Shown here: positions 1 through 64,000 of the stretch, piece after piece | Numbering within the stretch: position 1 is the stretch's first letter | How the letters are laid out: every line of letters begins with the position of its first letter | Notes under the pieces: model-generated | Seen by the model: the letters and a program-made list of their open reading frames with translations, nothing else | What the model was told of the DNA's origin: nothing | The model's database searches: none | Assembly (NCBI GenBank): GCA_002269645.1 | Contig: NIVC01002320.1 | Coordinates: forward strand, 120,354 to 184,353 | DNA from: Macrostomum lignano | Taxonomy: Eukaryota | DNA length: 64,000 bases | Reading direction: 5' to 3' | Position numbers and translations under genes: made by a program

Positions 1-1312
1 AGGGATTGACAGCTGCGCGTTAGAAGCCTGCCAAATGCCGTAGCAATGTAGAGCAAAGGAAGAGAGGACTGCATGCGCCTCACTGGCCCCAATCATTGTG
101 GCAGCGCAGAGCCTGAGTAGACAGAACTATGGCAGATTCCCAATGCTAAGCACTTTAGCCCAATATAGAGAGTGGAGAGCAGGTTGGTGAGGTGGAATTT
201 CCATTGACCTGGAACTGATGTCGAAGCTCTTCTCTCTCTCTCTTTTCTAATTTTGGACTGCCTCAGCCCGTGCGGACCCGGATGCAGAGAGAGTCTCGAC
301 CACTTCGCACAGCGTTTAACTCCTTATAACTTTTTGTACCCTCGTAGCTTATGAAGTAAAGCATTGAAGGATGAAGGTGAAAGCTTAGGAGAAGGAGGCT
401 GGAATCTTGTAGTTTCGTTGTTCAATGATTGCTAGTCTGCTTTCCCCGTCAGTTAACTGGAGTTAGAAAAGGCAATTCGCAAATTTCAGAATTCCACAAA
501 TTCGCCGGCAAGCTGAACTGGCTGTCCATCTTCCATGCGGGGCGATGAGGCCGCCATTTTCGGAATCCCCTGCTGGCGGAAGAAATTTGCGAACTTTTAA
601 GAAATGGCCAAGCAAATGGCGAGAGAAAGGCCGAGAGACGGGGCTTGGCAAGAACTCTTCGCTGACGATAAACAGGTGCGGCCAGGTGTGCGAAATCCGC
701 CTCATTACCGACCGGCTTGCGTGTGGCCGCGCAGCTTCCCATGCAGAACTTTTTCCCACTTCTGCCCATCCCCGCTATCTTCACCGCTCCTGACATGGGC
801 GAGGAAAAGAGCGACAGAAAAGTATGAAAATAAAGTTTGGGAGGAGGGAGATTTGCGATTAAGATTCGAGCGGAAAAAATCCCTCATTTTGCGGTGAAGA
901 AGAACCTTGGTCTGCCCGTTCTGCCTGTCCTCTTGTGGCAACAGTTGGCTTCAAAGCTCTTCCAGAAGAACTTGCACTCTTTTGTCGCAGAGTGCAGTTG
1001 GAAAATTCTTGGCTCGCGAGAGTGGAAGGCGAAATGAAAAGCAAACAGAACCCAAAAATGCGCTGAGCGAGGCAAAACAAATTCCTGGCGGCAATTTTCT
1101 GGCGACATTGTTGCTTTTAATTGAAAAGAAGATTTGTTAACTGTGTCCCAGAGGCGGCGCAAAAGCGCTGCGCATTCACTGGCCGGTTGAACGATTGGAC
1201 CAGGGGGTCGGCGAACTCCGGCCAAGGCCACAAAGCCTCTCTATCCGGCCCTCGGGTCCTTTGAACTTCACAATAGCAATCCGGCCCGCTCAGGGTTTGT
1301 GTCTCTTCTCAG

Positions 1313-1698
1313 CTCCTCTCCTCTACTCTCCTCTCCTCTCCTCTCCTCTCTCCTCTCCTCTCTCCTCTCCTCTCCTCTACTCTCCTCTCCTCTCCTCTCC
1401 TCTCCTCTCCTCTCCTCTCCTCTCCTCTCCTCTCCTCTCCTCTCCTCTCCTCTCCTCTCCTCTCCTCTCCTCCCTCTCCTCTCCTCTCCTTTCCTCTCCC
1501 CTCTCCTCTCCCCTCTCCTCTCCTCTCCTCTCCTCTCCTCTCCTCTCCTCTCCTCCTCCTCTCCTCTCCTCTCCTCTCCTCTCCTCTCCTCTCCTCTCCT
1601 CTCCTCTCCTCTCCTCTCCTCTCCTCTCCTCTCTTCTCTGCTCTGCTCTGCTCTCTTCTCTCTCCTCTATTCCCTTTGACCCTCTCCTCTCTCCCCTC
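1313..1698. repeat. (TCTCC)n pentanucleotide microsatellite, polypyrimidine/polypurine tract
   Basis: ~385 bp of near-continuous ctctc/ctcct units; produces the spurious LLSSP / EERRG ORFs. Confidence 0.97.
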
Positions 1699-4600
1699 TG
1701 GCCCGCAGTAATGCCACTAGATTTTATCTGGCTCCAAATGTAAAAAATTTTGCCGAGCCCTGGATCATTCGAGCGTTCATTAGGCATCCAAGACTTCACA
1801 AGACTACAGTAGAGGCTTATAACTATTTGGCAGTGTGAAATTTCGGAGATCACAGGGAAATCATGTCTCTGTACTTAAGCATCGGATGCCAGCTAGAATG
1901 CTTCACTGCCGGTTGCTTTGCTTCTCCTAGAAGAACAAGTAGAAACTGAACTGGGCAAATGATAGAACTCCATTCGTCCCTGTAACTAGGCTAGATCAGA
2001 ATCTTCTCCCTAACTGCTTGTCAAAAAGCAGATCCGGAGGTAAGAGCCGTGCACTTTTCTACCCTAGAACATCTAGCTGCCAGCATATTGCAGGCTTTCA
2101 AGGCACTTATTATTTCTACGAAGCTGCATGCAGGCTAGCTAGGGGAGGGCTTTTCAGCCAAGGATTCTGCGTGATTTACCGGACGCTAGGGACAACAGCT
2201 TCATCATATGCATTTCAGTCGGGTGGCTGCTGAAAGTCAGGGAAGGAAGAAGAGGAGAAGGGATAATAATAATTAGTTCTCAAGGTAAGCTGGGCAGCCT
2301 TGCCATGAGGGTTTTCTCCCGCACGTCACCAACAACTTATTGGAATGCGGGTCGCGAACTGATTTGCATGCAGCTGTTTCCATCACCGCTCTCCGCAAGA
2401 GTCCTGTAGCTGGGGCTAAAATCAATGAATCCATATGCCATAGCAGGGTTTGAGTAACAGCTCAAGCGCTGAGTGCGATCCCGTGTTTCTCTTGCTTGCC
2501 CACGCCGCTGCAGCCAGGAGTCTGGGAGTTAATGAGCCGGGCTGCTTTCACCCGTGAGCCTGCTTCACGCCTGACCGCTCACAACAGAGAGAGAGAGAGA
2601 GCAATGGAGATTGAGGCTTGTCTCTTACTAATAGTCGGTTCTTTATATTTGTGAGGCCTCTTTAAGATTGTGTGGAGATCCCCCGCATTGAATTCCGTGT
2701 GTAATAAAATTGAGGGCCACGCTGGTCGAACGAGAGTCGCACGAGATTCGCTACAGATATTAACCACAGATCCCCATCCCCTGCTGAAAATGCAATTCCC
2801 AATTCTGTGACTGGAACGGAAGCCGCAATCAATCATGAAGCCTCGGCCGAAGCGAGTCGAGCACAATGGTTACAAGTGAGGAGCTCCATCTCTCACTTTC
2901 TCTCTCTTCAGGGCTCTGAGCAGAATCACTCAACCAGCGCGTGACGCCGCTCGCATATTCGGCTTGGTCAAGCGAAAGAGAGAGGGGAGAAGGGAGAGAG
3001 GCTTAGAGGAGCAAAACTCAGACGGACTCACCTGGATGTTGAGAGCTGCCCGTTCTGCTGTTCTTCCCTGACTCGTGGGTCTCAAGCGCCAAGCGTCCCG
3101 ATCTGCAGAGCTGGACAGGTGCGAGGATGCCTGCGGTGTCACAGGTTGCTCCCAGGCTTGACCAGTGGATAGGAAATAACGGTTAAAGACTGCAGTGATG
3201 GATACAATTTGAAAAGTTAAGCCTTGGTTTAGCTGATCGGGGAGGCGGGCGAGGGCGTGGTGTTCCCTGTTGGCCGACTGAAATACCTCAGATGAGTCGT
3301 TCCGGGTGGGAAGCCTGACTGCTATGCACTCGCTTCCCCTTTCTCTCCGCCAATCTCCCCCTGTCTTTGGCCATCTAGATCTAAGCAAAGAAAGGCTTTG
3401 CGGGAAGGAGGAGGGATAGCGATCAGCCAATCAGAGCCCAGCTGGCTACGCGGGAACAGAACGCACGGAAACTCGAGTGCTTTGTACACTTCCCCAAGGC
3501 CGGCCATGCAAAGGTATATCAAGGAAGTGAGAAGAAAGAGAATTATAGAAGGGTTAGAACAATTTTCTATCGCTCACCCACCCCGGGAAGCTCAGAGCTA
3601 CTTTTGTCAGGCGCGTGAGTCACTCTCCTGACTGGCAGAGAAACAAGTGCATGTGTACTGCATGCGGCTCATGCAGGAAGGGAACTGGGGCCGGTGGTTG
3701 TCTCGGCCAGACTGGGTGAGGGGGCGTGAAGGAAGAGAATTGACAGCGGGGCAGAGGAAATTGCACTCTCTAAATTTAATTTGCTAAAGCCATAAAGTGC
3801 TGAGGTGAAGTTCTGTCACTCTTTCTAATCCTGTTCACCTGTCCGTTGCTGGCACAGCAGGGGTGGCATTAGTCATGCGGCCACCATGAGTGAGTAAGTC
3901 AAAGTAGGGACGCTACACTCTATTCTCTTAGAAACGAGCGGGAGACCGGTAAGAAACGGATTTTTATCGACAGATTTTGTCTATGGTGGAATCCCATTAA
4001 GCGCTATGCGTTCTACAGAGCATACCGAATGCACAGGCGATATGACAGACATTCGTTCTTTACCGACATCCAGTTCGTTTCTAGGAAAATCGATACGCGT
4101 CCTTCTAACTTCGGCTGTGCATAGAGTTCAGAAAAATGGAGTTCAGAAGACCTAAATTCATGTTTTTTAGTTTTACATAACTCAGTAACTCATAGTTGCT
4201 GCAATAAGGGACTTTCGATCATCATGTGCATACTGCCACTCACTCGCATACGTGCTACACCTTGGGGGACGGGCCCTCATTCCGCCCCAATTCTGAGGTT
4301 ATCCTCATAGTTTTAAAAATCTTTTAGCTTGCAGCATACTCATATAACTGCATAAATTTGCTAGCTGTGCGGGAAAGCTGGACCAGTTCCAATATTATTG
4401 ATCATTGGTACAGGCATGCAAGGATTTTGCCAATGCAAATTTAACACATTGGGAATTGCATAATCAAACTGCCTTCTCAAGTAAACAGGATTAGGCAGGC
4501 CAGATGCCCCGAGTGGGTGACTCATCGCACTGCACAAACCTGCTATTGGATGGGCGGGTCGGTGAAGCTGCCTGCACTGCATCATTCCCGCGCGGCTGCG

Positions 4601-5448
4601 GAGTCCCAGAGTTGCACTGATGGAGAGCCTCGGAGACAGCAAAGTGGAGCTCAAGTTTCCCAGAATTTCTCTACCGCCTGCCGCTATAACAGGGATTGCG
4701 TAATAGGAATGCAAATGATGAAGCTGTCAGCCTCTCTATTTATTTGAATGGCTCTTCTGCTGGCGCATGGGATAGATCCTCTTGCCTTAAAAGCTCCCCC
4801 ATCAACTGTCATATAGGCGAGCAATAGCTGGTCAATCAAATAGCTAAATGCATTGCAGTCAGGAGAGGTTGCCTCTGTCGCCGAAGCATTGAGTATAGAG
4901 TATAGAGAGCCCTCCTGCTAGTATGCTAAGGATTGTACAAGCGGAGTGAACGGTAACTAAACTTTCAAGGGCAACATACAGCGCTATGCTCATACGAACT
5001 GAGACCAAGAACCCCCCCCCCAACCCGAGCCTCGTGCAAGCTGTAAATATAGTTTACTCCAATTCAATCAAGCCAACTAGAGCACAATGAGCCGAGATTA
5101 AACAGCTTTCCACATATAGAATCGATAGCCGTATGGGTGATAATTGTGCATCAGTATCGTCATCAGTAAGCAATTCTAACACATGCATGCTGTATTCGGG
5201 AGCATAAAATTAGAGTCTGAAAAACAACCTGATTGACAAGTAGCTAGGCACAGCTGCAGAAAACCGCGCTAGATCGGGTTGCCAAGGCTTGCTGATCAGT
5301 GCACCCCTCAAACTAGCTGGTCAAAATGCGCACAGCTGGCTGCAGTTCGGTTGATGATTATTTATTGTTGACTAAGTGAGACGAACACAGATTGTGTCCT
5401 GAAAGTCCTCCAATCCAGCCCAGTGCTGCTGCTCTCCCCGTGGGTCTA

Positions 5449-7526
5449 CGACGTTTGCCTGCGGGACGTTTGCCAGCCGACATTTGCCAGCCGACGTTTA
5501 CCAGCCGACGTTTGCCTGCGGGACGTTTGCCAGCCGACATTTTCCAGCCGACGTTTACCAGCCGATGTTTGCCTGCCGGACGTTTGCCAGCCGACTTTTT
5601 ATTTTTATTAGTATTAGAGGCAGGGGGGTTGTGTGCACCCTGGCGCACTTTAAGCGACATAGGCACACAACCGGCGAAAGGCATTGCTGCCCATTCCGCC
5701 GACTCCCCTGAGCAGGCATACAAGCGCGCGGATACGTACGCAGGCACACACTCACACAGGAGTGTACAGCGGCCCTAACTTTATATTATCGTTAGACATG
5801 TACACTTCACTGCGCCTTGGGGGGTTGGCTCTCAAGGCCGCTAATTGCACGAGCAGAGCCAAGCCGGGATTCCAATTCAGCCCAAAATTAATGTGACTGC
5901 ACTTGGAATCGAGCCTGGGTTGCTGGCACACCAGAGCCTGCGCTACCGCTGGGCTACGGCCCCCCGCCAGCCGACGTTTGCCTGCGAGACGTTTGCCAGC
6001 CGACGTTTGCGAGCCGACGTTTGCCAGCCGACGTTTGCCAGCCGACGTTTGCCAGCCGACGTTTACAAGCCGAAGTTTGCCAGCCGACGTTTGCCTGCTG
6101 GAAGTTTGCCAGCAAAAATTTGCTAGCCGATATAAAGCCAGTCAGTGAAAAATTTGATACTGAAATATTCGCAGTTTAGCGGTTTGACAAAAACCGTTTT
6201 TACTCAAACTTTTTGACAGTTATTTGCATGTAATACAAGTTCGAAAGCAAAATCTATATAACTATGCAATTCATTAGTCTAACATCTAATATCTAGTTTA
6301 ACAACGATTTTCTTTGAATGTGAAAATATAGTTTACTTAATTTTTGACAATTGTGTATCGTTTTTTCCAGTTTGAGATGTTTGATTTTTTATGTGCGAAA
6401 GAAGACGCGCAGATTACAACGGGAATCTCCAGCGATTAAGTTATGAGGCAAACAAAAAGAGCTGCTGAGCGGTAATTCTGGCTCATATATTTCTCAGTTC
6501 ATTGGGAGATCCGAAAGTAAGCAAATTGATTCCAATGCTGTTGTATTACTACACAAGTAAGACAGGAAACCGCGATCTCAACGTACATGTGTAGACGAGT
6601 CGAATGCGGTACGTTTGTATAGCCAGACAAGCCGCCAGTAACAAGAACTAGTAGGATAGCAAGCGCTAGACACTTCGTATACAAAGCTTAGTCACGCCAA
6701 GGACTACTAAAGTAGAAGGACGCGCAGCACTCGAAATCTATGGAAAATGTTTTGAAGGCCATAGGGAGATAGGAAGTTTTCATCTTTTCAGCACAACAAT
6801 TGTTATTGCTTTCATACGAGGCAAACCCATTGTTCATCTTTTGATATGTTGTGCCAAAATCGTTGTTAAACTAGATATTAGACGTTAGACTAATGAATTG
6901 CATAGTTATATAGATTTTGCTTTCGAACTTGTATACATGCAAATAACCGTCAAAAATTTTGAGTAAAAACGGTTTTTGTCAAACCGCTAAACTGCGAATA
7001 TTTCAGTATCAAATTTTTCACTGACTGGCTTTATATTGGCTAGCAAATTTTAGCTGGCAAACTTCCAGCAGGCAAACGTCGGCTGACAAACTTCGGCTGG
7101 CAAACGTCCCGCAGGCAAACGTCCGGCAGGCAAACGTCGGCTGGCAAACTTCGGCTGGCAAACGTCCCGCAGGCAAACGTCCGGCAGGCAAACGTCGGCT
7201 GGCAAACTTCGGCTGGCAAACGTCCCGCAGGCAAACGTCCGGCAGGCAAACTTCGGCTGGCAAACGTCGGCTGGCAAATGTCGGCTGGCAAACGTCCCGC
7301 AGGCAAACGTCCGGCAGGCAAACTTCAGCTGGCAAACGTCCCGCAGGCAAACGTCGGCTGGCAAACGTCGGCTGGCAAACGTCGGCTGGCAAACGTCGGC
7401 TGGCAAACGTCGGCTGGCAAACGTCGGCTGGCAAACGTCGGCTGGCAAACGTCGGCTGGCAAACGTCGGCTGGCAAACGTCCCGCAGGCAAACGTCGGCT
7501 GGCAAACGTCCCGCAGGCAAACGTCG
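5449..7526. mobile_element. Foldback-type non-autonomous DNA element with long modular inverted arms
   Basis: Left arm 5449-6311 is the reverse complement of right arm 6856-7526. Each arm has an outer array of 14-bp gccgacgtttgcca units and an inner ~215-bp AT-rich unique segment. Spacer is 544 bp; cta flanks both ends (5446-5448, 7527-7529); no transposase ORF seen. Confidence 0.85.
5596..5965 (-). mobile_element. tRNA-derived SINE (family 1), full-length, inserted in the foldback left arm
   Basis: Minus strand begins gggggccgtagcccagcggtagcgc (A-box) ... ggctcgattcc (B-box) and ends in an A-rich tail. Flanked by gccagccgac direct repeats (5586-5595, 5966-5975). Homologous pieces at 22381 and 61803. 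Confidence 0.8.
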
Positions 7527-7948
7527 CTATCCCTCTCCCAGTCTATCCATAGTTCCCTAGGGCTTCCTACAAAAGCATTTAGATTTCCTAAAAAATCAAT
7601 GCGTTGGTTTTTGATAAACTGCTGGTATTCCTCGCCTTTACTAAACTCACTCTGTGGCTCTACTCAGCAGAATACCCCGGGGAAATTTGCACAGCAAATC
7701 AGCTCAGCTGTGCTCAAACTGCATCAAGTTAGCTTTCTGCTGAATCGCACTCAACCTATTGATGAGCAGGCGATTCTGTAGAGACAAAATTTGAAACAGT
7801 AAGGAATAAATAAAATGGCAGAAAATTGTTATTTGTAATAACTTGATTTTATAATTGTTACATCGAAAAGAAATAACAAGACAGCAACAGAACGACAACA
7901 ATAAGCCGAGAGCCAAAGTTATGAGTGCCATTGTCCAATGCGTTCGGA

Positions 7949-10900
7949 TCAGCTGCTGACACCGCCTGCGGACGAGGCGGCGGAACCGGATGTAGAGGCG
8001 GAACCGGATGTAGAGGCGGAACTGGATGTAGAGGCGGAACCGGACGAGGCTGCGGAACCAGATGAAGCGACGGAACCGGATGAAGCAGCGGAACCGGAGT
8101 TAGAGGCGGAACCGGATGTAGAGGCGGAACCAGATGAAGCGGCAGAACCGGATGTAGAGACGGAGGCAGACGACGCGGCAGACGCGGTGCTGAGAAAGCC
8201 GAGCCGTTTAAGTGAGATTTCAACGTAAGCCGCGCGGTCAGCCCGGCTCCAGTCCACCATTCGGTCGGGCTGCGTGGCCAGCAGGACCGACCAGCCTCTC
8301 CTGGCGTCGGCCACAGCCGGGCACCGGTTATCAAGGTTGAAGTACAGAACACCGGAAGCGTTGCTGGACTCGCACGGAAGGGCGTCGCCGATGGCGTAGG
8401 CAAACGGAGATTCGGCGGCGAACACGCGAGCGTCCGCGAGAAGCTGACGGCTCCAGCTGGACTGGACAACGCTGTCGCGATCAAAGCTGCCGTTGTAGAC
8501 CAGCTGCCAGGCCTGGCCGGAGGCGGTGGTCAGCCGCACCCTGACTAGCGGGAAAGCCAGCGGCCGGGAGCGGAGCAGCTGCGACTTGTAGAACAGGCCG
8601 GGCCGGAGGGCGCCTACGGGGGCGGCGCTGGCCGGGTAGGTCAGCATGCTGTTGCTAAGCAACTCGGCCAGCGTCACCGGCATGTCAGCGGAGGCGATGA
8701 GACCGGGCAGCCAGCCGTCGGAGTCGGTGGGCAGGGACTTGGCCAGCAGTTGCAGCGAGTCCAGGTCCTCCATCTCGGCTAGGGCGGAGGGCCGGCCGGA
8801 GCGGGCGAACCGGAAGCGCGGATACGGGCCCGGCAGGTCCTCGCAGCCGTCCCGGTCGGTGAGCACCGCCAGGAGGCCTTTGCGGCTGGCGCATCGGGAA
8901 CCAGTGGCCGCGGTAGCAGTGGAAGTCGAGGCCGAGGCTGCAGTCGATGACGAGGCGGCCGAGCGAGTCAGGATGGAGAACAGGAGGCTGGGGAAACGGT
9001 CACTGCGAAGGCTCCAGCTGAGTTCCAGCGTCTCCTTCACGGACTCGAGTCGCCAGGGGAAGCTGGCCACCAAGTTGGCGGAGCTGAAGAAGCTGGCAAA
9101 GTCGGCGGCGGCGGTCTGGAAGGTGAGGTAGGCGCGGGTTTCGCCTTCCGAGTTGCGGAAGAGCAGCTTCACCTGGCTGTAGGTGCCGACTGTGAAGTTC
9201 CTCAGCGCGACAAACTGCCGCATCTCGGCAGACTCGGCCAAAGACATCCAGGAGTACGCGGTGCCGCGCAGCAGCGAGTCAAAGACCTCCTGAACGCGGA
9301 CGCCGGAGCCAGCGCTGATCGTCAGCAGTGGCGAGAAATTTTCCAAGTTGGCGAGCTCCTGGCAGCTGGCGAGGGCTTTCTGGGTGCTGACGAAGCTGCG
9401 ATGAGGTGCGCCAGGGGGTTGAGAGGAGTTGAACGCAATGATCTTAACTAGACTGCCTATGCGGGACCTGACACCTCACAGCTTTTAAGCAGCTTAAACA
9501 GCCAGTTCAGGCCTACGAGTACACAGCCAATCCAGGCCAACACACAGCCAATCCAGGCCAACACACAGCCAATCCAGGCCAACACACAGCCAATCCAGGC
9601 CAACACACAGCCAATCAAGGCCAACACACAGCCAATCCAGGCCAACACACAGCCAATCCAGGCCAACACACAGCCAATCCAGGCCAACACACAGCCAATC
9701 CAGGCCAACACACAGCCAATCCAGGCCAACACACAGCCAATCCAGGCCAACACACAGCCAATCCAGGCCAACACACAGCCAATCCAGGCCAACACACAGC
9801 CAATCCAGGCCAACACACAGCCAATCCAGGCCAACACACAGCCAATCCAGGCCAACACACAGCCAATCCAGGCCAACACACAGCCAATCCAGGCCAACAC
9901 ACAGCCAATCCAGGCCAACACACAGCCAATCCAGGCCAACACACAGCCAATCCAGGCCAACACACAGCCAATCCAGGCCAACACACAGCCAATCCAGGCC
10001 AACACACAGCCAATCCAGGCCAACACACAGCCAATCCAGGTCAACACACAGCCAATCCAGGCCAACACACAGCCAATCCAGGCCAGCACACAGCCAATCC
10101 AGGCCAACACACAGCCAATCCAGGCCAACACACAGCCAATCCAGGCCAACACACAGCCAATCCAGGCCAACACACAGCCAATCCAGGCCAACACACAGCC
10201 AATCCAGGCCAACACACAGCCAATCCAGGCCAACACACAGCCAATCCAGGCCAACACACAGCCAATCCAGGCCAACACACAGCCAATCCAGGCCAACACA
10301 CAGCCAATCCAGGCCAACACACAGCCAATCCAGGCCAACACACAGCCAATCCAGGCCAACACACAGCCAATCCAGGCCAACACACAGCCAATCCAGGCCA
10401 ACACACAGCCAATCCAGGCCAACACACAGCCAATCCAGGCCAACACACAGCCAATCCAGGCCAACACACAGCCAATCCAGGCCAACACACAGCCAATCCA
10501 GGTCAACACACAGCCAATCCAGGCCAACACACAGCCAATCCAGGCCAGCACACAGCCAATCCAGGCCAACACACAGCCAATCCAGGCCAACACACAGCCA
10601 ATCCAGGCCAACACACAGCCAATCCAGGCCAACACACAGCCAATCCAGGCCAACACACAGCCAATCCAGGCCAACACACAGCCAATCCAGGCCAACACAC
10701 AGCCAATCCAGGCCAGCACACAGCCAATCCAGGCCAACACACAGCCAATCCAGGCCAACACACAGCCAATCCAGGCCAACACACAGCCAATCCAGGCCAA
10801 CACACAGCTAATCCAGGCACAAGAGCTGGAAACCAGTCCGAACGCACCTGGCCACCTCAGAGCTGTTGGTGCCAGCCTTCATGGACTCAATCTGGGTCTT

Positions 10901-13900
10901 CAACGAGGAAATTCTCGCTGCCATGTCGCTGTTGAGCAGCAGCACATCCTGGATGCGGGCTTCCTTCTCCTGCACCATCGCCTCGGAGTTGCTGGCGGCC
11001 ATGCGCTTCAGCAGCAGCTCCTGGGTGAGCGTCTGCAGCGACTGCCAGGCCGCGGAAATCTGCGCCTCTAGCGTGGCAATCTTGGAGTCCTCGGCGACCA
11101 CCTTCGCCTCCTGGTCGCGTCGCAGGGCTTCCAAACGGTCCTCGGCCGAGCCAATTTGCACCAGAGTCTCCCGGAGCAGCGACACCAGCTGGCTCTTCTT
11201 CACTGTGAGGCTCTGCACCCGCTGCTCGAGCTGGCGCACCTGGACCAGGCTGGTCTCGTAGTCCTCCGCGCTGAACGCCTGGCTGCGCATGGAGTGCAGT
11301 CTGTCCAGCTGGTCCTGCAGCCGCTGCACCGTGGCCTTGTAGTGCGACACCATGCGGCTGCACAGCTCCAGCCTGGAGTTCACCGGCAAACATCCGGGTG
11401 GGATTTCAACTGAGTGGGATTTCACTGAGTGGGATTTCACTGTTCAGGATCTAGTTTTAGTACCGGGTTGTACTGTCTCCCCAAACTAAAATGTTTTTGC
11501 AAAGCCAAACAAGAGGCCACAGGCAAGTAAAGTTCTTGGATGAGAGAGCTAGTACTTCATTCCGCATCATTGAGCAGGTTCCGAAATTTCTGCACTTTAC
11601 GAGAGGACTGAAAATATGGAAAATTCCTGATTGTAAAGTTTTGGCTCTCGAAGGAAAGCATTGAAAATCTTGACATAATGGGTTTAGTAGTAGATAAGCC
11701 TTGGTTTCGAGTCAAATTCAAATTAGTTGTTAGGTCAGCCAAGGTCATCAACAAGTCAGTAGGTCAACTGGGGTCATCAACAAGTCAGTAGGTCAACTGG
11801 AGTCATCAACAAGTCAGTAGATCAACTGAGGGTCATCAACAAGTCAGTAGGTCAACTGGGGGTCATCAACAAGTCAGTAGGTCAACTGGGGTCATCAACA
11901 AGTCAGTAGGTCAACTGGGGTCATCAACAAGTCAGTAGGTCAACTGGGGTCATCAACAAGTCAGTAGGTCAACTGGGGTCATCAACAAGTCAGTAGATCA
12001 ACTGGGGTCATCAACAAGTCAGTAGATCAACTGAGGGTCATCAACAAGTCAGTAGGTCAACTGGGGTCATCAACAAGTCAGTAGGTCAACTGAGGGTCAT
12101 CAACAAGTCAGTATAGGTCAACTGGGGTCATCAACAAGTCAGTAGGTCAACTGAGGGTCATCAACAAGTCAGTAGGTCAACTGAGGGTCATCAACAATTC
12201 AGTAGGTCAACTGGGGGTCATCGACATGTCATTAGGTCAACTATGGGTCATCAACAAGTCAGTAGGTCAACTGGGGTCATCAACAAGTCAGTAGGTCAAC
12301 TGAGGGTCATCAACAAGTCAGTATAGGTCAACTGGGGTCATCAACAAGTCAGTAGGTCAACTGGGGTCATCAACAAGTCAGTAGGTCAGCCTCACCGAAT
12401 CTGCTTGCTCTCGAACTGGTACTGCAGAGTCTCCAGGCTCTGCTGCAGCTGGCTGATGCTGGCGTACACGCTGTAAAGCCAGGCCTCGTACTGGTGCACC
12501 GAGTCCTGCAGGTAGCGCAGAAAGCCCTGCCGGACAGCCAGGCTACTCCTGGCCGAGTTGCACTCCCGGTAGCACTGCGGGAACAGCAGCTGGACGCCTC
12601 TGGTGGACAGCAGATAGTAGGAGCTCAGCTCAGCCAGGTTGCCTGGCGTGGAGACAAAGCCGACGGCCTCGGAGTGCAGCGCCGGGTTCCACGTGGAGCT
12701 GAGACTCAAGAAGTAGGCGTTGGTGCCGGTGGGCAGCAGCGAGGCCGCCTCCTTCAGGCTCCGACCGCTGTTTGTGACGCTGTCGGTGATGACCACAACG
12801 TTGCGGCGGGCATCAGGGCGGCTGACCTGATGCAGCATAGAGGCAGCAGCCGCCACCGCCTCGCCTGTGGCCGTGGCCGAGTCCTCGTCGTAGCGCAGCA
12901 GCAGCAGCCGGCGGAAGAAAACGTCCACAGTCGGACACTCGTCCGGGTTGATGACGCTGAGGACGCGGCCGCTGTAGAAGACGGCGCCGAACTGGACAGC
13001 TGCGGGCCCGTAGCTAAGCTGGCTGGCCAGGCGGGCCATGAAGGAGGCAACCTGGGAGACGGTACGATTAGGCGTTGTTCAGTGAGGGTTCGGTGAGGGA
13101 CGGCGAGGGATTGGCGAGAAATGGCATGAGGGTTCGGCGAGAAATGGCAAGAGGGTTCGGCGAGAAATGGCAAGAGGGCTCGGCGAGAAATGGCAAGAGG
13201 GTTCGGCGAGAAATGGCAAGAGGGTTCGGCGAGAAATGACACGAGGGTTCGGCGAGAAATGGCAAGAGGGCTCGGCGAGAAATGGCAAGAGAGTTCGGCG
13301 AGAAATGGCAAGAGGGCTCGGCGAGAAATGGCAAGAGGGTTCAGCGAGAAATGACACGAGGGTTCGGCGAGAAATAGCAAGAGGGTTCGGTGAGAACTGG
13401 CACGAGGGTTCGGCAGGAGTCGGCGAGTGTGGGGGTCGAATCTCGCGCAGATAGACGGAGACCGGTTTCTGGCTTGTTTGCCTTCGTCAGTTAGCAATAG
13501 ACATACACCGTCCCCTCCCACCAGTATCAGTTTATACAGACATTTCTTATATGGCGGCATCTTGCAGGTTATACAAGAAATTCTACGATTCAAATCTTTA
13601 TAATTTATCTACTTTTCTTAGTAGTCTATATTGAATCTCTCACGGCGGGGGTTTGGCACGAGTCAACAAGGGTTAGACAAGAGTCGGTGAGGGTTAGGCG
13701 AGAGTCAGTAGAGATTCGGCGAGAGTCGATAGAGATTCGGCGAGAGTCGATAGAGATTCGGCGAGAGTCGGTAGAGATTCGGTGAGAGTCGGTAGAGATT
13801 CGGTGAGAGTCGGTAGAGATTCGGTGAGAGTCGGTAGAGATTCGGCGAGAGTCGGTAGAGATTCGGCGAGAGTCGGTAGAGATTCGGCGAGAGTCGGTAG

Positions 13901-16900
13901 AGATTCGGTGAGAGTCAGTAGAGATTCGGTGAGAGTCGGTAGAGATTCGGCGAGAGTCGGTAGAGATTCGGTGAGAGTCAGTAGAGATTAGGCGAGAGTC
14001 AGTAGAGATTAGGCGAGAGTCAGTAGAGATTCTTCGAGAGCCGGTGAGGATTAGGGAATATCGGTAGGGAAATCAAAGCATCAGGTTCACCTGAAATCTG
14101 ATCTGAAAAGGCGACTTGGCTCGGTTGGTGTCCACAACAAAGACAATGTAGTTCTGGCCGGGAAAGCAGGCGGCAGCGGTGCCGGTCCAGTTCTGCTGCC
14201 GGCAGGCGTACTGGCAGCCCTCCGTCAGCTGCGGCAGCTCGCCGCGACGGCAGGTGGCCACCGGGGCTGGGCAGAGGCGGTAGCGACGGAGGCGGCAGCC
14301 ACCATCCAGTTGGAGCCACTCGGAGCTGAACTCGACAGGAGACTGGCGCCACGGCTGCACAGGACAGCCCTTTGCGTCCAGCGGAATGCGAGTGGATGAG
14401 CTGGTGGAGCCTGAAGACGGGGTCGAACCAGAAACAGATCCGACAGTTGAAGCAGAGCCGGCAGTTGAAGCAGATCCAGCAGTTGAAGCAGATCCAGCAG
14501 TTGAAGCAGAGCCGGCAGTTGAAGCAGATCCAGCAGTTGAAGCCGAGCCGGCAGTTGAAGCAGATCCAGCAGTTGAAGCAGATCCAGTAGTTGAAGCAGA
14601 TCCAGCAGTTGAAGCAGATCCAGCAGTTGAAGCCGAGCCGGCAGTTGAAGCAGATCCAGCAGTTGAAGCAGATCCAGCAGTTGAAGCAGATCCAGCAGTT
14701 GTAGCAGAGCCGGCAGTTGAAGCAGAGCCGGCAGTTGAAGCAGAGCCGGCAGTTGAAGCAGATCCAGCAGTTGAAGCAGATCCAGCAGTTGAAGCAGAGC
14801 CGGCAGTTGAAGCAGAGCCGGCAGTTGAAGCAGATCCAGCAGTTGAAGCAGATCCATCAGTTGTAGCAGAGCCGGCAGTTGAAGCAGAGCCGGCAGTTGA
14901 AGCAGAGCCGGCAGTTGAAGCAGATCCAGCAGTTGAAGCAGAGCCGGCAGATGAGGCAGAGCCAGCAGTTGAAGCAGATCCATCAGTTGTAGCAGAGCCG
15001 GCAGTTGAAGCAGAGCCGGCAGTTGAAGCAGATCCAGCAGTTGAAGCAGATCCAGCAGTTGAAGCAGAGCCGGCAGATGAAGCAGAGCCAGCAGTTGAAG
15101 CAGAGCCGGCAGATGAGGCAGAGCCAGCAGTTGAAGCAGATCCATCAGTTGTAGCAGAGCCGGCAGTTGAAGCAGAGCCGGCAGATGAAGCAGATCCATC
15201 AGTTGTAGCAGAGCCGGCAGTTGAAGCAGAGCCGGCAGATGAAGCAGAGCCGGCAGATGAAGCAGAGCCGGCAGATGAAGCAGAGCCGGCAGTTGAGCCA
15301 GAACCAGTAAGACGGCCAGAACCAGCAGTTGAGCCAGAACCAGTAAGACGGCCAGAACCAGCAGTTGAGCCAGAACCAGTAAGACGGCCAGAGCCAGCAG
15401 TTGAGCCAGAACCAGTAAGACGGCCAGAACCAGCAGTTGAGCCGGAACCAGCAGGCAAGGAGCTGGCAGCAGTAGTAGCAGAGGTTTTAGTGGACGAAAA
15501 CGAGCTTGAAGACGCCGATGCAGCGGAAGAAGCCGATGAGGAGGATGTGGAAATGTGGTGGCTCGATTCCATGGCCAGTGCAATCTGTTTGCAGTCAAAT
15601 TGCTGGCACTGGAGCCACTTGGTTGGCCGGGGCGTCTCGCGGTAGCCGGCCGGACAGGCTGGACGCTCGGCCGGACAGTCGACGCAGGTGAGGCTGGGGC
15701 AGCCGTGAGCGTCAATCACCTGAGTTTAAGTGGGTTGGATGGTGGAGAGCTTTAGGCTTGGCGGGGGGCTTTTAATAGCGAAGAATTGCTGATTCCAGAT
15801 TTCCGAGGGAGACACAGGTAGACAGGGAACAGAGAGACACAGGTAGACAGGGAACAGAGAGACACAGGTAGACAGGGAACAGAGACACACAGGTAGACAG
15901 GGAACAGAGAGACACAGGTAGACAGGGAACAGAGACACACAGGTAGACAGGGAACAGAGAGAGACACAGGTAGACAGGGAACAGAGAGACACAGGTAGAC
16001 AGGGAACAGAGAGACACAGGTAGACAGGGAACAGAGAGACACAGGTAGACAGGGAACAGAGAGACACAGGTAGACAGGGAACAGAGAGACACAGGTAGAC
16101 AGGGAACAGAGACACACAGGTAGACAGGGAACAGAGAGAGACACAGGTAGACAGGGAACAGAGAGACACAGGTAGACAGGGAACAGAGAGACACAGGTAG
16201 ACAGGGAACAGAGAGACACAGGTAGACAGGGAACAGAGAGAGACACAGGTAGACAGGGAACAGAGAGACACAGGTAGACAGGGAACAGAGAGAGACACAG
16301 GTAGACAGGGAACAGAGAGACACAGGTAGACAGGGAACAGAGACACACAGGTAGACAGGGAACAGAGAGACACAGGTAGACAGGGAACAGAGAGAGACAC
16401 AGGTAGACAGGGAACAGAGAGACACAGGTAGACAGGGAACAGAGAGACACAGGTAGACAGGGAACAGAGAGACACAGGTAGACAGGGAACAGAGAGAGAC
16501 ACACAGGTAGACAGGGAACAGAGACACACAGGTAGACAGGGAACAGAGAGAGACACAGGTAGACAGGGAACACAGAGAGACACATGTAGACAGGGAACAG
16601 AGAGACACAGCAGAGCGGCTCACCTGTTGCACCTGCTGTGAGCCGGCGGTGCAATTCGGCAGGGCGGTCCCGGAGGCAACGCAGGCGGCCGGCAGATCGC
16701 GACAGCCGGGCGGGCGGCTGCCAGCAGACGGGCAGGGCAGGCAGAACTGAGCGGAGCAGCCGTCAATGCGGAGGCTGGCCAGGTGGAACAGGCCAGGCTG
16801 ACAGTCTGCGGCCTCGAAGTCCAGCTGGCCGCGGCGGCTGCAGCCGGGCCTGGCGCCGCAGGCCTCCTGGTCGCGGCAGGGCCGGCAGGTTGCCGTCTTG

Positions 16901-18555
16901 CAGCCGTTGGCGTCCAGGCTGAACTCGGCGGTGGTGCCGGGGCTGCACAGCACCAGCGGCTCCGGGCAGGGGCGGCGGCACTCGGCGGGCAGCTGAGCCT
17001 CCGACGAATTCAGTCGGGCTGCTGAGCGAGGATTTGCATTCTATTGGCTTTTTGTGCGATAACAGTTGCCAATTCACCCTAGAAAGTGCACCTGGCTCTT
17101 GCGCCACGACCCTTGGGAATGTGAATCAGTCCCTGTGAATCAGTCCCTGTGAATCAGTCCCTGTGAATCAGTCCCTGTGAATCAGTCCCTGTGAATCAGT
17201 CCCTGTGAATCAGTCCCTGTGAATCAGTCCCTGTGAATCAGTCCCTGTGAATCAGTCCCTGTGAATCAGTCCCTGTGAATCAGTCCCTGTGAATCAGTCC
17301 CTGTGAATCAGTCCCTGTGAATCAGTCCCTGTGAATCAGTCCCTGTGAATCAGTCCCTGTGAATCAGTCCCTGTGAATCAGTCCCTGTGAATCAGTCCCT
17401 GTGAATCAGTCCCTGTGAATCAGTCCCTGTGAATCAGTCCCTGTGAATCAGTCCCAGCGAACGCACCCGCCATCTCGCAGCTGGCGCACTCCACCTGAAG
17501 GCAGCCCCCTTCAGCAGCGGGCGCAGCTCGGCGGTACTGCCCGGCGGAGCAGGCCACCGCCCAGTCCGGCTGGCTGCCGCAGTCTTCACTCGGTCGGCAG
17601 GCCGGCAGGTCGCGGTGTTTGAAGTCGCAGTCGCGGCAGCTCCACGGCTGGCAGTGTCCGATCGGATTGTCCGCCCTAAACTGGCCGGCCGGACAGGACA
17701 CCGGCAGGGTGTTGTTCGGACAGGGCTCGCAGATCCAGTGGCAGGTGGCGAGGCCACTGCTGGAGTCCCGCAGCAGCTGCTTGGCGGGCTGGCGGCCAGG
17801 CGGGCAGTCGGGCTTGTTTGCCTCTGTGCAGCCCGGCGCTGGGCAGCCAGGCCGGTCGGCGGTGTCCGGTGTGCAGTCGGCGCACCCGGCCAGCGGACAG
17901 CCGGTCTCTGGGTCAGATTCGGTTCGGACATACTGGCCGGGAGGGCAGACTGGCTCGGACAGTAGCGGACAGGCGGCACAGGAGGACAGCTGGCAGCCGA
18001 GAGAGTCGTTGAATCGACGGAGGAACTGGCCGGAGCCGCAGGCGGGGGCTTCGCAGCCTGCGGCGGGCAGCGGCAGCCGTAGTGGAGGCCCATGAGAGCC
18101 GGGGCGCAGGGCAGGCAGGCGAGCGACGAACAGCCGGCATCCTCGGCCTCGCCCAAGTACTGGCCAGCCGGACATTGGCCGGTAAAGTCGGCCGGCGAAG
18201 CTATTGGTGGGCAGTCGAGGCCGCGGCATTCGGACCGGTGGCTGGAGGTCAGGCCGCACGGCTGGCAGGCGTCAGCGGGGCATCCGGCCGGGTCGAAGCT
18301 GACCTTGTGAAAGTTGCCGGGCGGGCAGTTGATGGAGCGGATGGTGGGGCAGCGAATCTCCGGGGGCAGAGGCTGGGAGTCGGCGATGATGGGGAAGCTG
18401 GGACTCGGAGGCGGCAGTGTGGTCGGGGCTTGGCCGGCATGAACTGTGGATGCCGGGAGCAGCTGGGCAGCTGCTGGTTGGGCCAGCTGGCACAGGGCCA
18501 GACAGCTAAGCAGAAGGGTGGCAACGGCTGGGAGCCGCCGCAGTCTGTGCAACAT
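7949..18555 (-). CDS. Large secreted modular protein: signal peptide, antistasin-like Cys-rich repeats, Ser/Ala/Gly/Thr repeats, VWA domain, coiled coil, two C-terminal globular repeats (6 exons, ~1938 aa, one frameshift near 18060)
   Basis: Exons 18555-17467, 17021-16624, 15719-14091, 13051-12396, 11372-10848, 9467-7949. All introns are GT-AG with matching phases (1,0,0,2,2). Summed length is 5816 nt, becoming a multiple of 3 after restoring one base at the frameshift. N-terminus MLHRLRRLPAVATLLLSCLALCQLAQPAAA; VWA motifs IVFVVD / QFGAVFYS / TATGEAV / VVVITD. Confidence 0.85.
7970..8185 (-). repeat. Coding 18-bp repeat (GSASTS/GSAASS) at the C-terminus of the secreted protein
   Basis: Unit ggttccgcctctacatcc on the minus strand, in frame within exon 6. 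Confidence 0.85.
9521..10818. repeat. 21-bp minisatellite, ~62 copies, filling intron 5
   Basis: Unit acacagccaatccaggccaac, nearly invariant. Confidence 0.98.
11731..12389. repeat. 29-31-bp minisatellite in intron 4
   Basis: Unit ggggtcatcaacaagtcagtaggtcaact, ~21 copies. Confidence 0.96.
13068..13420. repeat. 23-bp minisatellite in intron 3
   Basis: Unit ggcgagaaatggcaagagggttc. Confidence 0.95.
13690..14035. repeat. 21-bp minisatellite in intron 3
   Basis: Unit ggtagagattcggcgagagtc. Confidence 0.95.
14425..15440 (-). repeat. Coding 18-bp (GSASTA) and 36-bp (GSGSTAGSGRLT) repeats in exon 3
   Basis: Unit ggatctgcttcaactgc(t/c) on the minus strand, in frame with flanking Cys-rich sequence. 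Confidence 0.92.
15808..16612. repeat. ~25-bp minisatellite filling intron 2
   Basis: Unit gagacacaggtagacagggaacaga with variable ag dinucleotide number. Confidence 0.97.
17120..17455. repeat. 14-bp minisatellite, 24 copies, intron 1
   Basis: Unit tgtgaatcagtccc, perfect. Confidence 0.98.
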
Positions 18556-19344
18556 GGCTTGCTGAGCTCAGTGTGATAAGTGGGCTTACTATGCAGACTT
18601 GACAGTGTCCGATGCCAGCAGTTAAGTGGCCGTGAGAATCAACCCGAGAGCTTTTCTCTTTATGCTACAAGCACGGTCTCAGATGCCAGACAAAGGATTT
18701 AGCCAAAAGTCTGTTATGAATTTAATCAGACCAATCAGAACGCGTAGCGAGCGCGCAGTAGGGGTTCGGCCAGAAAGGCGATGTACTTAGAAACTTTAAC
18801 CGGGCGTAATTGATCTGTGTACATTGATCTCGGCGCTGAGTCATCTCTGCACGCGTGTATGGCCTTGTTTGTTAACTTGATCTATTTTTAACCAATAAAA
18901 GTACACCCGGTACACGCAGAATGGCTGCAGCTTGTATTCCACACACAGTGTATGAGAGTGCCTCTTTATGAGGCCTTGAAATTAGTCGAAGAAAACAAAA
19001 AAATCAATACAGTTCAGTAGAGTTTTGTTAAACATAACATTAATAATTTCACAGGACAGTACAATATTAATAAAATGTTTTTAATATTATAATCACATAG
19101 CTATATATTTGACCGTATGATAAATCGAAATCAAGATGCTTTAATCGAATATAATCAATTGTCACTGTAGCGTCCCTGCAGGACTGGACACGAGACTGTG
19201 GTTGTAGTTTATAATTGTATGACTGGGTCTGGTCACTTACTAGTACATGGGTCATCGCAGGTAGACTGTAGGTACAGCAGGTACAGTTAGGTGGTATCTG
19301 CCTGTTACAAGGTACTGCAATTAAATGGTTATAAATAGGTATCT

Positions 19345-21688
19345 GTGGACAGCAATCTGTAAAAAGATATCTGTAAACATGTATCTATAAACAGTATCTA
19401 TAAACAGGTATCTGTAAACAGGTATCTGTAAACAGGTATCTGTAAAGTAAACAGGTATCTATAAACAGTATCTGTAAACAGTATCTGTAAACAGGTATCT
19501 GTAAACATCATCTATAAACAGGTATCTGTAAACAGGTATCTGTAAACAGGTATCTATAAACAGGTATCTGTAAACAGGTATCTATAAACAGTATCTGTAA
19601 AACAGGTATATATAGACAGGTATCTGTAAACAGTATCTGTAAACAGTATCTGTAAACAGGTATCTGTAAACATAATCTATAAACAGGTATCTGTAAACAG
19701 GTATCTGTAAACAGGTATCTGTAAACATAATCTATAAACAGGTATCTGTAAACAGGTATCTGTAAACAGGTATCTATAAACAGGTATCTGTAAACAGGTA
19801 TCTATAAACAGTATCTGTAAACAGTATCTGTAAACAGGTATCTGTAAACATCATCTATAAACAGGTATCTGTAAACAGGTATCTGTAAACAAGTATCTGT
19901 AAACAGGTATCTGTAAACAGGTATCTATAAACAGGTATCTGTAAACAGGTATCTATAAACAGGTATCTATAAACAGGTATCTGTAAACAGGTATCTATAA
20001 ACAGGTATCTGTAAACAGGTATCTATAAACAGTATCTGTAAAACAGGTATATATAGACAGGTATCTGTAAACAGTATCTGTAAACAGTATCTGTAAACAT
20101 AATCTATAAACAGGTATCTGTAAACAGGTATCTGTAAACAGGTATCTGTAAACAGGTATCTATAAACAGGTATCTATAAACAGGTATCTGTAAACAGGTA
20201 TCTTTAAACAGGTATCTGTAAACAGGTATCTTTAAACAGGTATCTATAAACAGGTATCTGTAAACAGGTATCTGTAAACAGGTATCTGTAAACAGGTATC
20301 TATAAACAGGTATCTGTAAACAGGTATCTATAAACAGGTATCTGTAAACAGGTATCTATAAACAGGTATCTGTAAACAGGTATCTGTAAACAGGTATCTA
20401 TAAACAGGTATCTGTAAACAGGTATCTATAAACAGGTATCTGTAAACAGGTATCTATAAACAGGTATCTGTAAACAGGTATCTTTAAACAGGTATCTATA
20501 AACAGGTATCTATAAACAGGTATCTATAAACAGCATCTGTAAACAGGTATCTGTAAACAGGTATCTGTAAACAGGTATCTTTAAACAGGTATCTATAAAC
20601 AGGTATCTGTAAACAGGAATCTATAAACAGTATCTGTAAACAGGTATCTGTAAACAGGTATCTATAAACAGGTATCTGTAAACAGGTATCTATAAACAGG
20701 TATCTATAAACAGGTATCTGTAAACAGGTATCTATAAACAGCATCTGTAAACAGGTATCTATAAACAGTATCTGTAAAACAGGTATATATAGACAGGTAT
20801 CTGTAAACAGTATCTGTAAACAGTATCTGTAAACAGGTATCTGTAAACATAATCTATAAACAGGTATCTATAAACAGGTGTCGGTAGGTCTTGTACGCGT
20901 CATTTATTGTGCGAGATACACTTGCGCAACAAAAAAAGATAGACAAAAATGAATAATTAAAGCTAAGAGAAGAGAATTAGGACACACGGGGACAAAAAAG
21001 AGGAACGCAAAGGTGTGCAGCGTGGGTCAATAGCGCAATAATTACATCAGTTAGTAATAGTAATTACAAGCGCAAACTCCCATAATAATATGATTATATG
21101 TATAGCAGTAGTATCAATCAAATATAAACATTGCAAAGTTGACTAACAGGTATCTTTAAACAGGTATCTTTAAACAGGTATCTATAAACAGGTATCTGTA
21201 AACAGGTATCTATAAACAGCATCTGTAAACAGGTATCTATAAACAGCATCTGTAAACAGGTATCTGTAAACAGGTATCTTTAAACAGGTATCTATAAACA
21301 GGTATCTGTAAACAGGTATCTATAAACAGGTATCTGTAAACAGGTATCTATAAACAGTATCTGTAAACAGTATCTGTAAACAGGTATCTGTAAACATCAT
21401 CTATAAACAGGTATCTGTAAACAGGTATCTGTAAACAAGTATCTGTAAACAGGTATCTGTAAACAGGTATCTATAAACAGGTATCTGTAAACAGGTATCT
21501 ATAAACAGGTATCTATAAACAGGTATCTGTAAACAGGTATCTATAAACAGGTATCTGTAAACAGGTATCTATAAACAGTATCTGTAAAACAGGTATATAT
21601 AGACAGGTATCTGTAAACAGTATCTGTAAACAGTATCTGTAAACAGGTATCTGTAAACATAATCTATAAACAGGTATCTATAAACAGG
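19345..21688. repeat. 13-14-bp minisatellite interrupted by a duplicated unique segment
   Basis: Unit aaacaggtatct(g/a)t. Unique ~270-bp block at 20877-21146 is repeated at 21687-21956. Confidence 0.96.
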
Positions 21689-22380
21689 TGTCGGTAGGTC
21701 TTGTACGCGTCATTTATTGTGCGAGATACACTTGCGCAACAAAAAAAGATAGACAAAAATGAATAATTAAAGCTAAGAGAAGAGAATTAGGACACACGGG
21801 GACAAAAAAGAGGAACGCAAAGGTGTGCAGCGTGGGTCAATAGCGCAATAATTACATCAGTTAGTAATAGTAATTACAAGCGCAAACTCCCATAATAATA
21901 TGATTATATGTATAGCAGTAGTATCAATCAAATATAAACATTGCAAAGTTGACTAAGCGCTGTGCTTGACTATCAGAGAGCATTAAAATAATAAAATAAA
22001 CGCAGACTTGAGAAAATTTCGCCCCCCTCTAAAACGTGACCGACTTTAATGGGACATGTAAAATATAATTAGCTAAAAAAACTGAACAAACAATCAAATA
22101 TATCAATCAATTAACAGATAATGACAGCAAGAAAAAAGAGGAGGGTTGCGTAAACAAATTATCTTCTAAAAGAAAAAGGTGAAACAAAAATAGCTAATTT
22201 AAAAAATGTACTCAAACATATCTCAGTATCTCGCGTTTTAGATTTGATTTCAAATCGAGAAAAAATAAGAGTAAATTTTAAACACGATAAAAGCAAGGAC
22301 TACTGATAGTAAGCAGGCGCAACAATAAAGAGTTTTGGATTTTGTTTTCTGTAACTACAGGCTGTTTTTTCGCCCTTCCC

Positions 22381-22478
22381 CCAAGGCACAGTGAAGTGTA
22401 CAGGCCTAAAGATAAATAAAGTTAGGGCCGCTGTACTCTCCAGTGTGAGTGTCTGTACGTATGACTGCGTACGTATCC
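22381..22478 (+). mobile_element. Internal fragment of SINE family 1
   Basis: aaggcacagtgaagtgtacaggcctaaagataaataaagttagggccgctgtac matches the reverse complement of 5760-5820. Confidence 0.7.
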
Positions 22479-22952
22479 TAACTAAAAAACTACAATGAAA
22501 ACCAGTGCCAATATTGTTCTCAGCGTTGCGTCCGTGCCTTACTGCTGGTTGGGCCTTGGGATAAAAGCAGCACAGGATGATGGTCCTCAGAATCTCTTAA
22601 GAGATAAGCACAAATAGATTTTTGACAAACTATAAATTGAAATAGAATATACTATATAGCAAGCAGTAATATTATATCCATATTGAATAAAGTGGAGCGC
22701 ATGCTTCTGTATTTACAGGGTAATTATATCAAACTATATTTTTCCAGCTGGTTAAGTCAGACAACAGACAGACAGGTTTAGTTAACACAATGACTGTATT
22801 GGGGAGGCAGCCGTATTTTTATAGCAAAAAAAAACACTCTTGCCAAGCTGCTAAGCTATGCAGCTGTAGAGAAATGCGCGTGCATGATTAGCTTATATTA
22901 AATTATATAAGTTCGTTCAGGTGCTCATATTGCACTAGCAATAAAGGGAATG

Positions 22953-25900
22953 TCAGAGAGCCTTAAGCGACACGTAGCTCTGCAGCTGGTTGGGCAGCGG
23001 CAGCTTATTAACCTTGTGCTTCATAGAATCAGTGTGCCCCAGAGCCCGTTGGATCTCGTTGCGGCACAGCCGTTTCAAAGAGCGCACGTTGCACTCCTCC
23101 CTGTGCAGCCAGTCGGAGAAGTCCTGATCAGCGTAGATGATCTTGTCCGGTATGATCTGGTTCTCCAACAGCCAGCGGGTGAAGGCCTGCAGGTTAAGCG
23201 GGTCGCAGCCGTGCGACAGCAGCAGCTTGACCATGGGGATGTCCAGCTTGGGGAACTTCACGGCCATGTGCAACGGCGCCAAGCCGTCCTTGTCGCAGCG
23301 GTTCACCTGGGCGCCGTGCTTGATGAGCTTGTCGGCGATGGCCAGGTGGCCGTGCAGCACGGCGATGTACAGAGGAGTTTTGCCGTTGCGGTCGGCGGCG
23401 TTCACGTCGGAGCCGTGGCGCAGCAGCAGGTCGACAATGTCGGTGCGGCCGTGATAGGTGGCCACGTACAGCGGGGTCTTCTTGTGCGTGTCCGGCTGGT
23501 CAACGTCAGCCTCGGAGCGGAGCAGAGCCTGCACAATCTCCAGGTGGCCAAAGTAGGCAGCGATGTACATTGGCGATTTCAGCTCCTTGTTGGGCAGGTG
23601 AACATCGGCGCCCTTGGAGAGGAAATAATTGACAAGCTCGACATGGCCGCGGCTGGTTGCCAGGTACAGCGGCGACCGGCCGTACGAGTCCGTGCTATTG
23701 ATTGACGCGTTGCCCTACAGGTAGGCGGCAGGTAAGTATGCTCAAACTTTCATTAGGATTCCCTTAAAGACGAAGCGGCAATGCGCCTGGCCCAAGGACT
23801 ACTTAAGTAAAGGGAATGGAAACTACGGTTCTTGGAACATTATCAGGCAGGCTTTATCAAAAAAATACTATATGGAGATTGGATTTCATTTGGTCAGCAC
23901 AAAAATTGTCATTGCTTTTGATAGGAAGTAGACCCGATGTTTATTTCGTATGTCCTGCCTTTGTTATAGCTCGATTGATAGTCATAAAGCTTTTCGTTTA
24001 GAAAATTAAGATTATATGTTAGTTTTATTATAACTTTATTAACGGCTGACTTTGACATAGGTAACCCGTTGAAAACGCTAGAGAGTGATAGCAAACAACC
24101 CACTAGTCACTCGAACGACTCTTAATGTGGCTTTTTAACGACTCAAAAACGACTGTAATGCGACGGAGAGGTGACTGTTGAGTCACAAACGCATCACGCG
24201 AGAATCGTAAGAGTCGCGGAAAAAGTCATCCAAGAGTCTTTGTGTTAGCGCGTAACTTTCGAAATGACTCTATACATTTCGCAGACAATAAAACGCCCCA
24301 AATTGATTTTTTGGCGACTTGTTCTGGGACATCTTGGTCGTTTTGGAGTCGTCTAGAGTCATTTCTTTGCTACGTCGTATTCTACATGCGTTAACTCTGA
24401 AACGATTCTGGGGCGACGCAAGCGACTCTGGGACGCTTCTTCACCGTCTTCATCGGGTAATGGTTAGCACTGGCCATCTATAGATTGCGAATAGGGAGTG
24501 TCTATAAATAAACAAATCAATTCCTTGGCTGACACAGAGGGAGTCAAATTTTACCGCTAGGTAGCTAATAGCTACAAAGCCAGGCTCCACTGGATCGATG
24601 CAGTCAAACTGGCGCACCTCATAAGGCTGGAAAATCAATGTAATCCAATCTATAATACTTCTCTCTCACCTGTCCTAATAGGAGCTGAGTCATTGACAGG
24701 CAGCCAGTGTAGGCAGCGTGGTGCAGAGCAGTCATGCCCTGCTTGTCAGTCTTGCTGGCTGAGCTGCCGGCGGCCAGAAGCAGGGCTGCCAGGCCCACTC
24801 CGCTGGCGCCCAGCTCGGCGGCAATCATGAGCGGCGTCATGCCGATCTGGTCGGTGTCCTCCAGCCGCAACGACTCCGACTTCAGCAGGGCGCCAACTAC
24901 CGCCTCGCGTCGGTCCTTCACCGCTGAGGTGAGCGCCGTGTCGCCGCTCTCGCTTTTCAGGTTGACATTGACGCTGGGGAACTGAACCATCTCGGCGGCG
25001 ATCTGGGCGCTGGCCCGGTGCAGCGGGGCCAGGCCGTCGGTGTCCAGCAGGTTGGGATTGCAGTCGTTTTGCAGCAGGGCTCGGCAGGTGGCGCGGTACT
25101 TCTCAGAGGTCTGCGTGGCTATGAGGTGCAGCCCCGTTTGCAAGTGCTGGTTGCGCATGTTCACGTCCGCGTTGGACTTCACCTGGACGGATGGGGGTTG
25201 GGTGCTCAATAATCCTGTTGGTGGGGACTAAAGATCTGGGAGGGTGGGGACTCGATCTGGGATCTGAGAGGGGGTGGAGACAATCTAGGGATCTGGGAGG
25301 GACTCGATCTAGGGATCTAGGAGGGTGGGGATTCGATGTAGGGATCTAAGAGGGTTGGATACTTAATCTAGGGATCTGGGAGGGTTGGGGACTCAATCTA
25401 GGGATCTGGGAAGGTGGGGATTCGATGTAGGGACCTAAGAGGGTAGGAGACTAATATAAAGATCTGGGAGGGTTGGGGACTCAATCTAGGGATTTGGGAG
25501 GGTTGTAGACTCAATCTAGGGATTTGGGAGGGTTGGGGACTCAATCTAAGGATCCGGGAGGTTTGGAGACTTAATCTAGGGATCTGGGAGGGTGAGGATT
25601 CAATGTAGGGACCTAAGAGGGTAGAAGACTAATATAAAGATCTGGGAGGGTTGGGGACTCATTCTAAGGATTTGGGAGGGTTGTAGACTCAATCTAGGGA
25701 TCTGGGACGGTGGGGACTCAATTTAAGGATCTGGGAGGGTTGGGGACTCAATCTAGGGATCTTGGAAGGTGGGGATTCGATGTAGGGACCTAAGAGGGTA
25801 GGAGACTAATATAAAGATCTGGGAGGGTTGGGGACTCAATCTAGGGATTTGGGAGGGTTGTAGACTCAATCTAGGGATCTGGGAGGGTGGGGATTCAATG

Positions 25901-28192
25901 TAGGGACCTAAGAGGGTAGGATACTTAATATAAAGATCTGGGAGGGTTGGGGACTCAATCTAGGGATTTGGGAGGGTTGGGGACTCAATCTAAGGATCTG
26001 GGAGGTTTGGGGACTCAATCTAGGGATCTGGGAAGGTGGGGATTCGATGTAGGGATCTAGGAGGGTTGGAGACTTAATCCAGGGATCTGGGAGGGTGAGG
26101 ATTCAATGTAGGGACCTAAGAGGGTAGGAGACTAATATAAAGATCTGGGAGGGTTGGGGACTCAATCTAGGGATTTGGGAGGGTTGTAGACTCAATCTAG
26201 GGATCTGGGAGGGTTGGGGACTCAATCTAAGGATCCGGGAGGTTTGGAGACTTAATCTAGGGATCTGGGAGGGTGAGGATTCAATGTAGGGACCTAAGAG
26301 GGTAGGAGACTAATATAAAGATCTGGGAGGGTTGGGGACTCATTCTAAGGATTTGGGAGGGTTGTAGACTCAATCTAGGGATCTGGGACAGTGGGGACTC
26401 ATTCCAAGGATCTGGGAGGGTTGAGGACTCAATCTAGGGATCTGGGAGGGTGGGGATTCGATGTAGGGACCTAAGAGGGTAGGAGACTAATATAAAGATC
26501 TGGGAGGGTTGGGGACTCAATCTAGGGATTTGGGAGGGTTGGGGACTCAATCTAGGGATCTGGGACAGTGGGGACTCATTCCAAGGATCTGGGAGGGTTG
26601 AGGACTCAATCTAGGGATCTGGGAGGGTTGGGGACTCAATCTAGGGATCTGGGAAGGTGGGGATTCGATGTAGGGATCTAGGAGGGTTGGAGACTTAATC
26701 CAGAGATCTGGGAGGGTGGGGATTCAATCTAAGGATCCGGGAGGTTTGGAGACTTAATCTAGGGATCTGGGACGGTGGGGACTCAATCCAAGGATCTGGG
26801 AGGGTTGAGGACTCAATCTAGGGATCCGGGAGGGTTGAGGACTCAATCTAGGGATCTGGGAGGGTTGGGGACTCAATCTAGGGATCTGGGAGGGTTGGGG
26901 ACTCAATCTAGGGATCCGGGAGGGTTGAGGACTCAATCTAGGGATCTGGGAGGGTTGAGGACTCAATCTAGGGATCCGGGAGGGTTGAGGACTCAATCTA
27001 GGGATTTGGGAGGGTTGAGGACTCAATCTAGGGATCCGGGAGGGTTGGGGACTCAATCTAGGGATCTGGGAGGGTTGAGGACTCAATCTAGGGATCCTGG
27101 AGGGTTGGGGACTCAATCTAGGGATCTGGGAGGGTTGAGGACTCAATCTAGGGATTTGGGAGGGTTGAGGACTCAATCTAGGGATCTGGGAGGGTTGAGG
27201 ACTCAATCTAGGGATCTGGGACGGTGGGGACTCAATCTAAGGATCTGGGAGGGCTGGGGACTCAATCTAGGGATCTGGGAGGGTTGAGGACTCAATCTAG
27301 GGATTTGGGAGGGTTGAGGACTCAATCTAGGGATCCGGGAGGGTTGGGGACTCAATCTAGGGATCCGGGAGGGTTGGGGACTCAATCTAGGGATCTGGGA
27401 GGGTTGAGGACTCAATCTAGGGATCTGGGACGGTGGGGACTCAATCTAAGGATCTGGGAGGGCTGGGGACTCAATCTAGGGATCTGGGAGGGTTGAGGAC
27501 TCAATCTAGGGATCTGGGAGGGTTGAGGACTCAATCTAGGGATCCGGGAGGGTTGAGGACTCAATCTAGGGATCCGGGAGGGTTGAGGACTCAATCTAGG
27601 GATCTGGGAGGGTTGAGGACTCAATCTAGGGATCCGGGAGGGTTGAGGACTCAATCTAGGGATCCGGGAGGGTTGAGGACTCAATCTAGGGATCCGGGAG
27701 GGTTGAGGACTCAATCTAGGGATCCGGGAGGGTTGAGGACTCAATCTAGGGATCCGGGAGGGTTGAGGATTCGATGTAGGGAGGGTAGAAAAATTGAGAG
27801 CCTGGAAGGTTAACCAGAGAAGAAGTGCAGTATCGAACATGCTTCTGTGGCTGGCATAGTTAATCTAACAAACAACTGACCAGCAGTTCGATAATTTCAG
27901 TCCGTCCATAAGTTGCAGCCTGCAGCAGCGGGTAGGTTGGCGCATCGTACACGTGTATGTTGGCGCCAGCCTTCAACAACAGCTTGACCATCTGCACGTG
28001 GCCGAGTTCGACGGCCAAATTAAGGGGACAGACGCCGTCAATAACCATGCTGGGATCCACATCGTTGGGATAAGAGAACAGATAAGTCAGGGTTTCAACA
28101 TTGTTAGAGCGGATGGCGCCGCGCAGCAACCAGGGTATTTGCTGCTTGGAGATCTGCGGCTTGTGGCGGTGCTTAGAGTAGCGCTGGCCCAT
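22953..28192 (-). CDS. Ankyrin repeat and SOCS box (ASB-like) protein, 3 coding exons, ~528 aa
   Basis: Exons 28192-27881, 25182-24670, 23714-22953 (phase 0,0; 1587 nt). Many TPLHxA/GHxxIVxxLL ankyrin motifs; C-terminal SOCS box VRSLKRLCRNEIQRALG...LPLPNQLQSYV. Confidence 0.92.
24064..24458. mobile_element. MITE-like element (~395 bp) in ASB intron 2
   Basis: Imperfect terminal inverted repeats acccgttgaaaacg / cgtcttcatcgggt; interior rich in gactc/gagtc motifs arranged roughly symmetrically. Confidence 0.55.
25225..27780. repeat. 30-bp G-rich minisatellite filling ASB intron 1
   Basis: Unit gggatctgggagggttg(a/g)ggactcaatcta; degenerate at low coordinates, homogeneous at high coordinates. 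Confidence 0.97.
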
Positions 28193-29732
28193 CTGCCTGG
28201 CAACAGCCGCATGTGCTGCAGAATGCAATTTCGAGTAGCAGACATTCGCAACAAGTTTTTGGCTTTTATAAGCAGATTAAATCATATATATATTGGATTC
28301 ATATATATTTTAAAGATATTTATAGGTAGGAAATACCTGACCCACTACAAAACGCCAGCTGTGTGAACTAGAGTTCAGCTTAATTGGCTATTTTATCACT
28401 GCAACTACCTTGAAAAGTAACACTAAGACTATTTTAACTGCATACTAACCATGACCAATCATTTTTAACTCAGCATTGGTAATGAACACTCTAATGCAAT
28501 AGGCTATCAACCTCATTACATGGAATATTCTTAACAAAATATTTACCCATATAAAATGCTAAACAAGGACCACTAGTATAACAGGATAGAAAACTCAAAG
28601 ATTGTTTAATTTTTGGAGGCCAATTTTCTAGAAAAAAATATTTTTTATCACAAAATCAATAATTGAATTTGAGATAAGACAGTGAAGATTATCATTCTTT
28701 TAATTTAGCATTGGATAACATGCTATTCTATTGTAGTTTAGAGTTGTGCATTTGAGTTGTATTTTAAAGATATTAATTTTTAAGCTAAACATAAGCCTAG
28801 ATTTTATCACAAATATAATTGATTCAAGAAGAAACAAAACAAGTTTAGCCTATGCCACCTATAAGTATTAATATAACTATTAAACAAGCATTCTAAGCCT
28901 GTTTTATGTTTAACATAAAAAGTATATTTTAAAATTTGTAACTTATTATAGAAGAAACAAGATAATATATAGCTAATAAAAAGAAATATCATATTGAAAA
29001 TGTTATAATTATATTATCCAAAGTAATTATCAAAAAGAAGCCATATTTGAATTTGGATATCATTATTTTCTAATAATTTAAAACATTTTAAATGATTAGT
29101 CACATAATCATATTATCTCAAACTATGCAATACAAGTCTAGCCATATAGTAGGTTTTAGTATAATAGATGTTTTTACTAGTAAAGATAGGGGCCTTAGCT
29201 TTAATTGATCATAATACATTAAAATCCTGTAAAAATTTCAAATTTCTAAAAAAGAATCTAGCATTTATTTGTATCATTAATAAAATTATTATAAAATAAG
29301 AATATTATAAAAATAAAAATAATTTATGGTATAAATATGTAGAAGGGCCTATGTTTATTCCTAGAAAATTAGTTTCCGCGAAATTAAATTCCCGCCAAAA
29401 TAACAAGTACCGTATGATTTGTTTTAATTTGTAAATTTGTTTTACTGAATAATATTTTGTTTTAATGATGCGAATAATTTGTTTTAGCTATTCATTTGTT
29501 TTAATGTTAGATATGTAAGCCAATGGAACAAGACTCTAACTAGTATAAATACAAGGCCAAAATAAAACGAAACCTCGACCTTTTTCGGGTTCCTAACTCA
29601 GTTAACAGGAAATTAAGATTTCTTGGTTCTTCTGAATTAGTCCTTTGAAGCAGTATTGCAGACTAAGTTACCGTGTTGGATAGCAAAGAGCGTTTTGCCA
29701 GTATAATGATAAGCAGGGATTGCCAGTAAAGA

Positions 29733-29856
29733 GGGTGGAATACCCAGTGTAAAGGGTGGAATACCCAGTGTAGAAGGGTGGAATACCCAGTGTAGAAGGG
29801 TGGAATACCCAGTGTAGAAGGGTGGAATACCCCGTGTAAAGGTTGGATTACCCAGG
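29733..29856. repeat. 21-22-bp tandem repeat, ~6 copies, between the divergent ASB and FAM184 starts
   Basis: Unit gggtggaatacccagtgta(g)aa. Confidence 0.9.
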
Positions 29857-30876
29857 AGGGGAGAATTTTCAGGTTGCTCAGATTAGTGTGATGCAGTTCT
29901 AAGTCGTGAGAGACAGTAATAAAAGAAGCCGGAAACCCCTTGGTCTGTGGTAAATGCCGTGTTTGGACTGGATAATTTTAGGAATTTAGCAGTAGTCAGC
30001 AGTGTCTTGCCGCTTGGGCACTGAAGCTACCAAGGGTAACTCGTAGCGACGATAGCCCATAATGTAAAAGTACATGTAAGTATAGAAATAGGATTCTTAG
30101 AAATAGCAAACTTAGCAGATTTAGTACAGTTCAGTGATTAAACTTTAGAATTAAATAGAGAGAGTCAGAAGGCCTGCTACAACTTGGTATCAGCTGTGGG
30201 ATCCAGTAGAAATAGAGAGAACGCCTACGACAACTTTGTGGCATTTAGTGGGATTCTGAGAGATAGAGGAAGCAGGCCTACTACAAATATATTTGACAAT
30301 TTTTATTATTACAGTAGGCTAGGCCTATCTATTTAAATATTAGAATGGCTAATTTTATTGTCTACACTTAAGACAAATATGCTTATGCTATCTGGGCTTA
30401 AGGTTATAACTTAATGTAAACATATAAGTAGTGAATGTGAAAAACTTATTTCTATAATCATTATACATAAAAAATCTTTCTTTAAGTAATTGACTTTTAA
30501 ACTAAAGTACATTACCCATTACCGAATCCACTCATATGCTAAAATATTCGACTACACTGTAGCACAGAAGTGGAACTGGAGCCTTAAGAAAGCTTCTATT
30601 ATATCGAATCAATTATTTAAGCCAATTTCAGCTAATATTATTGTAATTTAAAAGTTATCAAAACGATAGACGCGTTGTAAGTTATAACAAATTTGACTAT
30701 ATTTTTATGTATAATGCAGGATACTATTTCTTAAACGTCATGAAAATCTAATTTTGTATGTTTTAACTAAAATAAACTTCTTTAAACAACTAATGTATTT
30801 GCTTACAGTGGATACCGCGCGCAAATTGTAGATTTCCATTTCTCAGCATTTTTTCATCGTCACTGCAAAGATCACC

Positions 30877-33800
30877 ATGTCGGCCACGACTGCCGGCTAC
30901 AAGATGTCTGAAAAGCAATATGCTAGCGGCAACTTCACAAGTGATGAAGTTCCGCATGAGATTCATGTGAAAATGAGCAAGAAAATTGCTCAGCTTACCA
31001 AGGTAAGGCAAGGGCTAGCTTTGAAAAATAACATTAGCTCAAGCATTGCGCTACTGTTAAAAATTCGTTTGCACCTGCGTCACTACAGTTCAATTCTGAT
31101 TGCAAGCCCATTTTCTGCTTTGAACCTTTCTAAACGCTAATAAGTATTGAACGGGTGTACAATCTAAAGCAACACGCGAATACTTAAGTTGTAGTCTTGT
31201 AGACTGTGCAATGCAGAATTATGTAGACACTACCATGAAGTATAAGATATGTGAACATAAACATTGCAACTCTAATTTATAACAGCAATTCAGCTCGTAA
31301 ATCGCTTCGCTTTACCAGAAATTTTAAATAATTCTTCCATTTTTACTTTTTGTTGCAAAACTTGATACAGAAAATATTGTTCGTCTTCAATATAATTTAT
31401 TAAACATTGAATAGATTCAAAATATTCAATACGCAAATTTTTTTGCTACTTTTAATCACAATTTAAAAAAATTATGCTGTTATTCTTATTTACCCAGCAG
31501 GGAATTTCAGCCCAAATCATCATAGATCAAGGCAAGATGCGATTTTTATTTAGCTCGTATCTTATCACAGAAGTAAAAAGTTCAATGCTGAAATCCTTCC
31601 TACAGTGTGCTTTTCATGATAATCAAATGTTTAAAGACGTCACAGAGTTCTCATCTAAAATTGCTTCTTGGCCTTGGCCTCTATTCTCACTAATCAATCG
31701 CACGTTGAGCATACATTTTCACTAATAAAACCGTTGGTATAATTCATATAATTAATAAGGACAATAACCGAAGGTTGATAATACATAAAACTTAAAGTAA
31801 ATTCAACATTTTTAAATTCCTGATCGAAGTATATGTAGTGAGACAGCACCGCAATCAAGTAAATAGTTATTTGAAGCTGGAAGAAACAGCTAACAAGCGT
31901 ATGACAAAAATGAACATAGTTTAAAAATATTATATGTGAATATTTTATTTAATTTCTTATAAACTATTTTTTACTTCTTCATTTATTTTAAACCATTGTT
32001 AACTAATTAAAAATCTAATATTTTTGTAAGATTCAATAATTTAGAAAAACCTGGATAGATATGAATATGCATGCAATAGATTAATAAGGCCATTCCAATA
32101 GTTCTAAAAGTGGATCAATGATGGGTATTTTCAAGTCAAACATCATTGCTCAATGTTTTATTTCTCCTAATCAGCAGAAGCCAATTTCGAATATCCTCAC
32201 TGCGCATATAAAATCAGCTGTAACAAATTATAAATCGCCATGAATAAATAATGGCATGCAAAACAACCAACTCTGGCACAAAGCATTGCTGTGCATTGCT
32301 GACTTGGGCACCCGATTGCCTCATTCAACTTCACCAGGTGATCTACGCACTCAACACGAAGAACGATGAGCACGAAGCTCTGGTAGACGCCCTCAAAAAA
32401 CAGCACGCGGCCGAGCTGGAGAAAGTCCTGGCCAGCAGCCGGGAGAAGCTGGCCCGTTGCCAGAGCCTCATCGGTCAGGACAGCGAGTACAGGCGGCGCA
32501 TCGGCCAACTGGAGGGCTCGCTGGCCGAGGCGCAAGAGCGGCAGGCGGCCAGTCAGCGCGAATTCGCCGACTTCAAAGTTCGAGCTGAGAGCCGCGAAAG
32601 AGAGCTGGCGCAGCAGCAGGCGCAAAAGGTTGGCTGGCCTGACTGAATGCCTGGCTTGAAATGCTTGTGAAGCCAGTTGGCTATGGATGTTGAGTTTCCC
32701 AAATCCTAGCTAAGAACTCAGGATTTATACAGCTGAGTATCTCGAAAAAATCAGGATGAAATCCGTTCATCCCATTTCATGATGGTGGGTGTTCACGATC
32801 GCGAAAATCAATGACGGAATTTAAGCTCCAGAACAACCATCGAACTCAGATGTCTCTGGTGAGCACACAATCCTGACACCACAAATCTGACACCATAATC
32901 CTGACACCACAAATCTGACAAAAAAATCCTGACACCACAATCCTGACACCACAAATCTGACACCATAATCCTGACACCACAAATCTGACACCATAATCCT
33001 GACACCACAAATCTGACACCATAATCCTGACACCACAAATCTGACACCACAATCCTGACACCACAAATCTGACACCATAATCCTGACACCACAAATCTGA
33101 CACCATAATCCTGACACCACAAATCTGACACCATAATCCTGACACTACAAATCTGACACCATAATCCTGACACCACAAATCTGACACCATAATCCTGACA
33201 CCACAAATCTGACAAAAAAATCCTGACACCACAATCCTGACACCACAAATCTGACACCATAATCCTGACACCACAAATCTGACACCATAATCCTGACACC
33301 ACAAATCTGACACCATAATCCTGACACCACAAATCTGACACCATAATCCTGACACCACAAATCTGACACCATAATCCTGACACCACAAATCTGACAAAAA
33401 AATCCTGACACCACAAACCTGACACCATAATCCTGACGCCATAAATCTGACAAAAAAATCCTGACACCACAAACCTGACACCATAATCCTGACGCCATAA
33501 TCCTGACGCCATAAATCTGACAAAAAAATCCTGACACCACAAATCTGACAAAAAAATCCTGACACCACAAACCTGACACCATAATCCTGACGCCATAAAT
33601 CTGACACCATAATCCTGACACTACAAATCTGACACCATAATCCTGACACCACAAATCTGACACCATAATCCTGACACCACAAATCTGACAAAACAATCCT
33701 GACACCACAAATCTGACACCATAATCCTGACACCACAAATCTGACACCATAATCCTGACACCACAAATCTGACACCATAATCCTGACACCACAAATCTGA

Positions 33801-36800
33801 CACCATAATCCTGACACCACAAATCTGACACCATAATCCTGACACCACAAATCTGACAAAACAATCCTGACACTACAAATCTGACACCATAATCCTGACA
33901 CCACAAATCTGACACCATAATCCTGACACCACAAATCTGACAAAACAATCCTGACACTACAAATCTGACACCATAATCCTGACACCACAAATCTGACACC
34001 ATAATCCTGACGCCATAAATCTGACACCATAATCCTGACACCACAAATCTGACACCATAATCCTGACACCACAAATCTGACACCATAATCCTGACAACAC
34101 AAACCTGACATCATAAACCTGAAACCAGAAATCTGACAACCGAAAAATCTGACACCATAAACCTGACACAAGAAATCTGACACCACAAACCTGACAATAA
34201 AATCCTGACACCACAAATCTGACACCATAAACCTGACAATAAAATCCTGACACCACAAATCTGACACCACAAACCTGACAATAAAATCCTGACACCACAA
34301 ATCTGACAATCACAAATGTGACACCACAAACCTGACACCAGAAACCTGACACGACAAAACAAAACCAAAAACCTGACACAACAAATCTGATAACCACAAA
34401 CCTGACAATCACAAACCTGACACCACAAACCTGACACCACAAACCTGACACCACAAACCTGACACCACAAACCTGACACCACAAACCTGACACCACAAAC
34501 CTGACACCACAAACCTGACACCACAAACCTGACACCACAAACCTGACACCACAAACCTGACACCACAAACCTGACACCACAAACCTGACACCACAAACCT
34601 GACACCACAAACCTGACACCACAAACCTGACAATCACAAACCTGACACCACAAACCTGATGCCACAAACCGGACACCACAAACCTGACACCACAAACCTG
34701 ACACCACAAATCTGACACCACAAACCTGATGCTACAAACCTGATGCTACAAACCTGACACCACAAACCTGACACCACAATCCTGACACCACAAATCTGGT
34801 ACCACAAACCTGACACCACAAACCTGACACCACAAACCTGACACCACAATCCTGACACCACAAATCTGGTACCACAAACCTGACACCACATACCTGACAC
34901 CACAAACCTGACACCACAATCCTGACACCACAAACCTGACACCACAAACCTGATGCCACCGAGTTCGAGAGTTTGAATGGAAAGAAAAGTTTTGGTCTTC
35001 ATTTTCCACATGCGTCACCATCATGGAACGCGTTGACGGAATAAAGTTCTGCGAACTCTGAAAAAATATTTTAAAAATTCTCAAAATGAATCTGAAAAAA
35101 ATTTGTGCATTTGCGAAACCCCAAGACTGTGAATTTTTTTCGTGTTAACCATTATGTGTCTTAAGCACCGCATTTAGTACCTTTGATTTCATTTACAACG
35201 TAACTCCGCTCAGGCGAAGGACATGACCAAACAGGTGGCGGAAATCCAGGAGGCCTACGACCGCGCAATCGAGAGATTCCAGGGCCTGCTGGGCGAGGCC
35301 AAGACCGCAAAACAGCGGGCCCTCGACGAACAGAAGGCTGCCTATGAGAAGAAACTCGATGAGGTGAACCGCAGTCAGAAAGACATTGAGGCCTCGCTGA
35401 ACGGTGCAACCCAGAAGGTGCACGAGAACTACAAGGCTGAGATTGACGGCCTGCGCACTCGTCTTGAGCAGGAGCAGGCAGGCCGCGGCAAGGACTCGCA
35501 GGACTACGAGGACAAACTGAAGAAACAGCAGCAGTTCCACCAGAAGGAGATCGAGGCGCTCAAATCGCAGCTGGAGTCCGGCAAAGCCGAGGAGCTGGAC
35601 CGGCTCAAGCGGCAGCACGACGAGCTGCGCAAGGAGCACCTGGCGCACCAGGCCGACGCTAGGAAGGAGCGCCAGGGCCTCATCGAGAAGCTGGCAAAGG
35701 CGGAGGACTTGGTCGAGCAGCTGCGCCAGGACCTCAACAATGTCGGACTGTCTGACTCGGCCAAGGACGCTGAGATTTCTCGCCTTTCAGCGGAGGTTCG
35801 TTTGAGTTTATTTGCATTTTTCTATCAATCCTAACCTTGGTTTCGATAATACTCGCCCCTAATCTTTGCACTTCCAGCTCAAGACATCGTCAGAAGAACT
35901 GAAATCGCAGCAAGAATCGGTGAGAAGTCTGCGCATCGAGCTGCAGACTGCAACAGAAAAGTGCGAGCAGCAGCTCAATGATATTGTGCAGAAATCTGGT
36001 GAGTCTTTGACTTTTTAACAAACACTTAAGCCTCCTTGGTCATAGAGAACAGGGCACTTTAATGAGAATTCTCTTCTCACCCGTAGAGTCCATCGGTGAG
36101 CTGCAGGCGGCGGTGCTTCAGCACGAGGGCACGATTAAGCGCCAAGCGGAGGAGCTGGCCCAGCTGCAGCGCCGATGGGAAGACCAGGAGCGGCAGCAGA
36201 GCGACAAAGGCCGCGAACAGGACGGGCTGCTGCGGCAGGCGGAGAAGCAGGCGCAGCGCTTGGAACAGCAGCTGCAACAGCTGCGCGAAGAGAAAATGCA
36301 AGCGGAACGGCAGGCAGAGGAGGAGAGGCAGCGGCTTGTAGCCGAAATGGACTCCAAGGAGCGGGCGCTCCTGCAGAAGCAGGACAAGGAAGCCAAGCAA
36401 GCCCTGAAAAAGTATCAGGACGAGCTGAAGAAGCAGAAAGCCGGCTTCGATTCCGAGATTGAACTGCTAAACAAAGAGAACTCTAGCAAGCTTGAGCTGA
36501 TGCAAAACGCTGCGGAGAAGGAGAAGAAGGAGGCTCAGAAGGAGCTTTCCCGGTTGAAGCGCGAGCTCGAGGCGCAACTGAAAGCGCGCGATGAAAAGCT
36601 GCGCGAGCTGGAACGCCAGCTGCGGGACAAGGAGTCCGGCCTTGGCAGCGTCTCTGAGACCATGGAGGCGCTGAAGGCGGAGAAAGCGCGGCTGCAGGCG
36701 GAGGCCGAAGAAGCGGTCGGTCGCGCCAAAGTTGAAGCGGCAGAGGCAGCGAGACTGCGGCAGGAGCTGGAGCGGCTGCGGTCGGTTTATGAGCAACGGC

Positions 36801-39378
36801 TCAAGGAGTCCAAGAAGGATCTGAATCAGAAAATGAACGAGCTCTCCGCCGACCTGGACAAGAAGTGGGCGGACACGCTGCGCCGTGAGACTGCCAAGCT
36901 GCGTCAGGAGTACGACATCCAGAGCAAGGCCGATAGCCAGGCCGGCCTTAAAGCGTTCAAAAAGTTGAAGGAAGAGGAGGCGGCCGAGGCGGCGCGGCAG
37001 GCGGAGGCGCGCGAGCGGAAGCTAAAAGAGGAAATCGAAGCACTGCGCGAGGCGGCTGCGGCAGCGGAGGCCGCCTGGCAGTCTCGACTGGACGAGGCTC
37101 GCGCCGAGGCGGAGAAGCAAGTGGCCGCGCTTCAGCGGGAGCTGCAGGCAGCGGAGAAGCGAGCCGCAGGCGAGTTGGAGAAACTCCGGCGTGAGAAAGA
37201 TGGCGAGCTGGCGGCAACGAAGGACAGCCTGAATCGGCAGCTGCTGGAGCTGCAGTCGGCCGGCAGCGGCCTGGCCGAAGAGACGAAGCGCAGGGCGCAG
37301 CTGGAGGCGCGAGCGGAGCTGGAGAAGCTTCGGCTGGAGCTTGAGCAAGCCAAGCAAAAAGCCCTGGACGAACTGAGCAGCCGGATGGAGCGCGAGAAGG
37401 AGCAGGTGCGAAGCGAGATGGTCGGCCGATTTGCGGCTGAGCTTGACGGGCACTCGTCCAGCTATCGGCAGCAGCTGGCTGAGGTGCAGGCGGCCCTCGA
37501 GCAGGCCAAGGCGGAGGCAGAGGCGCGGGAACGGGCGCTGGCCCAGCGCGCCGATTCGCTGCGCGGCGAGTGCGCGGAGCGGGAGCGCAAGATTGACAAA
37601 CTGCTGCGGGACGCGGAGGCGGCTCGAGAGGAGGCGACGGCGCTGCGGCGTAACCTGGAGGCGAAGAGTCGAGAGGCTGCAGAGGCCAAGTCCGAGTTTG
37701 ATGAAGGAATCAGGTGATTCTGGGGATAAATCAGTGATTAGATCTTTGTTTACTTGTGTCAAAACGTGAATACAATATTTCACACTTTTGTTCTCGCGCA
37801 GAAAACGGGAGGAAGAGATCACCGTGCATTTCGAGGCCCGCCTGCTGAAAGTCCGGGAGGAGGCGGCTTCTGAGAAGCAGCGAGTCATCACAGAGTTCTC
37901 AAAGGCGCAGGAGCTGCTAAAGATGAAGATTTTGGACTATAAGCAGCGCTTGGAGGACAGCGAGGACCGGCTGCGAAAGCGGGACCCCAGGCCCGAAGAT
38001 GTGGAGACTATTCAGGGCCTCCGGGCGCGGCTCAGCGAGCGCGAAGCCGAGGTGGCCAAGCTGGTGGTGAGCTTTCGAGGAAATCCTTAACTAACGGGAC
38101 AGAAATTTGCTTTCAAATTTGTACACGTGATGTCATTGAAAGACTTTGAAAGAAAGAAAGAAATGTAAATATCGACCATCCCAGAAGATAGTGGTAATAA
38201 GCGGCTTGAATTGTCTTAACTAAAAGACTTTAAATACTACTGTCAATGAGTAGACTGCAAACTCGTTCGCATTTATGGAAAAGTATGTTTGAATGTCCTT
38301 CTTTCACTTTCCCCGTCACTGCAGGAGGACATGCGGTTCTATAAGAACGAGTTGATCAACAGGGAGACCAACTACAACAAGGTGTTTAATAGTACAAATG
38401 GGCCGCATGTTGGACTCGTGAATCCACTGGCTGCCAAGGTTTGTCACTGAGTTGCGTATTCACACTAGCTTACTGAGGAGCTTAGGTACAGACACCAGAC
38501 TAATGAGAAGCTTAGGTACAGACACCAGACTACTAAGAAGCTTAGGTACAGACACCAGACTACTGAGGAGCTTAGGTACAGACACCAGACTACTGAGAAG
38601 CTTAGGTACGGACACCAGACTACTGAGTGACTTAGGTACGGACACCAGACTACTGAGAAGCTTAGGTACAGACACCAGACTACTGAGGAGCTTAGGTACA
38701 GACACCAGACTACTGAGTGGCTTAGGTAAATACACCAGACTACTGAGGAGCTTATAGGTACGAACACCAGACTACTGAGTGGCTTAGGTACAGACACCAG
38801 ACTACTGAGGAGCTTAGGTACAGACACCAGACTACTGAGTGGCTTAGGTACAGACACCAGACTACTGAGAAGCTCAGGTACGGACACCAGACTACTGAGT
38901 GGCTTAGGTAAAGACACCAGACTACTGAGGAGCTTAGGTACGGACACCAGACTACTGAGTGGCTTAGGTACAGACACCAGACTACTGAGGAGCTTAGGTA
39001 CGGACACCAGACTACTGAGTGGCTTAGGTACAGACACCAGACTACTAAGGAGCTTAGGTACAGACACCAGACTATTGAGGAGCTTAGGTACAGACACTAG
39101 CTTACTTCGTGGCTTAGGTACAGACACCAGACTACTGAGGAGCTTAGGTACGGACACCATCCTGCACCCGATCTCACTCCATATTGCAGCAGAAGAAGCG
39201 CAACTCAGTGTCGGATTCTCCCAGCCAGTCGGCCGCCAGCTCCACCGGCTCTCTGAAGGGCAAGGGCCGCCTGGCGCCGCTGCCCGGTTCGCCGATGCAC
39301 GACGAGCCGTTGACGCCGTCGAAGCCGCTGCCGCCGGCCTCCGTGCTGGCTTCCGGGTCTAGCAAGAAGTTCTTGTAG
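30877..39378 (+). CDS. FAM184A: FAM184A/B-like coiled-coil protein, 8 exons, ~1104 aa
   Basis: Exons 30877-31002, 32338-32628, 35214-35795, 35878-35998, 36087-37713, 37802-38066, 38325-38438, 39190-39378 (3315 nt, phases consistent). Family motifs HVKMSKKIAQLTK|VIYALNTKNDEHE and FYKNELINRETNYNKVFN; C-terminal LAPLPGSPMHD...SKPLP. Confidence 0.93.
32868..34958. repeat. 14-15-bp minisatellite in FAM184 intron 2
   Basis: Alternating units tctgacaccataat / cctgacaccacaaa, drifting to acctgacaccacaa toward the 3-prime end. Confidence 0.97.
38462..39158. repeat. 30-bp minisatellite filling FAM184 intron 7
   Basis: Unit cttaggtacagacaccagactactgaggag, ~23 copies. Confidence 0.96.
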
Positions 39379-39909
39379 CCAATCATCACGCTGTAGCTAA
39401 AAATATCCTTTAGAAACTTTCGTTGACTGACTTCGAGTGCAGGGTGCAAAACCAGTTGAAAACTACTCCAATTTCAATGGCGTATTTTCATGTGCTGGAC
39501 AAAATTCTTCAGAATCTTCTCGACTGATCGAGCGCGCTTTGATTGGTCAGTTGTTGGCTTTGCTTTCTAGTGCATGTGTACTTAACTGTGAACTTTATGA
39601 TCGGCTTTTCTTGTAGTACAACACTGTTTATTGTGAATAATGCTTATTTTACATTGACTACTTCGAAATACTTAATACACATATGCAAACTCAGAATTAT
39701 AGATCTGATAATTTTATTCATTAGCCTAAAGCGCTGAGACTCTTTCTGAGCTTTGTTCATGCTGTCAATGTCTCAGGTAGGCAACTTTTAGTTCGATAGT
39801 TCAACACATTTAAAGTGAATGCGTGAGAGGCGAGAGCCTAATGCAACCTTTGTTATCCTGCTCGTTTATCATATCAACCTAGTGAGAATATTTAATTCAA
39901 ATGAATAAA

Positions 39910-41345
39910 ATAACCGCTGGAGCTGTGGTCCTGCACAGGACGCCGCCTTCGCGAAGTGGCAGGCTCTCTGTTGTCGTCCGATCCAGTTTAAGCACATTTG
40001 GACTCTACAAAGAATCTGATTCTGGAGTGCGACGCCTCACCATACTGCCTGGGTTCAACCGCATGGTGCATCGCGCTGGTGCTTCTCTGTTGGGAGCCGA
40101 CGCCCTAAGCCGCCTCAGTTTCAACGCCCATATAGCTTGTTATGCTGCTGGGTTACCTGGACGATGGACCCGGGACAGCAGTCCAAGTGAAAGCCTTGAC
40201 CCGGCGGGATCCTGTGCGTTCTCGAGCGTTGTATTTTACAAAAAGTGTCACAGTCAGCGTCACGTCAGTTGTAGCTCAAGCGGTCAAGCGGTGCATCCGA
40301 AATGGCCTACGCAGCGAGTCACGGACCTCAGAATCAGCACTTAGCACTCATCAAATAACTGGTCGAAGACTCAGCAGCATCCTTATCCTTGGAGTCCATC
40401 GGGCGCTGTCAGCGACTATAGGGACGACTCAGCGGTGGTCACCCCGTTACTGAGGACCTCTAAGGACGTAACCCACATGTCGTCGCACTACCCGGTCGTT
40501 ACCATCGAATCCGCAGTGGTAGGATGCAGGCCAGCAACACCAAATACTCTAGCCGGCTTCATTCAAACCGTCGGCCCAAAAGTCTCTGGCCGGGACCGTG
40601 TCGCCAGGCTTGTACGTCCGGAATCGGACCTCGCTGTCGTGTTGCTCCTTCTGCTGGCTCTGCTTGCTTGCTTAGGTCAGGACGAGCTGTGTTCAGTAGT
40701 GTTCTTAGCTTACGTCTGATGGGGAGCTCGCAGGAAGAAACACCGGTAGTCGTATGCGGTGTGGCACGATAAGTCGATAACTCAGCAAAAACCGTGTAAC
40801 CTCCTCCAAAGATCTGTCACGCTGCTTTTCCCGAGACCGCTTTAGCGTCTGGGCAGCTCTGGACGGCCAGACCATTAAACGCTGAATAATGGATGCCACC
40901 CGGGCGTGCTGGATACCGTTCTTACGCAGGAATTCTGACATCTATTCGAGCCTGTTATCCAACACAATAATGTCTGGGAAACAATGGGTCGCAAAAACTT
41001 GAAACTTCTGGGTAGTGGCTGACGAAGTTGCAAAAGCAACCACACGCACGTCTAAACATTTGGAATTGGCGTCGACCACCACCACTACCGGCATCTTGCC
41101 AGCTGCCGCTTCAGCGTAGTCATGTGCAATCGCGGTCTATCTGGTCACGGCCAGGGAAGCATCGGCGAAGGTATTGGCGCCGGTACTCTTTGGCAAGGCA
41201 ATCAATCTCATCGTCCATGTCAGGCCACCAGAAGTAGCCCAGGGCCAACGATTTCATGCGCGACGCTCCTGAATGGCACTGGTGGATCACTTGGAGCAAC
41301 ACAGCCCGAGCTGCAACTGGGATGACTCAGGCCAGCCAGTTTTTG
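39910..41345. mobile_element. Degenerate Gypsy/Ty3 LTR-retrotransposon pol fragment (RNase H end on +, integrase on -)
   Basis: Plus strand: VHRAGASLLGADALSRL and TAVQVKALTRRDP. Minus strand: LLQVIHQCHSGASRMKSLALGYFWWPDMDDEI (H2C2 region), VVVDANSK, IIVLDN, EFLRKNGIQH, TRFLLSYR. Multiple frameshifts. Confidence 0.85.
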
Positions 41346-41426
41346 TGACGGAATAAACTGTTTTTGTGGTTTTAGTTATAGTTTTGTCCGGACGTTTAAA
41401 AAAGTCTTTCATTTTGGTTGGTGCAT

Positions 41427-41463
41427 CAAGGACTACTTAACGAAGTAACTTCAGTGGTCCTTG
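41427..41463. mobile_element. 37-bp inverted-repeat mini-element / putative P-like excision footprint with 8-bp TSD
   Basis: tggtgcat[caaggactact...agtggtccttg]tggtgcat. Confidence 0.75.
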
Positions 41464-42049
41464 TGGTGCATTCAGTTGCTTGATTGTCGCATCATTTTTC
41501 TTATTTGTCCAATATTTTGTTACAATATTGTTCGTCACTATAGTTGTAGGATCTCTACCAACAGATATACTGCAAAGTATTCTCACTTATGACATTTTCA
41601 TATCCTTTACGCAATTCTGAAAGTTTTTGGTGCTCCAAGATTTGATCTTCATCGGGCAAGGATGTGGTAGCGTGGCCTTAGTGCGATGTCTACATGTACA
41701 ATGTAGGTAAGAAATGTTTAACCAAAGTTCAAATTTTACGCAGCCTGCTACTACAGGGATGAATACAAAAATGTACGCAAGAGATGACAGTGTTGAGCAT
41801 GTCAGACTCAGAAGAGACCATTTTCGAGTACTACGCGTGTACATAGTACAATTACAAAAATTACTGACTAAACGGTACATACAGTGCTTAAACTTTTCCC
41901 TTTGCAATCAGCTTGTCCTGACTTCCTTTTTAGTCAGTGCAACACTTTGTGAATAATATTTCCCTTTTATCGACTAGCGACACGTACTAATATAAATACA
42001 ACACATCTGCTAGCTCGGACTTATAGATCGAATGATGTTATCCTTAGTC

Positions 42050-42590
42050 TAAAACTTTGAGACTTTCTGAGCTTTAGCCCATGCTGCTCCGTATATTGAT
42101 TTGGGCGAATTTCTCAGGTGGCACATTGGGGAATCAATCCGACTTTGGGGGGGGGGGATTTGTTTGGCAAGCCATTCCCGTTCTGTGCGAGTGGTTGAAG
42201 ACTCCCCTATTGGTCGCAGAGGCATTATGGATTCGCTGCGGGTCAGCGAACCCCCGGTCAGGACCAGGATGCGACCTGGCCTAAAGAGTGTCACTGCTTA
42301 GGATTTGCGTTATGCAGCGCATTCCCAGGCCTTCTCAGTTTCCGTGTAACGCTGAAGCGCATTGCGAGCGTCTGCTCGGTAAGTCAGTAAAGCGATATTG
42401 CTATGGCTGAATTCCATGTGCATTTAACTTGTATCGCACTCATTTTTCCACCTAAAGAGGGGTTCATATTACCGCGAGTACCTCTGCCGGTCGTCCAAGA
42501 TTGCTCAAATTTGATCAATCTTGGACCCGCAACAGTTCGAATTTTAAAGTACAGCTCTACAGTATGTAAGCAGAGTTTCAAGTACATTTT
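42050..42590 (-). mobile_element. Possible decayed Penelope-like GIY-YIG endonuclease fragment
   Basis: Minus strand reads AIQVKC...Y*LTEQTLAMRFS...NALH, resembling the VYxIxC...YIGxTxxxLxxRFxEH...SAL pattern; interrupted by stops. Confidence 0.4.
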
Positions 42591-42663
42591 AGTATTTATT
42601 TAGCTCTATACTTGTAAAGTGTCTCAAGTCCCTCACCAATACGATTGGCATGAGTAGATCAAC

Positions 42664-42682
42664 CAAGGACCACTAGTCCTTG
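42664..42682. mobile_element. 19-bp inverted-repeat mini-element / putative P-like excision footprint with 8-bp TSD
   Basis: agatcaac[caaggaccactagtccttg]agatcaac. Confidence 0.75.
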
Positions 42683-43338
42683 AGATCAACGTGCAGAGCA
42701 GGCCCAATCAGCCTGACTTATTTAACAAAAAATGAATTGGCTCAAGAAGTATGCTGCTTCTCCAGAGACGATGTTGTCGCCATCCTTTCATCCCCTCTGT
42801 TGCATCTTCTTTTTGAGAAATTTCTTTGCGCCCTGGGCTGATGCAGCTTAGAAAATACTGTGCGGATTTTTTGGCAGGTTGAAATCTACGAGTATTTTCT
42901 GGTGTACTCAACGGGAAATAGCAGACAGTGCAGCCTCCCAGAGCAGCAGGTGGTTACTCATTCTATTGTCTTGGCATGAGTGCCGGCTTGAGCTCTCTGA
43001 CCTTGAGCTCTAAGTTGAGCAGGACTTTTGCAGTAGCGCCCATCTGCTCACGACTTTTTAGGAAACTCTTCATTGCCTGAGCTCTCATTGTTTGGCGTGA
43101 AGTTGAGTGACAGACAACAGCAAGCAGACTTTGACAGTCCAGAACTGACATATTCTCGACTGTAGCTTCTTCTAGCTAACACTACCAAACTGCATTTTTC
43201 ATTGGCTTAAAACATGCTTATATTTTACAAGACACGGCAATACTCTTTACACTGTAGATTTCACACCTGCCGATAAATTTGGTTCAGGATGCTAGATCAT
43301 ATGGCGTACGGTAATGCACAGATTCATGAATTCATGAT

Positions 43339-46300
43339 CTTCCTCACCAAGTAGCCAATCTGTCTCATGCTGCAGATGAGAGCTTCCTCACCAGGTAGCC
43401 ATTCTGTCTCATGCTGCAGATGAGAGCTTCCTCACCAGGTAGCCATTCTGTCTCATGCTGCAGATGAAAGCTTCCTCACCAACTAGCCATTCTGTCTCAT
43501 GGATGAGAGCTTCCTCACCAACTAGCCATTCTGTCTCATGGATGAGAGCTTCCTCACCAAGTAGCCATTCTGTCTCATGGATGAGAGCTTCCTCACCAGG
43601 TAGCCATTCTGTCTCATGGATGAGAGCTTCCTCACCAACTAGCCATTTTGTCTCATGCTGCAGATGAGAGCTTCCTCACCAGGTAGCCAATCTGTCTCAT
43701 GCTGCAGATGAGAGCGTCCTCACCAGGTAGCCAATCTGTCTCATGCTGCAGATGAGAGCTTCCTCACCAACTAGCCATTCTGTCTCATGCTGCAGATGAG
43801 AGCTTCCTCACCAGGTAGCCATTCTGTCTCATGCTGCAGATGAGAGCTTCCTCACCAACTAGCCATTCTGTCTCATGCTGCAGATGAGAGCTTCCTCACC
43901 AGGTAGCCAATCTGTCTCATGCTGCAGATGAGAGCTTCCTCACCAGGTAGCCAATCTGTCTCATGCTGCAGATGAGAGCTTCCTCACCAGGTAGCCAATC
44001 TGTCTCATGCTGCAGATGAGAGCTTTCTCACCAGGTAGCCAATCTGTCTCATGCTGCAGATGAGAGCTTCCTCACCAACTAGCCATTTTGTCTCATGCTG
44101 CAGATGAGAGCTTCCTCACCAGGTAGCCAATCTGTCTCATGCTGCAGATGAGAGCTTCCTCACCAGGTAGCCAATCTGTCTCATGCTGCAGATGAGAGCT
44201 TCCTCACCAGGTAGCCAATCTGTCTCATGCTGCAGATGAGAGCTTCCTCACCAACTAGCCATTCTGTCTCATGCTGCAGATGAGAGCTTCCTCACCAACT
44301 AGCCATTCTGTCTCATAGATGAGAGCTTTCTCACCAGGTAGCCAATCTGTCTCATGCTGCAGATGAGAGCTTCCTCACCAACTAGCCATTCTGTCTCATG
44401 CTGCAGATGAGAGCTTCCTCACCAACTAGCCATTTTGTCTCATGCTGCAGATGAGAGCTTCCTCACCAGGTAGCCAATCTGTCTCATGCTGCAGATGAGA
44501 GCGTCCTCACCAGGTAGCCATTCTGTCTCATGCTGCAGATGAAAGCTTCCTCACCAACTAGCCATTCTGTCTCATAGATGAGAGCTTCCTCACCAACTAG
44601 CCATTCTGTCTCATAGATGAGAGCTTCCTCACCAAGTAGCCATTCTGTCTCATAGATGAGAGCTTCCTCACCAGGTAGCCATTCTGCCTCATGCTGCAGA
44701 TGAGAGCTTTCTCACCAGGTAGCCAATCTGTCTCATGCTGCAGATGAGAGCTTCCTCACCAACTAGCCATTCTGTCTCATAGATGAGAGCTTCCTCACCA
44801 AGTAGCCATTCTGTCTCATAGATGAGAGCTTCCTCACCAGGTAGCCATTCTGTATCATAGATGAGAGCTTCCTCACCAGGTAGCCATTCTGTCTCATGCT
44901 GCAGATGAGAGCTTCCTCACCAACTAGCCATTCTGTCTCATAGATGAGAGCTTCCTCACCAACTAGCCATTTTGTCTCATGCTGCAGATGAGAGCTTTCT
45001 CCCCAAGTAGCCATTCTGTCTCATAGATGAGAGCTTCCTCACCAACTAGCCATTCTGTCTCATAGATGAGAGCTTCCTCACTGACTAGCCATTCTGTCTC
45101 ATAGATGAGAGCTTCCTCACCAACTAGAAATTCTGTCTCATAGATGAGAGCTTCCTCACCAACTAGCCATTCTGTCTCATAGATGAGAGCTTCCTCACCA
45201 ACTAGCCATTCTGTCTCATAGATGAGAGCTTCCTCACCAACTAGCCATTCTGTCTCATGCTGCAGATGAGAGCTTCCTCACCAACTAGCCATTCTGTCTC
45301 ATAGATGAGAGCTTCCTCACCAACTAGCCATTCTGTCTCATAGATGAGAGCTTCCTCACCAACTAGCCATTCTGTCTCATAGATGAGAGCTTCCTCACCA
45401 ACTAGCCATTCTGTCTCATAGATGAGAGCTTCCTCACCAACTAGCCATTCTGTCTCATGCTGCAGATGAGAGCTTCCTCACCAACTAGCCATTCTGTCTC
45501 ATGGATGAGAGCTTCCTCACCAACTAGCCATTCTGTCTCATAGATGAGAGCTTCCTCACTAACTAGCCATTCTGTCTCATAGATGAGAGCTTCCTCACCA
45601 GGTAGCCATTCTGTCTCATGCTGCAGATGAGAGCTTCCTCACCAAGTAGCCATTCTGTCTCATGCTGCAGATGAGAGCTTCCTCACCAGGTAGCCAATCT
45701 GTCTCATGCTGCAGATGAGAGCATCCTCACCAGGTAGCCAATCTGTCTCATGCTGCAGATGAGAGCTTCCTCACCAACTAGCCATTCTGTCTCATGGATG
45801 AGAGCTTCCTCACCAACTAGCCATTCTGTCTCATGCTGCAGATGAGAGCTTCCTCACCAGGTAGCCATTCTGTCTCATAGATGAGAGCTTCCTCACCAAC
45901 TAGCCATTCTGTCTCATAGATGAGAGCTTCCTCACCAACTAGCCATTCTGTCTCATAGATGAGAGCTTCCTCACCAACTAGCCATTCTGTTTCATAGATG
46001 AGAGCTTCCTCACTAACTAGCCATTCTGTCTCATAGATGAGAGCTTCCTCACCAACTAGCCTTTCTGTCTCATAGATGAGAGCTTCCTCACCAACTAGCC
46101 ATTCTGTCTCATAGATGAGAGCTTCCTCACCAAGTAGCCATTCTGTCTCATAGATGAGAGCTTCCTCACCAACTAGCCATTCTGTCTCATGCTGCAGATG
46201 AGAGCTTTCTCCCCAGGTAGCCATTCTGTCTCATGGATGAGAGCTTCCTCACCAACTAGCCATTCTGTCTCATGGATGAGAGCTTCCTCACCAACTAGCC

Positions 46301-48730
46301 ATTCTGTCTCATGCTGCAGATGAGAGCTTCCTCACCAACTAGCCATTCTGTCTCATGGATGAGAGCTTCCTCACCAACTAGCCATTCTGTCTCATAGATG
46401 AGAGCTTCCTCACCAACTAGCCATTCTGTCTCATGCTGCAGATGAGAGCTTCCTCACCAACTAGCCATTCTGTCTCATAGATGAGAGCTTCCTCACCAAC
46501 TAGCCATTCTGTCTCATAGATGAGAGCTTCCTCACCAACTAGCCATTCTGTCTCATAGATGAGAGCTTCCTCACCAACTAGCCATTCTGTCTCATAGATG
46601 AGAGCTTCCTCACCAGGTAGCCAATCTGTCTCATGCTGCAGATGAGAGCTTCCTCACCAGGTAGCCAATCTGTCTCATAGATGAGAGATTCCTCACCAAC
46701 TAGCCATTCTGTCTCATAGATGAGAGCTTCCTCACCAACTAGCCATTCTGTCTCATAGATGAGAGCTTCCTCACCAACTAGCCATTCTGTCTCATGCTGC
46801 AGATGAGAGCTTCCTCACCAGGTAGCCATTCTGTCTCATGCTGCAGATGAGAGCTTCCTCACCAGGTAGCCATTCTGTCTCATAGATGAGAGCTTCCTCA
46901 CCAGGTAGCCATTCTGTCTCATAGATGAGAGCTTCCTCACCAACTAGCCATTCTGTCTCATGGATGAGAGCTTCCTCACCAACTAGCCATTCTGTCTCAT
47001 GCTGCAGATGAGAGCTTCCTCACCAGGTAGCCAATCTGTCTCATGCTGCAGATGAGAGCTTCCTCACCAGGTAGCCATTCTGTCTCATGCTGCAGATGAG
47101 AGCTTCCTCACCAGGTAGCCATTCTGTCTCATAGATGAGAGCTTCCTCACCAACTAGCCATTCTGTTTCATAGATGAGAGCTTCCTCACTAACTAGCCAT
47201 TCTGTCTCATAGATGAGAGCTTCCTCACCAACTAGCCTTTCTGTCTCATAGATGAGAGCTTCCTCACCAACTAGCCATTCTGTCTCATAGATGAGAGCTT
47301 CCTCACCAACTAGCCATTCTGTCTCATAGATGAGAGCTTCCTCACCAACTAGCCATTCTGTCTCATGCTGCAGATGAGAGCTTTCTCCCCAGGTAGCCAT
47401 TCTGTCTCATGGATGAGAGCTTCCTCACCAACTAGCCATTCTGTCTCATGGATGAGAGCTTCCTCACCAACTAGCCATTCTGTCTCATGCTGCAGATGAG
47501 AGCTTCCTCACCAGGTAGCCAATCTGTCTCATGCTGCAGATGAGAGCTTCCTCACCAAGTAGCCATTCTGTCTCATGCTGCAGATGAGAGATTCCTCACC
47601 AACTAGCCATTCTGTCTCATAGATGAGAGCTTCCTCACCAACTAGCCATTCTGTCTCATGCTGCAGATGAGAGCTTCCTCACCAACTAGCCATTCTGTCT
47701 CATAGATGAGAGCTTCCTCACCAACTAGCCATTCTGTCTCATAGATGAGAGCTTCCTCACCAACTAGCCATTCTGTCTCATAGATGAGAGCTTCCTCACC
47801 AACTAGCCATTCTGTCTCATAGATGAGAGCTTCCTCACCAACTAGCCATTCTGTCTCATAGATGAGAGCTTCCTCACCAACTAGCCATTCTGTCTCATAG
47901 ATGAAAGCTTCCTCACCAGGTAGCCAATCTGTCTCATAGATGAGAGATTCCTCACCAACTAGCCATTCTGTCTCATAGATGAGAGCTTCCTCACCAACTA
48001 GCCATTCTGTCTCATAGATGAGAGCTTCCTCACCAACTAGCCATTCTGTCTCATGCTGCAGATGAGAGCTTCCTCACCAGGTAGCCATTCTGTCTCATGC
48101 TGCAGATGAGAGCTTCCTCACCAGGTAGCCATTCTGTCTCATAGATGAGAGCTTCCTCACTAACTAGCCATTCTGTCTCATAGATGAGAGCTTCCTCACC
48201 AACTAGCCATTCTGTCTCATGGATGAGAGCTTCCTCACCAAGTAGCCATTCTGTCTCATGCTGCAGATGAGAGATTTCTCCCCAGGTAGCCATTCTGTCT
48301 CATAGATGAGAGCTTCCTCACCAACTAGCCATTCTGTCTCATGCTGCAGATGAGAGCTTTCTCCCCAGGTAGCCATTCTGTCTCATAGATGAGAGCTTCC
48401 TCACCAACTAGCCATTCTGTCTCATAGATGAGAGCTTCCTCACTGACTAGCCATTCTGTCTCATAGATGAGAGCTTCCTCACCAACTAGCCATTCTGTCT
48501 CATAGATGAGAGCTTCCTCACCAACTAGCCATTCTGTCTCATAGATGAGAGCTTCCTCACCAACTAGCCATTCTGTCTCATAGATGAGAGCTTCCTCACC
48601 AAGTAGCCAATCTGTCTCATGCTGCAGATGAGAGATTTCTCCCCAAGTAGCCATTCTGTCTCATGCTGCAGATGAGAGATTTCTCCCCAAGTAGCCATTC
48701 TGTCTCATGCTGCAGATTATAGCTTTCTCA
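43339..48730. repeat. 5.4-kb 39/44-bp satellite array
   Basis: Unit gatgagagcttcctcacca(ac/gg)tagccattctgtctcat(a/gctgca). Confidence 0.98.
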
Positions 48731-49309
48731 CTGAGCAGAGTCTGGGCACCAAATACTATGTCCATCTTAAGAGAGGCCGGGAAAGTGCAGACGGAATTGG
48801 CAGCCGTCACGGATAAAGCAGTGACGCGCGCATGGTTTCAAGCTGAATCAAAATATTAATTTGTCTAATGACCGGGGCAGACTGAGGATTGGCAAAGGAA
48901 GAGTGCGCCGCAGAGTCCTGAGGCACTAGCAGCTCAGCATCATCAGCGCAGTGCTGTGGGATGGCTGGCGGCCTAGTCTAGCGAGAAATCCGTGAAATTA
49001 GCCGTCATCCAACGGACAGGCTGAGAGAAAGGAAAATAATTAATCTGAGTTTCTAAAGAACCTGGCTCAGAAAGTGCTGGTATACGAGAGCGGAGTTTAT
49101 CTAGCTAAAAAGAGTCCAACCGACCAGGAACTGCTAGAATACTCTAGCAGTAGGGGAGCACGGGAGCACGGGAAGCGCAAAGTTTATGAGGCTGATCATT
49201 TGGAGCGCATGACTACCTGGTCATGGTCAGGCAGTTTACACACTGTAATATGGTCTTGAGTGTGTACACGGAATTAAACCTAAAATCAATGATTCGAGTG
49301 AAAATCTTT

Positions 49310-50084
<775 letters not shown>

Positions 50085-51217
50085 TAAGCTGAAGTTTCAA
50101 TCTGGGAAAGAAATGCTGAATGTTGTAAAATGTAAGAATAGGAGATCCAATTAATTGGTTATTTCTTGAGTTCCGACTTTCGTTCCCAGCTCTTCCGTTC
50201 TCCATAGCGCTTTGAGTAGTCATTGAGCCCCAAAGAAGCTAACCTACATTGAAGAAAAGATGTTTTGAGATTCTTGCGATTTCGAATTTAAATTTTAATT
50301 CGAACGACTATATACAATGCTCGGGCCATTATTCGCTTTGGTTCTACTGTCAGTAGCTGAAACTCGAACGTAATTTATTCACGAAATGGTTTCTACCCCA
50401 ATCAGTTTCAAATTACCAGAGCCCAGAGTAGATGCCAAGTCAAGGCAAGCCGTCCCTGGACGAGTCCGCCTCTTCTGGGACAGCTCGCGTCAGAGGATTT
50501 CTGGCTTGGTTTTTTGAAATTTAATTTGACAGAAATAAGAAACTTTGACGGTCAAACTTTGCGCAGCTGCGACGAAATTCCCAGATACGATGATTTATTC
50601 ATTCACTAGGAATTCGGTTGGGCAAAGCACAGTAAAGAAGTGCGGCCAGCAACAGGCTTCTTACTTTACTTCGGAACACAGTTCTCTGAGCTGTTGTGAG
50701 TATACAAGATAGTGTTCTCATGTCAAACGGTATTCACTATTGTGCTCAAAGGCAATTGCAAGCCAACTGGCCTACATAGTAACAAAAGCTGAGCCAGTAG
50801 AAACAATGCTGCACCTGTCAACACCGCGGCCTCATAGTTGTTCGGGTCGGGAGAACAGCTGCTTGTTGACATTGGCGCCGCTGGTGGCTGCATTCCTGAG
50901 TTGCATGGTGAAACAGGTAAGAAAAGAATGCACCGACATGCTGTAGTCAAGGTCAAGTGCGTCAATTGTAGGAAGATGTGCTCACAATGAATGCCTCAAT
51001 GAACTCTAACGTAGAGCATGAATTTCATCCTAAAGCATAAATATTCGATGCCTCGAGAAACTATAATTGAGATGCCCCTAACCCTGTCTTTCCCAGATCC
51101 CAGATCTCAAATCCTCGCCAGCCCTTAAGTACGTATAATGATCGAAACTTTATAGGCTTCTCGTGAGGCTCCAATGCCCGAGCGTCGGTCTCAGACTAGA
51201 TGAGAGCTTCCTCACCA

Positions 51218-51522
51218 TTATTATTATTATCACTATTACACCTGCCCTAATGGCCAGATGTGCAACCGACAGCTCAGCCGCAGCTATTGCGCGGCGCATT
51301 GATGAAGGCCGCGTACGGCTGTTCAGTCCAAGAACTGGGGGGTCGCCACACACCCTCAATTATCCCAGCTAATGCTGGCAACCATTTTACAGCTGGGTGA
51401 ACTGAAGCAATGCAGAGTTAAGTGTCTTGCTCAAGAACGCAAATTGTTCCAGTGGGATCGAGAATCGAACCCCCGACCTTTAAGTCATGAGTCTGACGCT
51501 CTAAACACTGGGCTACAGCCTC
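51218..51522 (-). mobile_element. tRNA(Met-like)-derived SINE with CORE-like central domain (family 2)
   Basis: Minus strand head gtagcccagtgtttagagcgtcagactcatgacttaaaggtcgggggttcgatt. Central cttgagcaagacacttaactct...cagttcacccagctgtaaaatgg resembles the MIR CORE. (ata)n tail; second copy at 63608. Confidence 0.8.
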
Positions 51523-51922
51523 TTCTATTGTCTCAGAAGAATTCAACGGATCCTGATTGACCTAATAACACTTGCTAACTACGAATCGATCTGAACTCAT
51601 GGGGCGGGCGGAATTCCTAGCTAAACAGAGCCTTGAATGACTCAAGTGAGTTCAGTCAAGCCGATATAGATTCAAACCGCAGATTCTGTTATGATGAGAG
51701 CGGCCTCTGGAGCATACATACAGTCCGCTGGTGAATACTGCCAGTTCAAATTGATACTGTGTATTCTGAATATTAAGTGGGAAGCTCCGATTAATTGTAG
51801 CGCAGGCTGATAAGCTAATTAATTAATTGGCTTGGCCAACACGAGCCATATTTGCCTGGCGGCCGCATTGCTTTTCGGTGAATAGGACAGAAGCTTATTG
51901 CCTTCTCTGCCAGTTTGACCTA

Positions 51923-52614
51923 GCTTCCTCTAGCACCTGTGCTAGCCTCCATTGGCTTCCTCTAGCACCTGTGCTAGCCTCCATTGGCTTCCTCTAGCAC
52001 CTGTGCTAGCCTCCATTGGCTTCATCTAGCACCTGTGCTAGCCTCCATTGGCTTCCTCTAGCACCTGTGCTAGCCTCCATTGGCTTCCTCTAGCACCTGT
52101 GCTAGCCTCTATTGGCTTCCTCTAGCACCTGTGCTAGCCTCTATTGGCTTCCTCTAGCACCTGTGCTAGCCTCTATTGGCTTCCTCTAGCACCTGTGCTA
52201 GCCTCTATTGGCTTCCTCTAGCACCTGTGCTAGCCTCTATTGGCTTCCTCTAGCACCTGTGCTAGCCTCCATTGGCTTCCTCTAGCACCTGTGCTAGCCT
52301 CCATTGGCTTCCTCTAGCACCTGTGCTAGCCTCCATTGGCTTCCTCTAGCACCTGTGCTAGCTTCCATTGGCTTCCTCTAGCACCTGTGCTAGCCTCCAT
52401 TGGCTTCCTCTAGCACCTGTGCTAGCCTCTATTGGCTTCCTCTAGCACCTGTGCTAGCCTCCATTGGCTTCCTCTAGCACCTGTGCTAGCCTCCATTGGC
52501 TTCCTCTAGCACCTGTGCTAGCCTCCATTGGCTTCCTCTAGCACCTGTGCTAGCCTCCATTGGCTTCCTCTAGCACCTGTGCTAGCCTCCATTGGCTTCC
52601 TCTAGCACCTGTGC
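51923..52614. repeat. 32-bp minisatellite with an internal palindrome, ~22 copies
   Basis: Unit gcttcctctagcacctgtgctagcctc(c/t)attg; degenerate copies continue to ~52737. Confidence 0.97.
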
Positions 52615-53260
52615 TTGCTTTCATTGGGCTCAAATTACACCTGTGCCAGCCTGACTAGCCTGAAATGACACCTGTGCTAGCCTGACTGGTCCCATTGACA
52701 CCTGTGCTAGCCTGACTGGTCCCAATGACACCTGTGTTTGCATCGCATTTATCTATGAATTTACTACAGCTGTCGCATATATCGGGAAAACAAATATGAT
52801 TGAAAATTCGCACCTTACCGACTTCAAAATCTACGGACTAGCACAGGCCGCACCTGCTCTCTGTCCACTCGCAATGACCCGCGCAGCTGAGAGAGAATTG
52901 CCCGCTGCGTGGCGCGTAACGGGAAGCGCAGCACAAGAGGCTGCTTAGCGAGAAGAGCGAGGAACCGCTGCTTGAATTTTCGAATACGCTTCACGCTTAA
53001 ATTGTAATTCGATTGGACATCCTTGCAGTCTGCTCTCCTTCCCATACTTCTCTATAATGGCACTTCCACTGAATTGCTGAGTTGCCGGAAAAATTCTTAC
53101 TCTTAGCAGTATTACGCCCGTAGTTGGGCATTACTTGAGCTGTGTGGGGAGACCAGGCTCTCAGATGCAGGGATTGGGAAGCTATGAGCCTTCTTATTCT
53201 GAATATGATGGAAAGTATAGCTGAACGATTCTCAAAAACACGTAGATTCTCATAGAGCTG

Positions 53261-53384
<124 letters not shown>

Positions 53385-53858
53385 CAGGCAGGCATAAAGG
53401 CAGCGAAGAGATGCAGATACGGTTTGAGGATTGAAAGCAAGCTTAGTGAGGCTCAGGCACAGATGAAGCTTGTCAGTGCAGTCCGAACCCCTCATTGCTC
53501 GTCACAATTGCGATTATTCAAAATTTTCTTCCCCCTCCTCTCCCTCTCCCCGTTCCCTCCTGGCTGCCACAGGCCGGCCTCAATTAGAACAGGGGGCGGA
53601 GGATTCCCAAGCCTGGCTTAGCCAAAAAATTTTAAACCAACCAGTGGCAGCCGGCACTGAGTGGCGGACCTGCCGGGCACGGAGGCTTCAGGCGCTATAA
53701 AATTATCATTTTATACAGTAGCTGTGAAACCCACATTTTTGAAAGAGTCGGAGAGAGAGAAAAGGAAAGTCAATCCAGCCGGAAGCCGTGTTGCCAGGCA
53801 AACAAGGATCTGTCTGGCGCGCAGGAAAGCAGCTCAGTCAAAGCCTGCCTACCAACCA

Positions 53859-56800
53859 ATGATGGCCAGATTTCGCGCACAGGCGAGCCGCGAAGACGGA
53901 GCGTTGGAAGACTTTGAGATGCGTGAGTTTTGTGCTGCACGAGTACGTAGGCTAATCCCGAGGCCGGTGCTCAGCTTTAGGGACAGACAGCCTTGCCTGC
54001 CTTGAGCAGAATGCAATATAAAGCATCGAATACAGTCCCGGTTAGCCATTGGACTGATGCAATGACGCGCTTTCAAATTTTGATTACTTGTTTAAAATTC
54101 AGTCCCGATTCGACGGGGATTTAGTAGGGGGACGATAATTACCGGAATTCTGCTGCTCGATTTTCTGGATTTATGGGCCACATAAAAATTCTGTGCAGCT
54201 CTCGTGCTGGAGAAGAGAATTATCTTTAAAGTAGGGGGGGGGAGTTTAATCCCGACCAGCAGCCTGATGCTTTTCTTCAAGCTTATCTGCCTAATTGCAC
54301 CAGATGGAGGTAGTGGAACGACCCAGCTCGAGGAAAAGCTGCGTTTTTGTACGCTGCCAGTTGCCCCCATATTTTACCGGCCACACACACGCAGGTCCAG
54401 CCTGTCAGACGGGTCACTGGATAAGGCAGGTTTATTGGTCCCAATTAAAAGAAACAAATGCCTATCGCTTATTGAGCAATTAAAAAGCGAGTTATTTTTC
54501 TTGCTGTCTAAAACTCAAAACTAGCCGTGATAAATAATTTACTCTGGCAGCAGTAATCACTCCTCCCCCAGTTGAAATTAATTGAGCCAATGGGGAATTG
54601 AGGCATGACCAGCGCTGCAGAAAATTTTATGGAAATTCGAGGCCAACAGCTAGCTGCGAGGAGCATATTTGCATGCCTTTTGATGAATTTAGCCCTGGGA
54701 AGGGTCGACTTGAAGTTTCGAAATTGAGTGCTTCTTGGACACCAATGCCATCTTGCCATTGGCGCAGGTTTACCAAACGCTACTCTTTCTAATTTTTCAC
54801 CCCAAAGTCTGCAAGCCTAAAGTGCCAGTGAGTGCACGCACACCTTTCAAGTTTCCAGACTTCCGCGGGATAAAATTTATCACTTATGTGGCATGGGTTT
54901 GTGCCGCAGGCGTGGCTTATAGCAATAACTTTTAGCTTGCCCTCGACCACCCTGGAAGCTTTTGCAGCTCAAAATCCAATAGAACAGTTTTATGAGTCTC
55001 CACAACAGCGCAGCGCCTGCCATTAGGTGCTCCCTACGTGTGCGGTCTGTCGAACATGATTTATTGAATTAGCATGCGACCAGGCGCTGGAAATTCCTTC
55101 GCTTCCGCTGCATCTCCAGGCTCAATGTAATGACAAAATGGAACATCATTGGTCATGAAGCTTAGAGATCTACAGTTCACTTATTATCTAGCCCGCGTTC
55201 CTTTTTTCTGTTTCTCTACGGTAATTAAATTTGGTCCATTGGCTGCCGGCCCCAAGGGGTTCGGTCCCTGCTTCTGCTTGTTGCTTTTCTCCCACTATTC
55301 AAGGATCTTCAGCTGTCCGGCAATCTGCAAGCTCCGGACGGTTGCCCTCTTCCCTCCTGTCTCCCGAGTCCCAACTCCTCTCTCTGGCTTGTCCGTCTGT
55401 CTGTCTCTCTGGCAGCGAATCGTCTATCAGCCAGCTGCCAGGAGAATCGCAATAAATAGTGATAGTTCATTACTAGCAAGGTTACAATGTGCTCCGCTTT
55501 GGCTTATCAAAACCACACGGAAACAACAAAACCTAAAAACTTCTCATTCTCTACGCCTGATACGCTTCTGCTCTGTAGGTACACCAACTGTAGTTGCTGT
55601 CGTGGTTTTCCCATATGAGCGTAAAACTTTACATCTCCAACAAATTTTAGAAGGCATCGACGAGGACTACCGCAAAGCCTTCCTAGAAGACGAGGCCGAG
55701 CAGCAGCAGCCGCTGACCCAGCAAAAGTCATCTGCTGTTTCTGCTAAATCAAAACGTGAGTGTTACGATGGCTTGGTAACGGGTAGATTCTCTGCAGTGC
55801 AGGAAAACTATAGCTATAGGTGCTGAAGAGGGCGGATGGTACTTTCTCTAAGAGTTTGACTTGTTGTGTAGAACGTCATGTAAAGGCGATCGCATCGCGT
55901 AACAGCTGACGTAGACGGAGGCCAATTAAAGATTCTGACCGACTCCCGCATCTGTTGATGTCTTTGTCAGAAGTAATTTGCGCACAGGCAAACGCCTGGG
56001 CGTGGGCCGAAAACGCACACAGCTGCATTTGTCTTCGTTTCTCTATCCGATTGCGGGATCCGATTGACAAGCGGCATGAAAAATATCCCTTGTAGATATT
56101 TATCCGACTCCTGAAGTACAACAGACTTACGCTCGTAGTTCTAGTTAACTAGCTCACTTACTGACCTCATGCTCTTCCATCAAAGCAGCGGTATCGATCC
56201 AGTAGCTCCGGATGGATGGAGGGATCGGCCGGAGTGGACTGTTGCCAGAAACAGTGCGCCGGATTCATTTTTCTGCTTTTAGTCAATCAATCAGCCTCGT
56301 ATTCTAACTTATTCCATGGTAAGCCGGCCCGCTCTCCCATTACCTCTTTCCCACCTTCTTGGTGTCTCTAGGAGGTGGCGAAAAGTTTTCCCTGGCGTAG
56401 GAGAAGCAGGCGTAGGCCCTTGCACCGCGGCGGATCACCCCGAGGCTCATCCATCAAGCGAGATTATTCCCGTATGCTGTTAAGGCGAGACTTGAGCGGA
56501 AGCAGCTAGAAGGGGGCTGAAAGTGCCCGCCCCTCACTGATTGCCGCCTAAGGGGAGCCCAGGCTAGCATGTGGTGAATGCGCGCAACTGTTATTATTTA
56601 ACATGTGAAGTGTGAAGCCACTTTGTGAGGGTCTTGTTTTGGTGCGCCTCTCCTCTACGCATTGCCAAGCCATAATTTGACGCCCGGGTGAACATTGCGC
56701 GCTCAGCGTGAAAGGATTCCACTAAACCAGATGGTGGCTAGTACTAATATATCTAGGATTCGATAGACGCTCTGGTTTGGGATCAGCTGGTTGAACATCT

Positions 56801-58671
56801 TATTCCGCTTTGCAGTGCCATCCAACAACAACATGGAGGGTCGCAAGACAAGTGCTATGCTTTTCTGCGAGTGCAGCTCCATTCGAGGCATGCCGAAGAT
56901 TGCCAGATCATCGTCCAGCTTCCTCAGACGGATGTGGCTCTCCTTTATCATTGGCATGACCCTGGTCCTCATCGTGTCCTCGTCATTGTCCGTTCGTAGC
57001 TACCTGCAGTATGACGTCATTGTGCATACTTCAGACATTCCCGAATTTCCGTCAAAGTTTCCAGCGATTACCATCTGTCTACACCGGCCATTTTCTCAAA
57101 GGGCGCTCAGTCTGTGGGCAAACGGCTCTGTCATGTCGCCGAGAGGCTACAACCAACGCTTGCGACGCTGGGCTCAGGAGGCGATCAACAAGACTGAGAG
57201 TAACTTCTCGCGCATCAAGCAAAAGGACGCGGTACCGATATTCTACGCGCTCTACTACGATATGCTCGAGATGTACTATCAGAATGTGCGCTATGAAGAC
57301 ACTACGCTGTTAAGCCACGATCCCAGCGTCATTCGAAAGTGCATCATCATGACCAAGTGGGGAGAAAGTCACTTCAAAGATCCTTGCAACCTCACCGACC
57401 ATAATTTCAACATCAAACTTTTCTCGCACCCAAAGCACTTCAACTGCTACACTGTCGAGCCGAACAGCGAAGCCTCCTCGTTAGACACGATCTTCCTCGG
57501 ACTGGCCGTGGACCTTGGGCCTAAGCCTGATTACCTCAACCTACAGCAGGGCTTTCTCAACGACGTTTTTGATCAGGCCACCGGTCTACGACTGGTGATC
57601 CACGAGCCGAATCGTTATCCCGATGTCGAGCAGTTCGGCAAGAACATCGAGGCGGGAAAGATGACGGAACTGGCTTACACGCCGACCCTCTGGAATCGTA
57701 GCAATACGCCAGTGAAGCCGTGCATTGAAGGCGACGCCGAACCGTTCGAGGACCTCGGTCGGAGGTTCGACTACTCGCAACGTGAATGCACACGGATGAA
57801 GACTCAACGTGCAGCCATGGAACGCTGCGGCTGCATCATCTGCTTACCAGGGCATCCGCGACCGAGAATCCCGGGACCCGATGTAGCCTACTGCGGCACC
57901 TTCACTGACGCCTACAATCGAACTACGGACGACTTTATACGTTTCTCCAACTGCTATGTGGAAGATGTTCAGCCATCTGAGGACCATCTGAAGCCGTGCC
58001 TATCCCGGTGCGTGTTCTCAGAGTACGAGACCAAGCTGTCCGTGACGGAGTGGGGCGCTACAGATTGGCAGGTGTATTGGTCTGGCAAGTACCTCAACGA
58101 CATCGAGGAGCTACAGCGGCTCATGAATCAACGCGATAGCAGACCAGAAGAAGAACAGCAAGGTCTGGCGCCTCGTTTCGATGACGTAAAGAAGCGAATC
58201 ATGCACTACCTGACGAAAGAAAACCTGACATCAGTACAGGCCTCCGCGGACCAGATGGTCGAGTCGAAGAATTTTGCCTACGTCGTCCTAAAGCGAAAAG
58301 GCGAAAACTTGATTTTGAAGCAGGAAAAGCAGGTGCTGACGCTCAATGCATTGATGTCCCAAATTGGCGGCCTTTGCTCTCTGACTATCGGCCTCACCTG
58401 TGCGTGTATTGTCGAGGTGGTAGAGTTTTTCTACATCTACTTGACAGCGTTCAGAACAAATGGTCAAGCTGGAACAGCCGCCATCAACAATGACGGCGGT
58501 GGTGGAGGTGTCGGCGCCAGCGAAAGCAGCGCGGGAGTCGGCACGCACGGCCAGCGAACCGTCCTGCTGCCTGGCACGGCTCCAACTTCGCTCGACCTGG
58601 ACAATGCCGGAAATCATGGAGACCAGCGGATAGAGCATCGGCAGCTGCATCAGAGGTCATCCCAAATCTAA
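53859..58671 (+). CDS. DEG/ENaC (ASIC/FaNaC-related) channel subunit, 3 exons, ~674 aa
   Basis: Main exon 56816-58671 has TM1 (RRMWLSFII...), HPKHFNCYT, GLRLVIHEP, a Cys-rich thumb and TM2 (MSQIGGLCSLTIGLT). Upstream exons 53859-53922 (donor gtgagt) and 55651-55755 (105 nt) splice in frame (phase 1,1); these two are less certain than the main exon. Confidence 0.88.
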
Positions 58672-61160
58672 TTCTTAATTGAGCGCTTGACAATTACGAC
58701 CTACCTATTGACAATATTTATTTAGCTACTCCAAGCCGATGTTGAGCCACGAAGCTCTCTAGGATCTCTCAGAATCTGCTGTGCGCTCTTGAGTATCTCC
58801 CTTTTCTGGCACACCTGGACAGGAGAGACTCTTCTATCTATTGGTGACAAAGTTTAGCAAACACTATCGGATAAATTTTGCACGTTACCGAGACCCAGTG
58901 AGCTCCGCTAGTTGACAGTTTCCGGAGTGCAAGTGTTGACTCCATTGGGGCTCAGGTAGAAGCGGAACAGTCGCAAAGGCACTCCAAGCTTTAGCAAAAT
59001 GGTCGCTGCCTATGTAGGTCCTGAGGTCTCAACTAATTATTTGTCTGGAGAAGATTGCCAGCCATTGTTTTATCTCGATTGAGAGCCTTCACCGACAATT
59101 GATTTACAGGATCTAACAAATATCAGGATGCTTAGGTACGAGAAAGCATAGTTATAAACCGTTAAGCCAGGTCCCTAGTAAAAACATTTAGTCCGAGACG
59201 GACCCATTAGTAGGCATAAGAGCCTTGCAGTACAAGGATAGCCTAGCTTGGCACGGAATTTTCCTCAATCGTGGGTCCAGACATCTGTCTAGCTTTGGAA
59301 TGCATTGGGGAAGACAAAGGGCCAGTATGCGCCGCATTCCTTGGGTTTATTAGGCTTGTGTGCTCTTTACAATGTCAGGGGGAAAATTTGGAATGCGGTA
59401 TTAGTTACTCGTATTTGCCGGTCAAGTTTTGAAAATTGCTTGTCAGATCACCTGCCGCGACTCCAGCTCGCCGCCCGGGAGACAAAAGTTGCCGATTAGT
59501 CCAAAGAGGAGCTTGAAGAAGTGCCCCGGCGCGGGGCTGGGTCGCACCGCTAGCTGATATTGATAGCGGGGCTGAAAGCGCACAGGGCCAGTTGCTTATC
59601 TAATGTTGCCTTCCATTCCGAGAAGAAAATGGAAATGTAATGGCTGACAAGATATGATGCGCTAAATGATCAGCAGCTGTTTTCCGGCTCTCCCCCTCCT
59701 CCTTCAGTATTTTATTGGACCACAGGGCGCTTCTGACGCCCTAAACTACATTTAGTTATGCAGCAGAAAAGTACAAACATGCCGACTCCCGCCATTCTTT
59801 AAGTAGTAACAACCCAGCCTTGCCTTCTGGTTCCGTGACATTTTATATCATATTGCTTCTTTCTGCTCCTAATGTGACGCTATACGTACTCGTCCATTTT
59901 TTATGCATGCTAAATTTTTCATTCTCTTGCTTTTGAATTTCAAATGCCCTATTGCTGACTCGACTACTCATAGTAGGCACATGGACAACTATAGTAGTAT
60001 GACGCTATTCTCTTGAGACCGGCTTTTTGCAGAAAAATAGTCGAAACAGTAGTGAGATAGAAGGTATTCCATTTTTGCGTACTACTTACGAAAAGTCCAC
60101 TTTAGTTGTCCATGAGTTAGGCCAGTCTACTGAACTGATAATCACCAACCAATTTCTGTATCCTAGTGGTATACTGGTGTACTTCAGTCAATATTTTTAT
60201 CAGCTAATGCCTTGCCAGGACCGCAGATTCGGTTGATTTTGAATCTGAGAGAAACACAGCTTTAACTTTAACTCTAGCTATTATTATTATTATCTAAATT
60301 TTATTTATGGTCCAATTTCTAATAGGAGTTGAGCATCTATGTACAGATAAGTTTCTGCGCTAAACTCTTGCAATGATTTTTGTATAATTTACAGCAAAAG
60401 TAAACGGACGATGCACTCCGTTTTCTTAGAAAAGAGCCGGATTTTCTGAAAAAATCTGATTTTAGTTTGTCTATGATGAAAACTCATTCAGCTAGCGTTG
60501 AACTGGCGATACGACAACTATTCGTTGCTCACCGGAATCCAGCTCATTTCTAAGAAATTCGAGTCTTCAATTGTTCATGAGCTCTAAAAAAAAATTGACG
60601 CTAATACTAATTTGACTACCAGATTTTAATTTGAATGTCATATTCTATTTAGACAAAATAAAAGACACATTGTCTTACTAGAATGTCCTACTAGAAGTAG
60701 TGCGCTAGTGACGCTCACCCACACCCACCACGTGTTGACTAGAAATGTCTGACTCCAATGCAGACAAGTAATTTTTTTAAACTCATTCCCGTAGGCGAAC
60801 TCATTTAAAAATGTGCGCTAGAATAGAGACGATTGAGCAAGCCGGGCACAGCGGAGAGCATTGCGCTGTCTGTCTAGAGGGAGGCGGGCTGAGAAAGTGT
60901 GGGGTAGCCAGGTAGGCAGGGAATGGCACTACAATGCCGACACCCCGTCCCGACTCACCAGCTCGCTCTGTATCCATGGCCCCCCTCTCTCCCTGCTCAA
61001 ACCGTTGCTGGCGTTGCAAGCGAAAATAGAGAGAGAGATAGCAGGCAAGCCCAGAGCCCATACGAAGAGTACTTGAAGCTTGAGCCTACCGTCATCTGTT
61101 GAGACACCGGAGCATTCGAATAGTTTGAGCAGCAGTCGAGCTCAATAGTGGCATCGGAGC

Positions 61161-63401
61161 ATGGCATCGGAGTTCGCGCATCGGCCCACCCAGCAGGAGC
61201 GCGAGTTCGTCCCGCCGAGGCGTAACTTCCCGCCGAAGTCCGGCTTCACGCCGCGGCCGGTCGAGCGGCAGGCCGACTTTCGCAAGCCCGCGACCTCGCT
61301 CAGCATGGAGTGCGAGCATCGGAAGCGCATAGAAGAGGACGTGCCCTACACCTACTTCCCCTCCGTGGCCGCCCGGCTGTGGACGGAATCCAGCAAGTTT
61401 CCGCCGCCGTTTCCCGACCGGCCGGACGACAACTACAGCTTCAATGTGTGGCGAAACTTCAAGACGGCCTTCGGACTGCAGATTCCACCCAACCGGCCGG
61501 AACCGGAGCAGCACGAGCTACTAGCTGCCTGCTATCCCGTCAATGTGCCTAAGCCGAGCCACATGAACGAGCACACCTTTGCCAGGTGGGGGCAATCTCT
61601 TCTGATGTTTGCTTACTTTCTGATGTACATTGCAGACGAATAGTTGGATTTCCAACAAAGCTTGAATTTCTCTTGTCTCAGTGACGTGGGAGCTCTTCTT
61701 TTGTTCTCTGGCGGCCAGGTATCTGTAGAGCGGGCCACTAAGTGTCCGGTTATCAGTTGCAACTGTTTGTCGCTAGTGAATCACCCAAACAGTGCTCGCC
61801 AGGGAGGCCGTAGCCTTGTGGTCTAGCGCGGCGATCTCGTGTAAGAGACCAGCGGCCCAGGCTCGATTCCAAGTGCAGTCACACTGGTGTGGGTCTGCTC
61901 GTGCAATTAACGGCATTGAGGGTCAAACTCAAAGGCACAGTGAAGTGTACATGCCTAAATTCTGTATATGTATGTGAATCTTCGATCTTCTACAAGCTTT
62001 GCTGGGTGTCTCCGTGGCAATCAGCTTTGCTGGGTGTCTCCATGGCAATCAGCTTTGCTGGGTGTCTCCATGGCGATCAACTTTTTTGGGTGTCTCCATG
62101 GCAATCAGCTTTGCTGGTGTCTCCATGGCAATCAGCTTTGCTGGGTGTCTCCATGGCAATCAGCTTTGCTGGGTGTCTCCATGGCGATCAACTTTTTTGG
62201 GTGTCTCCATGGCAATCAGCTTTGCTGGGTGTCTCCATGGCGATCAACTTTTTTGGGTGTCTCCATGGCAATCAGCTTTGCTGGGTGTCTCCATGGCAAT
62301 CAGCTTTGCTGGGTGTCTCCATGGCGATCAACTTTTTTGGGTGTCTCCATGGCAGTCAGCTTTGCTGGGTGTCTCCATGGCAATCAGCTTTGCTGGGTGT
62401 CTCCATGGCAATCAGCTTTGCTGGGTGTCTCCATGGCAATAAGCTTTGCTGGGTGTCTCCATGGCAATCAGCTTTGCTGGGTGTCTCCATGGCAATCAGC
62501 TTTGCTGGGTGTCTCCATGGCAATAAGCTTTTGCTGGGTGTCTCCATGGCAATCAGCTTTGCTGGTGTCTCCATGGCAATAAGCTTTGCTGGGTGTCTCC
62601 ATGGCAATCAACTTTTCCGGGTGTCTCCATGGCAATCAGCTTTTCTGGGTGTCTCCATGGCAATCAGCTTTTCTGGGTGTCTCCATGGCAATCAGCTTTG
62701 CTGGGTGTCTCCATGGCAATCAGCTTTGCTGGTGTCTCCATGGCAATCAGCTTTGCTGGGTGTCTCCATGGCAATCAGCTTGCGCGCTGAAATACTCAGA
62801 ATACTCAGCTTATGCTACTTCCCAGTAGTATGTCCTGTATGTTCCGTACGTCAGCACGCTCTCAATTGATGTATCTAGCATTCATTCGAAGTTATCCACA
62901 ACCTAAAAAACCAACCACGCAGATACGTGGAGACGTCCAACCTGTTCAAGACGAGACCAAGCGCCGCATTGTGATCCGGCAGCTGCGCGAAGAGGACAGG
63001 CAGCACAAGCGGCTGGCCCAGCTGGCGGCCGCTCGCGACCCTCGCTGGACGCGCGCGGGTCCATCCTGCCGCCAGAAGGCTACAAGCGCTACGCCCGCTG
63101 ATGCTGACGCCAGGCCTGGCCGGGGAGTCGGCAGACCAGGCGGCCGCCTCGGCAGCTGCCGGCCCGCTGGCGCGTTCGCTGGCCGACGACGTTCAGGTGG
63201 ACATGTTCGGCAACATTGTACGCCGGCGCAGACGGCCCGCCTGTGGAAGCTGAGCTACCGCAGTACCAACCCGAAGTATCAGGAGGCCATGCGCTATTCA
63301 ACGCAGGTGAGGGAGGGCCGCCACTGGAGCGGTTCCCGACGCTGCTGCCGCACCTGCGGCGCGCTGATAACGCAGATTTTTTTCACAACTGTCAATATTG
63401 A
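61161..63401 (+). CDS. TEX52: TEX52-like protein, 2 exons; exon 2 disrupted by single-base frameshifts (assembly error or pseudogene)
   Basis: Exon 1 61161-61585: FPPPFPDRPDDNYSFNVWRNF...YPVNVPKPSHMNEHTFAR. Exon 2 from 62923, after frame correction: YVETSNLFKDETKRRIVI...RDPPLDARGSILPPEGYKRY...LWKLSY. Recalled similarity to TEX52 (PDRPYDSNVWRW, PPLDAQGNIQPP). The 3-prime end is uncertain. Confidence 0.72.
61803..61962 (+). mobile_element. 3-prime-truncated copy of SINE family 1 in the TEX52 intron
   Basis: ggaggccgtagccttgtgg...ggctcgattccaagtgcagtcac...ctgctcgtgcaatta...aaggcacagtgaagtgtacatg matches the 5596-5965 element. Confidence 0.75.
61995..62781. repeat. 28-bp minisatellite, ~28 copies, TEX52 intron
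   Basis: Unit agctttgctgggtgtctccatggcaatc. Confidence 0.97.
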
Positions 63402-63607
63402 AGAAACGATTGTAAAAACAGATGATATAATTTTTAAAAATAAAAATAATATTTAGTGAAAAATGAGTCGCTGTTGCTCCAACATTGAGAGTCCGCAACA
63501 ACGCCTCAGTGTAGTTTATTTTCAAACGTTTTGACTGCATAAATTGCCGGAAAAGTTAAGGCGGCTCGATACTACTGTCAGTAAGTAGTTAAATAGCGAA
63601 TTGGGAA

Positions 63608-63899
63608 TTTTTATTAAGTTATGGTACTTACGGGCAGATTTGCAATCGACGACTCAGCCGCAGCTTTTGCGAGGCCATATGAAGGTGCGTACGGTCTGTT
63701 CAGTCCAAGGACTGGGGGTCGCACACGCACCTCAATTACCCCAGCTAATGCTGGCACCTATTTTACAGCTGGGTGAACTGAAGCAATGCAGAGTTAAGTG
63801 TCTTGCTCAAGGACACAAATTGTTCCAGTGGGATCGCGAATCGAGCCCCCGACCTTCAAGTCGTGAGTCCGACGCTCTAGCCACTAGAATGCAACCCCC
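63608..63899 (-). mobile_element. Second copy of the CORE-like SINE (family 2)
   Basis: Highly similar to 51255-51515 over ~250 bp (ccagctaatgctggca...ttttacagctgggtgaactgaagcaatgcagagttaagtgtcttgctcaag). Confidence 0.8.
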
Positions 63900-64000
63900 T
63901 CAGATGTAGAATGGTAAGATTGGTAAGATGGTACTAAGTAATAGGCTAATACGAGAGTAAGTAGCTAACTACGCTCTCTACTTTTTGATGTACTCAGGTA

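What the first reader, a model, noticed from the sequence alone, without database searches (positions are those of the whole stretch)
7949..18555. Uncharacterised ~1940-aa secreted protein with a new-looking domain architecture
Seen: signal peptide; >=11 modules of C-x2-G-x(6-12)-G-C-x4-C-x2-C (antistasin-like spacing, one split by intron 2); ~330 aa of GSASTA repeats; a VWA fold with a degenerate MIDAS (DTNRA instead of DxSxS); a ~200-aa coiled coil; two globular repeats; a Ser-rich tail. I do not recognise this combination as a named family. Inference: an oligomeric, heavily O-glycosylated mucus, adhesive, glycocalyx or seminal-fluid protein. Flatworm adhesion and mucus proteins are large, Cys-rich and repetitive, but no orthology is claimed.
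Basis: partly seen in the sequence, partly recalled or inferred. Interest (0 to 1): 0.7.

Follow-up and report, generated by a model that had tools for sequence, protein, structure and literature searches.

The report
Orphan secreted VWA glycoprotein gene, flatworm
This is a real-looking six-exon gene of the flatworm Macrostomum lignano for a secreted protein of about 1,930 residues, in which only the von Willebrand A domain matches anything known; its function is untested and public databases hold only a truncated automatic prediction of it.

Summary
The finding largely holds. On the minus strand, ATG 18555 to stop 7949, six exons joined by five GT-AG introns with consistent phases give a 1,933-residue protein. 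It has a signal peptide and no other hydrophobic segment. It has 9 strict, 1 variant and 1 partial Cys module (0.19 expected by chance). A 337-residue (GSASTA)n array follows, then a VWA domain (Pfam E 2e-12) with DTNRA in place of DxSxS, a proline-free heptad region of about 200 residues, a 420-residue orphan C-terminus and a Ser-rich tail.

Three corrections:
- Exon 1 carries a 1-nt frameshift (18105-18040) that no credible intron removes.
- The two C-terminal halves are not detectable repeats.
- The GSASTA array could be an intron, and the public model splices it out. I favour coding, because the tail array encodes the same hexapeptide with only synonymous third-position differences.

The organism is Macrostomum lignano. 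The only relative among billions of proteins is UniProt A0A1I8JL82, an 840-residue mis-spliced model of this locus, plus a small bacterial protein that shares the Cys module. No Pfam, PDB or fold match exists for the modules or the C-terminus.

Best reading: a lineage-restricted, oligomeric extracellular scaffold or mucus-type glycoprotein. Which secretion it belongs to cannot be decided here. Interest is modest.

The parts
17467..18555 (-). Exon 1: start codon, signal peptide (aa 1-31), Cys modules 1-7. It contains a 1-nt frameshift.
   Evidence: ORFs in two frames. Donor CGG|GTGCGT. Modules listed.
18040..18105 (-). Interval in which the reading frame must shift by one base (frame 1 to frame 0). 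Probably an assembly indel in a C-run, or a real lesion.
   Evidence: CDS length is 5801 = 2 mod 3. Module-bearing frames change here. Every GT/GC..AG pair that restores the frame lies inside coding-like sequence.
17022..17466 (-). Intron 1 (445 nt, phase 1), mostly a 14-bp minisatellite x24
16624..17021 (-). Exon 2: Cys modules 8-9 and the first half of module 10
15720..16623 (-). Intron 2 (904 nt, phase 0), a 25-bp minisatellite x31. It splits module 10.
   Evidence: Splicing rebuilds CTAGSQQVQQ|VIDAHGCPSLTCVDC. Array.
14091..15719 (-). Exon 3: end of module 10, partial module 11, S/A/T-rich flank, GSASTA array, 7-Cys pre-VWA region, start of VWA (VVDTNRA)
   Evidence: Single 550-codon ORF. 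Model.
14442..15452 (-). 18-nt x 56 array encoding (A/T/D)GS(A/G)S(T/S), 337 aa. Translation is probable but unproven.
   Evidence: No indels. Variation by codon position is 25/21/70. GC3 is 0.20. The consensus differs from the tail array at five third positions and one first position.
14401..15618 (-). Alternative in-frame intron (AA|GTGGCT ... CCACCAG|C, 1218 nt) used by the public model. It would remove the array.
   Evidence: P0001 reads ...YRETPRPTNSSTRIPLDAKGC. Nucleotides.
13052..14090 (-). Intron 3 (1039 nt, phase 0), 21-bp and 23-bp minisatellites. It lies inside the VWA domain just after the MIDAS position.
12396..13051 (-). Exon 4: rest of the VWA domain (to about 12584) and the start of the coiled coil
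   Evidence: Pfam VWA E 2.1e-12. Weak hits to collagen VII, collagen VI and integrin I-domains.
11373..12395 (-). Intron 4 (1023 nt, phase 2), a 29-bp minisatellite x22
10848..11372 (-). Exon 5: coiled-coil region (aa 1258-1432)
   Evidence: Heptad score and absence of Pro. Only weak coiled-coil Pfam hits.
9453..10847 (-). Intron 5 (1395 nt, phase 2), a 21-bp minisatellite x62, bounded by stop codons in the exon frame
7949..9452 (-). Exon 6: orphan C-terminal region (two segments joined by an S/A/T linker), a Ser-rich tail (18-nt array 7979-8164) and the TGA stop
   Evidence: 508-codon ORF. No homologue. AF2 pLDDT 36.

Best explanation
This is a protein-coding gene of Macrostomum lignano for a secreted, lineage-restricted, multidomain extracellular glycoprotein of about 196 kDa before glycosylation.

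Shown:
- The exon-intron structure.
- A cleavable-type signal peptide with no membrane anchor.
- About ten tandem disulfide-rich modules, whose core is predicted as a beta-hairpin.
- A VWA fold that lacks two of the three DxSxS metal-binding positions.
- A proline-free heptad region of about 200 residues.

Inferred mechanism:
- The Cys modules form a stiff N-terminal rod.
- The S/T-rich array, if translated, forms an extended O-glycosylated spacer.
- The MIDAS-less VWA acts as a metal-independent protein-binding module, as in collagen VI and VII VWA domains.
- The coiled coil assembles the chains into dimers or trimers.
- The product would be a multivalent scaffold of a secreted matrix, such as mucus or rhabdite secretion, glycocalyx, egg-shell or cement material, or a reproductive secretion.

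Which secretion it belongs to cannot be decided from sequence.
For: - Gene model: five GTG..CAG introns with consistent phases, and a Cys module rebuilt across intron 2. Intron number (5) and sizes (0.4-1.4 kb) fit the published M. lignano averages (PMC5730564).
- Signal peptide present and no second hydrophobic segment.
- Modules: 9 strict copies against 0.19 expected. AF2 on a module with 10 paralogous rows gives pLDDT 71-77 over the core and a hairpin E29-35/E41-47.
- VWA: Pfam E 2.1e-12, above the gathering score. The nearest solved structures are collagen VII vWFA2, collagen VI alpha3 and integrin alpha1/alpha2 I domains.
- Heptad signal only in aa 1201-1400, with no Pro.
- S+T is 51-57% in the array, the linker and the tail.
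- The tail array, which must be coding because it runs into the stop codon, encodes the same hexapeptide as the mid array. Five of the six differences are synonymous third-position changes.
- Organism and the existing partial model.
Against: - No transcript, expression or proteomic evidence could be brought to bear.
- Exon 1 is out of frame by one base, so this copy may not make the full protein.
- The GSASTA array has GC3 0.20 against 0.65-0.82 in the rest of the gene. It resembles the minisatellites that fill every intron, and the public model splices it out.
- The C-terminal 420 residues have no homologue and no confident structure, so their role is unknown.
- Oligomerisation and glycosylation are inferred from composition only.
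Confidence: 0.55

Rival explanations
1. The GSASTA array is a sixth intron, one more minisatellite-filled intron. The protein is then about 1,530 residues with no mucin-like central domain, although it keeps the short S/A/T linker and the Ser-rich tail.
For: - All five certain introns are dominated by minisatellites.
- An in-frame GTG donor and CAG acceptor flank the array, and the UniProt model uses them.
- GC3 is 0.20 against 0.65-0.82 in the rest of the gene.
- Splicing would put CPAGYRETPRPT next to ...LDAKGC. This is a module-like unit interrupted at the same relative position as module 10 is by intron 2.
- Two other frames of such arrays also stay open, so the open frame is weak evidence.
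Against: - The period is a multiple of 3 and there are no indels over 56 units.
- Variation is concentrated at third codon positions, 70 of 116, with 57 synonymous and 38 non-synonymous changes.
- The necessarily coding tail array encodes the same GSAST(A/S) unit, differing at five synonymous third positions.
- The 56 non-repetitive codons after the putative donor stay in frame, complete a C-x4-C pair of module 11 and are S/A/T-rich like the other linkers.
- Automatic models are built on repeat-masked DNA and tend to turn such arrays into introns.
Confidence: 0.3
2. This copy is a pseudogene or decaying duplicate. The frameshift in exon 1 is real, and only a truncated or aberrant product is made from this locus, while a functional paralogue may lie elsewhere in the partly duplicated DV1 genome.
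For: - The CDS is 2 mod 3, with the frame switch at 18105-18040.
- No natural-looking intron repairs it.
- The public model also reads on in the wrong frame at the same place.
- The sequenced line carries 180 Mb of >=95% identical duplicated blocks (PMC5730564).
Against: - Everything downstream of the shift is intact over about 5.3 kb of coding sequence. There are no stops, the splice sites are preserved, the modules are intact and GC3 is strong.
- Both public assemblies derive from the same noisy PacBio data, so the shared shift is not independent evidence.
- The shift lies in a run of C-rich sequence where single-base assembly errors are common.
- An in-frame GT..AG pair (18303..18026) could also bypass it while rebuilding a perfect module.
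Confidence: 0.15
3. The Cys modules are antistasin- or follistatin-type inhibitor domains, and the protein is a multivalent secreted protease inhibitor or growth-factor binder rather than a structural component.
For: - The motif C-x2-G-x(n)-D-x-x-G-C resembles the antistasin core (recalled from memory).
- The top fold-search rows, though not significant, are follistatin domains (E 1.6-5).
Against: - Neither Antistasin nor any other Pfam family matches the region or the single modules, even at E<=10.
- The profile finds nothing credible in PDB sequences.
- All fold matches have E>1 and probability <0.3.
- The terminal spacing C-x4-C-x2-C differs from antistasin.
- The rest of the architecture (VWA, coiled coil, S/T arrays) is that of matrix proteins.
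Confidence: 0.05

Closest known systems
UniProt A0A1I8JL82 (Macrostomum lignano 'VWFA domain-containing protein', 840 aa, automatic prediction)
   Same: It is the same locus or a near-identical duplicate. The N-terminus is identical, as are modules 8-10 and most of the pre-VWA region and VWA domain.
   Different: - It reads about 90 residues in the wrong frame after the exon-1 shift.
- It splices out the GSASTA array and 15 residues of the VWA domain.
- It stops at the end of exon 4, so it lacks most of the coiled coil, the whole C-terminal region and the tail.
- It carries no functional annotation beyond VWA.
Matrilins (cartilage matrix protein family) and other non-collagenous VWA matrix proteins
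   Same: They are secreted and combine VWA domains with small disulfide-rich modules and an alpha-helical coiled coil that oligomerises the chain. The inferred way of working is the same: a multivalent matrix adaptor.
   Different: - Matrilin modules are EGF domains, which Pfam does not detect here.
- The matrilin coiled coil is short and C-terminal. Here it is about 200 residues and is followed by 420 orphan residues.
- Matrilins have no S/T-rich arrays.
- There is no sequence relationship beyond the generic VWA fold.
Collagen VII vWFA2, collagen VI N-terminal VWA domains and integrin alpha1/alpha2 I domains
   Same: These are the nearest solved VWA sequences (E 0.03-0.5). Collagen VII vWFA2 and several collagen VI VWAs also lack a complete DxSxS motif.
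   Different: The similarity is marginal, there is no collagen triple-helix region, and integrin I domains have an intact MIDAS.
Flatworm and echinoderm adhesive proteins (Mlig-ap1, Mlig-ap2, sea-star Sfp1) and gel-forming mucins
   Same: They are large, secreted, Cys-rich, repetitive and glycosylated (PMC6410801).
   Different: - Those proteins use VWD-C8-TIL, EGF, lectin, TSP1 and LDLa domains together with K/R-rich or long 221-255-residue repeats. None of these was detected here.
- The sizes are 5,407 and 14,794 residues against about 1,930.
- The domain here is VWA, not VWD.
Antistasin-like domain (Pfam PF02822)
   Same: Small size and a shared C-x2-G...D-x-x-G-C core.
   Different: There is no profile match. 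The loops are longer and the ending is C-x4-C-x2-C.
P0002, a 142-residue hypothetical lipoprotein-like protein from a bacterial metagenome contig
   Same: It has three tandem copies of C-x7-C-x2-G-x10-G-C-x4-C-x3-C, almost the spacing of module 1. The phmmer E-value is 9.6e-6. The Smith-Waterman score is 151 against a maximum of 79 in 500 shuffles.
   Different: The context is bacterial, next to an ABC transporter and a response regulator. It has no VWA domain or other shared parts. Common descent and convergence of a simple disulfide hairpin cannot be told apart.

Membership tests
von Willebrand factor type A domain (Pfam PF00092) | Profile match above the curated gathering score over most of the domain | tested here: met
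   E 2.1e-12, 48.1 bits against a cut-off of 23.8, profile positions 2-141 of 174.
von Willebrand factor type A domain (Pfam PF00092) | Complete MIDAS (DxSxS ... T ... D) for metal-dependent ligand binding. This defines the integrin-type subclass, not the fold. | tested here: not met
   The motif reads D-T-N-R-A. A downstream T (SATATGEA) and D (VVVITDS) are present by eye, but I did not confirm them with a structural alignment.
Antistasin-like domain (PF02822) | Profile match, and the 6-Cys spacing ending G-C-x2-3-C-x-C (spacing recalled from memory) | tested here: not met
   No Pfam hit for the region at E<=1 or for single modules at E<=10. The observed ending is G-C-x4-C-x2-C.
EGF, Ephrin-receptor-like, furin-like and TIL cysteine-rich repeats | Profile match to any of these Pfam families, or a significant structural match | tested here: not met
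   No Pfam family matched. The PDB profile search gave a best E of 0.8. Foldseek gave a best E of 1.6.
Matrilin family | VWA domain(s), then EGF repeats, then a short C-terminal coiled coil | tested here: not met
   VWA is present. No EGF was found. The coiled coil is long and not C-terminal. The resemblance is functional only.
Gel-forming mucins and Mlig-ap-type adhesives | VWD-C8-TIL assemblies and/or a C-terminal cystine knot | tested here: not met
   None of these Pfam families was detected in any exon.
Mucin-like (PTS) domain | A long tandem array rich in Ser/Thr (and usually Pro) that is O-glycosylated | tested here: inconclusive
   The array is 395 residues with 51% S+T but only 2 Pro. 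Translation is unproven. Glycosylation cannot be tested with these tools.
Alpha-helical coiled coil | Sustained heptad periodicity without helix breakers | tested here: met
   A home-made heptad score gives 0.49-0.66 for aa 1201-1400 and <=0.36 elsewhere. No Pro in aa 1205-1432. This is a crude method and the oligomer state is unknown.

The most novel reading that the evidence does not exclude
The roughly 45-residue module, (C-x4-5-C-x7-12-)C-x2-G-x9-13-(D-x-x-G)-C-x4-C-x2-C, is a so far undescribed disulfide-rich domain family present in both a flatworm matrix protein and bacterial lipoproteins. Together with a C-terminal region of new fold, it builds a Macrostomum-specific oligomeric secretion component, for example of rhabdite mucus or a reproductive secretion.
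Probability: 0.2. Interest if true: 0.45.

Novelty: new variant of a known kind. Interest (0 to 1): 0.3.

Why it matters
- If expressed as modelled, the gene adds a candidate structural component to the poorly known secretions of a flatworm used as a model for bioadhesion, regeneration and sexual selection.
- It points to a small cysteine module that current domain libraries do not cover.
- It shows how automatic annotation of the repeat-rich M. lignano genome truncates and mis-splices large repetitive secreted proteins. The public model has 840 residues against about 1,930 here.
- It does not open a long-standing question. Lineage-restricted secreted proteins with one recognisable domain are common in flatworm genomes.

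Tried and rejected
1. Intron to repair the exon-1 frameshift. I listed all GT/GC..AG pairs of length 3n+2. All lie in coding-like, module-bearing sequence, so none is convincing. Only 18303..18026 rebuilds a clean module, and I keep it as a remote possibility.
2. Homologues of the VWA-to-C-terminus region, the C-terminus alone and a module profile (one search failed on a length limit). Only the self-model P0001 came back.
3. Exhaustive phmmer of the Cys-rich region plus the C-terminus. Only P0001 and the bacterial P0002 came back.
4. Pfam on all exon products and on single modules. Only VWA matched.
5. PDB sequence searches with the Cys region and with the module profile. The hits were spurious: designed armadillo proteins, MPEG1 and a SprB-like repeat protein.
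6. AF2 of the C-terminal 421 residues without an alignment. pLDDT was 36, which is unusable, so I ran no fold search on it.
7. AF2 of one module with paralogous rows, then Foldseek against the PDB. Nothing significant.
8. Self-comparison of the two C-terminal halves. No similarity.
9. Paralogues inside the window by tblastn. None.
10. Exact look-up of P0001's encoding contig. Not on record.
11. Literature. No paper cites the UniProt accession. The seminal-fluid screen mentions no VWA candidate. Mlig-ap1 and Mlig-ap2 are different proteins.
12. Rfam and tRNA scans of the window. Nothing.
13. No canonical AATAAA lies within 400 nt downstream of the stop.


Full report
**What is at the coordinates**

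The region 7949-18555 is G+C-rich (55-63%) compared with its flanks. On the minus strand it carries a chain of long open segments. Reading the junctions gives six exons: 18555-17467, 17021-16624, 15719-14091, 13051-12396, 11372-10848 and 9452-7949.

The five introns are 445, 904, 1039, 1023 and 1395 nt. All start with GTG and end with CAG, and their phases (1, 0, 0, 2, 2) keep the frame. Intron 2 gives independent support for the splicing: joining its flanks rebuilds a complete cysteine module, CTAGSQQVQQ|VIDAHGCPSLTCVDC.

Five introns averaging about 1 kb match what is published for Macrostomum lignano: 4.9-5.0 introns per gene and a mean intron length of 1.1-1.4 kb (PMC5730564). The finding's end points are exactly the ATG and the stop codon.

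The joined CDS is 5801 nt, which is 2 mod 3. Within exon 1 the module-bearing frame changes between about 18105 and 18040.

I listed every GT/GC..AG pair that would restore the frame. All lie inside coding-like sequence. The only elegant one, 18303..18026, would delete two modules while rebuilding one.

The simplest reading is a missing base in a C-rich run. The public assemblies of this species were built from noisy PacBio reads. A real lesion in one copy of a partly duplicated genome is the alternative.

**Check of each claimed part**

- *Signal peptide.* The sequence is MLHRLRR, then an 18-residue hydrophobic core, then AAA|Q. It is the only segment of membrane-like hydrophobicity, so the product should be secreted.
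- *Cys modules.* Nine copies match C-x2-G-x5-14-C-x3-5-C-x2-C, against 0.19 expected and at most 3 in 2000 shuffles. There is also one long-loop variant and one truncated copy. Seven units carry an extra N-terminal C-x3-6-C pair.
- *GSASTA array.* It consists of 56 units of 18 nt (337 residues) with no indels.
- *VWA.* Pfam PF00092 matches at E 2.1e-12, above the gathering score. The nearest solved relatives are collagen VII vWFA2, collagen VI alpha3 and integrin alpha1/alpha2 I domains, all weak.
- *Coiled coil.* A simple heptad score stands out only for aa 1201-1400, and aa 1205-1432 contain no proline.
- *C-terminus.* The two segments, joined by an S/A/T linker, show no similarity to each other. 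'Repeats' is therefore not supported.
- *Tail.* The last 81 residues are 57% S+T and form an 18-nt array that runs into the stop codon.

**Is the GSASTA array translated?**

This is open to real doubt. Every certain intron of the gene is filled by a minisatellite, and such arrays stay open in several frames. The array's GC3 is 0.20 against 0.65-0.82 elsewhere. An in-frame GTG..CAG pair (15618-14401) removes it in the public model.

Several points argue for translation:
- The period is a multiple of three and there are no indels.
- Copy variation is concentrated at third positions (70 of 116; 57 synonymous against 38 non-synonymous changes).
- The 56 non-repeat codons after the putative donor stay in frame and complete a C-x4-C pair.
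- Most telling, the tail array must be coding, and it encodes the same unit: GGT TCC GCC TCT ACA TCC against GGC TCT GCT TCA ACT GCC. That is five synonymous third-position differences and one first-position difference.

I put translation at roughly two in three.

**Organism and relatives**

The VWA-to-C-terminus query found a single protein among 5.8 billion: UniProt A0A1I8JL82 of Macrostomum lignano, 'VWFA domain-containing protein', 840 residues. Its sequence shows it is an automatic model of this locus or a near-identical duplicate. It continues in the wrong frame after the exon-1 shift, skips the array and 15 VWA residues, and ends with exon 4.

Other searches gave the following:
- The C-terminal 421 residues alone found nothing.
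- An exhaustive HMMER search of 1.84 billion representatives with the Cys-rich and C-terminal parts found only that model and a 142-residue bacterial metagenome protein, P0002. P0002 has three copies of a very similar module, with a Smith-Waterman score of 151 against at most 79 in shuffles.
- Module profiles found nothing in Pfam, in PDB sequences or in the large protein collection.
- AF2 on one module with its nine paralogues as the alignment gave a moderately confident beta-hairpin core. That core has no significant structural neighbour; the best Foldseek E was 1.6, to follistatin.
- AF2 on the C-terminus was unusable, with pLDDT 36.

**Interpretation**

The shown features are secretion, a tandem disulfide-rich rod, S/T-rich low-complexity stretches, a MIDAS-less VWA and a long coiled coil. 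These are the parts list of extracellular scaffold proteins. In way of working, the closest analogues are matrilin-type VWA adaptors and mucin-like secretion components. The protein fails the membership tests for matrilins (no EGF), for gel-forming mucins and Mlig-ap adhesives (no VWD/C8/TIL; and PMC6410801) and for antistasin.

I therefore read it as a lineage-restricted oligomeric matrix or mucus glycoprotein.

**Verdict**

The case is an uncharacterised, taxonomically restricted secreted protein with one known domain. It is already partly present in databases as a faulty automatic model. It is useful for re-annotation and as a candidate for flatworm secretion biology, but it is not surprising to a specialist.

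Noticed in passing
window 17120-17455, 15809-16610, 13084-13414, 13680-14045, 11743-12388, 9521-10818: Each of the gene's five introns consists mostly of its own minisatellite. The periods are 14, 25, 23 and 21, 29, and 21 bp, with up to 62 copies at 88-100% identity. Tandem repeats make up about 15% of this genome according to PMC5730564, but one array per intron is striking.
   Followed up: partly
window 18026-18303: An in-frame GT..AG pair (AAG|GTCAGC ... GGCCAG|, 278 nt) would bypass the exon-1 frameshift and join two half-modules into a perfect one, CPPGNFHK|FLRRFNDSLGCQLSSCAAC. It could be coincidence or a rescue splice.
   Followed up: no
L001 2099-2527 (metagenome contig Ga0373632_0061399): A 142-residue bacterial lipoprotein-like protein carries three tandem copies of a Cys module with almost the same spacing as the flatworm modules. 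It sits between an ABC-transporter permease gene and a response-regulator gene.
   Followed up: partly
window 7038-7526: A 14/28/58-bp tandem array lies about 400 nt downstream of the stop codon. No canonical AATAAA occurs within 400 nt of the stop.
   Followed up: no
window 22953-28228 (minus strand): The neighbouring gene encodes ankyrin repeats and a C-terminal SOCS box, so it is ASB-like. Its introns also carry arrays (26754-27840) that stay open as PQPSQIPRLS-type ORFs.
   Followed up: partly
window 32808-35084 and 35223-38090: A large minisatellite block, open as VRFVVSGLWCQ-type ORFs, lies next to a plus-strand gene for a long E/K/Q/R-rich coiled-coil protein with no Pfam match.
   Followed up: no
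window 56791-58671 (plus strand): An uninterrupted 626-codon ORF matches the amiloride-sensitive sodium channel family (DEG/ENaC, PF00858, E 1.9e-48). It is apparently intronless.
   Followed up: no
window 49213-50223 (minus strand): A 336-codon ORF has weak pentapeptide-repeat matches (PF00805, 24 bits against a cut-off of 20). This may be a repeat artefact.
   Followed up: no

Follow-up and report, generated by a model that had tools for sequence, protein, structure and literature searches.

When the P element of Drosophila is excised, its transposase leaves 17-nt non-complementary 3′ stubs behind, and these are end-joined bluntly, through 1–4 nt of microhomology or with short templated insertions (PMC2895639; PMC7776569). 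Elements of the hAT, MULE and Transib type form hairpins on the flanking DNA, and zero element nucleotides are left (PMC5499845). In the literature searched, no account was found of hAT or P elements endogenous to the flatworm Macrostomum lignano. Here we describe two very short transposon remnants from this genome, which are probably excision scars, that is, terminal-repeat ends that were retained at the donor site and joined to one another.

The remnants lie in a stretch of 64,000 nucleotides (hereafter the window) of contig NIVC01002320.1 (positions 120,354–184,353), assembly Mlig_3_7. The larger of the two (CAAGGACTACTTAACGAAGTAACTTCAGTGGTCCTTG; 41427–41463, + strand) is 37 bp long and is flanked by identical copies of the 8-bp target site duplication (TSD) TGGTGCAT at 41419–41426 and 41464–41471. 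An initial annotation, made from the letters of the DNA, had described it as a mini-element derived from a transposon and flanked by an 8-bp TSD of its own, and both the TSD and the termini (CAAGGACTACT…AGTGGTCCTTG) are exact to the base across 41419–41471. The termini form an 11-nt inverted repeat with a single mismatch, at position 8, where the T-type left end (CAAGGACTACT) has T and the C-type right end (reverse complement CAAGGACCACT) has C, in agreement with the one differing position reported before. The palindrome GAAGT-A-ACTTC occupies the centre of the element (41442–41452), and as single-stranded DNA the 37-mer folds in silico into a near-perfect hairpin (−8.4 kcal/mol, z = −4.45).

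The companion element is separated from the 37-mer by 1,200 bp and measures only 19 bp (CAAGGACCACTAGTCCTTG; 42664–42682, − strand). It is enclosed by a different TSD, AGATCAAC, at 42656–42663 and 42683–42690, and the whole structure (42656–42690) is again exact. Its C-type end is on the left and its T-type end on the right, so the reversed orientation that had been suspected is real. The two mini-elements had also been taken for independent events, and this view holds: their TSDs and internal junctions differ, and they point in opposite directions. A search of about 150 kb of M. lignano DNA yielded no further copy of either the 37-mer or the 19-mer. That the two differ in size and junction, and that each is unique, speaks for separate repair events and against a unit that was amplified.

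Coincidence was already deemed improbable in the initial annotation, on the strength of two cases, and is now ruled out. A search of the window for an 8-mer, followed by CAAGG…CCTTG and by the same 8-mer, recovers only the two mini-elements, plus a structure at 22294–22558 in which one extra base precedes the second TSD copy. When the window was shuffled 300 times by a first-order Markov model, no such structure of up to 60 bp arose, and the mean number of structures of up to 3 kb was 0.007. When all 1024 possible 5-mers were tried as termini, CAAGG was the only one to yield such structures outside tandem arrays. Simply counting the 11-mer tests chance less stringently (7 observed versus 1.3 expected, with 1 of 100 shuffles reaching 7). 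The mini-elements are a real transposon feature, and statistically this is secure.

The M. lignano genome contains three subgenome copies that diverged recently, the SNP divergence being about 2% (PMC10733133). Paralogous contigs were found via the cluster members of a channel protein encoded in the window, where a 612-aa intron-less ORF (56791–58671) corresponds to an amiloride-sensitive sodium channel and is 100% identical to BOX15_Mlig004551g1; the ORF taken from its first ATG has no exact record match. One of these contigs, NIVC01000969.1, is 98.5% identical to window positions 38884–43400 (4457 of 4524 positions) and holds both mini-elements at the same sites and with the same TSDs (2635–2671 and 3872–3890). 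Their presence in both contigs excludes a sequencing or assembly artefact, and it places both elements in the germline before the split of these two copies. The 19-mer is identical in the two contigs and the 37-mer differs solely by a central A to G change at window position 41447; judged from these comparisons, the mini-elements evolve roughly as fast as the neutral DNA around them. Two other contigs, NIVC01002543.1 (the third copy) and NIVC01004528.1, end short of both sites because tandem-array lengths differ. The number of scars seen in M. lignano is two, with no empty or full allele among the copies reached. Window positions 51159–64000 are duplicated at 99.7–99.9% identity at the start of NIVC01004528.1, which extends past the window; a redundant or overlapping piece of assembly is a more probable explanation of this duplication than a third subgenome copy.

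The intergenic DNA that holds the 37-mer is 15 kb long, and a degraded LTR-retrotransposon integrase ends ~100 bp away from the element. The integrase remnant (40560–41302, − strand) retains an HHCC zinc-finger-like motif and a DDE core, is interrupted by frameshifts and stops, and has database relatives that are at best 29–37% identical. The window is extraordinarily dense in minisatellites: at least 20 arrays, many of them intronic, are spread over positions 1302–62781, with periods of 14–39 bp and lengths of up to 5.4 kb (for example 43339–48709, 19332–21689, 25233–27782 and 32866–34953). Array lengths vary several-fold between the paralogous contigs: the 39-bp array spans about 5.4 kb in the window versus about 0.5 kb in NIVC01000969.1, and the 32-bp array 0.7 kb in the window versus about 4 kb in NIVC01002543.1. 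The host genes include a FAM184-like coiled-coil gene (30877–39378, + strand), modelled with 8 exons, 1104 aa and clean GT-AG introns, two of which are minisatellite-filled; its copy in NIVC01000969.1 is annotated with 1110 aa. An ankyrin-repeat gene (22956–28192, − strand) is modelled with 3 exons and 528 aa and has a probable SOCS box at the C-terminus; one of its introns contains a 30-bp array (2.5 kb). Neither the 1104-aa nor the 528-aa model has an exact match in the protein collection, and a homologue search with the coiled-coil ORF 36062–37717 gave no match, being swamped by low-complexity words. Between 7858 and 18555 (− strand), long ORFs are interleaved with coding-looking tandem repeats and include a VWA domain (12392–13039); the run may be a single giant gene for a repetitive secreted protein.

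The terminus CAAGGACYACT is not confined to the mini-elements; it also heads four longer sequences on the + strand of the window, at 6698, 22294, 23793 and 28564. One of these is a complete non-autonomous copy of 266 bp (22294–22559) with the 8-bp TSD GATAAAAG on both sides (22286–22567), although its right end is imperfect (…GGGCCTTG+G). In M. lignano, the family has perfect 8-bp TSDs at 41419/41464, 42656/42683 and 22286/22560. About 100 bp of the interior of this copy (about 22378–22478) is a piece of an unrelated interspersed repeat, i.e. captured filler DNA, and the presence of such foreign DNA shows the family to be subject to gap repair with template switching as well. The same repeat, with the core CAGTGAAGTGTACATGCCTAACGATAAATAAAGTTAGGGCCGCTGTACACTC, occurs at 5730–5823 (− strand), at 18068–18134 of NIVC01004528.1 and at 178–255 of a further sequence (L002); its identity as a tRNA-derived SINE was considered and dropped, as there was no tRNA or Rfam match.

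The other three copies are one-ended, since TSD matching detected no right ends for them. The first (6698–6855, + strand; left end CAAGGACTACTAAAGTAGAAGG…) sits in the loop of a large inverted repeat; this foldback (5449–7526) has inverted arms of 175 nt (96% complementarity) and 79 nt (99%), flanked by inverted blocks of the 14-bp tandem repeat GCCAGCCGACGTTT. The second (23793–24620, + strand) lies in the other intron of the ankyrin-SOCS gene and begins with the 14 nt CAAGGACTACTTAA, which also form the left end of the 37-mer. The third (28564–28700, + strand) has a C-type end, CAAGGACCACTAGTATAAC…, whose first 14 nt recur as the left 14 nt of the 19-mer. About 30 nt can be aligned among the five available ends, comprising CAAGGACYACT, an AGTA block and a GCGCAAC-like block. 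A Pfam scan of the 63 window ORFs outside host genes detected no transposase, and neither the window as a whole nor about 90 kb of paralogous contigs yielded one; with no transposase domain in the window ORFs, whether of the P type (THAP, RNase-H-like and GTP-binding) or of the hAT type (BED finger and hAT dimerisation), all copies there are non-autonomous. The superfamily may accordingly be either P-like or hAT-like, as far as sequence can tell.

We favour the interpretation that a transposon visited both sites and was excised again. A cut-and-paste transposon of this family, with the terminus 5′-CAAGGACYACT, ends conserved over ~30 nt and 8-bp target duplications, would have inserted at TGGTGCAT and, in reversed orientation, at AGATCAAC 1.2 kb away, and the two insertions may even represent one element hopping locally. 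The T-type and C-type end in each scar, in opposite orientation, fit such an asymmetric element at both sites. Its own transposase would later have excised it by a cut after which the flanking DNA still carries roughly 10–20 nt of each terminal repeat, and host end joining would have ligated the two non-complementary stubs, the 37-bp scar involving fill-in and perhaps a brief templated insertion, the 19-bp scar trimming and 1–4 nt of microhomology. The resulting scars would be inert and evolve neutrally. Because both copies of the target duplication survive, such a scar looks like a miniature element.

The junctions can be read in more than one way, on the assumption of a single source element whose T-type end is CAAGGACTACTTAA… and whose C-type end is CAAGGACCACTGAAGT…. 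The 37-mer may comprise 18 + 19 nt with zero filler; it reads equally well as 14 nt, a 7-nt filler (CGAAGTA) and 16 nt, the 14-nt part being identical to the 23793 end and the 16-nt part matching the 6698 end at 14 of 16 positions. GAAGT within this putative filler is a 5-nt inverted copy of the neighbouring ACTTC and resembles a snap-back templated insertion. The 19-mer would consist of 11 nt of the C-type and 9 nt of the T-type end overlapping by 1 nt (T) or, when compared with the 28564 copy, of 14 + 9 nt overlapping by TAGT. In all junction readings of both scars, at most 19 nt are kept per end, and both remnants retain 9–19 nt of each element end between intact TSDs. The initial annotation had considered the length of 37 compatible with ~17 nt from each end plus 3 nt, in keeping with P-type overhang repair. 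The architecture, in which the TSD copies enclose at most 19 nt of each end and 0–7 nt of filler, indeed matches P-element footprints recovered in experiments (PMC2895639), and a P-like long stagger is the most likely, if unproven, form that the excision took. The sum 17 + 17 + 3 is arithmetic only and does not single out a cut of 17 nt, since 18 + 19 and 14 + 7 + 16 fit equally well; nor can the family be called P-type, given that the transposase is absent from the window and from ~90 kb of paralogous contigs.

Remnants of this kind could also have come about by extreme internal deletion, in which gap repair by SDSA from a sister or homologous copy is interrupted ~10–20 nt into the element and the nascent ends are joined. 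SDSA with subsequent joining of incomplete ends is what P{wa} excision most commonly leads to in wild-type flies (PMC2895639). The route works for any superfamily, including hAT (from Ac to Ds type), and implies no staggered cut. The hAT terminal consensus is YARNG, and CAAGG agrees with it letter by letter (Y-A-R-N-G); the 8-bp TSD is likewise that of hAT elements. The 100-bp unrelated repeat inside the 266-bp copy is typical of the filler capture that accompanies interrupted gap repair, and possible filler and microhomology at both junctions likewise speak for this route. Against it, only one of the three two-ended copies in the window exceeds 37 bp, and none of the four retained ends is longer than 19 nt, an improbable outcome if breakpoints were spread over an element of hundreds of bp. 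The metagenome relatives described below add to the difficulty, as five independent loci of one family keep the same ~19–20 nt per side, and random stops of DNA synthesis predict otherwise. On balance, we regard internal deletion as rather unlikely, albeit the most serious competitor to excision scars.

The same architecture is found in other eukaryotes. JGI metagenome contigs were scanned for CAAGGACYACT-N(0-30)-AGTRGTCCTTG, with a permitted total length of 22–52 bp, and gave 53 matches in 52 loci. At least 25 of the 53 have perfect or one-mismatch 7-bp direct repeats abutting their termini, and one has 8 bp. After merging orthologous contigs, the TSD-bearing matches represent ~12 independent loci, tip-only and 26–52 bp long, on contigs with low ORF density and animal or eukaryotic genes (CUB, syntaxin/SNARE and a weak match to a rhodopsin-type receptor). 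These contigs share no similarity with the M. lignano sequences. Example loci from the set L007–L058, which stems from several sample series, are L024 2338–2380, L029 2265–2307, L050 530–574 and L041 1077–1116. A 32–34-bp element with the TSD AATTATC (L007 109–142, L037 2145–2176, L046 1029–1061 and L055 227–260) is conserved on four contigs that are 90–99% identical and carry a syntaxin/SNARE ORF; its interior holds its own TSD in inverted form (GATAATT).

The remaining metagenome matches are in prokaryote-like contigs and look like terminator-type hairpins. In 596 Gb of bacterial and archaeal genomes, the same pattern has 17 matches, and in phage contigs 2, none with a TSD; relative to these controls, TSDs are enriched among the metagenome matches (Fisher exact p = 2.5e-4). 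That identical 11-nt stems exist in prokaryotes lends some substance to the idea that the M. lignano structures are chance palindromes or functional hairpins, terminator-like or protein-binding, which happen to lie between direct repeats. Yet 0 of the 19 control matches have a TSD, the structure is missing from each of the 300 shuffles, longer transposon copies in the window begin with the same terminus, and tRNA and Rfam scans of the window matched nothing; such an origin is exceedingly improbable.

Two families stand out among the relatives. Family F1 comprises five loci with identical arms (CAAGGACTACTAGATTACTT and AGTAATCTAGTAGTCCTTG, about 19–20 nt each) that vary solely by 0–6 nt at the centre, giving element lengths of 39–45 bp. 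Fixed arms with variable centres are the pattern of end joining on stubs of fixed length, as documented for P footprints of Drosophila with their 17-nt stubs (PMC2895639; PMC7776569). Family F2 consists of several diverged loci of near-constant size (48–52 bp) and could be an amplified tip-only MITE. All TSD-confirmed elements taken together measure 19–52 bp with a median of 38, but the metagenome lengths are bounded at 52 bp by the search pattern, so that the overall spread is no proof of clustering, which only F1 displays.

F2 and, by its five loci of 39–45 bp, F1 bring up a further possibility, namely that the remnants are mobile micro-MITEs, tip-only elements that themselves transposed and made their TSDs on arrival. 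Tip-only MITEs are known for mariner elements: MADE1 (MiHsmar1) is an 80-bp primate mariner MITE of palindromic shape with a few bp between two 37-bp repeats, which contain the transposase-binding site, and it exists in thousands of near-identical copies with TA target duplications. The M. lignano scars resemble MADE1 in their two terminal repeats, the few bp between them and the palindromic shape; unlike MADE1, each of the two is unique, they measure 19 and 37 bp, and their TSDs are 8 bp long. The pair differs in size and junction, and the many near-identical copies of one size that mark a MADE1-like MITE do not appear in about 150 kb of M. lignano DNA. The initial annotation had named a MITE family of fixed size as the finding that would speak against its reading; the 48–52-bp metagenome relatives partly approach this, and the 19- and 37-bp M. 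lignano copies do not, both being unique. Furthermore, 19 bp is too short for two transposase-binding ends or for the bending of a synapse, and the identical arms and different centres of F1 are the reverse of what descent from a master copy with random mutation would produce. P-type elements, in addition, require internal binding sites beyond the terminal repeats (PMC7776569). We consider transposition of the remnants themselves improbable in M. lignano.

Excision scars thus remain our preferred explanation. Excision footprints and tip-only remnants are of a known kind; the family itself is undescribed in the literature searched, and the conservation of CAAGGACYACT across eukaryotes, including unrelated metagenome contigs, is striking and points to a broadly distributed family. 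It is conceivable, and we suggest this tentatively, that an uncharacterised and widespread animal lineage is at work, with an invariant CAAGGACYACT terminus, 7–8-bp TSDs and a cut ~19–20 nt inside the ends, a stagger that would be P-like but longer. If so, natural scars in the genomes of flatworms and other marine eukaryotes would report the cleavage geometry of the enzyme directly, and long-stagger chemistry, so far Drosophila-specific, would extend to another lineage and perhaps to another superfamily. If the M. lignano remnants are direct scars, they provide a fossil read-out of how many nucleotides per end an unknown transposase leaves behind, they make the end-joining routes of the flatworm germline visible (microhomology and possible templated filler), and they imply that cut-and-paste transposition of the family goes back to before the recent genome duplication of M. 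lignano. In practical terms, palindromes of 20–50 bp with TSDs are easily overlooked by repeat annotation and can be mistaken for regulatory hairpins.

How, then, does the family compare with known systems? Two superfamilies can be set aside. Merlin elements have a conserved 5′-GG and 8–9-bp TSDs (PMC8101967) versus the 5′-CA…TG-3′ termini found here, and Dada was rejected for its absence of terminal repeats and its snRNA and tRNA targets. Similar to the M. lignano family, non-autonomous hAT elements and Ds-type deletion derivatives have 8-bp TSDs and short imperfect repeats, and Ds-type derivatives with filler DNA recall the 266-bp copy. The 7-bp TSDs of the metagenome relatives are unusual for hAT, and the element nucleotides that remain in the scars are at odds with a direct hAT footprint, in which none are left; if the family is hAT, the 37-mer is a product of internal deletion, with which hAT is compatible, and not a direct footprint. 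The zebrafish P-like element Pdre is an animal family outside insects with 13-bp repeats, 8-bp TSDs and many internally deleted copies (PMC10983969); its termini are CATACCTGTCAAC, and its deleted copies are hundreds of bp long rather than tip-only (PMC10983969).

The comparison with the P element of Drosophila is the closest and cuts both ways. Members of the P superfamily have terminal inverted repeats of about 13–31 bp as well as subterminal repeats and internal transposase-binding sites; from the M. lignano family, what is available is five ends that can be aligned over ~30 nt. The P termini (CATGATGAAAT) are unrelated in sequence to CAAGGACYACT, and neither a THAP-type nor a P-type transposase came to light for the M. 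lignano family in the ~90 kb of paralogous contigs or in the window. P leaves 17 nt, whereas the 37-mer, if free of filler, requires 18–19 nt per side and F1 19–21 nt. P generates 8-bp TSDs, as against the 7 bp of the metagenome relatives; both lengths fall within the 7–8 bp of the P superfamily, as do those of the M. lignano copies. In the anatomy of the footprint, the two agree: like the M. lignano scars, P footprints have an 8-bp TSD on both sides, keep ~8–19 nt of each end and show joins that use 0–4 nt of microhomology or contain a short insertion, templated in part, and the scar sizes of 19–37 bp are within the published P range, which includes blunt joins of 34 bp and microhomology joins of 30 bp (PMC2895639; PMC7776569).

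Follow-up and report, generated by a model that had tools for sequence, protein, structure and literature searches.

In this analysis, we asked how a 19-bp hairpin with transposon-like ends came to stand between two exact copies of an 8-bp sequence in the genome of the flatworm Macrostomum lignano. The hairpin lies in a 64-kb stretch at the end of contig NIVC01002320.1 (assembly GCA_002269645.1), which was analysed as a whole and is referred to here as the window. The original prediction had described an insert with a 7-bp inverted terminus and a perfect 8-bp target-site duplication (TSD), and the sequence at 42656-42690 reads exactly so. The insert CAAGGACCACTAGTCCTTG (42664-42682) is bounded by AGATCAAC both on its left (42656-42663) and on its right (42683-42690), and the repeat is exactly 8 bp and cannot be extended, given that the bases next to it do not agree (t against g on the left, c against g on the right). 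Within the insert, the perfect inverted terminus CAAGGAC/GTCCTTG encloses a centre of 5 nt.

Two short inserts between exact duplications

The whole window was scanned, in an unbiased manner, for any direct repeat of an 8-mer around any insert of 10-60 bp with a perfect 7-bp terminal inverted repeat. The scan returned two sites, 42656-42690 and 41419-41471, against a mean of 0.003 sites per window in 300 first-order Markov simulations, one of which contained a single site and none of which contained two. The claim that the flanking repeat is unlikely to have arisen by chance is therefore borne out, and chance as the origin of the inserts is effectively refuted. When the scan was repeated for duplication lengths of 5-10 outside tandem arrays, no further case of 7-10 bp was found in the window.

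The second site lies 1.2 kb from the first and has the same terminal 7-mer. Here, TGGTGCAT occurs at 41419-41426 and again, without a mismatch, at 41464-41471, and the 37-bp insert between the two copies, CAAGGACTACTTAACGAAGTAACTTCAGTGGTCCTTG (41427-41463), carries the same family of termini on both sides. Its left end (E1) begins with CAAGGACTACTTAA and its right end (E2), read as the reverse complement, begins with CAAGGACCACTGAAGTTACTT. The 19-mer is exactly the first 11 nt of E2 followed by the reverse complement of the first 8 nt of E1; read in this way, as 11+8, it would be composed of the same end pair as the 37-mer in the opposite orientation. Divisions of the 19-mer as 11+8 with a 1-nt overlap, as 12+7, and as 14+7 overlapping at GT are equally good, and the last of these joins the first 14 nt of the type of end found at 28564 (described below) to GTCCTTG through a GT microhomology. 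The 37-mer can likewise be divided as 16+21, as 18+19, or as 14 and 16 nt separated by 7 nt of filler, in which case the filler GAAGT repeats the adjoining ACTTC in inverted orientation. Since each insert can be divided in several ways, the junctions are not uniquely assignable, and annealing at an ACT/AGT microhomology, as originally put forward for the 19-mer, is a possible junction but only one among these splits.

Whichever split is chosen, both short inserts consist of transposon-end sequence only, between intact duplications, and no retained piece exceeds ~21 nt. The retained lengths range from 5 to 21 nt per end, with the two ends fused head to head, and these figures come from two inserts in the M. 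lignano sequence examined, whose left/right split is ambiguous. Both inserts thus have the makeup of an excision footprint, that is, two intact TSDs around two termini, give or take a few nucleotides. Each is present as a single copy in 64 + 43.7 kb of M. lignano sequence, and not as the many near-identical copies that characterize a miniature inverted-repeat element (MITE).

Related copies in the window and in metagenomes

With one mismatch allowed, the terminus CAAGGACYACT is found seven times in the window, against 1.3 occurrences expected, at 6698, 22294, 23793, 28564, 41427, 41463 (minus strand) and 42664. As in class II elements, terminal inverted repeats (TIRs) are therefore common to copies at several loci, and TSDs accompany them, perfect over 8 bp at 42656/42683 and 41419/41464 and present with an offset of 1 bp on both sides of a longer copy. 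Two tRNA-SINE-like repeat copies (~51306-51557 and ~63700-63906, with translations containing ..CLAQ(E/G)(R/H)KLFQWDRES..) also lie in the window, and chance matches to CAAGGAC at 63706 and 63808 are explained by the second of them.

The longer copy is a MITE-like, non-coding element of 265 bp (22294-22558; 22286-22567 with its flanks), recognized by its family ends and its 8-bp duplication. It is flanked by GATAAAAG at 22286-22293 and 22560-22567, with one extra G at 22559. Its left end is CAAGGACTACTGATAGTAAGCAGG and its right end, as the reverse complement, is CAAGGCCCAACCAGCAGTAAGGCA; read along the strand, the element opens with CAAGGACTACTGATAGTAAG and closes with CTTACTGCTGGTTGGGCCTTG. 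Together with the second TSD-flanked copy 1.2 kb away, this element supports the earlier view that the 19-bp insert is derived from a transposon. That view had been staked on the existence of another TSD-flanked copy or a longer element, and the 37-bp and 265-bp copies supply both.

Other members of the family retain one recognizable end. A fragment on the plus strand at 6698-6837, with the left end CAAGGACTACTAAAGTAG, is homologous over ~150 bp to a plus-strand fragment at 23793-23944, which carries the terminus and lies in an intron of an ankyrin/SOCS-box gene; an additional left-end-like sequence occurs at 6642, 56 bp upstream of the 6698 fragment. A third left end, CAAGGACCACTAGTATAAC, is found on the plus strand at 28564-28590, and its first 14 nt are identical to those of the 19-mer. 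The left ends at 6698, 23793 and 28564 are similar beyond the 11-mer. A search for right ends or matching TSDs of these three copies, by matching 8-mers and a position weight matrix, returned none. An exact ATGCTAAA at 30536 was considered as a partner duplication and rejected, as nothing terminus-like precedes it and its occurrence is at chance level. A related family is represented by a 135-bp element at 59980-60114, with termini CATGGACAACTAWAGT (also read as CATGGACAACTA) and a degenerate flanking repeat, AGTAGGCA on one side and AGTTAGGC on the other. Both the 135-bp and the 265-bp copies fit the description of a MITE (short, non-coding, with TIR and TSD). In both, pairing is confined to the terminal 12-25 nt, so that neither is a long palindrome.

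No transposase-like open reading frame (ORF) was found among the stop-free segments of the window, and a Pfam search of the ORFs in the AT-rich region downstream of 28564 returned no match. The sole Pfam match in the search for transposases was the Integrase_H2C2 domain of a neighbouring retroelement fragment. With neither an autonomous element nor a transposase found in the window, the chemistry of cleavage proposed below is read from the scars themselves. In a further 43.7 kb of M. lignano sequence, from two duplicated loci of an ENaC paralogue on two contigs, the terminus CAAGGACYACT is absent, and the window is thus locally enriched for the family.

The same termini were sought in metagenomes with the pattern CAAGGACYACT-N(0-30)-AGTRGTCCTTG, and the 52 contigs recovered represent 36 distinct loci, of which 35 had flanks that could be used. 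Perfect 7-bp TSDs (AATTATC, CCTAGAG, CCTCGAC, AGTAGAC, CGCTGTC, GCCTGTG and CCTGAGC) flank the palindrome at 7 of these 35 loci, a 7-bp TSD with one mismatch is present at another four, and one further locus has an 8-bp TSD with a single mismatch. By chance, ~0.002 loci would be expected, and none of 22 shifted controls matched. Some of the loci are plain long palindromes on GC-rich contigs. The TSD-bearing contigs are eukaryote-like, being almost devoid of ORFs, and some contigs carry animal-type genes, namely for a CUB-domain protein and for a syntaxin/SNARE protein whose transcript contains the insert in its 3' UTR. The occurrence of 11-bp termini with 7-8 bp duplications in unrelated metagenomic animal sequences suggests that a family, or several families, with unusually conserved ends is widespread.

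One metagenomic family, found at five loci, has the same arms at each, CAAGGACTACTAGATTACTTA on one side and its complement on the other, which match perfectly for 17-21 nt. Its inserts of 39, 40, 43, 43 and 45 bp differ only at the centre, as is expected of independent joins of tails of fixed length. The search pattern admits inserts of up to 52 bp and hence places no upper limit on arm length, except in this 39-45 bp family. At the syntaxin locus, the centre of the insert holds an inverted copy of its own TSD (GATAATT versus AATTATC), suggestive of filler copied from the flank. This syntaxin-like animal transcript was recovered in four metagenomic or metatranscriptomic samples (L004, 109-142; L034, 2145-2176; L043, 1029-1061; L052, 227-260), and its 3' UTR insert, with the TSD AATTATC, varies from 32 to 34 bp across samples. 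A 2.4-kb contig (L038) contains two 40-bp inserts (1077-1116 and 1856-1895) 779 bp apart, with identical flanks and the TSD GCCTGTG, and this insert sits within a tandemly repeated unit.

Origin of the inserts and relation to known transposons

Perfect 8-bp duplications bounded by family termini indicate that an element of the CAAGGACYACT family was once integrated at each of the two sites. We consider it probable that both short inserts are donor-site scars of an excised cut-and-paste transposon with TIRs CAAGGACYACT and an 8-bp TSD, left behind by a long staggered cut (~17-22 nt) and end joining. In this model, the transposase would cut the non-transferred strand ~17-22 nt inside the inverted repeat, as P transposase does at 17 nt, and cutting within the TIR would leave single-stranded tails of transposon-end sequence on the donor flanks. 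End joining, using little microhomology or none and occasionally adding templated filler, would then unite these tails, with both duplications left intact on either side. The 37-bp scar would represent a near full-length join and the 19-bp scar a trimmed one. The position of the two scars, 1.2 kb apart in a stretch rich in copies, would suggest local re-insertion of the same or of sibling elements, and that both can be derived from one parent end pair would fit the nearby re-insertion known for P elements. A P-like stagger followed by end joining would explain why the duplications are intact, why the inserts contain end sequence only, why arm length is bounded and why variation is restricted to the centre. 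Judged from sequence, the scar lengths (5-21 nt per end, and arms of 17-21 nt in metagenomes) are consistent with a long staggered cut.

This model draws on what is known of P elements. PMC7776569 and PMC10983969 describe 8-bp TSDs and a cut in one strand 17 nt inside each inverted repeat, which leaves 17-nt non-complementary 3' tails on the donor flanks. An induced P excision junction in Drosophila reads acccagacCATGATGAAATAACATA-TGT-TATGTTATTTCATCATGacccagac, or, with its flanks, acccagac-CATGATGAAATAACATA-TGT-TATGTTATTTCATCATG-acccagac (PMC2895639), and other products include joins at microhomologies of 1-8 nt, recurrent identical junctions and flank-templated insertions (PMC2895639). P elements also re-insert preferentially nearby (PMC7776569). 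Drosophila P footprints therefore have the same order of parts as the inserts described here, namely end sequence of up to ~17 nt from the left and up to ~17 nt from the right, 0-9 nt apart, between two copies of the TSD (PMC2895639, PMC7776569), and they share with them two intact 8-bp duplications, short or no microhomology, occasional templated filler, a recurring junction and, presumably, nearby re-insertion. The excision scar suggested by the original prediction accordingly agrees in architecture with published P excision junctions (PMC2895639), although the junction at which the ends were joined is not unique. The two systems differ in that their termini are unrelated (CAAGGACYACT here, CATGATGAAATAACATA in P) and that the retained pieces, at ~19-21 nt, would imply a slightly longer stagger. 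The flatworm scars are, moreover, natural and fixed, whereas the P events were induced, and no THAP/P-type transposase is linked to the flatworm scars. The two flatworm scars are a new example of an already known type of relic. In this reading, they are without function of their own, and the 19-bp hairpin represents a neutral relic within intergenic DNA that is rich in repeats.

Assignment to a superfamily depends on termini, TSD and the form of the scars. hAT elements have 8-bp TSDs, termini of the form YARNG and a target preference of nTnnnnAn, and on cleavage the flanking DNA forms hairpins and the element is lost in its entirety. Their transposases carry a BED finger and a hAT dimerisation domain, whereas P transposases combine a THAP DNA-binding domain with an RNase-H-like catalytic domain and a GTP-binding insertion. 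The P superfamily is reportedly characterized, in Repbase and by Yuan and Wessler in 2011, by CANRG termini and TSDs of 7-8 bp, with which the CAAGG termini, the 8-bp TSDs in M. lignano and the 7-bp TSDs at seven metagenomic loci agree. CAAGG termini and an 8-bp TSD appear to fit hAT and P equally well; with the form of the scars taken into account, the best reading is that of a putative P-like family. Literature searches for the terminus sequences and for CANRG/YARNG returned only primers or unrelated papers, and the literature found on M. lignano repeats does not cover DNA transposons. Like hAT MITEs and abortive-repair derivatives, the family has an 8-bp TSD, YARNG-type termini, short non-autonomous copies (135 and 265 bp) and an apparent tendency to hop locally. 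It differs from them in that hAT footprints normally show altered TSD bases, whereas 5-21 nt of both TIRs are kept here. With MITEs in general, it shares TIR and TSD, the lack of coding capacity and a location in or near genes (intron, 3' UTR), but 19 and 37 bp fall far short of the 50-800 bp usual for MITEs, one copy of each variant is present in the sequence examined, and variation is central, as in repair junctions. The zebrafish Pdre2/THAP9 system, a metazoan family from outside the insects, offers a further likeness, in that its TIRs are short (13 bp), its TSDs measure 8 bp and many of its copies have lost internal sequence (PMC10983969); its termini differ (CATACCTGTCAAC), and TIR-TIR scars are not described in the passages cited (PMC10983969).

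A long stagger is not the only route to such a product. Given that most P excision products recovered in Drosophila arise by synthesis-dependent strand annealing (SDSA) combined with end joining (PMC2895639), short synthesis tracts could yield the same structure without one. In such a case, an element of any superfamily, for example hAT, would have been excised, synthesis from the sister chromatid would have copied ~5-21 nt of each end, and the nascent strands would have been end-joined. We regard this abortive gap repair as possible but doubtful. That it corresponds to the commonest outcome of P excision in flies (PMC2895639) is in its favour, as is the resemblance of the 135-bp and 265-bp copies to ordinary deletion derivatives. 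It would, however, demand that synthesis stopped after a very short tract on four independent occasions at the two sites in the window, and after 17-21 nt on ten occasions at five metagenomic loci, whereas repair tracts are normally far longer and variable. As to a hAT element in particular, CAAGG and the 8-bp TSD agree with the hAT consensus, and an A occupies position 7 in all three window TSDs (AGATCAAC, TGGTGCAT and GATAAAAG), which is half of the nTnnnnAn preference; a T at position 2 occurs in none of the three, and the 7-bp TSDs of the metagenomic relatives would be unusual for hAT. The original prediction had also allowed for an ultra-minimal mobile unit. On this account, TIR-only palindromes of 19-50 bp would be mobilized in trans by the family transposase, each making its own TSD, and nearly identical 43-bp units with different TSDs at two metagenomic loci, similar units of 48-52 bp at several loci in another metagenomic family, and TSDs that are intact at every copy could be taken to support it. 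The account is nevertheless unlikely. The M. lignano inserts are unequal (19 versus 37 bp) and neither has a second copy in 64 + 43.7 kb, differences in the metagenomic family are confined to the junction and not spread along the arms, and one insert has filler that looks templated from its own flank, which is impossible for a pre-formed unit. Recurrent identical junctions are also typical of the joining of identical tails, as in the 14 isolates of one P junction (PMC2895639), and 19 bp is too short for subterminal transposase-binding sites. It is correspondingly improbable that palindromes of 19-50 bp consisting of TIRs alone can be transposed, with 7-8 bp TSDs, by a cross-phylum transposase family that recognizes little beyond the terminal 11 nt CAAGGACYACT.

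Loss of the interior without any transposase, whether by replication slippage, by processing of a hairpin or cruciform, or by an internal break with resection down to protein-protected termini, seems very improbable. The products do form hairpins, and Staveley et al. are said to have proposed in 1995 that an inverted-repeat-binding protein protects P termini in flies. Yet the junctions have no direct repeats that could drive slippage, and trimming from a break at the centre of a palindrome was rejected, as the longer copies, which pair only over their terminal 12-25 nt, are not long palindromes and would provide no substrate for it. Finally, a chance structure, or a functional hairpin such as a terminator or protein-binding site that is flanked by a repeat through accident, can be given next to no credence. 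Both hairpins fold better than shuffled sequences (z about -4), but their stems are short and weak, at -5.6 kcal/mol for the 19-mer and -8.4 kcal/mol for the 37-mer as DNA. The window holds two sites with a common terminus where 0.003 were expected, and TSDs also accompany other copies of the family. Searches of the window and of 15 metagenomic contigs for Rfam families and tRNAs returned no match, and a functional RNA or terminator was rejected.

If the preferred reading, excision by a long-stagger cut and end joining, is correct, the geometry with which the transposase cuts is preserved in these natural, fixed TIR-TIR scars. A genome-wide histogram of scar lengths would then give the stagger of an uncharacterised transposase (~17-22 nt predicted) without biochemistry, and a P-like family would be flagged in M. 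lignano, a flatworm used for transgenesis. Because such remnants are so short, annotation pipelines will miss them. Were palindromes of 19-50 bp mobile after all, they would be the smallest mobile DNA elements known in animals.

Genomic surroundings

The window contains many minisatellites, and its ORFs are fragmentary. An intact ENaC-type ORF at 56.8-58.7 kb is 100 % identical to M. lignano BOX15_Mlig004551g1. A second locus for an empty-site comparison was sought, and no record was found for the 551-aa coiled-coil ORF, the ENaC ORF, ten small ORFs adjoining the scars or the FAM184-like protein; the one ENaC locus that this comparison recovered proved to be the window itself. A 615-aa ENaC paralogue is present as the same protein on NIVC01003967.1 and NIVC01003173.1, in agreement with a duplicated M. 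lignano genome.

A FAM184-like coiled-coil gene on the plus strand, with exons at about 31.0-38.1 kb (30990-38090), is located 3.3-4.6 kb upstream of the scars. The N-terminus of its protein, KMSKKIAQLTK followed by VIYALNTKNDEHE, is a 100 % match to a 144-aa M. lignano UniRef entry, and one of its introns contains a 2-kb minisatellite of 14/28-bp units (32866-34953). The scars adjoin a decayed Ty3-type integrase fragment (Integrase_H2C2, 40560-41326, minus strand), which is flanked by a direct repeat of 77 % identity (39677-39764 and 42001-42086) that may represent the remnants of long terminal repeats. The 37-bp scar falls within the interval bounded by this repeat (39677-42086) and the 19-bp scar outside it. 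That the scars lie inside a repeat with other copies in the window was considered and rejected, as this 77 % repeat was the only one found.

Several other repeat structures were observed. A perfect 11-bp inverted repeat, GTCCAAGATTG and CAATCTTGGAC with a 12-nt spacer, lies at 42495-42527, 130 bp upstream of the 19-bp scar; it is without a flanking duplication and is unrelated to the CAAGGACYACT termini. In the intron of the ankyrin/SOCS-box gene, the segment 24100-24440 is rich in short GACTC/GAGTC motifs, which resemble the subterminal repeats of some other DNA transposon. A large inverted structure spans 5449-7526, with arms at 6068-6311 and 6856-7098 that are 97 % identical in inverted orientation and inverted arrays of a 14-bp minisatellite outside them, and its 544-bp spacer holds the left ends at 6642 and 6698.
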